33,604 nucleotides of DNA from an uncultured Candidatus Saccharibacteria bacterium. GTDB lineage: Bacteria > Patescibacteriota > Minisyncoccia > Phycocordibacterales > UBA9973. Made by a program: the position numbers and the translations under genes. The notes below the pieces were generated by a model. The model saw only the letters and a program-made list of their open reading frames with translations, was not told the origin of the DNA and did no database searches. This document shows positions 1 through 33,604 of the stretch, piece after piece. How positions within the stretch are numbered: position 1 is the stretch's first letter; each line of letters begins with the position of its first letter. The stretch lies in contig CAYIOX010000002.1 of assembly GCA_964365245.1 (NCBI GenBank), positions 1 to 33,604 of the forward strand. Direction: 5' to 3'.

Positions 1-3000
1 TGTTGGAGCATTTGTCCCTGGCTTCTGTGGATAAATGACGGTCATGAAGTGGAAGGAGGAAGCGTTGTCCTTGTTGGATGTCCAGACAGAGTAGTATCGT
101 GAATCTGTAATAAAATTTATCAAAAGAACTTTGTATATTTGTTCTTTCTGTGTGTCAGTGTATGTTCCACTCAATGATAAATCTCTATATTTCGTAGGTG
201 AATTTGCATCCATATATTGTGCAAATTCACGAAATTTACCGAGAATAATTCCTCCGCTTGAGATATAACCATTACTTACTAAATCTGCGAGTATGGCATT
301 AGCTTCAGCGGTAGTAATAAAGACAACTTTGCCATTTTCATCTATTTTAGTAACCTTAGAAGAAAAATATATACTCGTCACAGGTCCTTGAGTTCCGTAA
401 ACTCTATTATTAACAGGATTGGTAAAGAAATTATCCTGAGAACGATTTCTATAGTCTACTGTCAGAGAATTATCATCAGTATTTGCAATTTGCGATACCC
501 AGACTTGAACAGGTTTTGGATTAGTAGGTGCATTGTAATACGGATAGCGACCAGGGTTTTTCTCCAATGGAGCAGATGTTCTATTTTTTATATATGAAAA
601 TATTCCTTCATTTGTAGAGTCATTTGGATATTTTGTTAAAGTATTATCCAAGACATGATATATTTGAGTAAATTTAGCTGGTCTATCTGCTTCCATTTCA
701 TCAAATACTACAAAGTATTTATTACGAACCATGAGGAGATGGCGATTTGCTTTTGTTACATCAGCAGTCGCGCTACCTATCGGGAAAAAATTATATGTAT
801 TTGAACTATCACCAGCTACATATATGTATGGGATTGAAGAACCGTTTGGAGAATTTTTGAATGCGAATATACGAGCAAAGAAAGGCTGATTCAGTCCTTT
901 TTCTGGTCCAGCACCATTTACGAGAAGCGAATAGTGATTTTCTGCCAATTTATTGGAACCCCAGTCAATAGGTCCATTTTCTGTAATGGTCTGACCGTAG
1001 GCCCAAAGCTCAAAAGAAGAATCTACCATAGAACCATGTTTACCGTGAGTGCCAAGTGGTCTATCTGCGAATATAAATCCTACACCTTCTTTAAAACATT
1101 TAGGATCATCAGATTGATATGAACAACCCATAGCATAACCACTTAGAAGAAATGCTTTACCTAAATCTCTTTTAGTCACTTTTGACGCAGTTGGCATATC
1201 CTTAAATATAGATTGAACCGCCAGTTTACCAGCAAATGGAGTATCCAAAAAATCAAACGATGGATTATAAACAGTTGCTTTTTGGGCTTGATAATGTCCA
1301 AGGGCAAAATTATCCTGGGTCATATGAGCCAAAGTATAACCAAAATAATGCCATGGCATAAATCCTGCATCCGTATCACCCCAAGGGAATAATTCTGATT
1401 CAGAACCTACAGGGCGTATTCTACTCCACCAATCAGCCAACTCATCATTATAAAAAGGATTGTATTCAAAATGAACTTCTGGAAAGACAGACGCGAATTG
1501 CAATTGATTCTGAAGAGAGAAACTTGTTTCCCATCCTGTATAATGTCCACCATCACTTCCCTCGCGAGTATTCCAGCTTGGTTTACCAATAATAATATTT
1601 GCAACTAATTCAAGAAGTCGTCGTGAATTATCGCCTTCAGAATATGCCGCTAAAGCCCCCATAATAGAACTATGGAATTCCTGACCTTGATGCGCTTCCG
1701 CCTGATAGACGATACATCCAGACCTTACTCTCCTTCCATTAGGATACAGTCCACTAATCGGAGTATCTTTAGGATCTGCATATTCCGAACATCCGCCCTG
1801 TGTTCCATTACTAAACACATTTCCATACATAACCCATTTAGCTTGTGTTTCTATAACCGCAAGAACCTTAGCTCTTTGTTCTGGGGACATTTTGTGATAC
1901 AACCAATCATAAGCAAGAGCAATACTATAAATACTTCTACCCCTTCCGAGCATATCTGCTGTAAAAGCTCCAGTATCTCTATAACCCTCAGCAGCTGCTA
2001 CAAGGAGTTCTACCGTTGAGGGAGGATTAGGAAATGCTTCAGTTGAAACAGGAGTAAGATATTTTTGCTCTCCTGTCATTTGCCAAAAGAATGCAGCTAA
2101 AGAAATACGGAATACATCATCTTTCGGCGCTGTAGCCATAAAATTTTTATTCCATATACTAGGATTCGCCATTGAACTTTCCTCCAAAGTTTTTTTCAAT
2201 GAAACCCAATCGTCAGTAGCTTTTATAACTTCTCTGAATGCCGGTAAGGTTTCATCATTAAAAAATATTCTAGGATGAATGGGTTTTTCTTTTGTCCCTC
2301 CTTTTGAAATTAAATATGTTTCATCAGATAACATAGCTCTATCCCATATCCTTGCATTATTTTTTATAGTAAAAGAATGAATTGAACTCCATCCTACCTG
2401 ATTACGGAAAGTAGATATGAGTAAGGGGTCCGTAGTGCTTACATAGTTTTTATCAGGATCATCTGTTATATCACTTGAACCCATTTCTGTATCCTCCGCA
2501 TAACCTATGCGCCAATATACTGTAGAATTAGGAATAAAATGATCAAGGAAATTATAAGCATTGGAACGAGTAAGCACTTCCACAATAAGATTTGTTTGCG
2601 CATTTAGATCGGCTTCACTATAAGCAGCTTGAAAAAGGAATATATATGGTTTTGTATTAGTTGATGCATTAATCACATTGGGACCATATACCCAACTGAA
2701 TGGCGGTGGATTTGTTGTCACAATCTCTTCATCACCGGGTTGAAAGTTGACCATATAACTATATAGCGCCGAAGTCGGCAATTCTTTAATCGCTTCACTC
2801 CCTATAACCACAGCGTTAGCAGGCGGATTTAGATATTGTATCTGGGCTTTCAGAGTTTCCAGTATTTTAGATGATTGAGTGATGAATGTTTGATCGGATG
2901 ATTGTCCTAGATTAGAAGAAGCATCTTTTGATTTAACTCTGTAGTGATAAGTAGTGTCGGGAGACAGATTATTGATAGTTTGAGAATGTGATTTGGTTAG

Positions 3001-3948
3001 AGTCGCATTTAAAGTAGTGGAGGAACCATAAGAAGTGTTCTTGCCATATTCTATTTGAGTGTCTGACAATTCATCGGTGTTCCAACTAATGGTAGCTTCA
3101 CTCATTTCAACATTGTCTGAGTTTATATTAGAAATAACGGGAGATGTTTTATCAGAGGGGGGTTGAATTGGAATCTGTGTGTCTAAAGAAACTCCATCCA
3201 CTGTTGGTGGTGTGGCAGGTGGAGTAATAGGAAGTGTTGTCGTTCCACCTCCTAGAGCATAGAGCTCTGAGATTTCTGAGGATGACAAAGCGCGGTTGTA
3301 GAGGCGAACATCTTTCATGCTTCCGGTGAAATACGCGCTGTTGCAAGTCGCTCCTAGACTTCCTATACATACAGGTTCTGGACGAACTCTTATATTTCCT
3401 GATAAAGATCCTGGAGTAGAATCTGCTGAAATACCATTTACATAGATGTAATTATTAGCACCATTGTATACTCCGACTATGTGATACCAGGTGGTGGTAT
3501 CACGATAAGCGCTTGATGTTACTGTATTAAAATCACAACTTGAGCTATTGCATACATTGAAACTTAATCTTTCATTAGAACTTCTATAAAGATACCATGA
3601 GGCAGTTTGACCAGTCGTCTTCCCTACCAAATTCTCTATAGAAGTCAAATCACTCTTGCCAAACTTAACCCACAGACTGACAGTCAAAGCTCCTGTGTTA
3701 TCTGAACCGGCAATGTTTCCTACATTAACCGAGCTGTTTATTCCATTAAAATCGGTAACCTCCACGCGTTCAAAGATTAAACCATCACCTAATGTAGAAG
3801 CTACTTGAGCTAATTGATTTGTATTTGTGATTAAGGAGGATATTTTGTTTACATCTTTGTTTATTGATTTTATAGAACCTGTAAATACTAGAATCAACAC
3901 TATTACTAATATAGAAAAAATAGCTAGAATGCTGTTTTTGTTTTGCAT
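1..3948 (-). CDS. Large secreted multidomain protein, C-terminus off the left window edge: N-terminal membrane anchor/signal, LamG (concanavalin-A-like) domain, fibronectin-III domain, then a DUF4962/heparinase II/III-like (alginate-lyase superfamily) region
   Basis: Missing from the ORF track because it is edge-truncated. Hand translation of the minus strand from ATG at 3948 gives MQNKNSILAIFSILVIVLILVFTGSIK... No stop appeared in any block I translated (3948-2881, 2340-2041, 1920-1861, 1080-901), and the track reports no closed ORF in this frame. LamG-like: TVSLWVKF, WYHIVGVYNGANNYIYVNG, GSMKDVRLYNRALSSSEISELY. FN3: ATISWNTDELSDTQIEYGKNTSYG, LSPDTTYHYRVKSKD. Heparinase-like: HPRIFFNDE, ALAYDWLYHKMSPEQRAKV, HGKHGSMVDSSFELWAYGQ, NHYSLLVNG. 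Confidence 0.8.
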   Translation of the reverse strand, partial: MQNKNSILAIFSILVIVLILVFTGSIKSINKDVNKISSLITNTNQLAQVASTLGDGLIFERVEVTDFNGINSSVNVGNIAGSDNTGALTVSLWVKFGKSDLTSIENLVGKTTGQTASWYLYRSSNERLSFNVCNSSSCDFNTVTSSAYRDTTTWYHIVGVYNGANNYIYVNGISADSTPGSLSGNIRVRPEPVCIGSLGATCNSAYFTGSMKDVRLYNRALSSSEISELYALGGGTTTLPITPPATPPTVDGVSLDTQIPIQPPSDKTSPVISNINSDNVEMSEATISWNTDELSDTQIEYGKNTSYGSSTTLNATLTKSHSQTINNLSPDTTYHYRVKSKDASSNLGQSSDQTFITQSSKILETLKAQIQYLNPPANAVVIGSEAIKELPTSALYSYMVNFQPGDEEIVTTNPPPFSWVYGPNVINASTNTKPYIFLFQAAYSEADLNAQTNLIVEVLTRSNAYNFLDHFIPNSTVYWRIGYAEDTEMGSSDITDDPDKNYVSTTDPLLISTFRNQVGWSSIHSFTIKNNARIWDRAMLSDETYLISKGGTKEKPIHPRIFFNDETLPAFREVIKATDDWVSLKKTLEESSMANPSIWNKNFMATAPKDDVFRISLAAFFWQMTGEQKYLTPVSTEAFPNPPSTVELLVAAAEGYRDTGAFTADMLGRGRSIYSIALAYDWLYHKMSPEQRAKVLAVIETQAKWVMYGNVFSNGTQGGCSEYADPKDTPISGLYPNGRRVRSGCIVYQAEAHQGQEFHSSIMGALAAYSEGDNSRRLLELVANIIIGKPSWNTREGSDGGHYTGWETSFSLQNQLQFASVFPEVHFEYNPFYNDELADWWSRIRPVGSESELFPWGDTDAGFMPWHYFGYTLAHMTQDNFALGHYQAQKATVYNPSFDFLDTPFAGKLAVQSIFKDMPTASKVTKRDLGKAFLLSGYAMGCSYQSDDPKCFKEGVGFIFADRPLGTHGKHGSMVDSSFELWAYGQTITENGPIDWGSNKLAENHYSLLVNGAGPEKGLNQPFFARIFAFKNSPNGSSIPYIYVAGDSSNTYNFFPIGSATADVTKANRHLLMVRNKYFVVFDEMEADRPAKFTQIYHVLDNTLTKYPNDSTNEGIFSYIKNRTSAPLEKNPGRYPYYNAPTNPKPVQVWVSQIANTDDNSLTVDYRNRSQDNFFTNPVNNRVYGTQGPVTSIYFSSKVTKIDENGKVVFITTAEANAILADLVSNGYISSGGIILGKFREFAQYMDANSPTKYRDLSLSGTYTDTQKEQIYKVLLINFITDSRYYSVWTSNKDNASSFHFMTVIYPQKPGTNAPT

Positions 3949-3954
3949 AGAGAT

Positions 3955-3960
3955 ATTATA
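3955..3960 (-). promoter_or_regulatory. -10 hexamer TATAAT, 6 nt upstream of the ATG at 3948 (leaderless geometry); a second TATAAT lies at 3967..3972
   Basis: Minus strand reads ...TATAATtagtaaTATAATatctctATG. No GGAGG-type SD lies between the hexamer and the start. Confidence 0.45.
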
Positions 3961-4009
3961 TTACTAATTATATTTTTTGTTAACTAAAGGCTGAAGGCGA
4001 ATAGCACAA

Positions 4010-5725
4010 TCACATCTTCTCCGGAGCTTCGATGCCGAGGAGATGAAGGCCAGTTTTCATTATGAAAGAAAAAGCGTAAGTCAAAGCCACTTTGTATCCT
4101 GAAGTTTTATCTTTTTTGTCAACAATAACAATATTCCCGTAAAAGCTATTAAACGCGCGCGCGATTTCTATCAAATAATTTGCAAGATAGTGCGGTTCGT
4201 ATTCTTTTGCGGAACGCAAAACAACCTCGGGAAACTTATACAGCAATTTTTCCACTTCAAAAATCTCGGCAGAAAAAGCGTGTGGATCAGGCAAAATATT
4301 TTCTTTTTGAGCTTTTTCTAAAATAGAATTTGCTCTCGCAAAAGAATACTGTAAATATGGACCGGAGTCTCCCTCAAAAGAAATAGACTTTTCAAAATCA
4401 TAAACGATGTCCCCGCCAATGGATTGTTTTAATATTGAATACTTTATCGCCGATACACTGACATCAGAAGAAATCTTTTCTCTTTCTTGATTTTCAAATT
4501 CTCGATCAGTCATCTTTTCTAAAATAGCGTCGCGAGCATCATTCAGTAACGACTCTCCAGTGATGGCGTTGCCCTTTCGTGAACCCATTTTACCGGAGGC
4601 GAGACGCATCATGCCATGAGTGATATGTTTCATTTTTGATTCATATTCAGGATGAATGATAGAAATAGCTTTTGCCACCACCCTCATGTAATCCACTTGC
4701 TCATTCGCAGTGACGACAATAGACATATCCATATCTGGTTTTGTTCTAAATTTCTCTTCAGTTAATCCAAGTTCTTTCGTCTCGTAAGTCGGAAGATTTT
4801 TTGAAGTTATGAAGACTCTCGTGTGAAGCTTGGGGTCATACTTATCAGCTTCAAAAACAATAGCCTCCTCTGATTCTTTGAACACTTTGCCTTTATGAGC
4901 ATTCACAATTTCCCTTCCAAGATCTGCCATGACACTTTCTAAAAAGTAAAAATCAAACTTCGTTCCAAGCATTTTATATAAATCTTCAAAAGCTTCCATC
5001 GTCACTTCAAAACCCCAATCATATATCTCATTTATCTTTTTATCAGTCTTGTTATAAACCTTCATATTTATTTCGTCTATTTCTATTTTTGCTTCTGGAT
5101 TATCTTCATAAGCCCCTGCGCCATATACATAAGCCTTGCCGATATTTGCAGATTGCAAATTATGAGAACCAGATCTACTTTGTAAATTTTCATTTTGAAG
5201 TAAACCATAGATGGCTTTGGCAACATGGAGACCGACATCGCCTTGATAATTCGCTCGGTAAACTTCAGCCCCAGAATGTTCTAAAATTCTTGCGATCGAT
5301 TCACCTATCGCGTTTGTCATCAAATGCCCAATATGGAAAGGCTTGAAAGGATTCGGGTCGGTGTATTCAATCATTATTTTTTTACCAGAAAAATTCTCGT
5401 TTTTCCCCACATTTTCACCGTCATTTAAAATTTCTTCAATATTTTTGGAAAAAAACTTTCGTGAAAAATGAAAATTTATGAAACCATTACCTGCGACTTC
5501 CACTTTTTCAATATTTTTATCAAGATTTAATCTCAAAATCTCAGCAACTATTTTTTCTGCCAGCGCCTTTGGATTGGTTTTGATACTTTTTGCAAGAGCC
5601 ATAGCCACATTCGTAGAATAATCTCCACGGCTCAAATCTGCCGGATGTTCAAGAACTATGTCGCTGATTTCTATGCTGAGGTTTTTTAAGGCATCTTTTA
5701 TTAAATTTTGTATTTTATTTTGCAT
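4010..5725 (-). CDS. argS: Arginine--tRNA ligase
   Basis: 571-aa ORF. Class I HIGH motif (PFHIGHLMTNAIGE), ArgRS-type degenerate KMSKS region (SGKMGSRKGN), anticodon-binding C-terminus ending ...APEKM. Confidence 0.96.
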   Translation of the reverse strand: MQNKIQNLIKDALKNLSIEISDIVLEHPADLSRGDYSTNVAMALAKSIKTNPKALAEKIVAEILRLNLDKNIEKVEVAGNGFINFHFSRKFFSKNIEEILNDGENVGKNENFSGKKIMIEYTDPNPFKPFHIGHLMTNAIGESIARILEHSGAEVYRANYQGDVGLHVAKAIYGLLQNENLQSRSGSHNLQSANIGKAYVYGAGAYEDNPEAKIEIDEINMKVYNKTDKKINEIYDWGFEVTMEAFEDLYKMLGTKFDFYFLESVMADLGREIVNAHKGKVFKESEEAIVFEADKYDPKLHTRVFITSKNLPTYETKELGLTEEKFRTKPDMDMSIVVTANEQVDYMRVVAKAISIIHPEYESKMKHITHGMMRLASGKMGSRKGNAITGESLLNDARDAILEKMTDREFENQEREKISSDVSVSAIKYSILKQSIGGDIVYDFEKSISFEGDSGPYLQYSFARANSILEKAQKENILPDPHAFSAEIFEVEKLLYKFPEVVLRSAKEYEPHYLANYLIEIARAFNSFYGNIVIVDKKDKTSGYKVALTYAFSFIMKTGLHLLGIEAPEKM

Positions 5726-5727
5726 AC

Positions 5728-6156
5728 TTATTTAGGTCCTGTGGTCCCAAAACCACCACGACTCTTGTCATTCATAATATCAGTTTCTACCCACTGCGCA
5801 ATTTCTATTTTAATAAAAACACCTTGACCGAGTCTTTCTCCCTTTTCTACCCTTACCTCATTTTCAGTTAAATTAAAAACTTGCAATAATATCTCATCTG
5901 ATTCTCCACAATAATCATTGTCTATATAACCAGTAGTAACTAAAAGTCCTTTCTTTTTTAAAGTGCTAGAACGGTCTTTAATTTCTAGCATATATCCTTT
6001 AGGAGTTTCCACAATAATATTTGTGGGCAAACGTTCCAAAGTCTTTGCTGGAATAACAGAATCTACGCGAGAATATAAATCAAAAGCCACAGCTCCGTCA
6101 GTATGATATTCTGGCAATGGTAATGTTTTATCAATTCGCTTAATTTTGATTTTCAT
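5728..6156 (-). CDS. dut: dUTP diphosphatase (trimeric dUTPase)
   Basis: 142 aa. Motif 3 GYIDNDYCGE and C-terminal motif 5 SRGGFGTTG. Its ATG overlaps the tmk stop (ATGA). Confidence 0.94.
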   Translation of the reverse strand: MKIKIKRIDKTLPLPEYHTDGAVAFDLYSRVDSVIPAKTLERLPTNIIVETPKGYMLEIKDRSSTLKKKGLLVTTGYIDNDYCGESDEILLQVFNLTENEVRVEKGERLGQGVFIKIEIAQWVETDIMNDKSRGGFGTTGPK

Positions 6157-6845
6157 TTCAAGATTCTTTTAATTCTTTTATAAATTTCTTGGTGAATATT
6201 TTCACGAGTATCTAATGCTCCACCCTTGGCACATTCTATCTTGACCCAACCTTTTTGAGTATTTGCGAGCCAAAGCGCACTCTTGCGCGAATTTTCCAAA
6301 AAGTGAACATCTTTTTCATGCACATCTTTTTTCTTTCCCAAGTATCCCCTCCTACTATTCTTATTTCTCTCTTTGATTAATTTCAAAACTATTGAAATCG
6401 GAACATCTAAATAAACCACGGCATCTGGTTTCGGGATTTTAAAAACTTCATATTCCATTTCAGCTAGCCAGCCTAAAAAGCTTTCTCTTTTTTTTGTATT
6501 AGTGATTTTTCCACCTTGGTGAATCTGATTCGCGCTCGCATACCTATTTGCAATGACGATATTCCCATCACTCAACCATTTCTTTATCTTATCTCTTGAT
6601 TCAAAACGGTCTGCTGCATAGAGCACCGATGCAATCTTTGGATGCACTTTCACAAAATTGTAATATTGTTCAGAAAGACAGTGGCCAATAAATTTACCAA
6701 AAAAATTTGAGTAGTAATCGGGGAAATCAACGACTTTCACCCTTTTGCCATCTTTTTTAAGATGCTTTATGAGTAGTTCTGTTTGCGTCGCCTTTCCGCT
6801 ACTATCCGTGCCGTCTATTACGATCAATTTACCTTTTATGGACAT
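6153..6845 (-). CDS. tmk: Thymidylate (dTMP) kinase
   Basis: P-loop LIVIDGTDSSGKATQ and AADRFES motif. Start placed at ATG 6845 (MSIKGKL...), one base after the SDR stop at 6847..6849. The longer ORF-track start at 6917 would overlap the SDR by 71 nt. Confidence 0.9.
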   Translation of the reverse strand: MSIKGKLIVIDGTDSSGKATQTELLIKHLKKDGKRVKVVDFPDYYSNFFGKFIGHCLSEQYYNFVKVHPKIASVLYAADRFESRDKIKKWLSDGNIVIANRYASANQIHQGGKITNTKKRESFLGWLAEMEYEVFKIPKPDAVVYLDVPISIVLKLIKERNKNSRRGYLGKKKDVHEKDVHFLENSRKSALWLANTQKGWVKIECAKGGALDTRENIHQEIYKRIKRILK

Positions 6846-6846
6846 A

Positions 6847-7581
6847 TTATTTTCCTGAAATTGAATATCCGCCATCGACAATAAAAGTCTGACCGGTGAT
6901 AAAGCTAGCTCTATCACTGGCTAAAAATAAAATCATTTCAGCTATTTCTTTCGGTTCTCCAATTCTTCCAACCAGGGCTGTCTGAGCTTGTTTTTTAACT
7001 TTTTCAGTCCATGATTTTGCTATATTTGTATTAATAAAGCCTGGTGAAACTGCATTAACTGCAATATTTGGAGCATATTCTTTAGCTAACGATGAAGTTA
7101 GATTAACTATGGCTGCTTTAGAAACAGAGTAAGACATTCGAGCATTACTAGAGGTGCTTTCGTGGCCCCTGATTGAAGCAATATTCACAATCCGGCCATA
7201 ACTATTTTTCTGCATAAAAGGAATAGTTGCCTGAGAAAAATGAACTGTCCCTAAAAGATTAATTTTTATGATTTCTAACCAAACCTCATCAGAGCTTTCC
7301 AAAAAAGATTCATCTAATACAATTCCAGCACAATTTACTAATGCATCAATTTTTTTAACTTTTTCAACGATTCTTTTTACTTCAGAATCAACGGCCGTTT
7401 TATCAGCCACATCACAAACAATATATTCACAACTTAATTCTTTTGCTATTTTTTTTAGGTCTTCACTATCAGTCTTACCATGCAAAATGGGTGTAGCACC
7501 ATATTCTTTAGCCAAACGAGCAGTCGCAGCCCCAATTCCTGAAGATGATCCTGTAATTAAAATAGTTTTTCCTTTTAGCAT
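6847..7581 (-). CDS. Short-chain dehydrogenase/reductase, classical SDR (FabG-like); substrate unknown
   Basis: TGSSSGIGAATA cofactor motif, NCAG, catalytic YSVSKAA (YxxxK), SPGFINT. Confidence 0.88.
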   Translation of the reverse strand: MLKGKTILITGSSSGIGAATARLAKEYGATPILHGKTDSEDLKKIAKELSCEYIVCDVADKTAVDSEVKRIVEKVKKIDALVNCAGIVLDESFLESSDEVWLEIIKINLLGTVHFSQATIPFMQKNSYGRIVNIASIRGHESTSSNARMSYSVSKAAIVNLTSSLAKEYAPNIAVNAVSPGFINTNIAKSWTEKVKKQAQTALVGRIGEPKEIAEMILFLASDRASFITGQTFIVDGGYSISGK

Positions 7582-7600
7582 AAATTTTTATAATTAATTT

Positions 7601-8845
7601 CTAAACGAATCTCCTCGGTATTGGAAACTTCTTTGCCAAAGCCTTGATTTCCTTATGTGCTGATTCTTTTATCTTCTTGTCATCTTTATTTTTTAGAACG
7701 GTTATCATAAGCTCGGCTACTTTCTTGCACTCCTTCTCTTTGAAACCGCGAGTAGTGATAGCTGGAGTTCCAAAACGGATGCCTGAAGGATCAAGTGGCT
7801 TCCTTGTGTCCCCTGCTATCGCATTCATGTTTAAGGTGATACCCACTTCGTCTAGAACTGTCTGCGCTTCTTTACCAGTCACACCCAAAGAACCAAAGAC
7901 GTCAGCCAAAATGAGATGGTTATCCGTTCCGCCACCTATCATTCTAACTTTATTTTTTTTAAAAACTTCTTCCATGGCTTTTGCGTTTTTCAAAATTTGT
8001 TTTGCGTATTGTTTGAATTTTGGCGCCATGGCTTCACCGAAGGCCACAGCCTTCGCTGCAACGATGTGCATATGCGGACCACCTTGAATACCAGGAAAAA
8101 TCGCTTTATCGATTTTTTTTGCAATTTCTTCATTCTCTCGTGTAAGAATTATCCCCCCACGCGGACCACGAAGAGTTTTGTGCGTAGTGGAAGTGATAAT
8201 ATCAAAACCATCATCAAAGGGATTGCGAAGGACACCAGCAACGATGAGCCCAGCAATATGCGCCATGTCGGCCATGGTGATAGCTCCGACTTCACGCGCA
8301 ATTTCTACGAATTTTTTATAATCCAAAGTGCGAGGATAAGCTGAAAATCCAGCAATAATTAATTTTGGTTTATTGATAATAGCCACTCTTCTCATGTCTT
8401 CATAATCAATTTCTCCCGTATTGGGATCTTTCATTTTATAGGTGACAAATTTATAAATCTTTGCCGGTAAAGTCATCGGATGACCATGGGTCAAGTGTCC
8501 ACCATGCGAAAGGTCCATGCCCATAACTGTATCTCCATGGTTAAGAAGCGCCGCATATACTGCTAAATTTGCTGGCGCGCCAGAATGCGGTTGAACATTG
8601 GCAAACTTGCAATTAAATAATTTACAAACACGCTCTATGGCTAGACGCTCCACCTGATCAGTAAAATCTTGTCCGCCATAATATCGACGACCTGGATAGC
8701 CCTCAGAATATTTATTTGTAAAAACAGAGCCGTTAGCTTTCAAAACATCTTCTGAAACATAGTTCTCAGATGGAATAAGTTCAAGCCCTTCTCTCTGTCT
8801 CTTCTCCTCCCCCTTTATTAACTTTTCTATTAGTTTATCTCGCAT
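7601..8845 (-). CDS. glyA: Serine hydroxymethyltransferase
   Basis: 414 aa. LELIPSENYVS and PLP-lysine motif TSTTHKTLRGPRGG. Confidence 0.97.
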   Translation of the reverse strand: MRDKLIEKLIKGEEKRQREGLELIPSENYVSEDVLKANGSVFTNKYSEGYPGRRYYGGQDFTDQVERLAIERVCKLFNCKFANVQPHSGAPANLAVYAALLNHGDTVMGMDLSHGGHLTHGHPMTLPAKIYKFVTYKMKDPNTGEIDYEDMRRVAIINKPKLIIAGFSAYPRTLDYKKFVEIAREVGAITMADMAHIAGLIVAGVLRNPFDDGFDIITSTTHKTLRGPRGGIILTRENEEIAKKIDKAIFPGIQGGPHMHIVAAKAVAFGEAMAPKFKQYAKQILKNAKAMEEVFKKNKVRMIGGGTDNHLILADVFGSLGVTGKEAQTVLDEVGITLNMNAIAGDTRKPLDPSGIRFGTPAITTRGFKEKECKKVAELMITVLKNKDDKKIKESAHKEIKALAKKFPIPRRFV

Positions 8846-8851
8846 GCTTAT

Positions 8852-8860
8852 AATATAACA
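8852..8860 (-). promoter_or_regulatory. Extended -10 TGtTATATT, 6 nt upstream of the glyA ATG
   Basis: Minus strand reads ...TGTTATATTataagcATG. It lies in the 17-nt gap after the MBL gene stop. Confidence 0.35.
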
Positions 8861-8862
8861 AA

Positions 8863-9732
8863 TTACCTACTAAATGAAAACTTTTCTTTAAGTCCGTCAG
8901 ATTGCATGATTATTGTGCCAAGCAGATCAGTGCGAAAAATTTTTACGCCAAATGAAATCAATGTATCCAGCGTATCTTTATGCGGATGGCCATAATTATT
9001 ATTTTTACCATTTGAAATAAGAGCATAAATGGGTGCTACAGCCTTCACGAATGAGGCACCAGTAGAAGTGCGAGAGCCATGATGTCCAACTTTTAAAATA
9101 GAACTCTGAAGATCGCCAGCTCTATTTTCTTTTAAGATTATTTTCTCTGTTTCAATCGTAGCATCTCCAGTCAACATGACAGATGTTTTTCCATAAGATA
9201 ATCTGCCAATGATTGACCCATCATTGCTGTCCCATAATGAGACATCTCTGTCTGGAAATAAAATGTCGATAATCGCACCACCACCAATATCCAACCTCAT
9301 GCCCTTTTTTGCTAAAATATTTGGAATTTTTTTATTTTTTATTTCTATTTTTAAATTTTGATAAACTTTTGAATCATTATATGTCCCCGGTTTAAAAACT
9401 TTGTCCACTTTATAGGTTTTTAAGATGTCTAAAAATCCCCCGATGTGATCTTGGTCCGGATTGGTGACAATAATGGCGTCTATATGTTTGTCAAACGGAG
9501 ACATCACACGCGCAAGAGCACTTAAAATTTTTCTCGGTGGTCCACCATCCACTAATACTTGTGTGCCAGTTGGAGATTCTATAAAAAGCGCGTCTCCTTG
9601 ACCGACATCCAACATCGCAAAGGTGAGATCTTTATTTAAGCTTTTAAAATCAAGGAAAAAAAGATAAATAGTTCCTAAAAAAAGCAAAAAGACGATAAGA
9701 GGTAAAAGATATCTCTTGCGATTTTTCAGCAT
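8863..9732 (-). CDS. Stand-alone membrane-anchored metallo-beta-lactamase-fold protein of the ComEC C-terminal domain type
   Basis: N-terminal TM helix YLLPLIVFLLFLGTIYLFFL. ComEC-MBL-like MLDVGQGDALFIE, LTGDATIETE, KVGHHGSRTS, NNYGHPH. The HxHxDH motif reads NPDQDH (checked at the DNA level). Confidence 0.8.
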   Translation of the reverse strand: MLKNRKRYLLPLIVFLLFLGTIYLFFLDFKSLNKDLTFAMLDVGQGDALFIESPTGTQVLVDGGPPRKILSALARVMSPFDKHIDAIIVTNPDQDHIGGFLDILKTYKVDKVFKPGTYNDSKVYQNLKIEIKNKKIPNILAKKGMRLDIGGGAIIDILFPDRDVSLWDSNDGSIIGRLSYGKTSVMLTGDATIETEKIILKENRAGDLQSSILKVGHHGSRTSTGASFVKAVAPIYALISNGKNNNYGHPHKDTLDTLISFGVKIFRTDLLGTIIMQSDGLKEKFSFSR

Positions 9733-9738
9733 GCTATA

Positions 9739-9747
9739 ATACTAGCA
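9739..9747 (-). promoter_or_regulatory. Extended -10 TGcTAGTAT, 6 nt upstream of the MBL-gene ATG at 9732
   Basis: Minus strand reads ...TGCTAGTATtatagcATG. Confidence 0.35.
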
Positions 9748-9778
9748 TGACCCTTTTATTATAATAATCGGGGTCATG
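9746..9778. promoter_or_regulatory. Inverted repeat CATGACCC-N17-GGGTCATG in the divergent MBL/sod intergenic region (possible operator or hairpin)
   Basis: 8-bp perfect arms at 9746..9753 and 9771..9778. The AT-rich 17-nt spacer contains TATAAT-like hexamers on both strands. Confidence 0.3.
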
Positions 9779-9795
9779 GTGAGTAAACACGAACT

Positions 9796-10419
9796 ATGAA
9801 AAAATTTGAAGAAATAAAATTTAACCTGCCTGCGCAGGCAGGTATCGTCCAATTAAAAGGAATTTCGGCTAAAAATATCGAGGAGCATTTAAAACTCTAC
9901 GCTGGGTATGTAAAGAATGCGAATTTGATTTTAGAAAAAATTCCTGAATATAAGGGCTACGAAAAAGAAGACGCTTTTGCACCCTATGTAGTGAGCGAAA
10001 TTCAGCGTAGATTTAGTTTTGAATTTAATGGAATGCGAAATCATGAATACTATTTCAAATCATTAGAGGGTGGTGCAAAGCCACTGCCGGCTCAATCTCA
10101 ATTAAAATTAGCTATAGAAAAAATGGGAGTGTCTTTTGATGTTTGGTTAAATGGGTTCAAAACCCTCGCAATGACCCGTGGCATCGGCTGGGCAGTGCTT
10201 TATTATGACAAACAGACAGACCAATTGATACAAACATGGGTAGATGAACAACATTTAGGTCAACTAAACGGACTCTCGTGGATTTTAGGTATTGATATGT
10301 GGGAACATGCTTATGTCTATGACTACCCAACTTCAGAAAAGAAAAAATACGTTGAAGCATTTTTTGATAATCTAAATTGGGAGGTAATCGAAAAAAACTT
10401 TAAAAAGGCTCAGCAATAA
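9796..10419 (+). CDS. Fe/Mn-family superoxide dismutase (divergent N-terminal helix)
   Basis: 207 aa. Aligns by eye with FeSOD: IEEH (first His ligand), FNGMRNHEYYF (second His), GIGWAVLYY, DMWEHAYVYDY (Asp and His ligands), NWEVI. The usual HYGKHH reads HLKLY. Confidence 0.85.
   Translation: MKKFEEIKFNLPAQAGIVQLKGISAKNIEEHLKLYAGYVKNANLILEKIPEYKGYEKEDAFAPYVVSEIQRRFSFEFNGMRNHEYYFKSLEGGAKPLPAQSQLKLAIEKMGVSFDVWLNGFKTLAMTRGIGWAVLYYDKQTDQLIQTWVDEQHLGQLNGLSWILGIDMWEHAYVYDYPTSEKKKYVEAFFDNLNWEVIEKNFKKAQQ
9824..9843. repeat. Perfect 20-nt G+C-rich palindrome ACCTGCCTGCGCAGGCAGGT inside sod
   Basis: Self-complementary over all 20 nt. Encodes NLPAQAG in-frame. Shares CCTGCCT/AGGCAGG arms with 11719..11738. 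Confidence 0.85.
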
Positions 10420-11893
10420 ACTGTTTTATACTCCTACCAAAAAGTCTATAGATAAAATAGGCATAGATTAGTATGGTTAAACCTAATGGAAAATTTGGGA
10501 AAGTAAAAGCAGCAAAAGGTAAATTTGAGAAAAAACTGACGACCCAGAGTTCATAATGGAGAAATAAATACGAAATAAATCCGAATGGCACACTAAATCC
10601 ATGCCAAATAAGTCCGACGAAGCCGGTCATAAAACCGAACAACATTGTAAACGGAATAAAAGGAAGAATTAACATATTCGCTGGAAGCGCAACCAAAGAC
10701 AAATTGCCCATTTTGTAAAGAATAAAAGGTAAAACAAAAACATAAGCAGAAAAAGTTACGGACATAATATCTCGTAATTTAAAGAAATCTGGCACCCAAA
10801 GGAAATATTTTTCAACTCTGGGGGCTAAAAAGATAACTGCAATAGTCGCAATAAAAGAAAGCTGAAAAGAAACATCATACACAAGCACAAAGGGATTAAA
10901 TAAAATCATAAACACACCAGCCAAAATCAAAGCTCGCGCCACATCATAATTCCTGCCAGTTGCTCGAGCGATGAGCACGAGCACAGCCATTACCCCAGCT
11001 CTTATAGCCGTAGAACTTCCACCAGTCATTAGTATAAAAAATAAAATAGCCAAAATACCCATTCCAATACCGAGATTTTTTGGCAAAAAAACAAATAATT
11101 TCATTATCCACTCTGCCACTATCGTCACATTATATCCAGACAATGCCACTATATGTATGGTGCCTGTATTCACAAAACTCTCTCGCAAAGACTGATCAAA
11201 AGAAGATTTCTCCCCTAAAATAAGCCCACCCATTAAAAGTGACTCAGGGCTTTGAATTGCAAAATTCATCTTTTCTAAAAATTTTTCTTTTACAAAAAAG
11301 AGTGCACTTTTTAAAAAATTACCGTTACCCCTAGAAACAATTTTAATAGTCGGATAACTCATCACATACAAAATCCCGTCTTTACGTAAATAATTTATAT
11401 AATCAAAATCTTTACCTTGATCTGTGATAAAATTCTCCGGCTTTTCTAATTTACCATAAAAATTCACTTCATCACCATATTTAAAATCATCACCCAAATC
11501 TATTGTCACTAAAATTTTTGTTTTCTCCTTCTCTAGGAAAATTCCTATAGCCAATTTCTGATTATTTTCTCCAATACTTGGTTCATCTACAATTTCTCCA
11601 GAAAAAGAAGCTTTCTGTCCGACTTTTGACTCGAAAACACTCGGCGCCGGCAAATCAACTACAATAAATCTAAAGACACCCAAACAAAAAGCTAAAACAA
11701 AAATAGAAAATAATACCCCCTGCCTACCGGCAGGCAGGCACTTGTTTTTAGAAATTAGAGAGAAAAATAAAAATAAAGAAAAAGAAATTACTCCAAACAA
11801 AATAATTAAATAGAAATTTACAGAAACAAGAGAGCGCAAAAGCACCCCAAAAATAAAACCGAAACAAATTGTATAGAAAATCTTATCTCGCAT
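10400..11893 (-). CDS. comEC: ComEC/Rec2 DNA-uptake channel protein, N-terminal OB/DUF4131-like plus competence (TM) domains only, with no MBL domain
   Basis: 497-aa polytopic ORF with a soluble insert (KASFSGEIVDEPSIGENNQKLAIG...). Competence-domain signatures GTIHIVALSGYNVTIV and MTGGSSTAIRAGVM. Its 3' end overlaps the sod 3' end by 20 nt (convergent). Confidence 0.85.
   Translation of the reverse strand: MRDKIFYTICFGFIFGVLLRSLVSVNFYLIILFGVISFSLFLFFSLISKNKCLPAGRQGVLFSIFVLAFCLGVFRFIVVDLPAPSVFESKVGQKASFSGEIVDEPSIGENNQKLAIGIFLEKEKTKILVTIDLGDDFKYGDEVNFYGKLEKPENFITDQGKDFDYINYLRKDGILYVMSYPTIKIVSRGNGNFLKSALFFVKEKFLEKMNFAIQSPESLLMGGLILGEKSSFDQSLRESFVNTGTIHIVALSGYNVTIVAEWIMKLFVFLPKNLGIGMGILAILFFILMTGGSSTAIRAGVMAVLVLIARATGRNYDVARALILAGVFMILFNPFVLVYDVSFQLSFIATIAVIFLAPRVEKYFLWVPDFFKLRDIMSVTFSAYVFVLPFILYKMGNLSLVALPANMLILPFIPFTMLFGFMTGFVGLIWHGFSVPFGFISYLFLHYELWVVSFFSNLPFAAFTFPNFPLGLTILIYAYFIYRLFGRSIKQFIAEPF
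11719..11738. repeat. Near-perfect 20-nt G+C-rich palindrome CCTGCCTACCGGCAGGCAGG inside comEC
   Basis: One mismatched pair out of ten. Encodes CLPAGRQG in a loop between TM helices, in the same CTG-CCT-GCx (LPA) frame as the sod copy. Confidence 0.8.
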
Positions 11894-11910
11894 TTAAAAA
11901 TACTTAAATT

Positions 11911-12435
11911 TTATTTTCCTTGTCCCGTAGTGAGCTCTGCTCTACTACCGGGATTAAGTTCCACAGGTTCACCTTCCGCAAAACTTGTGGCTATGAGGTC
12001 AGCGCGATCATTGTATTTGTCTTCATTGTGTCCTTTTACATAAGTCCATTTAGGTTTCAACTCTTTTACAAGAGCATAAAGTTCTTCCCAAAGTTCACGA
12101 TTTAAGACTGGCTTCTTCCCAGCATTTCGCCAATTATTTTTCTGCCAATTGAAAATCCACTCTGTGATACCCAAAATCACATACTTGGAATCTGAAACAA
12201 TCTCTATGTCAAAGATGCCCTTTGACATATTGGATTTTAAATATTTTAAGGCTTCTATGGGTGCAGTCAGTTCCATTTGATTATTCGTAGCATGGTCTAC
12301 TTTTCCACCTATCTCATGTACACCCTTCGAGTCGCCAGAGTTTTGTGCTAACAAAACGACAGCGCCCCAGCCAGCTCTCCCCGGATTTCCCTTCGCCGCC
12401 CCGTCGGTATAAATTGTAATTTTTTTATCTTGCAT
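11911..12435 (-). CDS. rnhA: Ribonuclease HI
   Basis: 174 aa. TDGAAKGNPGRAGWGAVV, NNQMELTAPIEAL, VSDSKYV, NDRADLIA (DEDD residues). It carries a C-terminal tail of about 25 aa. Confidence 0.92.
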   Translation of the reverse strand: MQDKKITIYTDGAAKGNPGRAGWGAVVLLAQNSGDSKGVHEIGGKVDHATNNQMELTAPIEALKYLKSNMSKGIFDIEIVSDSKYVILGITEWIFNWQKNNWRNAGKKPVLNRELWEELYALVKELKPKWTYVKGHNEDKYNDRADLIATSFAEGEPVELNPGSRAELTTGQGK

Positions 12436-12441
12436 AAATTT

Positions 12442-12450
12442 ATTTTATCA
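12442..12450 (-). promoter_or_regulatory. Extended -10 TGaTAAAAT, 6 nt upstream of the rnhA ATG
   Basis: Minus strand reads ...TGATAAAATaaatttATG, in the 22-nt gap after the recJ stop. Confidence 0.4.
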
Positions 12451-12457
12451 CAAAGTA

Positions 12458-14164
12458 TTAAAAAATATCCTCGATCCGCAAACGCAACTCTTCTCTTCCC
12501 CGAAACCTTGATAAATCAAAAGTGGCAAGCAGGTTTACAGCAATACCTTCTGATAATTTTTTCTGAAAAGAATCGCTATTAGAAAAAAAAGACACCGCTT
12601 TGGCTCTATTTAAATTAAAATCAGAAAAAGTAATTTCTAAATGTTCACCAGAACCATTTTTGCCAAATTTTTTTATCTTTTCTATTTTCACACTTTCAAA
12701 AAGAAAAATTGGTTTCGGATTGCCAAAACCAAAAGGTTCAAGCTTCTCTATTTCACGCCAATTTTTCATATTTACTGCATTTAAATCCAGCTTCAAATCA
12801 AACCCCTCCTGACTCCCCTTATCAGGGGAGGTTCCCATTTCTCCTCCTGACAAGGAGGAGCTAGAGGAGGTTGTATTTTCTTGTTTTATTTTACTAAAAG
12901 AATTGGATAAAGCTTCTTCCAAGAAGAATATCTTCTCATTATAAACAGAAAAACCTCCAGCGAGTTCATGTCCGCCAAAATCCATAAAAGATTCCCTCGT
13001 TTCAGTCATAAGTTCTACTATTGAAACCGAACCGTCACTTCGGCAAGAGCCCTTGATGCAGTCATTTTCATCTTTGCCCCAAACAAAAACAGGCTTTTGG
13101 TATTGGTCAGAAATTTTTCCAGCAACAAGCCCCAGAACACCCACTCGCCATTTCGGATTACCCACCACTATCACCTCTCTCATTTCTGTTGTCTCAAACT
13201 TTTTATGGACCTCGCGCATAATGCTTGTAACAATAGTCTTTCGATCATTATTTATTTTTGATAAATGATCCGCAAGCATTCCGGCCTTCACTTCGTCATC
13301 AGTCGCAAGAAGTTCAAAAGCTCGCATCGGATCATCCATGCGGGATGCGGCATTTAGGCGTGGTGTTACCATAAAACCCACATCATCAGGAGAAAGATGT
13401 TTCTGAACAATATTCATCTTGGCGAAAAGCTTTTGTAAACCGGGGCGAGGAGATTTCTTCAACACCTTCATTCCAAAATACGCAATAGCTCTATTTTCTC
13501 CCGTAAGCGGAACCATATCAGAAAGTGTGGCGAGACCCGCCATATCAAGCATCCATTTTTCTGCCCCTTCTCGGGTTTTAAAATGTTCTTTGTATTTTTT
13601 AAGAAAACCCTGCGCAAATTTAAAAACAACACCCGCCCCACACAACATTTTTTCGGAATAATTATCTACTTTGGGATTCAAAATTGCACAAGCGCGAGGT
13701 AAAACTTCTTGAGGTAAGTGATGATCAGTAATTATCACATCAATGCCGTCAATTTTAGCCTGCGCTACTTCAGCCACAGCTGTGATTCCCAGATCAACGG
13801 TTATTAAAAGTTTTATCCCAAAATTAACAAACTTTTCAATAGCTTCTAAATTCAACCCATAACCTTCAGAATTTCTCTGCGGTATGTAAACTTCGTAATT
13901 TTTATATCCCAAAAGTTGAAACAAGTCATTTAGAATCACAGCCCCGGGTATGCCATCGCAGTCATAATCAGCATAAATAACAATTTTCTCTTTATTCTCT
14001 ATAGCCTCATATAGACGGACACAAGCCTTCTCCATATCGCGCATTAAAAAAGGATCATGCAAATCTCGTTTGTAGTCTGGATTTAAAAAAATCTCTGCTT
14101 GTTTTTCGTTAACAATACCCTTTTTCTCTAGGAGGGTTCTCAATAATTCACCATATTGTTGCAT
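12458..14164 (-). CDS. recJ: Single-stranded-DNA-specific 5'-3' exonuclease RecJ
   Basis: DHH-family motifs ADYDCDGIPG, ITVDLG, IITDHH; DHHA1 FGGHELAGGFS. Start placed at ATG 14164 (MQQYGELL...). The ORF-track start at 14251 would run through the HIT gene start. Confidence 0.92.
   Translation of the reverse strand: MQQYGELLRTLLEKKGIVNEKQAEIFLNPDYKRDLHDPFLMRDMEKACVRLYEAIENKEKIVIYADYDCDGIPGAVILNDLFQLLGYKNYEVYIPQRNSEGYGLNLEAIEKFVNFGIKLLITVDLGITAVAEVAQAKIDGIDVIITDHHLPQEVLPRACAILNPKVDNYSEKMLCGAGVVFKFAQGFLKKYKEHFKTREGAEKWMLDMAGLATLSDMVPLTGENRAIAYFGMKVLKKSPRPGLQKLFAKMNIVQKHLSPDDVGFMVTPRLNAASRMDDPMRAFELLATDDEVKAGMLADHLSKINNDRKTIVTSIMREVHKKFETTEMREVIVVGNPKWRVGVLGLVAGKISDQYQKPVFVWGKDENDCIKGSCRSDGSVSIVELMTETRESFMDFGGHELAGGFSVYNEKIFFLEEALSNSFSKIKQENTTSSSSSLSGGEMGTSPDKGSQEGFDLKLDLNAVNMKNWREIEKLEPFGFGNPKPIFLFESVKIEKIKKFGKNGSGEHLEITFSDFNLNRAKAVSFFSNSDSFQKKLSEGIAVNLLATFDLSRFRGREELRLRIEDIF
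12803..12870. repeat. G+C-rich hairpin-forming segment inside recJ encoding a low-complexity linker
   Basis: Hairpins CTCCCC-ttatca-GGGGAG (12813..12830) and CTCCTCC-tgacaa-GGAGGAG (12841..12860). Direct repeat CCTCCTGAC at 12805 and 12843. Encodes SSSSLSGGEMGTSPDKGSQEG. Confidence 0.75.
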
Positions 14165-14171
14165 GGGGCAA

Positions 14172-14180
14172 ATTTTAGCA
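14172..14180 (-). promoter_or_regulatory. Extended -10 TGcTAAAAT, 7 nt upstream of the recJ ATG at 14164
   Basis: Minus strand reads TGCTAAAATttgccccATG. Confidence 0.45.
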
Positions 14181-14185
14181 TAATT

Positions 14186-14194
14186 TGCTACAAT
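14186..14194 (+). promoter_or_regulatory. Extended -10 TGcTACAAT, 6 nt upstream of the HIT ATG at 14201
   Basis: Plus strand reads TGCTACAATatactcATG. It sits back-to-back with the recJ element, 5 nt apart. Confidence 0.45.
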
Positions 14195-14200
14195 ATACTC

Positions 14201-14593
14201 ATGAACACATGTATTTTTTGTAAGATAACAAAAGGAGAAATACCAGCACACAAAATATACGAAGACAAAAATTTCTTGGCTTTTTTAGATATCCAACCAG
14301 TTGCTGATGGACATATGCTTATCATTCCCAAAAAACACATTGTTTGGATGCAAGAAGCAGATGATAAGACAATATCAGAAATTTTTAAATTATCTAAAAA
14401 ATTAATGCTTGCGATAAAAAATGGATTAAAATGCGGATATGTTCAACTTTCTATTAGTGGTAAAGATGTTCCCCATTTCCACATACACTTGATACCTAGA
14501 TATTTTAAAGACAATCTACCCATGTTTCCAACAAAAAAATACAAAGAAAAAGAATCAATCAAAGTGGCTAAAAAAATTATTCAAGAGCTTTAA
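14201..14593 (+). CDS. Histidine triad (HIT) family nucleotide hydrolase/transferase
   Basis: MNTCIFCKI... and the HxHxHxx motif VPHFHIHLIPR. Start placed at ATG 14201 rather than the ORF-track 14156. Confidence 0.9.
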   Translation: MNTCIFCKITKGEIPAHKIYEDKNFLAFLDIQPVADGHMLIIPKKHIVWMQEADDKTISEIFKLSKKLMLAIKNGLKCGYVQLSISGKDVPHFHIHLIPRYFKDNLPMFPTKKYKEKESIKVAKKIIQEL

Positions 14594-14605
14594 ATTTTTA
14601 GACTA

Positions 14606-17500
14606 TTAAATAGCACTCATTCTCACCTTCGTCTTTGGACCTACAATCCCATCGGGAATTAAATCGTTTACAGTTTGGAATAAGATAACTGCAGACTTGG
14701 TCTTTGGGCCAAATTTTCCATCAACGGCTAAATTGAGATTTAATTTAATATTCAAAAATCTCTGAAGATCCACAACTGCCATACCACTAGCTCCATTTCT
14801 GAGAGTGGTGTATGAATTTGAGATATTTGGTATTGCTACTGTTGATGAAATAGCTCCCGGAGGAATCACAACATTGTATTGATTGGCCACTTGTTGCGCT
14901 TGTGTATTATTACCCATGGATAAAAGATTACGAATTCTACTTTGGGCAGTGCTTCCGGAAGAAGGACATCCGTTTGTGGATTTTGTAATAGAAATTAAAC
15001 TTGTTTCTGTTCCGTCTCCATTTCGGTATTTTACGGAATATGTATATTCATTACCACAAGACAATCCAGTATCAGTCCATGAGTTAGTTTGTATCCAACC
15101 GGAATTTGCGCCAGAACGGGAGAAATAATATCCTGATGAGCCACTCGTGTCGTTGGGGAAGCTATCAACAGATAAACTAACGCTGTTTGAGTTTGAGGAA
15201 GCGGAAAAGTTTGTTGGGACATCGGCTAGAGTATATTTACTTCCCAAATCAACTGCAGTATTTGCCAGTGAGTCGCCATTTCTTGATGTAGCTTGAAAAG
15301 TATATTGAGTGTTTTCTGAAAGCGATCCGCTTTGCCATGAGTTAGTTTGCGTCCAGCCCGAATTTGTTGAAGCAGTTGTGTTTGCAAAATATAGACCAGA
15401 AGTGCCAGAAGCAAGATTAGATAATGTTCCTGAAGCGGAAAGAGTAATTGCGTTTATGCCAATGCTATCCCAAGAAGCACCGACTGGCGATTCAATTTTT
15501 GTATAAATGGTTGAAGCAACTGACGAAGACACGCTTTCTCCGAAGCTGTTATATGCTTTTGCATAACGACCCGAATATGCAGTATTAGAAGAAAGTCCTG
15601 TTTCGTCTAAATATGTTAAATTAGTTGTAGCCGAAGATGTAGCTAATGTATTAGTGTTGTCATAAATTCTAAACCCAGTTTCATCACTTGCGTTATCGGT
15701 GAAATTCCAACGGATGGAAGAAACCGATTGAGCTGATGGTGCGCCGATGGTGGGAGCAAAAGGTGCGGGTTGATATTCATACGCCCCCATATCTGGAAGG
15801 CCAGCGATAGGATTCCCTGAAATATCTGAGGTCAAACTAACATCTGTTCCCGCGTTGATTGCTGGGGATGTAGATTGGAGATGAAAATCGGAGGTGGAGA
15901 CGAAGAGCGGATCTGTGGTGATCGATCCTGTGCCGCCTCGATTTGAAGAGTTGTAATAACAATTATTCGAGACTTCAGTCGGTGTCGAATTAGCCACAGA
16001 TGTTGTGACAGTATGAAATATATTGTTTTTAACTATCAAAGTGGGTTCATTTGAAGCAGTAATAGATATTCCCCTTGATATTCCGTAGAATGTATTATTA
16101 TACGCGATAATTGATCCTCCGAATTGAGCATATACCCCATATGTGGATGCGCCACCAGTAAAAGAATTGTAGCGTATTTCTATATCTTGCCCAGTGCTGT
16201 CTGAGATTCCATGAGCATAACCAAAAATAACATTCGCTTGTGCTAATAAAGATGTTGCGGTCGATGAAAGAAGTATAGCTCTATATCTTCCATAGACACT
16301 AGAATTAGTTATTATGGCAGGAGACACCACAGTTATTCCGACACTAAGATCTGCTCCATCTTGTGCCGTATTTGTGAAATTATTGATAGTTTCGGATGTG
16401 GCTGTAAGTGTGCCACCATAACCACTTTTGCAATTAGTTACCACCGCTCCGTTAATAGATATGTTTCCAAAAGCGCCCGTTCCACCTGTGTGTCCATATA
16501 TCCCCGTACATTTTGTTTGGTATTGGCTCATGGAAACTTCTACATCCACCAGCGATACAGATTTCCCGGTTGGAGCTACAGAATATATAACTAACGGAAT
16601 AAATTGATTAGTCCCATAAAATGCTTCGTTAAATATTCCTCCATTTATAGTACATCCTTCTTCTATTAGAATATTATGTTTAGATCCATCATTGGCTTCT
16701 ATGTCGGTAAGAATGCAATCTGCAGCAGCTATCATTGATCCATTGTTGTGATAATTTCTCCTTGTTTCAATATTAGTAATCGTGGATGAAGCGCCAACAG
16801 AAACACCCCAGTCTCTCGCGGAATATTCATATGTTTTGCCGTTGGTGGCGGGATTTGCTGATGCAGTTGCATGAATATACATAGTCGCTGCTCCCGCAGA
16901 TTCAGAACTTGGATAATACGACGATGGTGTCGCATCGACTAAATCAATAGAGGCCACTCTGGTTAGAAGGGTATCGTTTTCCCAAATTCTAACATAACCA
17001 CCGGTTGAGGGTATTGTGATCGCAGTTTGGTATACATTTGTTTTTCCTGCTGTTTTTGACCATGAAGCTCCCAATATTTCGTCTGACGAGTCAATGAGAG
17101 GTTTATTCCCAACACCAAACACTCCAATGTTTATTCCTGTTTCAGTTTTCGTCAACTGCTCTCGCCAAACCTCGCCACGTTTGAACAAAATGTAATCGCC
17201 AGAAGAAAAGGAAAAAGTATTAACTTTAGCAATAGTTTGCCAAGGAGAAGAATCGGAACAGGTTCCGTTTACAGATGTGCCAGTATTAGTATCTAATCCC
17301 CCTGTAGCATCCACACAATACGTCGCCGCATTGGCGACATTTGTGAAAGCTAAAAATCCCACCACAAAAAATAGATAAACAAAAAGATTCCGCAGGATTA
17401 AATAAATATTTTTAGAAAAAGTTTCTACTCTCTTGAATTCTGTCATAATTTTTTTGTTTTTAACTTCCTTTTTTATATACTTAATTATTATATCAAGCAC
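14606..17500 (-). CDS. Secreted right-handed parallel beta-helix protein with FN3-like repeats and a C-terminal peptidoglycan-binding (PG_binding_1-like) domain
   Basis: Signal peptide ...LFFVVGFLAFTNVANA. Beta-helix N-cap (SPWQTIAKVN...GDYILFKRGEVW) and C-cap (DPLFVSTSDFHLQSTSPAINAGTD...PDMGAYEY). FN3 (SSIRWNFTDNASDETGFRIYD). C-terminal GASGMAVVDLQRFL...VDGKFGPKTKSAVILFQ...PDGIVGPKTK. The 17500 start is GTG; ATG 17446 (MTEFKRV...) is an equally plausible start. Confidence 0.8.
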   Translation of the reverse strand: MLDIIIKYIKKEVKNKKIMTEFKRVETFSKNIYLILRNLFVYLFFVVGFLAFTNVANAATYCVDATGGLDTNTGTSVNGTCSDSSPWQTIAKVNTFSFSSGDYILFKRGEVWREQLTKTETGINIGVFGVGNKPLIDSSDEILGASWSKTAGKTNVYQTAITIPSTGGYVRIWENDTLLTRVASIDLVDATPSSYYPSSESAGAATMYIHATASANPATNGKTYEYSARDWGVSVGASSTITNIETRRNYHNNGSMIAAADCILTDIEANDGSKHNILIEEGCTINGGIFNEAFYGTNQFIPLVIYSVAPTGKSVSLVDVEVSMSQYQTKCTGIYGHTGGTGAFGNISINGAVVTNCKSGYGGTLTATSETINNFTNTAQDGADLSVGITVVSPAIITNSSVYGRYRAILLSSTATSLLAQANVIFGYAHGISDSTGQDIEIRYNSFTGGASTYGVYAQFGGSIIAYNNTFYGISRGISITASNEPTLIVKNNIFHTVTTSVANSTPTEVSNNCYYNSSNRGGTGSITTDPLFVSTSDFHLQSTSPAINAGTDVSLTSDISGNPIAGLPDMGAYEYQPAPFAPTIGAPSAQSVSSIRWNFTDNASDETGFRIYDNTNTLATSSATTNLTYLDETGLSSNTAYSGRYAKAYNSFGESVSSSVASTIYTKIESPVGASWDSIGINAITLSASGTLSNLASGTSGLYFANTTASTNSGWTQTNSWQSGSLSENTQYTFQATSRNGDSLANTAVDLGSKYTLADVPTNFSASSNSNSVSLSVDSFPNDTSGSSGYYFSRSGANSGWIQTNSWTDTGLSCGNEYTYSVKYRNGDGTETSLISITKSTNGCPSSGSTAQSRIRNLLSMGNNTQAQQVANQYNVVIPPGAISSTVAIPNISNSYTTLRNGASGMAVVDLQRFLNIKLNLNLAVDGKFGPKTKSAVILFQTVNDLIPDGIVGPKTKVRMSAI
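15010..15415. repeat. Intragenic tandem domain repeat, period 258 nt (86 aa), boundaries approximate
   Basis: CCATGAGTTAGTTTG at 15077 recurs at 15335. Protein copies are ...SGWTQTNSWQSGSLSENTQYTFQATSRNGD and ...SGWIQTNSWTDTGLSCGNEYTYSVKYRNGD. Confidence 0.7.
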
Positions 17501-17530
17501 TGCTTTTTATACAAATTACAACATCCAAAA

Positions 17531-18559
17531 TCATTCAAGAGCTTTGATGCCCGGCAAAGTGCCATTTGCCAGAAATTCCAACATTGCCCCGCCAGCGGTA
17601 GAAACAAAAGAAAACTTCTCTGAACCGACTTTTTTAACAGCCGCAACAGTATCTCCGCCACCAATTATTGATTGCGCTTTTGATTCACTTATTATTTTTG
17701 CCAGTTCCAAAGTGCCTTTATCAAAACCATTTTCGTAATTGCCCAATGGCCCATTCCACAAAACAAATTGCGCCCGACTAACTAAATTTTTTAAATTATT
17801 TATTGTTTCTGGTCCGACATCTAAAATTTTATTTTCATGCCAAAGAAAATCTGTTGGCAAAATAATTTTTTTTTCATTCAAAAATTTCTGAATATCCACT
17901 TCGGGATCAAAAATGGACTCTTTGATATCAAAACCGCCAGCTTTCAAAAAATTATTAGCCAAAGCGCCACCGACAAAGATTTCATCTGCAATATTGGAAA
18001 ATTTATTTAGCACGCTGAGTTTTGTTTTAAATTTTACTCCACCCAAAATAAGCAAAAAAGGATGTTGGGGTTTAAAAACAGCGCTTAAATTTTTAAATTC
18101 TTTCTCAAATAATAAACCCATAAAAGACGGCAAATATTTTGTAATACCTATGATCGAAGCATGCTCTCTGTGTGAAGTTCCAAAATCATCATTCACATAA
18201 ATATCACCCAATTTTGCCAATTTTTTAGAAAATTCATCATTGTTGCTTTCTTCACCAATAAAATTCCTGAGATTTTCAAGCAATACCACTTCACCATTTT
18301 CCATAGCACCCAATTTAAAATCCGAAACAAGTTTTATTTTCAAATAGTCTGCCACAGGGTGAAGACTGGCGCCTTTTTCGGTCCTATGACTAATTAAAAT
18401 AATCTTAGCTTCTTTTTCTTTTAAGAAATCAATGGTGGGTAAAGTTTGTTTAATTCTAAAATCATCTTCTACCACGCCATTCTTTATTAGAACATTAAAG
18501 TCCACTCTCACAATCACGATCTTGCCTTTTATGTCTCCTATTTGCTTGATGCTTCGCAT
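17531..18559 (-). CDS. pgk: Phosphoglycerate kinase (compact, 342 aa)
   Basis: VRVDFNV, LENLRNFIGEESN, YVNDDFGTSHREHAS, IIGGGDTVAA, STAGGAMLEFL. Confidence 0.93.
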   Translation of the reverse strand: MRSIKQIGDIKGKIVIVRVDFNVLIKNGVVEDDFRIKQTLPTIDFLKEKEAKIILISHRTEKGASLHPVADYLKIKLVSDFKLGAMENGEVVLLENLRNFIGEESNNDEFSKKLAKLGDIYVNDDFGTSHREHASIIGITKYLPSFMGLLFEKEFKNLSAVFKPQHPFLLILGGVKFKTKLSVLNKFSNIADEIFVGGALANNFLKAGGFDIKESIFDPEVDIQKFLNEKKIILPTDFLWHENKILDVGPETINNLKNLVSRAQFVLWNGPLGNYENGFDKGTLELAKIISESKAQSIIGGGDTVAAVKKVGSEKFSFVSTAGGAMLEFLANGTLPGIKALE

Positions 18560-19302
18560 GTTTTTACAATTTCTGCAAACTTTTCCGCATTTAAACTGGT
18601 CCGACCGGCGAGCAATCCGTCCACTCCTCCATTTTGCAAAAATTCCAACGCATCTTTTTCATTGACCGAACCGCCATAAATAATTCTCATCTTTCCCGCC
18701 TCAGGACCAAATTTATCCGAAAGAATTTTACGGATAAAAATAATCATCTCTCGACAATCAAAGGAAGTAGCATCTTGGCGATTTGGAGTGGTAGAGATTG
18801 CCCAGACTGGTTCATAAGCAATAACAATTTTTGGAATTGAAGTCCTTTTTACCCCGCTCAAACATTCCTCAAGTTGATTTTTAACCAAATTAAAATAACT
18901 ATGACTCTCATCTCGAGTATTCTCTCCCACACAGACTATCGGAGCAAGCCCCGCCATAAGCGACGCTTTAATCTTTTTATTAACATCGATATTGCTTTCC
19001 CCCACAGCTCTCCTTTCTGAATGCCCCAGAACAACATATTTCGCGCCTATATCATAAAGCATTCTCCCCGATATTTCCCCCGTAAAAGCGCCCTCCTCCT
19101 GCCAAAAGGCATCCTGCGCGCCTAAAATTATCTTCCTAGAAATTTTCTTTAATTTTTCCAAATATAAAAATGGCGGGCAAATCACAATTTCCGTTCTTTT
19201 AATTAGAGAAATCAATCCTGCCACGCTAGAAAACAATTTTTCCGCTTCTTTTAGTGTAAGCGGATTCATTTTCCAATTGCCGACAATTATATTCTTTGAC
19301 AT
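18538..19302 (-). CDS. tpiA: Triosephosphate isomerase
   Basis: VGNWKMN, LGHSERR, AYEPVWAISTT, YGGSVN. Its 3' end overlaps the pgk start by 22 nt. Confidence 0.95.
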   Translation of the reverse strand: MSKNIIVGNWKMNPLTLKEAEKLFSSVAGLISLIKRTEIVICPPFLYLEKLKKISRKIILGAQDAFWQEEGAFTGEISGRMLYDIGAKYVVLGHSERRAVGESNIDVNKKIKASLMAGLAPIVCVGENTRDESHSYFNLVKNQLEECLSGVKRTSIPKIVIAYEPVWAISTTPNRQDATSFDCREMIIFIRKILSDKFGPEAGKMRIIYGGSVNEKDALEFLQNGGVDGLLAGRTSLNAEKFAEIVKTCEASSK

Positions 19303-19309
19303 ATGGCGA

Positions 19310-19318
19310 ATTATATCA
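19310..19318 (-). promoter_or_regulatory. Extended -10 TGaTATAAT, 7 nt upstream of the tpiA ATG at 19302
   Basis: Minus strand reads TGTGATATAATtcgccatATG. Confidence 0.5.
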
Positions 19319-19326
19319 CAATAAGT

Positions 19327-19332
19327 TAAAAT
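19327..19332 (+). promoter_or_regulatory. -10 hexamer TAAAAT, 7 nt upstream of the pilin ATG at 19340
   Basis: Plus strand reads TAAAATagaagtaATG, within the 37-nt divergent intergenic region. Confidence 0.4.
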
Positions 19333-19339
19333 AGAAGTA

Positions 19340-20719
19340 ATGAACTTTCATACTTTTTACGCTTATCAAAAAAAATCAGTTTCGATCTCCCCTCGCGTTC
19401 TTTTATCGACACAAGGCGGATTTACTTTGATTGAAACACTGATCGGTAGCGCCGTTTTTCTGATAGTGGCTTTGTCAGCCTACAGCGCTTTCAATGTATT
19501 GATGGATGTTGCTGTCGCTTCTCGAATCAAAGTGGCGGCTACAGAATTAGCGAATGAAAGGTTTGAAATTATGAGAAATCTGCCTTATGTTGATGTGGGA
19601 ATAGTCGGAGGATTGCCCATCGGCAAAATTATTAGAAACCAAAACATTATCCGCGACGGCTATTCATTTACCGTAGTCACCACAATCAGAAGCGTTGACG
19701 ACACGTTTGATGGAACAATCGGCGGAAGCCCTTCTGACACCTCGCCAGCGGATTATAAATTGGCAGATATGGACATAACATGCTCTAACTGTAAAAATTT
19801 TTCCACTTTGAATTTCACAACCTTGGTGGCGCCACACGCGCTTGAAACCGCCTCGAACAACGGCGCGCTCTATGTGAGAACAATCGATGCCAGCGGTGTT
19901 CCCGTCGCAAACGCGTCAGTGCACATAGTGAACACACAGACAAACCCAGACACCATCATAGATGAAACGACTGACAGCAGTGGATGGATCAAAATAGTGG
20001 ACGCGCCACCTGGCACCGGAGCTTATAACCTCACAGCTACCAAACCTGGCTATTCGCAAGATCAAACATACCCAATAGGTGGTGTGGCGGGACCAAATCC
20101 GATCAAGCCAAACGCAAATGTGGTAACTCAACAAGTAACCCAGTTAAGTTTGGCGATAGACAGATTGAGTTCCTTGGCAATGACAACAGTAGATTCTTCT
20201 TGCGTGGCATTACCCAACATTGGCTTTTCTCTCACGGGAACTAAAACAATCGGTGTCGGCATACTGAAATATCCAACACAAAATTTTACGACAAACTCAG
20301 GCGCCAATTATACGATTCCAAATTTAGAATGGGATACTTATGGAGTTTTGCTCACATCCGCATCTTACGATTTGGCTGGCACCACCTTATTGCCAAGTTT
20401 CGTTGTCAACCCAAATGAAAATAAGACTCTCCAGCTAATAGCCGTCCCTCATGTAAACAGAGCTCTTTTGGTTTCTGTGAAAGATTCTACGAATGCGACA
20501 ATCGATGACGCCACAGTGCGCTTGCAAAGAAGCGGATTTGATCAAACAAAAACAACAAATTCTGGATCATGTTCCAGTCCTGGACAAGTTTTTTGGAACG
20601 GACTTGCAAGTGACACATACACCTTGACTGTTTCAAAAACAGGATACCAAACATACACCAATGGCGCTTTAAACATTTCTGCCGCTTGGCAAAACCAAAC
20701 AATAACCTTAAATCCATAA
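19340..20719 (+). CDS. Giant prepilin-type protein (459 aa) with carboxypeptidase-regulatory-like beta-sandwich domains
   Basis: Class III signal QGG|FTLIETLIGSAVFLIVAL (F+1, E+5). CarboxypepD_reg-like segments ALYVRTIDASGVPVANASVHIVN...GAYNLTATKPGYS and LLVSVKDSTNATIDDATVRL...DTYTLTVSKTGYQ. Confidence 0.8.
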   Translation: MNFHTFYAYQKKSVSISPRVLLSTQGGFTLIETLIGSAVFLIVALSAYSAFNVLMDVAVASRIKVAATELANERFEIMRNLPYVDVGIVGGLPIGKIIRNQNIIRDGYSFTVVTTIRSVDDTFDGTIGGSPSDTSPADYKLADMDITCSNCKNFSTLNFTTLVAPHALETASNNGALYVRTIDASGVPVANASVHIVNTQTNPDTIIDETTDSSGWIKIVDAPPGTGAYNLTATKPGYSQDQTYPIGGVAGPNPIKPNANVVTQQVTQLSLAIDRLSSLAMTTVDSSCVALPNIGFSLTGTKTIGVGILKYPTQNFTTNSGANYTIPNLEWDTYGVLLTSASYDLAGTTLLPSFVVNPNENKTLQLIAVPHVNRALLVSVKDSTNATIDDATVRLQRSGFDQTKTTNSGSCSSPGQVFWNGLASDTYTLTVSKTGYQTYTNGALNISAAWQNQTITLNP

Positions 20720-20720
20720 A

Positions 20721-21329
20721 ATGCGAAATAATTATAAAAACAAAAAAAATGGACTTACTTTGGTTGAAACTCTTTTTGTGGTTGCTATTTTTACGCTTAT
20801 CATGGGAGTGCTTACATTATTTTCCAAAAATATCTGGACCTATAATTCTTTTATAAACACAGAACTAGAAGCTGTCGACACAGGAAGAATGGCACTAAAA
20901 ACAATGACCGCAGAGATTCGCACCGCTTCGTCTGGCAATAATGGATCCTATGCCATCAATCTGGCGAGCGCCACAAGCTTCACTTTTTATTCAGACATAT
21001 ATGATGATGGATTAAAAGAAAAAGTGAGATATTTTTTAAATGGAACAAATCTGCAAAAAGGAGTAATAATACCGACTGGTAGCCCCCTTGGTTATACCGG
21101 AAGCGAAATTGTAACCACTATTGTTTCCAATGTTACAAATGCTTCTATTTTTAGTTATTACGACAGAAATTACGATGGCGCCACAGTGGCCCTCTCTTCT
21201 CCCATCGATGTGTCAGCTGTGAGATTGGTAAAAATAACCGTCACAATTGATAAAAATCAAAATACACCACCTGCGCCAGTAACAGTATCCACGCAAGTTT
21301 CAATAAGAAACATAAAAGATAATCTATGA
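20721..21329 (+). CDS. Prepilin-type N-terminal cleavage/methylation domain protein (pilin/pseudopilin)
   Basis: KKNG|LTLVETLFVVAIFTLIMGV (E+5). 202 aa. ATGA overlap with the next gene. Confidence 0.8.
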   Translation: MRNNYKNKKNGLTLVETLFVVAIFTLIMGVLTLFSKNIWTYNSFINTELEAVDTGRMALKTMTAEIRTASSGNNGSYAINLASATSFTFYSDIYDDGLKEKVRYFLNGTNLQKGVIIPTGSPLGYTGSEIVTTIVSNVTNASIFSYYDRNYDGATVALSSPIDVSAVRLVKITVTIDKNQNTPPAPVTVSTQVSIRNIKDNL

Positions 21330-22798
21330 TTAAGAAGAAAAAAATAATTAAAAAAAGAGGCATGATTATATTGCAAACAATAGTCTTTGCCGCCGTTTCA
21401 ATAATAATCATCAGCGCGCTTGCCAGTTTGACCGCCACATCTTTGAACGCAAGCAGAGCAACCTACAATCGCGAACAGGCATTTCAATCTGCCGAAGCGG
21501 GAATAGATTATTATCGATGGCATCTAGCTCACGTTTCCAACGATTATCAAGATGGCACAGGCGGACCTGGTCCATATGTCCACTCTTTAAAAAACAAAAA
21601 CGATAGCGTGATTGGACAATTTTCTCTCACGATTACCCCTCCATCACCGGGCTCCACTTTGGTTAAAATAAAATCAGTCGGAACTTCCAACCTTGATCCT
21701 TCATTCACAAGAAAAATAATAACCCAAGTTGCTAAACCTTCCATCGCAGAACACGCTTTCGCTGGAAATAATGCGATGCGTTTCGGTCAAGGGACGGAAA
21801 TTTTCGGAAGCATCCACTCAAATGGAGGAATACGTTTTGATGGAGTAGCGCATAATACAGTTACCAGTTCCGCCACCACTTATGATGACGCAGATCATTC
21901 AGGAAATAATGAAATTGGCGTTCATACACATGTGAACGCGCCACCCGGAAGCGGAATCAATTCAACCTTTAGATCAGCTGAATCGAACCCAAGTTCAATA
22001 CCCGTAAGACCAGATGTTTTCGAAGCTGGACGCAAAATAAGCCAACCAACAATCGATTTTTCGGGTTTTACCTCGGACATAGCAGACCTGAAATTATCCG
22101 CGCAAACGAACGGATTTTATCGAGATGGGGCCGGAAGCGGTTTTGTCGGCTATCACATTGTTTTAAAAACAAATGACACTTTTGACTTGTATAAAATAAA
22201 TTCGTGGGCAAGCTTGGGCAACTGTAATGACTCAGATTCTGAAAGCTCTAGCTGGAGCATCAGCGCCCAAACAATCCAGGGTAATTACGCGCTCCCGTCA
22301 AATGGAATAATTTTTATTCAAGACCATCTTGTGATTGACGGACAAGTAGATAGCGCGCGAATCACTATTGCCGCCGCCCTTTTACCAGAACCATCAGACA
22401 CAAGTCAATACAAAAACATATTCATAAACAATGATTTGTCTTATACCAACTACGATGGGACGGATTCCATCGGTCTCGTGGCGCAAGGCGGAGTAATGGT
22501 GGGTATGATTAGTGAAGACAACCTTAAAATAGATGGGGCCTTAATGGCGCAACATAATAAAGTGGGAAGATTTTATTATATGGGAAACAGTAGTTGCGTT
22601 TATAAAAATCGTTCGGTAATTTCACTCTATGGCATGATCGCTTCTTACGCTAGATACGGATTTGCTTATACAGATGGCACGGGCTACACAATCAGAAATA
22701 TAAACTATGACGCAAACTTACTTTACGCTCCGCCTCCAGAGTTTCCTTTAACTTCAGACCAATACCAAATACTCTCTTGGCAAGAAGTGAAAAATTAA
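21326..22798 (+). CDS. Large minor-pilin-like protein lacking Glu5 (PilX/GspK-like role inferred)
   Basis: KKRG|MIILQTIVFAAVSIIIISALA with Q at +5. 490 aa. Last gene of the pilin operon. Confidence 0.6.
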   Translation: MIKKKKIIKKRGMIILQTIVFAAVSIIIISALASLTATSLNASRATYNREQAFQSAEAGIDYYRWHLAHVSNDYQDGTGGPGPYVHSLKNKNDSVIGQFSLTITPPSPGSTLVKIKSVGTSNLDPSFTRKIITQVAKPSIAEHAFAGNNAMRFGQGTEIFGSIHSNGGIRFDGVAHNTVTSSATTYDDADHSGNNEIGVHTHVNAPPGSGINSTFRSAESNPSSIPVRPDVFEAGRKISQPTIDFSGFTSDIADLKLSAQTNGFYRDGAGSGFVGYHIVLKTNDTFDLYKINSWASLGNCNDSDSESSSWSISAQTIQGNYALPSNGIIFIQDHLVIDGQVDSARITIAAALLPEPSDTSQYKNIFINNDLSYTNYDGTDSIGLVAQGGVMVGMISEDNLKIDGALMAQHNKVGRFYYMGNSSCVYKNRSVISLYGMIASYARYGFAYTDGTGYTIRNINYDANLLYAPPPEFPLTSDQYQILSWQEVKN

Positions 22799-23931
22799 TA
22801 CTGATTGGCGCCTTCAATGAGTCGAGGCGGACCGGGCTGAATTATGATGCCTTTATAATTGTTATTGTTAGAATTATCATTTATATCGTAATTATTATTA
22901 ACATCAACATTTGGTAAACCATTGTTATTGTTCAAGTTGTCTGTATTTGTATTTGGATTTCCTAAATCAGTATTGGTGTTAGTATTAGTATTGTTATTAT
23001 TGTTGGCGGAATTGGGATCAGAAGTCGCATTTGGGTTTAAATCGGTAACAGAAGGTGTAGAAGTAGTGTCAACAATGGGAATAATGCCAGGAACAGGAGG
23101 AAGATCGGAGCCCACATCAGAATCTGGGGTGGAAGTTGGCGGTAAGAATGATTGCTCTATTTGATCTTCTATATCCGTCAATTGTTTTTGCAACACTATC
23201 ACCTCATCTTCCGTTTGGTCCACTATGCCTTGTTGAACCACGATATCTTCTGATGTTATTAAATGACCATTAGATTCTGTTGAAGTCCCGGTATCTAAAT
23301 TATTGTTTTTTGAATTATCTATAGCAATTTGAATCGAAGTTAAAACTTCATTTATAGCGTCCTCCGAAGGAAGACTGGCTAAATAAATATTTATTTGAGC
23401 TTGCGGAATCCCTGAATTTTCCGGTGTCAAAATTCCAACCAAATGAGCAAGATCTTTTAGGTAAGTTTTGATAGTCTGCGCGTCTTTTTTAATTTGTTCA
23501 CTCTCTTTTATATCAATTTTTTTAATGGCGAGAACATCTACTTTTTTTTGCCACTCGGCAAGCAATAAATTTATGTTTTTTCTTTCTTTATTGATGAGAA
23601 GAATAGTGGGAAGATTCTTGACTATCAATTCCGGATTTAATCCATTCGGATCGATAAACATAAAATCAGTCTGACTAACTATATTAGAACCTTTTTTCAT
23701 TTGATCTTGAACATCGACAGTCAAAGCAGAAGAATTTCTAAAATTGTCTGTCATAATCTTCAGTGTGTCTCTTTCTTTGCTTAATTTCTTTTCAAGAATA
23801 GACAAATCGCTCTGTAATTTATTTTTTTGAACGGTTAAATCGTTTCTAATATTGTTACGTGTCAAAAGATAAGCCCCGAGAATGATGACGAGCGCAAAAA
23901 ACACACCCCCGACAACAAGCGATTTAGTCAT
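22795..23931 (-). CDS. Membrane-anchored coiled-coil protein with an Asn/Thr-rich low-complexity C-terminus; function unknown
   Basis: TM helix LVVGGVFFALVIILGAYLL, heptad-like KLQSDLSILEKKLSKERDTLK, tail NNNNNTNTNTNTDLGNPNTNTDNLNNNNG. Start placed at ATG 23931; the ORF-track 23961 is a TTG. It sits downstream of pilB-pilC on the same strand. Confidence 0.7.
   Translation of the reverse strand: MTKSLVVGGVFFALVIILGAYLLTRNNIRNDLTVQKNKLQSDLSILEKKLSKERDTLKIMTDNFRNSSALTVDVQDQMKKGSNIVSQTDFMFIDPNGLNPELIVKNLPTILLINKERKNINLLLAEWQKKVDVLAIKKIDIKESEQIKKDAQTIKTYLKDLAHLVGILTPENSGIPQAQINIYLASLPSEDAINEVLTSIQIAIDNSKNNNLDTGTSTESNGHLITSEDIVVQQGIVDQTEDEVIVLQKQLTDIEDQIEQSFLPPTSTPDSDVGSDLPPVPGIIPIVDTTSTPSVTDLNPNATSDPNSANNNNNTNTNTNTDLGNPNTNTDNLNNNNGLPNVDVNNNYDINDNSNNNNYKGIIIQPGPPRLIEGANQY
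22855..23015. repeat. Imperfect AAT/ACT-type microsatellite-like tract (Asn/Thr codons), boundaries approximate
   Basis: Forward strand reads gtattggtgttagtattagtattgttattattgttg and flanking attatt/gttatt runs. Confidence 0.6.
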
Positions 23932-23986
23932 AATATTATTATACAACAACCTGACGAACAAAGTCTAACTTTGCGCGGAAAAATAA

Positions 23987-25204
23987 TTATTTTATACTGC
24001 CCAAAATTGAGTAAAGCGGAGAGATCATGGAAATAGCAAAAAATCCAACCCCCGCGCCAATGACGACCATCAACAATGGTTCAATGATAGTGGAAAGATT
24101 TTTAGTTTTGTTCTCAATCTCTCCTTCGTAAAACAAAGCGACTTCCAGCAACATATCCGACAACTTGCCGGTTTCTTCTCCGACTTGGATCATCTCTGAC
24201 ATCATCACGGGGTAAAGTTTACTATTGGCTTCAAAAACTGAAGAAAAGGAAGCCCCTTTTTCCACAGCAGTCTTGACCTCGTCTAAAACTTTTTGGTAGT
24301 AAACATTCTGCACCACATCTCCAGTGATTTCTACCGCGCGAGTTATGGAAACTCCAGCCAAAAGAAGCGAGGACATGGTGCGAGCGGTGCGAGCGGTGCT
24401 CAATTCTTTCGCCAAATTTCCAACAACTGGAATTCGCAAAACGATATAATCGATGTATTTAGTCATAAATTTAGCGCGAAAAAATGAGAACAGGCCAAAG
24501 GCGATAACGATTATAATCACAAAAGTCAATATCAAGTTATTAGAAAAGAAGTTGCCAAAAAAAATGAGAACACGAGTGGACGTCGGTAGAACAACGCCAA
24601 GCTCTTTGAAAGTGCTGGCAAGCGTCGGCACAACAAAAGCAAACATCAAAACACCAATGACAACCATGGCGGATAAAATGACTCCCGGGTAAATAAGCGC
24701 TCCTTTTATTTTTTTGGTCAAATTGTGCGATTTCTCCAAATTAATCCCGATATCGACAAGAGCGTTCGCCAAATTTCCCGCCTCTTCCCCAGCGCGCGTC
24801 ATTGACACAAAAAGTTTTGAAAAAACGTCAGGAGATTTGGCGAGCCCGGAAGAAAATGTCTCGCCAGAATTTATATCTCCGGAAAGAGAAGTCAAAACGT
24901 TGCTCAGTTTGACATTTTTTGTTTGTTTTTTTAAAACAGACAGCGCTCTATAGAGCGAAAGTCCCGCTTTTATCATTCCACTTAGATTTTTGGTCAAAAT
25001 AATTTGTTCACTGACGCTAACTTTTGAAAAAATACCGCTGAATGACGACACCTTGTCCATAAAATTATCGCTTTTCTCTTTGATCAATAGTGGTGTGTCT
25101 CCGCGACTCCGCAGTTCGCGAGCGAGCGCCAGACGATCAGTGGCATACAAAATGCCTTCCATAATTTCACCATCTTTTGATTTTGCCTTGTATGAAAAAA
25201 GCAT
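23987..25204 (-). CDS. pilC: Type IV pilus/T2SS platform protein (GspF/PilC family)
   Basis: 405 aa, two T2SS-F repeats, three TM segments. A perfect TTGACA (25232..25237, minus strand) lies in the 34-nt gap after pilB. Confidence 0.93.
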   Translation of the reverse strand: MLFSYKAKSKDGEIMEGILYATDRLALARELRSRGDTPLLIKEKSDNFMDKVSSFSGIFSKVSVSEQIILTKNLSGMIKAGLSLYRALSVLKKQTKNVKLSNVLTSLSGDINSGETFSSGLAKSPDVFSKLFVSMTRAGEEAGNLANALVDIGINLEKSHNLTKKIKGALIYPGVILSAMVVIGVLMFAFVVPTLASTFKELGVVLPTSTRVLIFFGNFFSNNLILTFVIIIVIAFGLFSFFRAKFMTKYIDYIVLRIPVVGNLAKELSTARTARTMSSLLLAGVSITRAVEITGDVVQNVYYQKVLDEVKTAVEKGASFSSVFEANSKLYPVMMSEMIQVGEETGKLSDMLLEVALFYEGEIENKTKNLSTIIEPLLMVVIGAGVGFFAISMISPLYSILGSIK

Positions 25205-25238
25205 ATTTTTATTTTTTATTTAAAGTGAACTTGTCAAA

Positions 25239-27017
25239 CTATTCTGAAACGACACGGAATACTTCTTCTAGGGTGGTAACGCCTAAAACCGCTTGATACA
25301 CTCCGTCTTCCAACATGGTCATCATGCCTTCTTTTTTCGCTTCTATTTCTATATCGTCCTGAGATTTTCCGGCAATAATCATTTCCTTGATGGCGGGCGT
25401 TACTTTTAGCACTTCGTGCATACCCATACGATTGGAATAACCGTCCTCAAATTCACTGCTCTTGACCGCTTTGTAAAAAGGAATTTTATCCCAAGTGTCT
25501 TTTGGACCCACAATGTTCTCAGTTTTCAAAAAACCCAACACTCTGTCCAAATCGACAACCTTAGCTAAATTTTTTATTTCCGCAGGCGATAAAAAATATT
25601 TTTCCTTGTTTGGAGTAAGTCTGCGCACCAGTCTTTGCGCGATAATAGTCTTGACTGTAGCTGTTATCAAAAATGGTTCAACGCCCATATCTATCAATCT
25701 GGGTATCGCGCCAGAAGCGCTATTGGTGTGAATAGTAGATAGAACCAAATGACCAGTGAGAGAAGCATTGATCGCCAATCCCGCAGTCTCGCCATCACGA
25801 ATCTCTCCCACCATCACTATATCTGGATCTTGACGCAAGAGGGAACGAAGTCCGTTGGCAAAAGACAAACCTATTTCCGGTTTTACTTGTGTTTGATTGA
25901 CTCTCGGCATTTGATACTCGATAGGATCTTCCACAGTGGAAATATTTACCTCGGGCTTGTTTAAGATATCAAGCATTGTGTATAGGGTGGTGGTTTTTCC
26001 CGAACCAGTAGGTCCAGTGGCCAGTACCATTCCCGTTTTTTGCGAAAGAGACGCATGTATTCGCTCTAATCCTTCCCCATGAAAACCAAGCGTCTCCAAA
26101 GAAAATCCATGCGTATTTTCTTTTAAAATTCTCATCACAGTCTTCTCTCCAAAAAAAGTCGGCAAGGTGGAAACACGAAAAGAAATTTTTTCTCCATCTT
26201 GTTCTTTTTTAAATCTACCGTCTTGAGGCAATCTTTTTTCATCCAGCTTTAAATTGGAAAGCACCTTAATGCGCGCGGTGATCCCCGCGCCGGCAGTCTT
26301 GTCCAAGACCATAGCGTCATGCAATATGCCATCTATTCTGTAACGCACCGTAAGCTCGCGTTCTCCTGGTTCAATATGAATATCGGACGCATTTTGCAAA
26401 ATCGCGTGAAAAATCAGAGAATCAACAATTTTCACAACCGGCAAATCTTCGGCTAGATCTTTTAATTCTGTTTCGGACTTTTCATTTAATTGTTCTTCGC
26501 CTTCCTTTTCCTTGTTTTTTTCGTCTGCGGAAATTTCAAGCTCTTTGGATTCTTTTTGGATAATATTTTGAAATTCAGCCTTCAAACTTTTCCTATATTG
26601 GACGAGCACAGACTTGATCGAAGCCGTATCAGTCAATCGAGGTAAAATTTTAAGTCCAGAACGCTTCTTGATAAAATCAATCACCGGCAAATCATCGACG
26701 TCGAGCATGGCCACTTCCAAACCATGTTCGCTTTTAGTGTAAGCGACGATGTTGTCGTTGCGCGCAATCGGCTCAGGAATCAGAGAAAGCACGGAGAAAT
26801 CTATCTTCCTGTCGATCAAGCTGACAAACGGTATTCCGAGCACATACGCCTCCGTCCGTTTCAAGTCGGTCTCAGATATTTTCCCTTCGGAAAGCAAAAT
26901 GTTCCCGATTTTTTGTTTTTTATTTTCGGATATCTTTAACGCAGATTCAAAATCTTTCTTGGAAACAATCCCCAACTCTAAAAGAAACTTTTTAAACTGC
27001 TCTTCGTCTATTTGCAT
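25239..27017 (-). CDS. pilB: Type IV pilus assembly ATPase (GspE/PilB family) with an N-terminal T2SSE_N/MshEN-like domain
   Basis: Walker A GPTGSGKTTT, Walker B DPDIVMVGEIRD, His box LVLSTIHTN. There is no Cys anywhere in the protein, so the usual tetracysteine motif is absent. Confidence 0.95.
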   Translation of the reverse strand: MQIDEEQFKKFLLELGIVSKKDFESALKISENKKQKIGNILLSEGKISETDLKRTEAYVLGIPFVSLIDRKIDFSVLSLIPEPIARNDNIVAYTKSEHGLEVAMLDVDDLPVIDFIKKRSGLKILPRLTDTASIKSVLVQYRKSLKAEFQNIIQKESKELEISADEKNKEKEGEEQLNEKSETELKDLAEDLPVVKIVDSLIFHAILQNASDIHIEPGERELTVRYRIDGILHDAMVLDKTAGAGITARIKVLSNLKLDEKRLPQDGRFKKEQDGEKISFRVSTLPTFFGEKTVMRILKENTHGFSLETLGFHGEGLERIHASLSQKTGMVLATGPTGSGKTTTLYTMLDILNKPEVNISTVEDPIEYQMPRVNQTQVKPEIGLSFANGLRSLLRQDPDIVMVGEIRDGETAGLAINASLTGHLVLSTIHTNSASGAIPRLIDMGVEPFLITATVKTIIAQRLVRRLTPNKEKYFLSPAEIKNLAKVVDLDRVLGFLKTENIVGPKDTWDKIPFYKAVKSSEFEDGYSNRMGMHEVLKVTPAIKEMIIAGKSQDDIEIEAKKEGMMTMLEDGVYQAVLGVTTLEEVFRVVSE

Positions 27018-27023
27018 CTTAAC

Positions 27024-27029
27024 ATTATA
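27024..27029 (-). promoter_or_regulatory. -10 hexamer TATAAT, 6 nt upstream of the pilB ATG at 27017
   Basis: Minus strand reads ...aaggTATAATgttaagATG. Confidence 0.45.
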
Positions 27030-27174
27030 CCTTACAGTTAATTTTTTTAAAAATCTTTGTGGTGTGGACAGAAAGGCAAATATGGTATATGCTTCTGCTT
27101 GATAAAAGTTCCAAACTGTGGTCTAGCTAGTCTGGGCCACAAAACAATAACGTCCTTTGAAAGCTGAAAACATT

Positions 27175-27987
27175 ATGAAGAAAACGCAGATGCTCTTGAT
27201 AAGTCTCGTCCTGGTATTGTGCCAGGCTCGAGCAGAAATAACCGCAACCTCGTTCATGACGCTCGCCCCGAACCTCAGCATGTCTCCCGACGCGGGAGCT
27301 TTCTTTAACAACTTACTCATGGCAATCCAGACCGGCGCTTCGCAAGCGGGGGTTCCTGGAACGCCGTCAGAGGTCTCATTTTTACAAGGCCCAGAGGCTT
27401 CCATTAGTCTCGACAGAATGATATCCACGGACTATCATTCATGGGGACCAGAAGTGAATCCCCCGGCGCCTTACAGCTCTCAATATGGGGGTTCGCTACT
27501 CCTCGGAGTATGCATTGATGGCAATGGGGAAAGATTTTTACCCCAAAGCATCAGACTGACCCAAGTCTCGACAGACCCTTACGACCTGTTCTCCTACACC
27601 GTGACAGGAACTATCTCGTATTGGAGTACATATGTTCGAGGAATGACGTATGACATCAAGAATGGAACGGAAAACTGGCTAACAAGTGGCTCAGTAACTG
27701 AAGTTCCTAAAGCTATGATACTCTACGCCATATCGGTAGTTCCAGGAGAGACAACCGGAACTCCGGAACAAATCCAAAATCGGACATTGTCTGATTGGGA
27801 ACAAGGGTTTTACATCACACCGGAATGGAAAGTGGGAGGCACCACCGAGAGCGGAAATCCGTTTCAAATAATTCTGCCGGCGGACAACATTCAGATCGTC
27901 CCCGAGCCCTCAATCATCACTCTGTTCCTAGCGGGACTGGGCATCATCGTCTTCGTAAAATTCGCGAGACGAAACGAGTCAGGATAA
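27175..27987 (+). CDS. Secreted protein with a C-terminal PEP-CTERM sorting signal, on a G+C-rich single-gene island
   Basis: Signal peptide MKKTQMLLISLVLVLCQARA|E. C-terminus IVPEPSIITLFLAGLGIIVFVKFARRNESG (PEP motif, TM helix, basic cluster). ATG 27175 is preferred over the ORF-track TTG at 27157. Codon usage (ctc, gcg, ccg, gac) is unlike the neighbours. Confidence 0.8.
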   Translation: MKKTQMLLISLVLVLCQARAEITATSFMTLAPNLSMSPDAGAFFNNLLMAIQTGASQAGVPGTPSEVSFLQGPEASISLDRMISTDYHSWGPEVNPPAPYSSQYGGSLLLGVCIDGNGERFLPQSIRLTQVSTDPYDLFSYTVTGTISYWSTYVRGMTYDIKNGTENWLTSGSVTEVPKAMILYAISVVPGETTGTPEQIQNRTLSDWEQGFYITPEWKVGGTTESGNPFQIILPADNIQIVPEPSIITLFLAGLGIIVFVKFARRNESG

Positions 27988-28016
27988 CAAATCCAACTTT
28001 CAACATCTTCAAAAGA

Positions 28017-28047
28017 GCCGGACATAGCAACTCCGGCCTTTTTTTAT
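28017..28047 (+). terminator. Rho-independent terminator after the PEP-CTERM gene
   Basis: GCCGGA-catagcaac-TCCGGC followed by cTTTTTTTaTTTTT. Confidence 0.7.
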
Positions 28048-28068
28048 TTTTAATTTTCTAAAATTATT

Positions 28069-29433
28069 TTAGTCTTCTATAAATCCCGGTCCTTTCTGTT
28101 CTGAGCACGTTTTATCATCATCAGTCTCTACATCAGGATTAGAGCCAAGACAAGTCCATGTAACTCTAGAAGGTAAGTTTCGGTGATCTGCGCTTCCATT
28201 TAAAGATTGACAATTATAGTGAGTTGGTGCACAAATCCCAATACCAACACCACCAGAATAAGCATAAGTAAACGTAACAGTTTTCTTGGGATTAGTGGAA
28301 CTCAGTGTAACCGAATATTGACTTATATTGCCATTGATAGTATTACATGGTGTTGTGCCACCAGTATTACAGATTTTTAATTTGGTAATAGTATAACCAG
28401 AATCGGACAGAGTAGGATCAACTTTAACTTCATAAGTGCCAAAATCTTTAGGATATGTTCCTCCAGTTTCGCAAGAACCTGCCGTTCCCACAACATTTCC
28501 ACCTATATAACAAGATCCAGAAGGAAGCGAACCCACACTACCCATCTCTCTTACTATAGTGATAGAAGAAGCGCTATTTCCTGGTGGAGTGACACATGTA
28601 GACCAATCACTGTTGCCATTTGCGCAAATATGAGAGCATCCATCGTTATTGTCTGGACCGTTTAGACCATATTGAGGAAGACTATAATTTGTATCATTAA
28701 CTATCCTGCAACCCCACTTAGGAGCAGTGCAAGTGGCAACCGTTGCGCCCGATCCGCAAGACCAATTCCATGCTTGAGATCCGATAGTCGTTGTATCTGG
28801 TAGAGCAGAAAAAGTGCCTTGCGCGCAGGCAGATGTTCCAATTGGTTCTATTTGTTGTGGAGTAGAGCCACTGCCAGGACCGCAAGAAGCAGATGTGGAT
28901 CCAATAATAATGCCACTGAAATCAACCGAACCAACCACATCGGAACCCCATGCATATCCTGTTAAGTTTGTGCCTGACTGTGTCACTCCATAATTATTAC
29001 CCGCAAGAGAAATCCAGCCATCCCAGCCACCCAGTTCTGAATTTGATTTCAAAGCCCCAGAACAATTAGATTGAAAAACGGAACAAGCCCTAACCCAACC
29101 GACGAGAGAGTTTCCAGACATTCTAGCATCTGTTCCAGTAGTGCCACCTCCACTTGGCCAACCGGAAAGTCCTCCGAATTGTATCCAGCCAATATTTGAG
29201 GACCAAGCGTAACCAGGACGAGAACATAAATCATCGCCACAAAATCTTCCGCCAGGAGTTTTATGAACACCATAATTAACTGCCGAATGGTCATTTGTGG
29301 AATTAAAACTAATCCAGCCGATATTGGAAGATAAAGCCCAACCAGACATATTGTGTTCAGTTCCGGCAAAAGCCACAAAAGGCGACAAGAAGAAAACAAA
29401 CGCAAAGACAATTTTTAAAAAATAAATCTTCAT
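28069..29433 (-). CDS. Secreted Cys-rich protein with N-terminal Trp-rich repeats; uncharacterised family
   Basis: Signal peptide MKIYFLKIVFAFVFFLSPFVAFA|G (start at ATG 29433). Five repeats of the type GWALSSNIGWISF / GYAWSSNIGWIQF / GWDGWISLAG / GYAWGSDVVGSVDF. About 20 Cys, and the motif WxWxCxGS occurs twice (AWNWSCGSG, VTWTCLGSN). Confidence 0.8.
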   Translation of the reverse strand: MKIYFLKIVFAFVFFLSPFVAFAGTEHNMSGWALSSNIGWISFNSTNDHSAVNYGVHKTPGGRFCGDDLCSRPGYAWSSNIGWIQFGGLSGWPSGGGTTGTDARMSGNSLVGWVRACSVFQSNCSGALKSNSELGGWDGWISLAGNNYGVTQSGTNLTGYAWGSDVVGSVDFSGIIIGSTSASCGPGSGSTPQQIEPIGTSACAQGTFSALPDTTTIGSQAWNWSCGSGATVATCTAPKWGCRIVNDTNYSLPQYGLNGPDNNDGCSHICANGNSDWSTCVTPPGNSASSITIVREMGSVGSLPSGSCYIGGNVVGTAGSCETGGTYPKDFGTYEVKVDPTLSDSGYTITKLKICNTGGTTPCNTINGNISQYSVTLSSTNPKKTVTFTYAYSGGVGIGICAPTHYNCQSLNGSADHRNLPSRVTWTCLGSNPDVETDDDKTCSEQKGPGFIED

Positions 29434-29450
29434 AATTTTAATTATGATCT

Positions 29451-29957
29451 CTAGGGATTGCAACAATATATAGCGCCCACATCAGCATCACTGCTACCAG
29501 CGTCCATTCGACTTATTTTTAATCCCGCCACATATTTACCTGATGGACACATAACAGTCTCGCCAGCGGTTTCAAATGTTCCAACAGAAGCAGTCCATTC
29601 ACAACTATTTTGTGTCAACGTAGTGCTTCCTCCTCCACTCACCGTCCCCCACTTTACCTTTCCATTGTTCAAATCAGAAGAATCAGCCATCAGAACTTGA
29701 CCTGCGGTTGGCGGTATTAAACCACTTGGAATAAATTTTAAATCTCCAACTATGCCAAGCCCTCCCACAGTCAAAGGACCTCCCTTTGTTTGGGGTAAAC
29801 TACCCACATTTATAGGAGCATCACAACCAGGCTGGCCAGAGGGACAATTGGGCGGACTATCGAGTGGAGCAGTGAAAGCTGACACATATCCCGCCCCCAC
29901 AACAACAATCAAACCCAACGTTATTATCTTTATATTTTGTATTATTTTTGTTTTCAT
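29451..29957 (-). CDS. Small secreted Cys-containing protein; uncharacterised
   Basis: Signal peptide ...VVVGAGYVSA|FTAPLDSPPNCPSGQPGCDAPINVGSLPQTKGGPLTVGG. Six Cys, ending IYCCNP. Only 8 nt downstream of the preceding ORF. Confidence 0.7.
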   Translation of the reverse strand: MKTKIIQNIKIITLGLIVVVGAGYVSAFTAPLDSPPNCPSGQPGCDAPINVGSLPQTKGGPLTVGGLGIVGDLKFIPSGLIPPTAGQVLMADSSDLNNGKVKWGTVSGGGSTTLTQNSCEWTASVGTFETAGETVMCPSGKYVAGLKISRMDAGSSDADVGAIYCCNP

Positions 29958-29965
29958 ATTTTTAA

Positions 29966-30178
29966 TTATTTTTTATTTAATGATTTCGACATGGCGTCTA
30001 ATTTTGATCTAAATTGAGGTGTTTGTTCCTGAACAGTGAGACTTTGAGACATTTCAGTTAGTTTTTGCGCGGGGTTGGGGGGAGATGGAGACTTCGGTTG
30101 AAAAGAATAATAAAAAATAAGCACTCCTAAAATAAGGACAACGAAAACAATCAACGCGACTTTTATATTTTTATTCAT
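29966..30178 (-). CDS. Small single-pass membrane protein (70 aa), first gene of the secreted-protein operon
   Basis: TM helix VALIVFVVLILGVLIFYY followed by a Pro/Ser/Gln-rich tail. Support is position and hydrophobicity only. Confidence 0.45.
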   Translation of the reverse strand: MNKNIKVALIVFVVLILGVLIFYYSFQPKSPSPPNPAQKLTEMSQSLTVQEQTPQFRSKLDAMSKSLNKK

Positions 30179-30324
30179 ATTAGACTAGGTTAAGTATAAA
30201 ACAAAAAGAGTTGCAAAAGTAATAGAGAGTGTGGATAACTAATTTTGTCAAAAATAACATAAGTTTTCTCGCATTCAAATAGTTTGCATTAAAATAAAAC
30301 TTATGATATTCTCACAGAGTAAGA

Positions 30325-30353
30325 GTCCTGTCGCAACAGGGCTTTATTTTTTT
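30325..30353 (+). terminator. Orphan Rho-independent terminator (no upstream plus-strand gene)
   Basis: GTCCTGT-cgca-ACAGGGC (7 bp including one G-U) followed by TTTATTTTTTT. Confidence 0.6.
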
Positions 30354-30387
30354 AGAAAAATAACGAACGAGGTGAGTATATTTTTCT

Positions 30388-30464
30388 TATCCCGTTAGAG
30401 AACGCCCTCCCGCAAAGCGAGAGTGGCTTCGGTCACCTTGGGGCGACCTTTCTCTAACGGGATA
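30388..30464 (+). promoter_or_regulatory. 77-nt highly structured element in the nusA leader (candidate attenuator or ncRNA)
   Basis: 15-bp perfect outer stem (30388..30402 with 30450..30464). Inner stem CGCCCT/GGGGCG. Two internal hairpins, one being tggC-UUCG-Gtca (the classic cUUCGg tetraloop). Followed by cggATTTTTAT. Confidence 0.45.
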
Positions 30465-30501
30465 CGGATTTTTATAGTCATTACATTCCTTAAAAATCAC
30501 T

Positions 30502-31689
30502 ATGTTAGACCTAAAAACATTCAAATCAGCGTTAGAACAACTGGAAGAAGAAAGAAAAATTCCAAAAGAAAAAATATTGGAAGCAATAGAACAAGCAATG
30601 GCCGCCGCCTACAAAAAAGACTACGGGAAAAAAGGACAAATTATCCGAGCCAAACTTGATATTGAAACAGGAAAGACCGATTTCTTTCAAGTAAAAATAG
30701 TTGTGGATGAAACTATCGCCATTTTGGATGAGAGTAAAAAAAATGAAGGAGAGTATTCCATCAAAGATGCCTCGGATGAGAGGGTGCATTTCAACGCGGA
30801 ACATCATATCCTTTTAGAAGATGCCAAGAAAATAAAGAAAGGGGTGGAATTAAATGATGAAATCATTTTTCCATTGGAATCAAAAGACGACTATGGACGT
30901 ATCGCCGCGCAGACAGCCAAACAAGTCATAATTCAGAAAATCCGCGAAGCAGAACGCACATCCATCATCGATGAATATGGAACAAAAGAGGGCGAGATAA
31001 TCGGAGGCATAGTGCAAAAAGTGGAGAGAGGAAATGTCTATGTCGATTTCAATCGCGCCACCGGCATATTGCCGACAGAGGAACAAATTCCGGGAGAATT
31101 TTTCCAGAGAGGCCAGCGTATTCGAGCTTATCTATACAGCGTAGAAGATACGCCCAGAGGCATCAACTTGCGTCTTTCCCGCACCCACCCAAAATTCATA
31201 GAGAAACTTTTTGCCATGGAAGCGCCAGAAATCCAAAATGGAATAGTGGAAATAAAATCGGTGGCCAGAGAAGCCGGTGCCCGTTCCAAAATGGCGGTCT
31301 TTTCAAATGACGAACACATCGACGCTGTCGGCTCATGCGTCGGACAAAAAGGCACGCGAGTAAACACCATTACACAAGAATTAGGTGGCGAGAAAATTGA
31401 CATTATACCTTGGTCCAGCGATGCTAAAGTTTTTGTCTCTAATTCTATTTCTCCAGCCAAGGTCATCTCCATTGAAATAAATACGGAGGAACACAAGGCC
31501 ACAGTGGAAGTCGCTGACGATCAGCTCTCACTCGCTATCGGCAAAGGTGGACAAAATGTGCGTCTAGCGGCTAAACTTACCGGCTGGAGAATAGATATCA
31601 AAGGTGATGGCGAAATAGTTGAAGAGGCTAAATCCAGCGAAGCTGGATCGCCCGACGCTTCTACTGAAGCGTTTAGGGAAGAGAAATAA
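30502..31689 (+). CDS. nusA: Transcription termination/antitermination factor NusA
   Basis: 395 aa. N-terminal domain, S1 (GEIIGGIVQKVERGNVYVDF), KH1 CVGQKGTRVN and KH2 AIGKGGQNVRLAAKLTGWRIDI. Confidence 0.95.
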   Translation: MLDLKTFKSALEQLEEERKIPKEKILEAIEQAMAAAYKKDYGKKGQIIRAKLDIETGKTDFFQVKIVVDETIAILDESKKNEGEYSIKDASDERVHFNAEHHILLEDAKKIKKGVELNDEIIFPLESKDDYGRIAAQTAKQVIIQKIREAERTSIIDEYGTKEGEIIGGIVQKVERGNVYVDFNRATGILPTEEQIPGEFFQRGQRIRAYLYSVEDTPRGINLRLSRTHPKFIEKLFAMEAPEIQNGIVEIKSVAREAGARSKMAVFSNDEHIDAVGSCVGQKGTRVNTITQELGGEKIDIIPWSSDAKVFVSNSISPAKVISIEINTEEHKATVEVADDQLSLAIGKGGQNVRLAAKLTGWRIDIKGDGEIVEEAKSSEAGSPDASTEAFREEK

Positions 31690-31708
31690 ATTATTATTAA
31701 ATAAATTG

Positions 31709-31724
31709 CCCTGCCATGGCGGGG
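31709..31724 (+). promoter_or_regulatory. G+C-rich hairpin CCCTGC-catg-GCGGGG between nusA and hppA
   Basis: 6-bp stem (one G-U). The 3' arm GGGG is the only SD-like purine run upstream of the hppA ATG. The loop contains an alternative in-frame ATG at 31716. Confidence 0.35.
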
Positions 31725-31733
31725 AATAAGAAT

Positions 31734-33604
31734 ATGGATAAATTTTTATTGTTCGCGCTCATTAGTTCAGTTGTTGCTATCGTTTATGGTTTATTTTTGG
31801 CCAAGTCAATATTAAAAAAGAATGCTGGAAACGCTCGCATGCAAGAAATCGCAAAAGCGATCCAGGAAGGGGCTCAGGCCTATTTGAATAAACAATACAA
31901 AACCATAGGCGTCATCGCCATAATACTTTTCTTTATCGTAGGTTTCATACCAAAACTCGGTTGGACAATGGCTTTCGGATTTCTAGTCGGAGCTATATTT
32001 TCCGCTCTTGCCGGATATATAGGCATGAATGTATCAGTCAGAGCGAATGTCCGAACAGCTGAAGCCGCCAGAAGCGGGATAGGGAGCGCGTTGTCTTTGG
32101 CATTTAAGGGCGGAACGGTTACCGGACTTTTAGTGGTCGGTCTCGCTCTCCTCGGCGTAACTCTCTTTTACGCTATCACCAAAGATGTTACAGCCCTCGT
32201 GGGACTCGGATTTGGCGCTTCGCTGATTTCTGTGTTTGCAAGACTGGGCGGAGGAATTTTTACCAAAGCGGCCGATGTCGGCGCCGACCTTGTCGGCAAA
32301 CTTGAAGCAAATATCCCTGAAGACGATCCGAGGAATCCCGGAGTGATCGCAGACAATGTCGGAGACAATGTCGGAGATTGCGCTGGCATGGCTGCTGATT
32401 TATTTGAAACCTACGCTGTTACATCCGTAGCAACAATGTTGCTCGGTTCTCTTCTTTTTGTTGGATTTCAAAATGCAATTATCTATCCTCTCGTAATCGG
32501 CGGAATGGCTATTTTTGCGTCCATTATCGGCACCTGGTTTGTAAAACTTGGCAAAAAAAACAATATAATGGGCGCCCTATACAAAGGCCTCATCGCTTCT
32601 GGCATAATTGCGGCAGTTCTTTTTTATCCTGTTACTAAATTATTAATGACAGGCAATGGCAAATATTCGGTAATGGATTTATTTATTTGCTCTCTCGTAG
32701 GTCTCTTCGTCACTGGAGCTCTGGTCATCATCACAGAATATTTCACTTCCACAAAATACGGTCCAGTCAAATCTATCGCTCTGGCAAGCGTTTCGGGTCA
32801 TGGCACAAATGTTATCCAAGGTTTGGCTATTTCAATGAAATCTACCGCCCTCCCTCTCATCACAATCGTCTTCGGAATATTGGTCAGCTATCACTACGGC
32901 GGACTTTATGGGATAGCGGTGGCTGCGATGTCTATGCTCTCAATGACGGGGATTATTGTGGCAATAGACGCGTATGGCCCCATCACAGACAATGCGGGAG
33001 GCATCGCCGAAATGGCAAACTTGCCAGAGTCGGTCCGAAACGTGACTGATCCACTCGACGCAGTCGGAAACACCACCAAAGCCGTTACCAAAGGTTACGC
33101 TATCGGTTCCGCGGGTTTGGCCGCTCTTGTTTTGTTTGCTTCATACACTGAGGAAATCGTCAAAGCTGGCAAAAGTTTAACTTTTGATTTAAGCAATCCC
33201 TACGTGATCGTCGGTCTCTTTATCGGAGGACTTCTCCCCTATTACTTCGGAGCTCTTTGTATGGAAGCGGTGGGAAAAACTGCCGGTAAAGTGGTGGAAG
33301 AAATCAGAAGACAATTTAGAGAGATAAAAGGGATTATGGAAGGAAAAGCAAAACCGGATTATGCAAAGGCGGTATCCATAATCACAGGCGCAGCCATCAA
33401 ACAAATGATCTTGCCAGCCCTCATACCGGTTCTCGCGCCTATTTTAGTAATTTTAGTTTTTGGAAAAGAAAAAGGCCTTGTGGTCCTAGGCGGATTGCTC
33501 GTCGGTTCCATCATCACGGGACTCTTTGTGGCTATCTCCATGACCTCCGGCGGAGGTGCTTGGGATAACGCCAAGAAACACATTGAACAAGGCAACCATG
33601 GAGG
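31734..33604 (+). CDS. hppA: Membrane-bound pyrophosphate-energised proton pump, K+-independent sequence type; C-terminus off the right edge
   Basis: Not in the ORF track because it is edge-truncated. Hand translation gives [12 protein letters not shown]...[56 protein letters not shown]...[20 protein letters not shown]...[16 protein letters not shown]. An in-frame alternative ATG lies at 31716. Confidence 0.95.

Follow-up and report, generated by a model that had tools for sequence, protein, structure and literature searches.

The window analysed here is a 33,604-nucleotide stretch of contig CAYIOX010000002.1 from a member of the Nomurabacteria, whose genome is represented by a MAG of 557 kb and 56 contigs with 75% completeness. 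Its comEC locus consists of a channel gene (comEC-N) and a nuclease gene, with a superoxide dismutase gene (sod) between them on the opposite strand (Table 1). The original prediction had placed a half with the OB fold and transmembrane (TM) region and a half with the metallo-beta-lactamase (MBL) domain in separate open reading frames at these coordinates, and both are present there, on the minus strand. The plus-strand sod that it described between the halves, sharing 20 nt at the 3' end with comEC-N, was likewise found. Among relatives, an overlap of 17 nt is the most frequent (30 loci), followed by one of 20 nt (8 loci). The dN/dS values are 0.107 for comEC-N, 0.114 for the MBL gene, and 0.073 for sod, all approximate because dS is saturated; at dN/dS of about 0.1, the three genes are under purifying selection.

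Table 1. Coordinates of the genes and sequence features at the divided comEC locus of the window.
Feature	Position	Strand	Description
comEC nuclease subunit	8863..9732	-	289-aa ORF: TM11-like anchor and ComEC-type metallo-beta-lactamase (MBL) domain
Catalytic motif N91-P-D93-Q-D95-H96	9445..9462	-	Aligned to tHPDADH; first His replaced by Asn
N-terminal membrane anchor of nuclease subunit	9652..9708	-	Approximately residues 9-27, after MLKNRKR
20-bp palindrome CATGCTATAATACTAGCATG	9730..9749		Putative back-to-back promoters of the MBL gene and sod
Extra spacer, palindrome to sod start	9750..9795		Subclade-specific; same insertion in loci L028 and L116
Fe/Mn superoxide dismutase (sod)	9796..10419	+	207-aa ORF between the two comEC genes, opposite strand
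GC-rich palindromic element CCTGCCTGCGCAGGCAGG	9825..9842		In-frame insert in sod, adds PAQAGI
sod/comEC-N convergent 3' overlap	10400..10419		20 nt shared
comEC-N, channel subunit	10400..11893	-	497-aa ORF: OB fold/DUF4131 and Competence TM domain
GC-rich palindromic element, related to CCTGCCTGCGCAGGCAGG	11719..11738		In-frame insert in comEC-N, adds LPAGRQ

In domain profile searches, comEC-N matched DUF4131 (PF13567) at E 4.5e-14 (52.9 bits; cut-off, 31.6) and Competence (PF03772) at E 6.9e-50 over profile positions 1-265 of 270. Its product is the equivalent of TM1-TM10 of one-piece ComEC and carries a short, basic tail at its cytoplasmic C-terminus. The Competence domain occurs as a single copy in the whole genome (557 kb, 75% complete), and a second, complete comEC was found neither in this genome nor in 100%-complete relatives. 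ComEC-dependent transformation has been demonstrated in Saccharibacteria, another lineage of the Patescibacteria (CPR) (PMC10633639).

The nuclease frame matches Lactamase_B (PF00753) at E 2.6e-12, and its best match of all NCBIfam families is TIGR00361 (E 3.4e-40). Against 9ic4_A, the structure of the isolated ComEC nuclease domain, the E-value is 6.3e-38, and the next non-ComEC structure reaches only 3.5e-5. The original prediction named a grouping with non-ComEC MBL hydrolases as a sign against a divided ComEC; the closest sequences are ComEC nuclease domains only. As candidates for a second ComEC-type nuclease, two weak matches to MBL on contig 33, beside a DNA methyltransferase, were considered and rejected: the one with the stronger match to the ComEC profile fits best to a defence-type MBL family (6A-MBL), and the other matches weakly, and only to a B3-like MBL family.

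The N-terminus of the nuclease subunit is basic and is followed by a hydrophobic helix that aligns with the final TM helix of full-length ComEC, residues 15-34 corresponding to residues 515-535 of 30bt_A, immediately ahead of the MBL domain. A hydrophobic 19-mer (KD >=1.6) lies within the first 45 aa in 119 of 130 MBL homologs. Since it aligns to 30bt_A in this way and agrees with the published topology (PMC13539106), the predicted helix is ComEC's own TM11 and no new acquisition; the N-terminal TM helix originally claimed for this frame thus exists and has an identifiable origin. The active site was scored by alignment columns. The motif of the Moorella domain is H598-x-D600-x-D602-H603 (PMC12455585), and this H-x-D-x-D-H reads N-P-D-Q-D-H here, with all the other ligand columns invariant (D95, H96, D190, H217, and H249 in 129 MBL subunits). 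The first position is Asn in 85 of 89 sequences from the genus and its close relatives (86/90 including the window) and His in 19 of 22 from other genera of the order and in all 17 class- and phylum-level sequences. Given this replacement, activity or metal stoichiometry may differ in the genus.

The sod product matches Sod_Fe_C at E 1.3e-19 and Sod_Fe_N at 23.5 bits, under the cut-off of 27. It aligns with the Fe-SOD 1coj over residues 19-206 (E 1.2e-25), including the metal ligands H31, H83, D168, and H172. This gene is the sole copy in the genome, and most relatives carry a homolog at the same position.

Taken together, the two comEC frames tile a full-length ComEC without overlap, in the alignment that the original prediction had proposed as one check. 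On TIGR00361 (ComEC/Rec2, 663 positions), comEC-N covers positions 82-365 and the MBL frame 411-661, with 98.6 and 137.8 bits, respectively; the equivalog cut-off of 190 is reached by neither half alone. On the solved 801-aa chain 30bt_A, they correspond to residues 11-436 and 515-789. A one-polypeptide ComEC is not encoded here, as stops and the opposite-strand gene separate the halves, and the break point falls between TM10 and TM11, that is, in the cytoplasmic TM10-TM11 loop. One-piece ComEC has its TM11 at the periphery, where it is mobile, and its MBL domain is attached through a flexible linker together with a small conserved interface with the OB loop (PMC13539106). The most economical reading of these alignments is a two-subunit DNA-uptake machine. 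Because the nuclease domain is more active in vitro with the OB fold on the same chain (PMC12455585), action in trans might be less efficient.

The division of comEC is not particular to this genome. In a 150-genome sample of the phylum, both halves occur as separate frames in approximately 114 of the 138 ComEC-bearing genomes, and about 24 of the 138 show one half only at E <= 1e-12. All "single-span" matches in this sample resolved to two open frames. Fused ComEC frames of ~1000 aa, running antisense through sod, were considered and rejected, as a stop-codon scan showed that, at every locus scanned, stops lie between the end of the Competence domain and the MBL frame. Across the 146 loci inspected directly for fusion (139 plus 7 more), no fused comEC was found. 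The same layout recurs in >100 assemblies obtained independently, some of them 100% complete, and the window's layout is typical for its lineage. In some CPR genomes (G086, G111, and G043), the halves are rearranged or lie on different contigs, and insertions of unrelated genes between them have occurred repeatedly.

The order of events was read from a tree of both comEC halves. On this tree, each of the 15 outgroups at class and phylum level carries the two halves as separate genes side by side, with no sod between them, so the split predates the sod insertion. Within the order-level clade (99* support), sod lies between the halves in 34 of 45 cases; the sod-less cases are nested inside the clade, and two of these genomes (G017 and G030) have no sod anywhere. 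As reconstructed from these sequences, the sod insertion marks the order-level clade only, and the split is phylum-wide in Patescibacteria, an inherited layout and no local event of the window's genome. That CPR lack the ComEC-MBL fusion has been noted before (Méheust et al. 2019).

The start region described for the MBL half, TGcTAGTAT-N6-ATG, is literally present as TGCTAGTAT-TATAGC-ATG directly before the start and is conserved in relatives. It belongs to the palindrome at 9730..9749, which on the minus strand reads TG-c-TAGTAT, 6 nt, and ATG, a putative leaderless extended -10 for the nuclease gene, and on the plus strand TG-c-TATAAT, the presumed ancestral sod promoter. Before the MBL gene in relatives, TAnnAT is found in 49 of 51 cases and TGnTAnnAT in 42 of 51. 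Genome-wide, TGnTAnnAT stands 5-7 nt ahead of the start in 9.9% of ORFs versus 0.15% of internal ATGs, a ~66-fold enrichment with a sharp spacing peak at 6 nt. The motif precedes the MBL gene at 78 of 100 sod-type loci and also in genus-level secondary sod losses. Of the 15 outgroups with adjacent halves at class or phylum level, only 2 have it there, each in its basic form; ahead of comEC-N, it stands at 15 of 103 loci. A generic sigma-70 scan of the region returned 13 sites versus 12.3 in shuffles, with no enrichment; consequently, the case for a promoter is built on the motif's conservation and fixed position and on its enrichment across the genome. A shared upstream repeat on both comEC halves was sought in 8800-12600, and AT-rich chance matches were all that appeared.

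Most relatives have a spacer of 14-18 nt; it is 14 nt in 15 of 45 loci, and 13 of these 15 carry extended -10 boxes for both genes. In the window, the extra spacer has an inverted repeat of 8 bp with a loop of 17 nt (9746-9753 / 9771-9778) and, on the minus strand, a second sigma-70-like site (TTTACT-18-TATAAT, 9787-9758). Two points appear to be new: the nuclease gene has its own conserved, predicted leaderless extended -10 promoter (TGnTAnnAT-N6-ATG), and in many relatives this putative promoter is a 20-bp palindrome, back-to-back with that of sod. Leaderless genes with a -10 box just upstream of the start codon are familiar from Deinococcus-Thermus and Actinobacteria. As in those genes, TAnnAT or TGnTAnnAT stands ~6-7 nt before ATG and SD motifs are rare; unlike in them, two putative promoters face apart here inside one 20-bp palindrome, within which the start codon of each gene (CAT-G on the other strand) gives the TG of the other's extended -10.

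We consider it probable, at about 0.8, that the locus encodes the ordinary two-gene ComEC of Patescibacteria, formed by an ancient split and followed later by a sod insertion and a separate promoter for the nuclease gene. The ancient, phylum-wide split would have produced a channel gene (OB plus TM1-TM10) and a nuclease gene (TM11 plus an extracytoplasmic MBL domain). The common ancestor of the order to which the Nomurabacteria belong would later have gained an Fe/Mn sod between the halves, in opposite orientation, and this insertion would have severed the nuclease gene from its upstream operon. Since then, the nuclease gene would be transcribed from its own extended -10, 6 nt before ATG, as a leaderless mRNA. 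The two subunits may come together in the membrane by packing of TM11 and by the contact between OB loop and MBL domain known from one-piece ComEC; once assembled, they would bind double-stranded DNA, degrade one strand, and import the other.

A different history follows from the gene fission that the original prediction saw, with sod insertion or a local inversion as its possible cause: one-piece comEC would have been divided locally and recently, in this genome or in forebears close to it. The position of sod exactly between the halves, with its 20-nt overlap with comEC-N, and the different frames of the two halves agree with such an event. However, the synteny comparison turned against it, since the split exists without sod in 15/15 outgroups and at every phylum-level locus inspected, none of the 146 loci is fused, and the arrival of sod maps to a later, order-level node, which makes this history very improbable. 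A broken, decaying comEC, an assembly artefact, or a chimeric contig would be conceivable in a 75%-complete MAG of 56 contigs, but such a defect hardly comes into consideration when the same layout is found in more than a hundred independent assemblies, the 100%-complete ones included, and when the three genes show dN/dS near 0.1, intact frames, and invariant catalytic residues.

It is also important to consider that the two products might be uncoupled, with the MBL protein acting as a free-standing, anchored extracellular nuclease (for example, in nucleotide scavenging) and the channel working alone or with another nuclease. The apparently separate transcription here, each gene with its own putative promoter, would suit this possibility, as would the rearranged or contig-separated halves of some CPR genomes, the repeated insertion of unrelated genes between the halves, the genomes showing one half only, and the transformable species known to have an inactive or absent ComEC nuclease domain (PMC12455585). 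We nevertheless regard it as unlikely, because the TM11 homolog has been kept, co-occurrence and neighborhood of the halves are near-universal over the whole phylum, the active site does not vary, in keeping with ComEC-type nucleases, and the nearest sequences are ComEC nuclease domains only.

A more far-reaching proposal, which we hold to be doubtful, is that the sod insertion made a regulatory unit, in which the shared palindrome and antisense transcription would render oxidative-stress defence and DNA uptake or degradation mutually exclusive. The -10 boxes of sod and the MBL gene overlap by 2 bp, so under this proposal RNA polymerase would start one gene at a time. For sod, no terminator was found ahead of the comEC-N coding region, and its transcription would run antisense into the channel gene. 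If the proposal were true, mutual exclusion would hold across an order of CPR bacteria.

The two-gene ComEC can be compared with several known systems. Like one-piece ComEC/Rec2 (TIGR00361; Bacillus subtilis; Neomoorella/Moorella 30bt and 9ic4), it has three modules in the same order, the conserved nuclease ligands D-x-D-H, D, H, and H, and an equal inferred topology with the MBL domain outside. Unlike one-piece ComEC, it is divided at the cytoplasmic TM10-TM11 loop into two polypeptides, with an opposite-strand sod between the genes, probably separate transcription, and Asn for the first motif His. In Streptococcus pneumoniae, the membrane nuclease EndA works with ComEC, whose own MBL domain is inactive in that species (the latter from PMC12455585). 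Here, too, a separate protein with a membrane anchor would provide the strand-degrading nuclease in trans. This trans nuclease is ComEC's own domain with its own TM11, whereas EndA has no relationship to MBL enzymes. The channel gene also corresponds to the "DC-profile" ComEC of Pimentel & Zhang 2018, which combines DUF4131 and Competence but lacks Lactamase_B, and to the ComEC family that Méheust et al. 2019 described for CPR as having no MBL fusion. In the accessible parts of both surveys, the MBL domain is scored as lost or absent protein by protein; here and in the phylum sample, in contrast to such per-protein scoring, it persists as a neighboring, TM11-anchored gene under selection.

These results emphasize that the MBL domain, at least in CPR, was apparently split off and not lost, and published counts of its "loss" taken from per-protein profiles need qualifying. 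Recent structural and biochemical work on ComEC argues for a nuclease domain that is kept in place by a flexible tether via TM11 and a weak OB-loop contact (PMC12455585, PMC13539106). The phylum-wide separate, TM11-anchored nuclease in this sample would be a natural experiment indicating that the covalent link is dispensable, and the TM10-TM11 loop would be a permissive cut site, useful for the expression and dissection of ComEC.

The genome carrying the window (G000; 557 kb, 56 contigs, 75% complete) contains a single Competence domain. As the original prediction held, the channel gene (comEC-N, the N half) and the nuclease gene (the MBL half) tile full-length ComEC without overlap, because they occupy separate ranges both in TIGR00361, the ComEC/Rec2 equivalog of 663 positions (82-365 and 411-661, respectively), and in the solved full-length chain 30bt_A of 801 aa (residues 11-436 and 515-789). 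The MBL ORF proved to be of the ComEC type and not a member of another MBL family: TIGR00361 is its best NCBIfam match (E 3.4e-40, a margin of 16 orders of magnitude), and it matches the isolated ComEC nuclease domain 9ic4 at E 6.3e-38, compared with only 3.5e-5 for the top non-ComEC structure. The position of sod between the halves on the opposite strand was borne out, and its 3' end overlaps that of comEC-N by 20 nt. The gene is a genuine sod: residues 19-206 of its product align with the Fe-SOD 1coj (E 1.2e-25), including all four ligands (H31, H83, D168, and H172).

Features of the split comEC locus and palindromes in G000
Feature	Position	Strand	Pfam match
comEC-N, 497 aa	10400..11893	-	DUF4131, E 4.5e-14; Competence, E 6.9e-50
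MBL ORF (nuclease gene), 289 aa	8863..9732	-	Lactamase_B, E 2.6e-12
sod, 207 aa	9796..10419	+	Sod_Fe_C, E 1.3e-19; Sod_Fe_N, weak
Promoter palindrome retained in the window	9730-9749		
Extra spacer before sod	9746-9795		
8-bp inverted repeat CATGACCC / GGGTCATG, 17-nt loop	within 9746-9795		
CCTGCCTGCGCAGGCAGG-type copy in sod	9825-9842		
CCTGCCTGCGCAGGCAGG-type copy in comEC-N	11719-11738		
CCTGCCTGCGCAGGCAGG-type copy, contig C5	C5:12801-12818		
CCTGCCTGCGCAGGCAGG-type copy, contig C9	C9:3992-4009		
CCTGCCTGCGCAGGCAGG-type copy, contig C10	C10:11497-11514		
CCTGCCTGCGCAGGCAGG-type copy, contig C17	C17:851-868		

Elsewhere in G000, contig C33 (L003:506-3514) carries tandem MBL-fold genes of 275 and 306 aa that adjoin an adenine DNA methyltransferase-like gene. 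The longer one best matches the anti-phage 6A-MBL family and the shorter one only a B3-like MBL family, both weakly; on these matches they were rejected as ComEC-type nucleases, and together with the methyltransferase they may form a defence module.

The MBL ORF had been credited with an N-terminal TM helix of its own. The helix is present, but it is the inherited TM11 and not a new anchor: the first 34 residues comprise a basic N-terminus and then a hydrophobic helix, which aligns with positions ~515-535 of one-piece ComEC, the final TM helix preceding the nuclease domain. In the cryo-EM structure, ComEC has 11 TM helices, of which TM10 and TM11 are peripheral and joined by a short cytoplasmic helix; TM11 is not visible in one protomer, and the nuclease domain is tethered flexibly, with a small conserved contact to an OB-fold loop (PMC13539106). 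The helix alignment and this published topology place the cut in the cytoplasmic TM10-TM11 loop.

Both halves were found again, as frames of ~495 and ~290 aa, in the 60 relatives examined (36 congeneric and 24 from other genera in the order), most of them with a sod homolog between the halves on the other strand. In every locus directly scanned, one stop closely follows the Competence domain and a second immediately precedes the MBL ORF, which ruled out fused comEC frames of ~1000 aa running antisense through sod. In the synteny comparison, none of 139 loci with both halves, drawn from partly overlapping locus sets, has a fused comEC. The antisense sod alone separates the halves in 97 loci and is accompanied by extra genes in 13; the halves are directly adjacent in 24, separated by other genes in 4, and rearranged in 1. 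Of 150 genomes sampled across the phylum, each at least 85% complete, 138 had ComEC matches (the window's own genome counted) and ~114 had both parts. All 23 class- and phylum-level loci directly inspected consist of two open frames, including ten "single-span" matches that all have a stop between the halves. Thus, the two-gene split is phylum-wide.

Five phylum-level loci from several other CPR lineages (L144, L148, L149, L151, and L152) have contiguous channel and nuclease frames with one in-frame stop between them, a frequency biased by their having been chosen for a common frame. In another CPR family, a class I SAM methyltransferase (Methyltransf_11, E ~1e-26) lies between the halves (L164 of G078 and L165 of G129), and genomes G189, G073, and G198 carry unannotatable ORFs there. 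Insertion between the comEC halves is recurrent, with unrelated genes in other lineages.

The proposal that sod insertion caused the fission did not hold. In a maximum-likelihood tree of the concatenated N and MBL proteins (60 rows), all 15 class- and phylum-level sequences fall outside the order clade, and every one of them is split with adjacent halves. Members of the order group in a single clade (SH-aLRT 99), in which sod lies between the halves in 34 of 45; its sod-less adjacent loci nest within sod-bearing groups. Since the outgroups are split without sod and the sod-less loci of the order are nested, fission is older than the insertion, and sod is therefore not the cause of the split. 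Two genomes of the same genus with adjacent halves, G017 (99% complete) and G030 (97%), have no detectable Fe/Mn sod and represent a secondary loss of the only SOD the organism had.

Both comEC genes are intact and under selection. Comparison with 11-12 close relatives gave dN/dS values of 0.107 for the channel, 0.114 for the nuclease, and 0.073 for sod, which are rough since dS is saturated, yet all far below 1. A set of 129 non-redundant nuclease subunits shows no variation at D95, H96, D190, H217, and H249; the set was picked by good ComEC-profile match, so degenerate "dead" subunits would be missed. The ComEC nuclease motif is H-x-D-x-D-H (PMC12455585); its first position carries Asn in 85 of 89 sequences from the genus and close relatives (86/90 with the window's own sequence) and His in 19/22 from the order's other genera and 17/17 at class and phylum level. 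We propose that the channel and nuclease proteins would associate within the membrane and function together as one-piece ComEC does. The main rival, a nuclease working alone as a membrane-anchored scavenging enzyme, seems to us improbable.

The predicted start region of the nuclease gene, TGcTAGTAT-N6-ATG, is present and conserved: TAnnAT ends ~6 nt before the ATG in 49 of 51 non-redundant relatives, and the extended TGnTAnnAT occurs in 42. It is a general start signal in G000: of the 434 ORFs that are 150 aa or longer, 9.9% have TGnTAnnAT 5-7 nt upstream of the start, compared with 0.15% of internal in-frame ATGs. The spacing peaks sharply at 6 nt (51 cases over a background of ~6). TAnnAT precedes 17.5% of long-ORF starts, and SD-like motifs are rare (only 6.5% of starts). 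A -10 box so close to the ATG implies a leaderless mRNA, as which the nuclease gene would be transcribed, and suggests that leaderless transcription is widespread in this Nomurabacteria genome. Upstream of the nuclease gene, the motif is found in 78 of 100 sod-type loci and also in those loci of the genus from which sod was later lost, but in only 2/15 class- and phylum-level adjacent outgroups (both in basic form); upstream of comEC-N it is found in only 15/103 loci. From this distribution, the channel gene is probably read together with the upstream genes recJ and rnhA, and the nuclease gene probably acquired a promoter of its own when sod was inserted. In 15/45 loci, the start codon of sod lies exactly 14 nt from that of the nuclease gene, and a 20-bp near-palindrome, CATG-N12-CATG, provides -10 boxes for both genes, both extended in 13 of the 15. 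The window retains this palindrome, followed by ~49 nt of extra spacer common only to L028 and L116, which gives sod a leader that most relatives lack.

A GC-rich palindrome of 18-20 nt, CCTGCCTGCGCAGGCAGG, occurs in 6 copies in G000, compared with 0 expected from window shuffles. Five copies lie within ORFs of at least 200 aa in constant phase, where they add L-P-A-Q-A-G or a similar peptide, which for comEC-N is LPAGRQ. The sod and comEC-N copies, both scoring as terminator-like hairpins, occur in none of the relatives aligned and are therefore recent in-frame insertions. They are reminiscent of the in-frame palindromic elements of Rickettsia, although far shorter.

Méheust et al. 2019 had already observed that CPR lack the fusion of ComEC with MBL, and Pimentel & Zhang 2018 assign such ComEC proteins to a "DC" profile and describe domain loss (PMC6299819). 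In the text consulted, neither study mentions the MBL part surviving as a neighbouring TM11-anchored gene, and our literature search found no description of it. The present analysis adds the location of the cut at TM10/TM11, a phylum-level count backed by direct checks for stops, the relative timing of fission and sod insertion from a tree, the nuclease ligand survey, and the palindromic leaderless promoter pair. Overall, the original observation was confirmed and its interpretation supported in part: the two-gene ComEC, a split version of a known machine, was inherited and is usual in this lineage.

Follow-up and report, generated by a model that had tools for sequence, protein, structure and literature searches.

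A Compositionally Foreign PEP-CTERM Protein Gene Beside pilB in Candidatus Nomurabacteria, Probably an Old Acquisition

Results

A gene coding for a predicted PEP-CTERM protein (CDS 27175-27987, forward strand), foreign in composition to its surroundings, was found in the window, by which we mean the whole 33.6-kb stretch of DNA that was analyzed. Judging from the sequence, the host of this DNA is a member of Candidatus Nomurabacteria (Patescibacteria/CPR) from Hainich groundwater, the samples being named Hain_H43, and the PilB protein that it encodes is 64-89% identical to those of 80 Nomurabacteria, Paceibacterota and Patescibacteria loci. An orthologue of the gene occupies the same site in a second Nomurabacteria contig (L083). 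PEP-CTERM proteins are an already known kind of protein, and it is the Nomurabacteria host that makes this one unusual. Taken as a whole, the data are best explained, and we hold this with moderate confidence, by an old, horizontally acquired single-gene cassette for a surface protein that would be exported by Sec and anchored by its PEP-CTERM helix.

Composition and Codon Usage

The PEP-CTERM gene has a G+C content of 49.9% and a GC3 of 0.539, compared with 39.2% G+C for the window and GC3 values of 0.20-0.44 for the other 22 ORFs, and in gene-size sliding windows the G+C content of the whole stretch peaks at this gene (z = 2.9, a value reached by 0.15% of the windows). When synonymous codon choice was scored given the amino-acid content, the gene showed a z of -8.6, versus -3.1 to +3.5 for all the other ORFs, with a shift toward CTC/CTG, ATC, TTC, GAC and CCG. 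In tetranucleotide composition it deviates only mildly (z = 2.1, rank four). These computed profiles support that the gene is compositionally foreign, as a preliminary description of this DNA had proposed for its G+C content and codon choice from hand-counted blocks, whose values turned out to be exact (65.0% at 27241-27300, 41.7% at 27601-27660 and 31.7% at 26101-26160). Two further signs of foreignness put forward there did not hold. G+C-rich shadow ORFs, said to appear only at this gene, are also found in large numbers opposite other genes, and the TGnTAnnnT-N6/7-ATG arrangement, taken as the start geometry of the resident genes, was detected at only 4 of the 23 ORF starts, with a TATAAT-N6-ATG at pilB in addition, so that its lack at the PEP-CTERM gene is undiagnostic.

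The codon preferences of the gene are intermediate between those of the resident pool and those of family members from G+C-rich genomes (GC3 0.65-0.75). A similar pattern was detected in L083, where the orthologue has a GC3 of 0.51 versus 0.25-0.39 in its neighbors. Both orthologues have thus kept a GC3 of 0.51-0.54 despite saturated synonymous sites, which exceeds the expectation for simple amelioration.

Architecture of the PEP-CTERM Protein

The reading frame is open and encodes 270 amino acids, in which hydropathy analysis detected only two hydrophobic segments, at residues 4-20 and 245-265. The first of them, together with an AxA motif, agrees with the classical signal peptide claimed in the preliminary description. 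This predicted signal peptide, MKKTQMLLISLVLVLCQARA (residues 1-20, positions 27175..27234 of the forward strand), is made up, by inspection, of MKKTQ, a hydrophobic run and a cleavage site after ARA, with E as the following residue, and in the AF2 model an N-terminal helix spans residues 2-14. The mature domain (residues 21-240, 27235..27894, forward strand) was modeled by AF2 as a beta-sandwich with two helices (pLDDT 87, pTM 0.79). It had no match in Pfam, NCBIfam, PDB or BFVD, and neither Foldseek searches against PDB and BFVD nor a sequence profile search against PDB gave anything informative, the best TM-score being 0.26. Ser, Thr and Asn account together for 25% of the protein.

A PEP-CTERM signal is defined by a PEP motif, a hydrophobic helix of about 14-20 residues and a basic cluster, in this order at the extreme C-terminus. 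The tail of the window protein (residues 241-270, 27895..27984, forward strand, with the PEP motif at 27901-27909) consists of VPEPS, followed by IITLFLAGLGIIVFV, then KFARRNESG and the stop codon, where KFARR is the basic cluster and residues 247-268 form a helix in the AF2 model, so this tripartite architecture accompanies the N-terminal signal peptide in the same protein. When scored with HMMs, the tail passed both curated thresholds by small margins, with 22.1 bits against Pfam PF07589 (gathering threshold 20.7) and 17.6 bits against TIGR02595 (cut-off 16), in line with the textbook signal that had been described. Because these thresholds are passed and homology to a PEP-CTERM family extends over the whole protein, CDS 27175-27987 is, on sequence grounds, a gene for a genuine PEP-CTERM protein. 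Dual coding over the gene was also considered, and was rejected because the antisense ORFs do not cover the same extent in L083 as in the window.

The Protein Family

The HMMER search detected 99 relatives of the protein at E<=1e-3, seven of them at E<=1e-10, mostly 250-300 aa long and with matches that cover most of the mature domain, and hence its mature domain is not an orphan, as one of the earlier options had it. At least 62 of these 99 relatives have a PEP tail, and VPLP or VPAP variants are found in several others. The family consensus reads ...SxAPNxxGSPS...NAxxAL...VTxFxSWxGxAxP...GNRxxFG..., and residues P64, W90 and G105 do not vary among 75 family sequences. The members examined are located in ordinary bacterial contexts, for example in a 2.9-Mb contig or beside a Wzy_C gene. 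By its sequence, the mature domain belongs to an uncurated family of PEP-CTERM proteins of around 270 aa from ordinary G+C-rich bacteria; one copy of it is also contained in a giant adhesin (P0004). The top-scoring "relative" after the gene itself (P0002) was discarded as a repetitive eukaryotic FERM protein.

Other searches were less productive. Word-index protein searches, with either the single sequence or a two-sequence profile, matched only the gene itself and P0003, and a scan of genome, metagenome and viral contigs with the protein gave no further relatives, the one additional hit being another assembly of this locus. No phage or viral relatives were found in the viral contigs or by tblastn against phage records. 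In a neighbor-joining tree, for which Kimura distances were limited to p = 0.93 and the most distant pairs raised a numerical warning, the window and L083 proteins were sisters in 195 of 200 bootstraps, which fits a single acquisition.

The Locus and Its Signals

The PEP-CTERM gene occupies the variable nusA-pilB spacer, exactly between pilB and a gene that we call p465. The resident left flank, pilB (25239..27017, reverse strand), codes for a T2SSE/PilB ATPase (398.6 bits with Pfam T2SSE) and is divergent from the PEP-CTERM gene. Its promoter-like site, TTTAAA-16-TATAAT (27024..27051, reverse strand), is a consensus match only, and inspection of the upstream sequence placed the end of the candidate -10 element 6 nt before the ATG, a leaderless geometry. 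The resident right flank is p465 (28069..29466, reverse strand), convergent with the PEP-CTERM gene, which encodes a secreted protein of 465 aa with homologues upstream of pilB in L003, L036, L013 and others. This genome also encodes ComEC and type IV pilus machinery, and the window a 964-aa protein with a peptidoglycan-binding domain. Among the inspected ORFs near the PEP-CTERM gene there are no integrase or transposase genes, and at the borders of the island we found no convincing target-site duplication nor direct or terminal inverted repeats, only short repeats at chance level. All the ORFs of the window were assigned or inspected, and no exosortase, EPS or outer-membrane genes were found among them, as the preliminary description had anticipated; this is the one PEP-CTERM protein of the window.

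The gene is accompanied by its own putative signals. A consensus scan found a promoter-like site, TGGACA-17-TATGCT, at 27065..27093 (forward strand), overlapping TGGTATAT, and the alignment between the window and L083 over a 64-nt stretch with this candidate promoter beats 500 of 500 shuffles (z = 5.4), even though synonymous sites are saturated between the two. Folding of 27095-27174 predicts a hairpin in the putative 5' UTR, UGUGGUCUAG...CUGGGCCACA (27117..27141, forward strand), with a hairpin at the equivalent place in L083; because the z-score in the window is weak (-1.4), any function would be conjectural. A scan of the window with Rfam gave no matches, so no riboswitch or known RNA is assigned to this 5' UTR. 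Downstream of the gene, an intrinsic terminator is predicted at 28011..28050 (forward strand), with the stem AAGAGCCGGA/UCCGGCCUU followed by a T-run; its hairpin at 28011-28042 has -13 kcal/mol and a z of -4.3, in agreement with the terminator of its own attributed earlier to the gene. In L083 the terminator stem shows a compensatory change, from GCCGGA/TCCGGC to GTCGGA/TCCGAC.

Both junctions of the gene with its flanks are spanned by three other assemblies (L001, L002 and L086, from ENA ERZ1292626, ENA ERZ1292632 and Logan ERR3858118) at 99.8-100% identity, with few SNPs relative to the window, all of them in the flanks. Since these three assemblies cross the junctions and the cassette is in the same slot in L083, which comes from an unrelated assembly and keeps the gene order, the window is not chimeric, and this discards the assembly chimera that had been listed as an option.

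An Orthologue in a Second Species and an Empty Site in a Third

The L083 contig has pilB on the reverse strand, the PEP-CTERM gene on the forward strand and a p465-like gene on the reverse strand, in the same order as in the window. Its PilB is about 86-89% identical to that of the window, which excludes a misassembly or a contamination from the same population. The PEP-CTERM proteins, of 271 aa in L083 and 270 aa in the window, are much more divergent, with 37% identity. Synonymous sites are saturated in both genes (pS of 0.71 for pilB and 0.76 for the PEP-CTERM gene), and the dN is 0.61 for the PEP-CTERM gene versus 0.08 for pilB, revealing fast protein evolution. Even so, intact ORFs and the residues conserved in the family are kept in both genes, and PEPSI is identical in the two proteins, being one of only three shared runs of at least four residues. 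The L083 tail scores below both HMM thresholds (PF07589 and TIGR02595). This contig also carries a true diversity-generating retroelement (DGR), with its variable region (VR) in a small ORF other than the PEP-CTERM gene. A link of the PEP-CTERM gene with the DGR was considered and rejected, there being no reverse transcriptase among the ORFs of the window.

In the closest species representative (L003), a p465-like gene (9001-9939) lies directly next to pilB (10001), and the 61-bp spacer that separates the two contains no PEP-CTERM gene. No relative is encoded in any of the 80 related loci, and among 6565 ORF tails from these loci (around 20 kb per genome) no PEP-CTERM tail was detected apart from that of the L083 orthologue. 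PilB is 89% identical in each pairwise comparison of the window, L083 and L003, so their branching order is not separable on these values. Atypical composition and presence or absence among relatives at a conserved site, two signs of horizontal acquisition, are therefore found together at this locus. As the cassette is common to a second species with saturated synonymous sites, the acquisition is, by sequence divergence, not recent, contrary to one of the options proposed earlier; its timing and the direction of gain or loss are thinly sampled because the gene is present in two genomes only.

Discussion

We propose that a common ancestor of two or more Nomurabacteria species would have acquired a cassette of one gene, complete with promoter, 5' UTR, CDS and terminator, the presumed donor being a conventional G+C-rich bacterium of the exosortase type. 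The product would be exported by Sec through its cleavable signal peptide, so as to display the beta-sandwich domain of about 220 residues outside the cell. The PEP-CTERM helix would hold the protein in the cytoplasmic membrane with type I topology, the basic cluster remaining cytoplasmic, and the tail would serve as a plain, uncleaved anchor. By analogy with other PEP-CTERM proteins, the function at the surface is probably adhesive or matrix-binding.

Several readings other than an old acquisition have to be weighed. An assembly or binning chimera, in which a G+C-rich bacterial fragment was joined to a Nomurabacteria contig, could account for a G+C step over one single gene, and the small supporting contigs do have low coverage (cov 3), but this is practically out of the question when three further assemblies cover both junctions, the same gene order is found in an unrelated NCBI assembly and the G+C of the gene (50%) is intermediate and not donor-like (59-61%). 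The leading option of the preliminary description, a recent and strain-specific acquisition of an orphan sorting-signal protein, is very improbable: the domain has 99 relatives, and the L083 cassette occupies the same site, has a promoter and a terminator homologous to those of the window, is saturated in synonymous divergence with a protein identity of only 37%, and is sister to the window copy in the family tree, even though the codon usage is alien, the gene is missing from 80 species representatives and the single-sequence word-index search matched only the gene itself. It also seems very improbable to us that the gene is native, with a bias for C-ending codons due to translational selection for very high expression. 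Among two-fold codons, NNC (TTC, TAC, AAC, GAC, ATC) is indeed preferred in both orthologues, with a bias that persists through saturated synonymous divergence; however, the bias also includes CTC/CTG, CCG, ACG and TCG, with GGT depleted, which looks like high-G+C usage and unlike the typical outcome of translational selection, the gene is absent in 80 related genomes, and the other relatives are all in conventional G+C-rich bacteria, with the Nomurabacteria proteins nested as a single sister pair. We give as little credit to a decaying relic without function, since ORFs of 270 and 271 aa stay intact after saturated divergence, the family-invariant P64, W90 and G105 are kept, promoter and terminator are conserved and the AF2 model is confident, against the fast non-synonymous divergence (dN 0.61), the L083 tail under the HMM thresholds and a gene lost from, or never present in, most relatives that could be cited for it.

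How the tail is used deserves a closer look. A strict co-occurrence of PEP-CTERM proteins with exosortases has been reported, always in bacteria with an outer membrane (PMC1569441; bioRxiv 10.1101/2023.06.07.544157), with a median of eight PEP-CTERM proteins per genome (PMC1569441). With no exosortase in the window, the protein is either an exception to this rule or served by an enzyme from another part of the genome. The second case would make it an ordinary system, in which an exosortase-family enzyme cleaves the tail at PEP and passes the protein on to an acceptor at the surface, an unlikely alternative to the plain anchor. The published co-occurrence and a window tail above the curated thresholds speak for it, and so does the strict conservation of PEPSI in orthologues that are otherwise 37% identical, which hints, at the level of sequence, at recognition by an enzyme and against a plain anchor. 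Haloarchaea have a single membrane, and Nomurabacteria, which are ultra-small CPR bacteria, are not known to have an outer membrane. According to PMC7157517 and a preprint by Haft, the exosortase homologue archaeosortase A acts on substrates in haloarchaea, so this enzyme superfamily would need no outer membrane. Against an ordinary system count the 33.6 kb free of exosortase genes, the one PEP-CTERM protein visible where a median of eight is reported, the 6565 ORF tails of the 80 related loci, the L083 tail under both thresholds, the description of PEP-CTERM proteins only together with an outer membrane, and a literature search in which nothing relevant was found linking PEP-CTERM proteins or exosortases with CPR bacteria, Patescibacteria or Parcubacteria. 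A bolder version, which we regard as rather doubtful, is that some Nomurabacteria run PEP-CTERM sorting through an unrecognised exosortase- or archaeosortase-like enzyme and use it to expose a surface protein that they took from diderm bacteria, which may be their hosts; this would let the epibiont bind the exopolysaccharide matrix of its host. If so, enzyme recognition and not just anchoring would be the reason why PEPSI is conserved and the cassette has been kept for so long.

Whichever way the tail is used, a PEP-CTERM protein kept for long in a CPR lineage would mean either an unnoticed exosortase-type route or, as we favor, a sorting signal re-used as a simple membrane anchor. The locus also offers a concrete path for the diversification of CPR surfaces, in which foreign genes that encode secreted proteins are inserted in the nusA-pilB spacer. 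Its practical value is modest, consisting of one candidate for the host-attachment biology of an uncultured group.

The protein can be compared with known systems of surface display. LPXTG proteins, the sortase substrates of monoderm bacteria, consist of a signal peptide, a surface domain, a C-terminal motif, a helix and a basic tail, and sortases are unrelated to the enzymes of PEP-CTERM sorting. The window protein shares this overall plan, from signal peptide to basic tail, but has no LPXTG, and its PEP motif abuts the helix. It also resembles the PEP-CTERM proteins sorted by XrtA/XrtB, for which the floc-forming PepA of Zoogloea resiniphila is an example (PMC1569441; bioRxiv 10.1101/2023.06.07.544157), with a signal peptide, a mature domain that matches no curated family, a Ser+Thr+Asn content of 25%, a tripartite C-terminal tail and a family that is mostly PEP-tailed. 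It differs from them in that its host belongs to the Patescibacteria (CPR) and not to the outer-membrane lineages described, and in being a single copy with type IV pilus genes as neighbors and no exosortase/EPS locus in view. The tripartite form of the C-terminal signal is also that of the PGF-CTERM substrates of haloarchaeal archaeosortase A (PMC7157517), whereas the motif here is PEP instead of PGF, the organism belongs to another domain of life and no archaeosortase-like gene was seen in the window. With respect to gene transfer, a survey of groundwater Patescibacteria found that most horizontal transfers occur between Patescibacteria, and named ComEC and type IV pili as their DNA-uptake route (PMC12455944). 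Here, too, a streamlined CPR genome with ComEC and type IV pili contains a foreign gene, but the relatives of this gene are in conventional G+C-rich bacteria, and its cargo is a sorting-signal protein.

The PEP-CTERM gene and its protein family

The CDS 27175-27987 (+) is an uninterrupted reading frame of 270 residues, and hydropathy detected only two hydrophobic segments in its product, an N-terminal signal peptide (MKKTQMLLISLVLVLCQARA, with E directly behind it) and a C-terminal helix (residues 245-265) with VPEPS before it and KFARRNESG after it. The C-terminus is a PEP-CTERM sorting signal, as proposed in the preliminary description, and passes the thresholds of both Pfam PF07589 (22.1 bits; gathering score 20.7) and TIGR02595 (17.6 bits; cut-off 16). 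The gene is preceded by a promoter-like site (TGGACA-17-TATGCT, 27065-27093, +), and the terminator of its own that had been described proved to be a good intrinsic one, in which a hairpin at 28011-28042 (+) runs into a T-run (-13 kcal/mol, z = -4.3).

The mature domain matches no Pfam or NCBIfam model, and word-index searches recovered only the gene itself. By contrast, when residues 22-240 were used in an exhaustive HMMER search, 99 proteins were detected at E<=1e-3, nearly all of them 250-300 aa long, with a common architecture and abundant in Gly, Ala, Arg and Pro. A PEP tail closes at least 62 of the 99, and VPLP/VPAP-type variants are present at the end of several others. The relatives examined are stand-alone genes in ordinary bacterial contexts, among them a 2.9-Mb contig of 62% G+C, a 308-kb contig of 65.5% G+C and a position adjoining a Wzy_C gene; no phage relatives were found in viral contigs and phage records. 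The gene is of foreign type and a genuine member of a PEP-CTERM family. With the family alignment as input, AlphaFold2 produced a confident model (pLDDT 87, pTM 0.79) that predicts two helices alongside a beta-sandwich, in addition to the C-terminal helix. No informative match to the mature domain was found in the PDB or BFVD (top TM-score 0.26).

Composition and codon usage

The compositional deviation noticed by eye was borne out on computing, and the three G+C values counted by hand were exact (65.0%, 41.7% and 31.7%). The gene has 49.9% G+C versus 39.2% for the window, of which it is the G+C maximum at gene-size resolution (z = 2.9), and a GC3 of 0.539, the remaining 22 ORFs ranging from 0.20 to 0.44. 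Conditioned on amino-acid content, its synonymous codon choice is a strong outlier (z = -8.6, versus -3.1 to +3.5 in all other ORFs), whereas its tetranucleotide composition deviates only mildly (z = 2.1). Shadow ORFs, in contrast, are not confined to this gene, as many others have them on the opposite strand too.

A second copy and the age of the acquisition

The preliminary description had left open an assembly chimera or a recent transfer of an orphan sorting-signal protein. In PilB the window shares 64-89% identity with 80 species-representative genomes whose titles name Candidatus Nomurabacteria, Paceibacterota or Patescibacteria, with a Hainich H43 bin as the top match, and an identical PEP-CTERM protein is present in Hainich H43 0.1-um assemblies. 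Both gene junctions are spanned by three further assemblies of the locus: L001 (26064-28537; 5 mismatches, all in the flanks), L002 (26985-28466; identical) and L086 (26863-28778; 4 mismatches). The closest relative of the protein, P0003 (37% identical), is encoded on L083, a Nomurabacteria contig from an unrelated NCBI assembly, whose PilB is about 86-89% identical to that of the window and which shares the gene order pilB(-), PEP-CTERM gene(+), p465-like gene(-). The three spanning assemblies together with this second genome exclude a chimera for practical purposes.

A recent orphan acquisition was likewise rejected, since the mature domain belongs to a family of 99 relatives and divergence from L083 is saturated at synonymous sites (pS 0.71 for pilB and 0.76 for the PEP-CTERM gene), so that the acquisition is old. 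In the family tree, the two Nomurabacteria proteins pair as sisters (195/200 NJ bootstraps). This is at odds with separate captures from two donors and points either to a single acquisition that was then inherited or to a cassette that spread as a whole among Nomurabacteria. The L083 gene is also G+C-rich (GC3 0.51 versus 0.25-0.39 in its neighbours), and the codon preferences of both orthologues are shifted in the same direction, to CTC/CTG, ATC, TTC, TAC, GAC and CCG. Three processes could each contribute to this GC3 above 0.5, kept in both despite saturated synonymous sites: amelioration that is still incomplete, lateral spread of the cassette at a later time, and codon selection, with none of them favoured by the data.

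The cassette has its own, conserved expression signals, as shown by an alignment of the promoter-bearing stretches of window and L083 that beats all 500 shuffles (z = 5.4) and by a terminator hairpin at the same place behind both orthologues, with a compensatory stem change. At non-synonymous sites, the divergence of pilB amounts to 0.08 and that of the PEP-CTERM gene to 0.61; the product of the latter evolves about seven times faster than PilB. Both ORFs are intact (270 and 271 aa), the family-invariant P64, W90 and G105 are kept, and the only identical runs of at least 4 residues are QYGGS, GNPF and PEPSI, which together argue for a maintained function, with some constraint on the PEP motif itself.

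Both predicted 5' UTRs also contain a G+C-rich hairpin (window 27117-27141; L083 about 4975-5005) at the same relative position and of different sequence, with no Rfam match, which may serve in mRNA stabilisation or regulation.

The nusA-pilB spacer

In several relatives (L007, L017, L025, L051, L065 and L080) nusA and pilB are divergent direct neighbours, about 110-180 bp apart, so that the spacer between them is a variable region; in the window (27018-30501) they lie 3.5 kb apart, a distance that accommodates three genes (the PEP-CTERM gene, p465 and p168). The closest species representative, L003 (PilB 89% identical), has an empty site, where a p465-like gene (9001-9939) abuts pilB (10001) across a 61-bp spacer unrelated to the cassette. 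No relative of the PEP-CTERM protein is encoded in 80 related loci, and no other PEP-CTERM tail was found among their 6565 ORF tails. Neither repeats nor mobility genes marking the insertion were found in the window.

The nusA-pilB spacer of L003 contains a different G+C-rich gene (7626-8876; GC3 0.54 versus 0.33-0.41 in its neighbours), whose product is a 416-aa secreted protein ending in FFRLAK, with no Pfam match. This suggests that the spacer repeatedly acquires foreign surface-protein genes. The p465 family (28069-29466 (-) in the window) is secreted and encoded next to pilB, with motifs such as GWAWSSNIGWISF, Cys-rich C-terminal segments, 25-59% identity among relatives and no Pfam match; it appears to be a surface protein that is specific to the lineage and evolves fast.

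In L083, a complete diversity-generating retroelement (374-2627) is inserted between pilC and pilB, with a reverse transcriptase (374-1390; RVT_1, 93.6 bits), a template repeat (1833-1957) and a variable repeat (2333-2457) within the 3' portion of a G+C-rich ORF of 109 aa (2298-2627). All mismatches between the repeats are at template adenines.

Other genes of the window

The assigned ORFs encode ArgRS, dUTPase, Tmk, SDR, SHMT, a metallo-beta-lactamase fold protein (8863-9732), SOD, ComEC (10400-11893), RNase H, RecJ, a giant PG-binding protein, HIT, PGK, TIM, pseudopilins (19340-22798), PilC (23987-25204), PilB (25239-27017) and NusA, and a membrane pyrophosphatase ORF continues past the right end. 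The genes for ComEC and the metallo-beta-lactamase fold protein share the window with a type IV pilus set made up of the pseudopilins, PilC and PilB; ComEC and such pili have been proposed as the DNA-uptake route of Patescibacteria (PMC12455944). Two very large products are probable surface proteins: a 964-aa protein with a C-terminal peptidoglycan-binding domain (PG_binding_1; 14606-17500 (-)) and one exceeding 1320 aa that has a membrane segment at its N-terminus (1 to about 3970 (-)), whose ORF continues past the left end.

The TGnTAnnnT-N6/7-ATG geometry, earlier regarded as typical of resident genes, is present at just 4 of the 23 ORF starts, with pilB having TATAAT-N6-ATG instead. These extended -10-like elements end 6-7 nt before the ATG of starts 8845, 9732, 12435, 19302 and 27017, all (-), a proximity that suggests leaderless transcripts for operon-first genes. 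Nearly all of the 23 ORFs lack a motif resembling a Shine-Dalgarno sequence.

Proposed export and anchoring of the PEP-CTERM protein

The protein would be exported through Sec with cleavage of its signal peptide, the beta-sandwich domain would be displayed outside the cell, and the C-terminal helix would keep it attached to the membrane, the basic cluster facing the cell interior. Cleavage of the tail would require an exosortase, and none is encoded in the 33.6-kb window, where every ORF was assigned and, as had been stated, nothing else resembles exosortase biology. True exosortase processing, which the PEPSI motif conserved between the orthologues favours, is a serious though less likely rival. 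PEP-CTERM proteins have been described only in outer-membrane bacteria, in strict co-occurrence with exosortase (PMC1569441; bioRxiv 10.1101/2023.06.07.544157), and we found no paper tying either to CPR bacteria. For these reasons, the tail most likely acts as an anchor without cleavage. Compared with the known systems, this is a protein of known type in an unexpected host, where it has been long retained, and its gene would gain greatly in significance from proof that these bacteria have an exosortase-type route.

Follow-up and report, generated by a model that had tools for sequence, protein, structure and literature searches.

How ultra-small Patescibacteria recognise and hold their hosts is a central question, and we know of almost no surface determinants in this group beyond type IV pili. 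Among described systems, the MAT fibres of Bdellovibrio (Bd2133 and Bd3182; PDB 8OND and 8OJN) have a signal peptide, a conserved N-terminal domain that sits at the cell surface, and tips that vary and may or may not carry a Peptidase_S74 domain (PMC10769870). PilY1/PilC adhesins and the modular pilins of Patescibacteria (e.g. Saccharibacteria, PMC11623550) are variable secreted proteins and candidate host-contact factors. Repeats of the CW_binding_1, GW and SLH types are short Trp/Tyr- and Gly-rich beta-hairpins in secreted surface proteins with variable functional domains. The LPXTG/sortase, PEP-CTERM/exosortase and GlyGly-CTERM/rhombosortase systems use a short conserved C-terminal motif common to otherwise unrelated secreted proteins, and require a transmembrane (TM) helix and a basic cluster after it. 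We compared these systems with a three-gene cassette encoded in a 33,604-nt stretch of DNA (the window). Its source cell is an ultra-small bacterium from groundwater.

Results

The cassette comprises three minus-strand ORFs (Table 1), all present in the ORF list and separated by gaps of 8 and 17 nt, in agreement with an earlier note on this DNA that had described three nearly abutting, co-directional ORFs. That note also placed the operon between pilB/pilC and nusA; the position is right, except that a convergent PEP-CTERM gene intervenes on the pilB side. The flanking genes are housekeeping genes (nusA, H+-PPase, pilB/C), and the window contains no phage genes. The products of genes 2 and 3, here called MID and LARGE, are single-copy in their own genome (paralogue search), which encodes another ORF of 695 aa with Trp hairpins. 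A TTG at 29466 would extend LARGE to 465 aa; homologues begin at the equivalent of the ATG (MKI.FLKI). The hairpin beyond LARGE is likely the operon terminator. In a promoter/terminator consensus scan, sites were no more numerous than in shuffled DNA; the scan missed this hairpin because of its 9-nt loop and short T run.

Table 1. Coordinates of the cassette and adjoining features in the window.
Feature	Position	Strand	Description
Gene 1 (small)	29966-30178	-	70 aa, bitopic membrane protein; ORF call
Gene 2 (MID)	29451-29957	-	168 aa, secreted; ORF call
Gene 3 (LARGE)	28069-29433	-	454 aa from ATG, secreted, 20 Cys; ORF call
LARGE signal peptide	29365-29433	-	MKIYFLKIVFAFVFFLSPFVAFA; predicted cleavage after AFA, Sec-type; N-terminus conserved among homologues
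LARGE W-domain (Trp-hairpin)	28894-29352	-	residues 28-180; 3 canonical and 2 degenerate G-[WY]-A-W-S-x-N-I-G-W-I-x-F hairpins
LARGE variable Cys-rich middle	28189-28893	-	residues 181-415; 14 Cys, short-range pairs
LARGE conserved C-terminal module	28072-28188	-	residues 416-454; ...VTWTCLGS...CSEQKGPGFIED
Last six residues of LARGE	28072-28089	-	P-G-F-I-E-D
Hairpin followed by CTCTTTTG	28012-28038	-	between convergent LARGE and PEP-CTERM genes; RNAfold dG -11.8 kcal/mol
PEP-CTERM gene	27157-27987	+	convergent, separates operon from pilB; Pfam 22.0 bits vs cut-off 20.7

The identification of gene 1 as a single-pass membrane protein of 70 aa was borne out by the ORF and by a single hydrophobic helix at residues 7-25, preceded by Lys; the protein has no Cys and no Trp. 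Its tail, predicted to lie outside, carries a short motif twice (MSQSLT and MSKSLN). Homologues are encoded directly upstream of MID in loci L003, L005 and L007 (BLASTP E 1e-11 to 3e-20), and most of 24 loci have, at the equivalent operon position, a small TM protein with an N-in helix and 2-4 short tail repeats. The more distant homologies come from jackhmmer against a tiny database, backed by position and composition, and may be biased by TM and low-complexity sequence.

MID is, as first described, a secreted protein of 168 aa with six Cys (residues 38, 45, 119, 137, 165 and 166) and the C-terminus IYCCNP. A Sec-type signal peptide (residues 1-27, cleavage between VSA and F) precedes a conserved base module (residues 28-110) and a 58-aa C-terminal tip with four Cys. 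The segment described earlier as conserved-looking, PINVGSLPQTKGGPLTVGG, is the conserved core of the MID family, with P48 and Q56 invariant and N50, K58, G60 and L62 kept at ≥90%. The AF2 monomer model, of low confidence for most of the chain, consists of a helix (2-26), an extended segment (27-86, pLDDT 62-71) that is compatible with a trimer, and a small beta unit (87-105, pLDDT ~85).

Members of the MID family agree at the N-terminus and diverge at the C-terminus. Peptidase_S74, the tail-fibre chaperone domain, terminates 15 of 98 members, and others carry YadA_head, Collagen, Gp53-like_C or Collar domains. Searched against the PDB, the family profile matched the MAT fibres Bd2133 (8OND, E 5.7e-8) and 8OJN (E 0.006), spanning beta-helix units of the form GNVGIGT..P..KL.V.G and the G.V....sG.a.W element that follows; this sequence match suggests that the MID family is related to the Bdellovibrio MAT fibres. 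The window MID alone matched neither MAT fibres nor S74 nor any other family (Pfam, NCBIfam; phmmer vs PDB, E≤10), and aligns to Bd2133 only through its G-Q-V-L-x-x-D...G-K-V-K-W element (residues 86-104). Of the capping loop V-G-G/N-pi-x-x-P-x-x-x-L it has just a degenerate version, VGGLGIVGDLKF, in which the Pro is absent; the corresponding motif (GNVGIGT..P..KL) occurs in many family members. Foldseek comparison of the MID model with the PDB gave noise only (MID and LARGE searches together, E≥0.09 and probability ≤0.16). The earlier remark that none of the three proteins was recognised as a named domain family stands for the window proteins themselves, for all of which Pfam, NCBIfam, PHROGs and the PDB gave no meaningful match, but does not fully hold for the MID family, given its profile match and S74-bearing members.

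The MID family shares with MAT fibres the signal peptide, the conserved N-terminal base and the exchangeable C-terminal tip with or without S74, and both are multi-copy mosaic families of bacteria living on other bacteria. The conserved base measures ~80 aa in MID and ~130 aa in the MAT N-domain, and the likeness between them is one of architecture. The window MID is much shorter (168 aa vs ~1,000 aa), lacks S74 and a clear capping loop, and does not match MAT directly. Unlike MAT, MID is produced by a monoderm-type CPR cell and always comes with two partners, a small TM protein and a W-domain protein, that do not figure in the MAT description (PMC10769870).

LARGE had been reported to begin with five Trp-rich repeats. 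We find three canonical copies (GWALSSNIGWISF at 31, GYAWSSNIGWIQF at 74 and GYAWGSDVVGSVDF at 159) and two degenerate ones (positions 112 and 136), so the count of five is fair; no DNA-level repeats lie behind them. The protein has exactly 20 Cys and 14 Trp, which upholds the estimate of about 20 Cys but not their placement after the repeats, since four are inside the repeat domain. The WxWxCxGS motif recurs only approximately, as WNWSCGS at 222 and VTWTCLGS at 424. Both LARGE and MID have Sec-type signal peptides, as the proposed secretion implied.

The 13-residue hairpins and their linkers of 20-40 residues form one compact domain of ~150 aa (the W-domain), modelled by AF2 with pLDDT >90 over most of its length, whereas most of the middle region falls below 60. 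A census recovered 2,921 W-domain clusters (defined at 50% identity) at E≤1e-3; with 1,310 clusters still containing the domain at E≤1e-10, its repeats are not a chance feature. Sequence searches with the domain of Pfam, NCBIfam (0 families) and the PDB were without match, as were a LARGE family profile of 100 sequences against PDB sequences (0 matches) and the LARGE model searched by Foldseek against the PDB and BFVD (best PDB E 1.3, probability 0.02); a literature search found no described family. The W-domain is a large family unnamed in the libraries searched, with a confidently predicted fold for which there is no solved analogue. Signal peptide and W-domain are kept throughout the LARGE family and the middle is not conserved, homologues carrying CARDB, fn3, PKD, TSP1 or unassigned sequence there. 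Ten proteins with an internal W-domain have fn3, BNR, Gly_rich_2, CARDB or PKD in front of it.

LARGE ends in ...KGPGFIED-COOH. The tail P-x-[FYIVLW]-x-E-x forms the extreme C-terminus of 83/100 aligned LARGE homologues, and is found in 145/227 W-domain proteins vs 0/121 MID-family proteins. The C-terminal module also ends proteins without a W-domain in the equivalent slot of same-genus genomes. Like known sorting signals, the tail motif is short, conserved and common to otherwise unrelated secreted proteins, including different proteins of one genomic slot. Unlike them, P-x-F/Y-x-E-x itself ends the protein: no TM helix or basic tail follows it in LARGE.

Heavy disulfide content had been thought unexpected for such a cell. 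This expectation did not hold: complete relatives encode a DsbA-like protein (5/5) and VKOR (3/5), often beside the cassette, with the DsbA-like gene directly after or near it in 7/24 loci and VKOR upstream in 2. Cys numbers are even, with closely spaced pairs. Neither DsbA-like protein nor VKOR was found in the cassette's own genome, of which the assembly is just 75% complete.

The cassette is characteristic of the Paceibacteria, a class of the Patescibacteria/CPR. Of 301 genomes of the class, 95 have MID, 132 have LARGE and 84 have both (odds ratio 25); in 46 of them the two genes are no more than 5 kb apart, invariably on the same strand. L003 and L007 show the order small-MID-LARGE, L005 has small-MID, and another 20 loci, drawn from different genera, carry the cassette, sometimes as a tandem pair. 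This synteny supports the three-gene arrangement as a conserved, co-directional unit across many genera. The cassette is dispensable, since two complete same-genus genomes lack MID and LARGE; a third has weak Trp-hairpin matches only. As a possible fourth conserved component we considered secreted proteins of ~230-276 aa that flank LARGE (the window PEP-CTERM protein and those of L003, L007 and L031), and rejected it, as they share no similarity.

Discussion

We lean towards reading the operon as a self-contained surface display or attachment module typical of Paceibacteria. In both MID and LARGE a conserved proximal N-terminal part is joined to a variable distal part, which fits a lineage-specific surface or attachment module; together with the secretion signals, this agrees with the surface, adhesion or host-interaction module suggested earlier, the function itself being the conjectural part. 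We infer display or attachment, and with it trimerisation of the window MID, a tether role for gene 1, binding partners among the parts, and a ligand. The gene 1 product would be a membrane tether or assembly platform whose extracellular tail offers repeated linear motifs. MID would be a Sec-secreted short fibre, probably trimeric and MAT-related, with a conserved membrane-proximal base and an exchangeable tip, in the window the 58-aa four-Cys knob. In LARGE, the N-terminal Trp-hairpin beta domain may serve as the conserved docking part, followed by the variable disulfide-rich middle and the conserved P-x-F-x-E-x tail. The variable outer parts would face the environment; if the cell is epibiotic or depends on a host, their most plausible target would be the surface of that host or of a partner cell.

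The main competitor, which we judge possible but on the unlikely side, is a device that depends on the type IV pilus. MID and LARGE would then be accessory or tip proteins, either shown on the pilus or relying on it for their export and assembly, and their genes, at the head of the pilB-pilC operon, would be co-expressed with it. The adjacency noted earlier is real in this lineage. The window trio lies 1 kb from pilB, the sole gene between, the convergent PEP-CTERM gene, having apparently been inserted; in a same-family genome (G273) LARGE immediately precedes pilB in the same orientation, the trio is just upstream of pilB in L003 and L022, and pilC and pilins lie within ~4 kb of the cassette in L026 and L028. 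In two same-genus genomes (G214 and G148) the nusA-pilB slot is occupied by other secreted proteins ending in the same C-terminal module as LARGE (C..E.KKP.[FY].EN), co-directional with pilB-pilC-pilins in G214. In this lineage the interval between nusA and pilB is a variable site for secreted proteins, and in heading the pilB-pilC operon here the cassette genes resemble those of PilY1/PilC adhesins and modular pilins, with which they share the character of variable secreted proteins and candidate host-contact factors. The adjacency is not cassette-wide, however, and for the class as a whole we rejected the idea that the cassette generally belongs to pilus operons: the cassette lies <5 kb from the best pilB orthologue in only 4/63 genomes, at 84-320 kb in near-complete single-contig genomes, and a prepilin-like ORF occurs within 5 kb of just 2/24 loci. 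Moreover, pilB is present in 293/301 genomes vs LARGE in only 132. The signal peptides of MID and LARGE are ordinary Sec peptides, and none of the three window proteins has a prepilin leader (Gly, F/M-T-L-I/L-E, hydrophobic helix), which the true pilins of the window (19340-21329) do carry; a PilY1-type domain is likewise absent. The idea that W-domains are commonly fused to pilins was also discarded, with the prepilin motif in 0/227 W-domain proteins (first 80 residues).

Two further explanations give the proteins no part in recognising other cells or assign them to phage. That the Trp-hairpin domain binds the cell wall or a secondary polymer, as choline-binding, GW or SLH repeats do, and that the trio builds a CPR envelope or S-layer without any recognition role, seems improbable to us. 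Repeated aromatic beta-hairpins straight after the signal peptide do recall monoderm wall-binding modules, and the W-domain family has very many members, in widely differing protein contexts. Yet Pfam at E≤1 gave no CW_binding_1, SLH, GW, WxL or LysM match and Foldseek against the PDB no solved wall-binding repeat; the absence of the cassette from complete close relatives is unlike a core envelope component, and the highly variable distal parts are unlike structural lattice proteins. An origin as receptor-binding proteins of a prophage remnant, or as anti-phage decoys, is very improbable. It would account for the tail-fibre-type domains of the MID family (S74, Collar, Gp53-like_C), but PHROGs returned only weak TM-only matches for the three proteins, a structural search of BFVD found none, MID and LARGE have signal peptides, the surroundings are housekeeping, and the cassette's position is stable across genera.

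A more speculative proposal, which we hold to be rather unlikely, is that the W-domain, the P-x-F/Y-x-E-x tail and the small-protein motifs together serve Patescibacteria as an undescribed, non-covalent system for surface anchoring or polymerisation, in which the W-domain would clamp short peptide tails in head-to-tail fashion, whether these belong to the tether or to the following subunit. If true, this would be an anchoring alternative to sortase and exosortase, and would allow free swapping of displayed domains at a hot spot before the pilus motor genes. Under the display or attachment reading that we favour, the cassette would bring MAT-like fibres to a second group of bacteria-dependent bacteria, one unrelated to the first. 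The W-domain adds a family of ~2,900 clusters, the conserved C-terminal tail marks proteins in a variable slot upstream of pilB, and the pattern of conserved base and variable tip may help to predict host range from metagenomic data.

Conservation of the three-gene unit

MID and LARGE carry Sec signals (signal peptides ending VSA|F and AFA|G, respectively), and together with the small single-pass membrane protein they form a conserved three-gene unit with intergenic gaps of 8 and 17 nt (Table). The flanking genes (pilB, pilC, pilins, nusA, and H+-PPase) agree with the earlier note, and within the pilus locus two ORFs of 388 and 490 aa had no Pfam match at E ≤ 0.001. All three proteins of the trio start M-K or M-N-K in A/T-rich contexts (29428-29448, 29952-29972, 30161-30181; minus strand ..AATTAAAAAT ATG AAA..), with no Shine-Dalgarno-like run evident in the three start regions. 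A TTG at 29466 is an unlikely start for LARGE because homologue N-termini match the ATG equivalent (MKI.FLKI...). The operon is closed by a hairpin with a short T run (dG -11.8). Running towards it from the other side is a convergent PEP-CTERM gene, which encodes a secreted 276-aa protein (Pfam 22.0 bits, cut-off 20.7). This gene occupies the exact site where LARGE abuts pilB in relatives and thus looks like an insertion separating the trio from the pilB operon.

The small-MID-LARGE arrangement that the earlier note had described as an operon recurs in L007/L008 (loci of Parcubacteria GW2011_GWC1_36_9), adjoining a restriction-modification system, and in the gene maps of 20 further loci; locus L005 carries small-MID only. 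In locus L003, where the unit likewise lies between nusA/H+-PPase and pilB/pilC, the order is the same with a toxin-antitoxin-like pair (75 and 89 aa) ahead of an intact LARGE. Between MID and this pair lies a 53-aa ORF resembling the LARGE N-terminus (E 3.6e-26), and the arrangement looks like an insertion with duplication of the LARGE 5' end. Of 301 genomes sampled from the class, 95 contained MID and 132 contained LARGE; 84 contained both (odds ratio 25, a descriptive value, as related genomes are not independent). Among the matches listed, MID and LARGE lay ≤5 kb apart in 46 genomes, always on the same strand (46/46), and ≤1 kb apart in 30. The module is doubled in three loci (L009, L016, L028), and some loci carry extra MID copies. 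Proteins of 136-186 aa with an N-terminal TM helix and a beta-rich domain, encoded between MID and LARGE in some modules and absent from the window's operon, could represent a fourth module component.

Table. Coordinates of the operon, its neighbours, and related features; Lxxx, loci from relatives; Gxxx, genomes (G000, the window's own genome).
Feature	Coordinates	Strand	Description
small	29966-30178	-	ORF, 70 aa
MID	29451-29957	-	ORF, 168 aa
LARGE	28069-29433	-	ORF, 454 aa
Hairpin and T run	28012-28038		Closes operon
PEP-CTERM gene	27157-27987	+	276 aa
pilB	25239-27017		
pilC	23987-25204		
pilins	19340-22798		
Pilus-locus ORF	22795-23961	-	388 aa
Pilus-locus ORF	21326-22798	+	490 aa
nusA	30502-31689		
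H+-PPase	from 31716		
LARGE-like ORF	L003:6801-6962	+	53 aa
Toxin-antitoxin-like pair	L003:7038-7541		75 and 89 aa
136-186-aa family	L013:9094-9591, 10370-10861; L018:9525-10085; L021:10415-10969, 12604-13113; L027:6541-6951		
VKOR/DsbA-like (CPFC) genes	L014:4983-5426, 9685-10410; L009:13262-13945; L017:6680-7378; L018:3279-3722, 11515-11988		
Trp-hairpin ORF	G000:C23:5630-5950		695 aa
nusA-pilB slot, L029	G214:C1:54139-57008		
nusA-pilB slot, L030	G148:C2:99856-103793		

Architecture of the three proteins

The earlier note recognized no named family in the trio, and none of the three proteins had a meaningful match in Pfam, NCBIfam, or PHROGs (small gave TM-driven weak noise only); a search of PDB sequences returned nothing. 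Small has a single TM helix (residues 7-25) and is predicted to be oriented N-in because Lys residues precede the helix. Its 45-residue outside tail carries a short motif twice (MSQSLT and MSKSLN). In other loci the small proteins diverge fast but retain an N-terminally placed TM helix and a tail with 2-4 copies of a short motif, for example ..LTAP.. (two copies; L011), ..KY[ST]AP.. (three; L025), ..L[TS]xP.. (three; L014, L021, and L026), and P.PT..PPL (four; L009 and L012).

After its signal peptide, LARGE (20 Cys, 14 Trp) has a 150-residue domain of G-[WY]-A-W-S-x-N-I-G-W-I-x-F hairpins, three canonical and two degenerate (the W-domain), followed by a Cys-rich middle and ...VTWTCLGS...CSEQKGPGFIED at the C-terminus; the twice-repeated WxWxCxGS motif of the earlier note holds as an approximate repetition only. 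A word-indexed search returned >1,400 homologues, whose only annotation is 'hypothetical protein' (Parcubacteria, Paceibacterota, or Nomurabacteria), with almost all alignments restricted to the first 38-45% of the query. With residues 24-185 as query, exhaustive phmmer searching recovered 2,921 clusters at E ≤ 1e-3 (clustering at 50% identity), of which 1,310 also passed E ≤ 1e-10. The W-domain defines a very large family without a name in the libraries searched; outside the class, 12 of about 375 genomes sampled from the phylum contained it. The domain usually directly follows the signal peptide; among the best 150 proteins, about ten have it internally, behind fn3, BNR, Gly_rich_2, or CARDB. 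Passenger regions are diverse and mostly lack an assigned family, with TSP1, PKD, and fn3 now and then. AlphaFold2 (100-sequence alignment) predicted residues 28-180 as all-beta, with pLDDT >90 over most of the span, and the rest of LARGE poorly. Among solved and viral structures, the fold has no known counterpart: Foldseek found no analogue in PDB (best E 1.3) or BFVD (best E 0.09, TM about 0.1), and the 100-sequence profile matched no PDB sequence. On another contig of the window's genome, a 695-aa ORF bearing one or two Trp hairpins (E 7e-14, model positions 18-99) encodes a further, divergent W-repeat protein.

The C-terminal tail P-x-[FYIVLW]-x-E-x is specific. It forms the exact C-terminus of 83/100 aligned LARGE homologues (61 F, 17 Y) and of 145/227 W-domain proteins, many of the remainder being truncated, and of 0/121 MID-family proteins. 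Of the 765 ORFs ≥80 aa long in 27 loci, 18 carried it: 14 LARGE, one spurious, and three secreted proteins lacking the W-domain, which occupy LARGE's slot in same-genus genomes. In the window's own genome, no signal-peptide protein other than LARGE bears the tail; one cytoplasmic-looking ORF matches as well (0.67 expected by chance). A sortase- or exosortase-type signal was rejected because nothing follows the motif.

MID combines a conserved segment (residues 28-110) with a 58-residue tip bearing four of its six Cys. Its close homologues (n = 19) have in common MKTKIIQNIK..., a hydrophobic stretch to VSA, and then WT.P...PP..N.DAPINVG...Q.K.G.L; their C-termini are unrelated. Profile searching expanded the family to 201 proteins. 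Peptidase_S74, which acts as an intramolecular chaperone in trimeric tail fibres, was present in 15/98 aligned members, and YadA_head, Collagen, Gp53-like_C, Collar, or Gly_rich_2 each in single ones. The family profile matched solved mosaic adhesive trimer (MAT) fibres of Bdellovibrio bacteriovorus (Bd2133, 8OND, E 5.7e-8; 8OJN, E 0.006) across GNVGIGT..P..KL.V.G units and the next G.V....sG.a.W element; relatives of MID are of MAT and tail-fibre type. MAT fibres are described as having a signal peptide, an N-terminal domain that does not vary and is presumed to lie on the predator's surface, and trimeric beta-helix stalks with S74 or non-S74 tips (PMC10769870), the same architectural logic as in the MID family. 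As a minimal member of the family, the window's MID retains the base plus a single G-Q-V-L...G-K-V-K-W unit (pLDDT about 85), outside which the monomer model was uninformative; it has no clear capping loop, no S74, and no direct hit.

Oxidative folding

Cys counts are even in MID and LARGE, with most partners 5-20 residues apart, the pattern that local disulfides would be expected to leave. Given the heavy disulfide content it proposed, the earlier note called for a search for a thiol-disulfide oxidoreductase. The window's own genome (557 kb, only 75% complete, the window being one entire 33.6-kb contig) yielded no Thioredoxin_4/DsbA-like, VKOR, or DsbB gene. Among five complete relatives, all with a LARGE homologue and four also with MID, a DsbA-like gene was present in 5/5 and VKOR in 3/5. 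Directly after LARGE, loci L009, L014, L017, and L018 have a gene for a membrane-anchored DsbA-like protein with a CPFC active site; in L012, L013, and L025 such a gene is found no more than a few kb from the module, and L014 and L018 also have VKOR upstream. Oxidative folding is therefore to be expected in the class, with an apparent genomic coupling to the module, and these flanking genes suggest a dedicated folding partner.

Possible pilus association and proposed role

The main alternative, a pilus-dependent role of the trio, draws on the window's own lineage, where the nusA-pilB slot is a variable secreted-protein site and a hot spot of surface-protein replacement. In same-family genome G273, a small-like TM gene, three MID-like genes, and a 546-aa LARGE lie directly upstream of pilB and co-directional with it. 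Two same-genus genomes, G214 (L029) and G148 (L030), carry unrelated secreted proteins in the slot (451, 474, 410, and 839 aa), three of which (451, 474, and 839 aa) retain the same C-terminal module as LARGE, ...W.W.C.G...C.E.KKP.[FY].EN; those of G214 are co-directional with pilB-pilC-pilins. Both genomes lack MID and a full W-domain, with weak Trp-hairpin matches only in G148. Across the class, however, the module lay ≤5 kb from the best pilB orthologue in only 4/63 genomes (both positions among the matches listed), and 84-320 kb away in near-complete single-contig genomes. Only 2/24 loci had a prepilin-like ORF ≤5 kb away, and a prepilin leader was absent from all W-domain proteins (0/227). 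We therefore retain a pilus-dependent role on the lineage-level slot evidence and consider it rather unlikely.

In MID and LARGE, membrane-proximal parts are conserved and distal parts variable. In the reading we prefer, small would tether its secreted partners through the repeated tail motifs, MID would be trimeric, the W-domain would serve as the docking part, and the variable ends may bind a host or partner surface. Since the module is dispensable and patchy even inside a genus, an accessory, fast-turnover recognition device fits better than a core envelope part.
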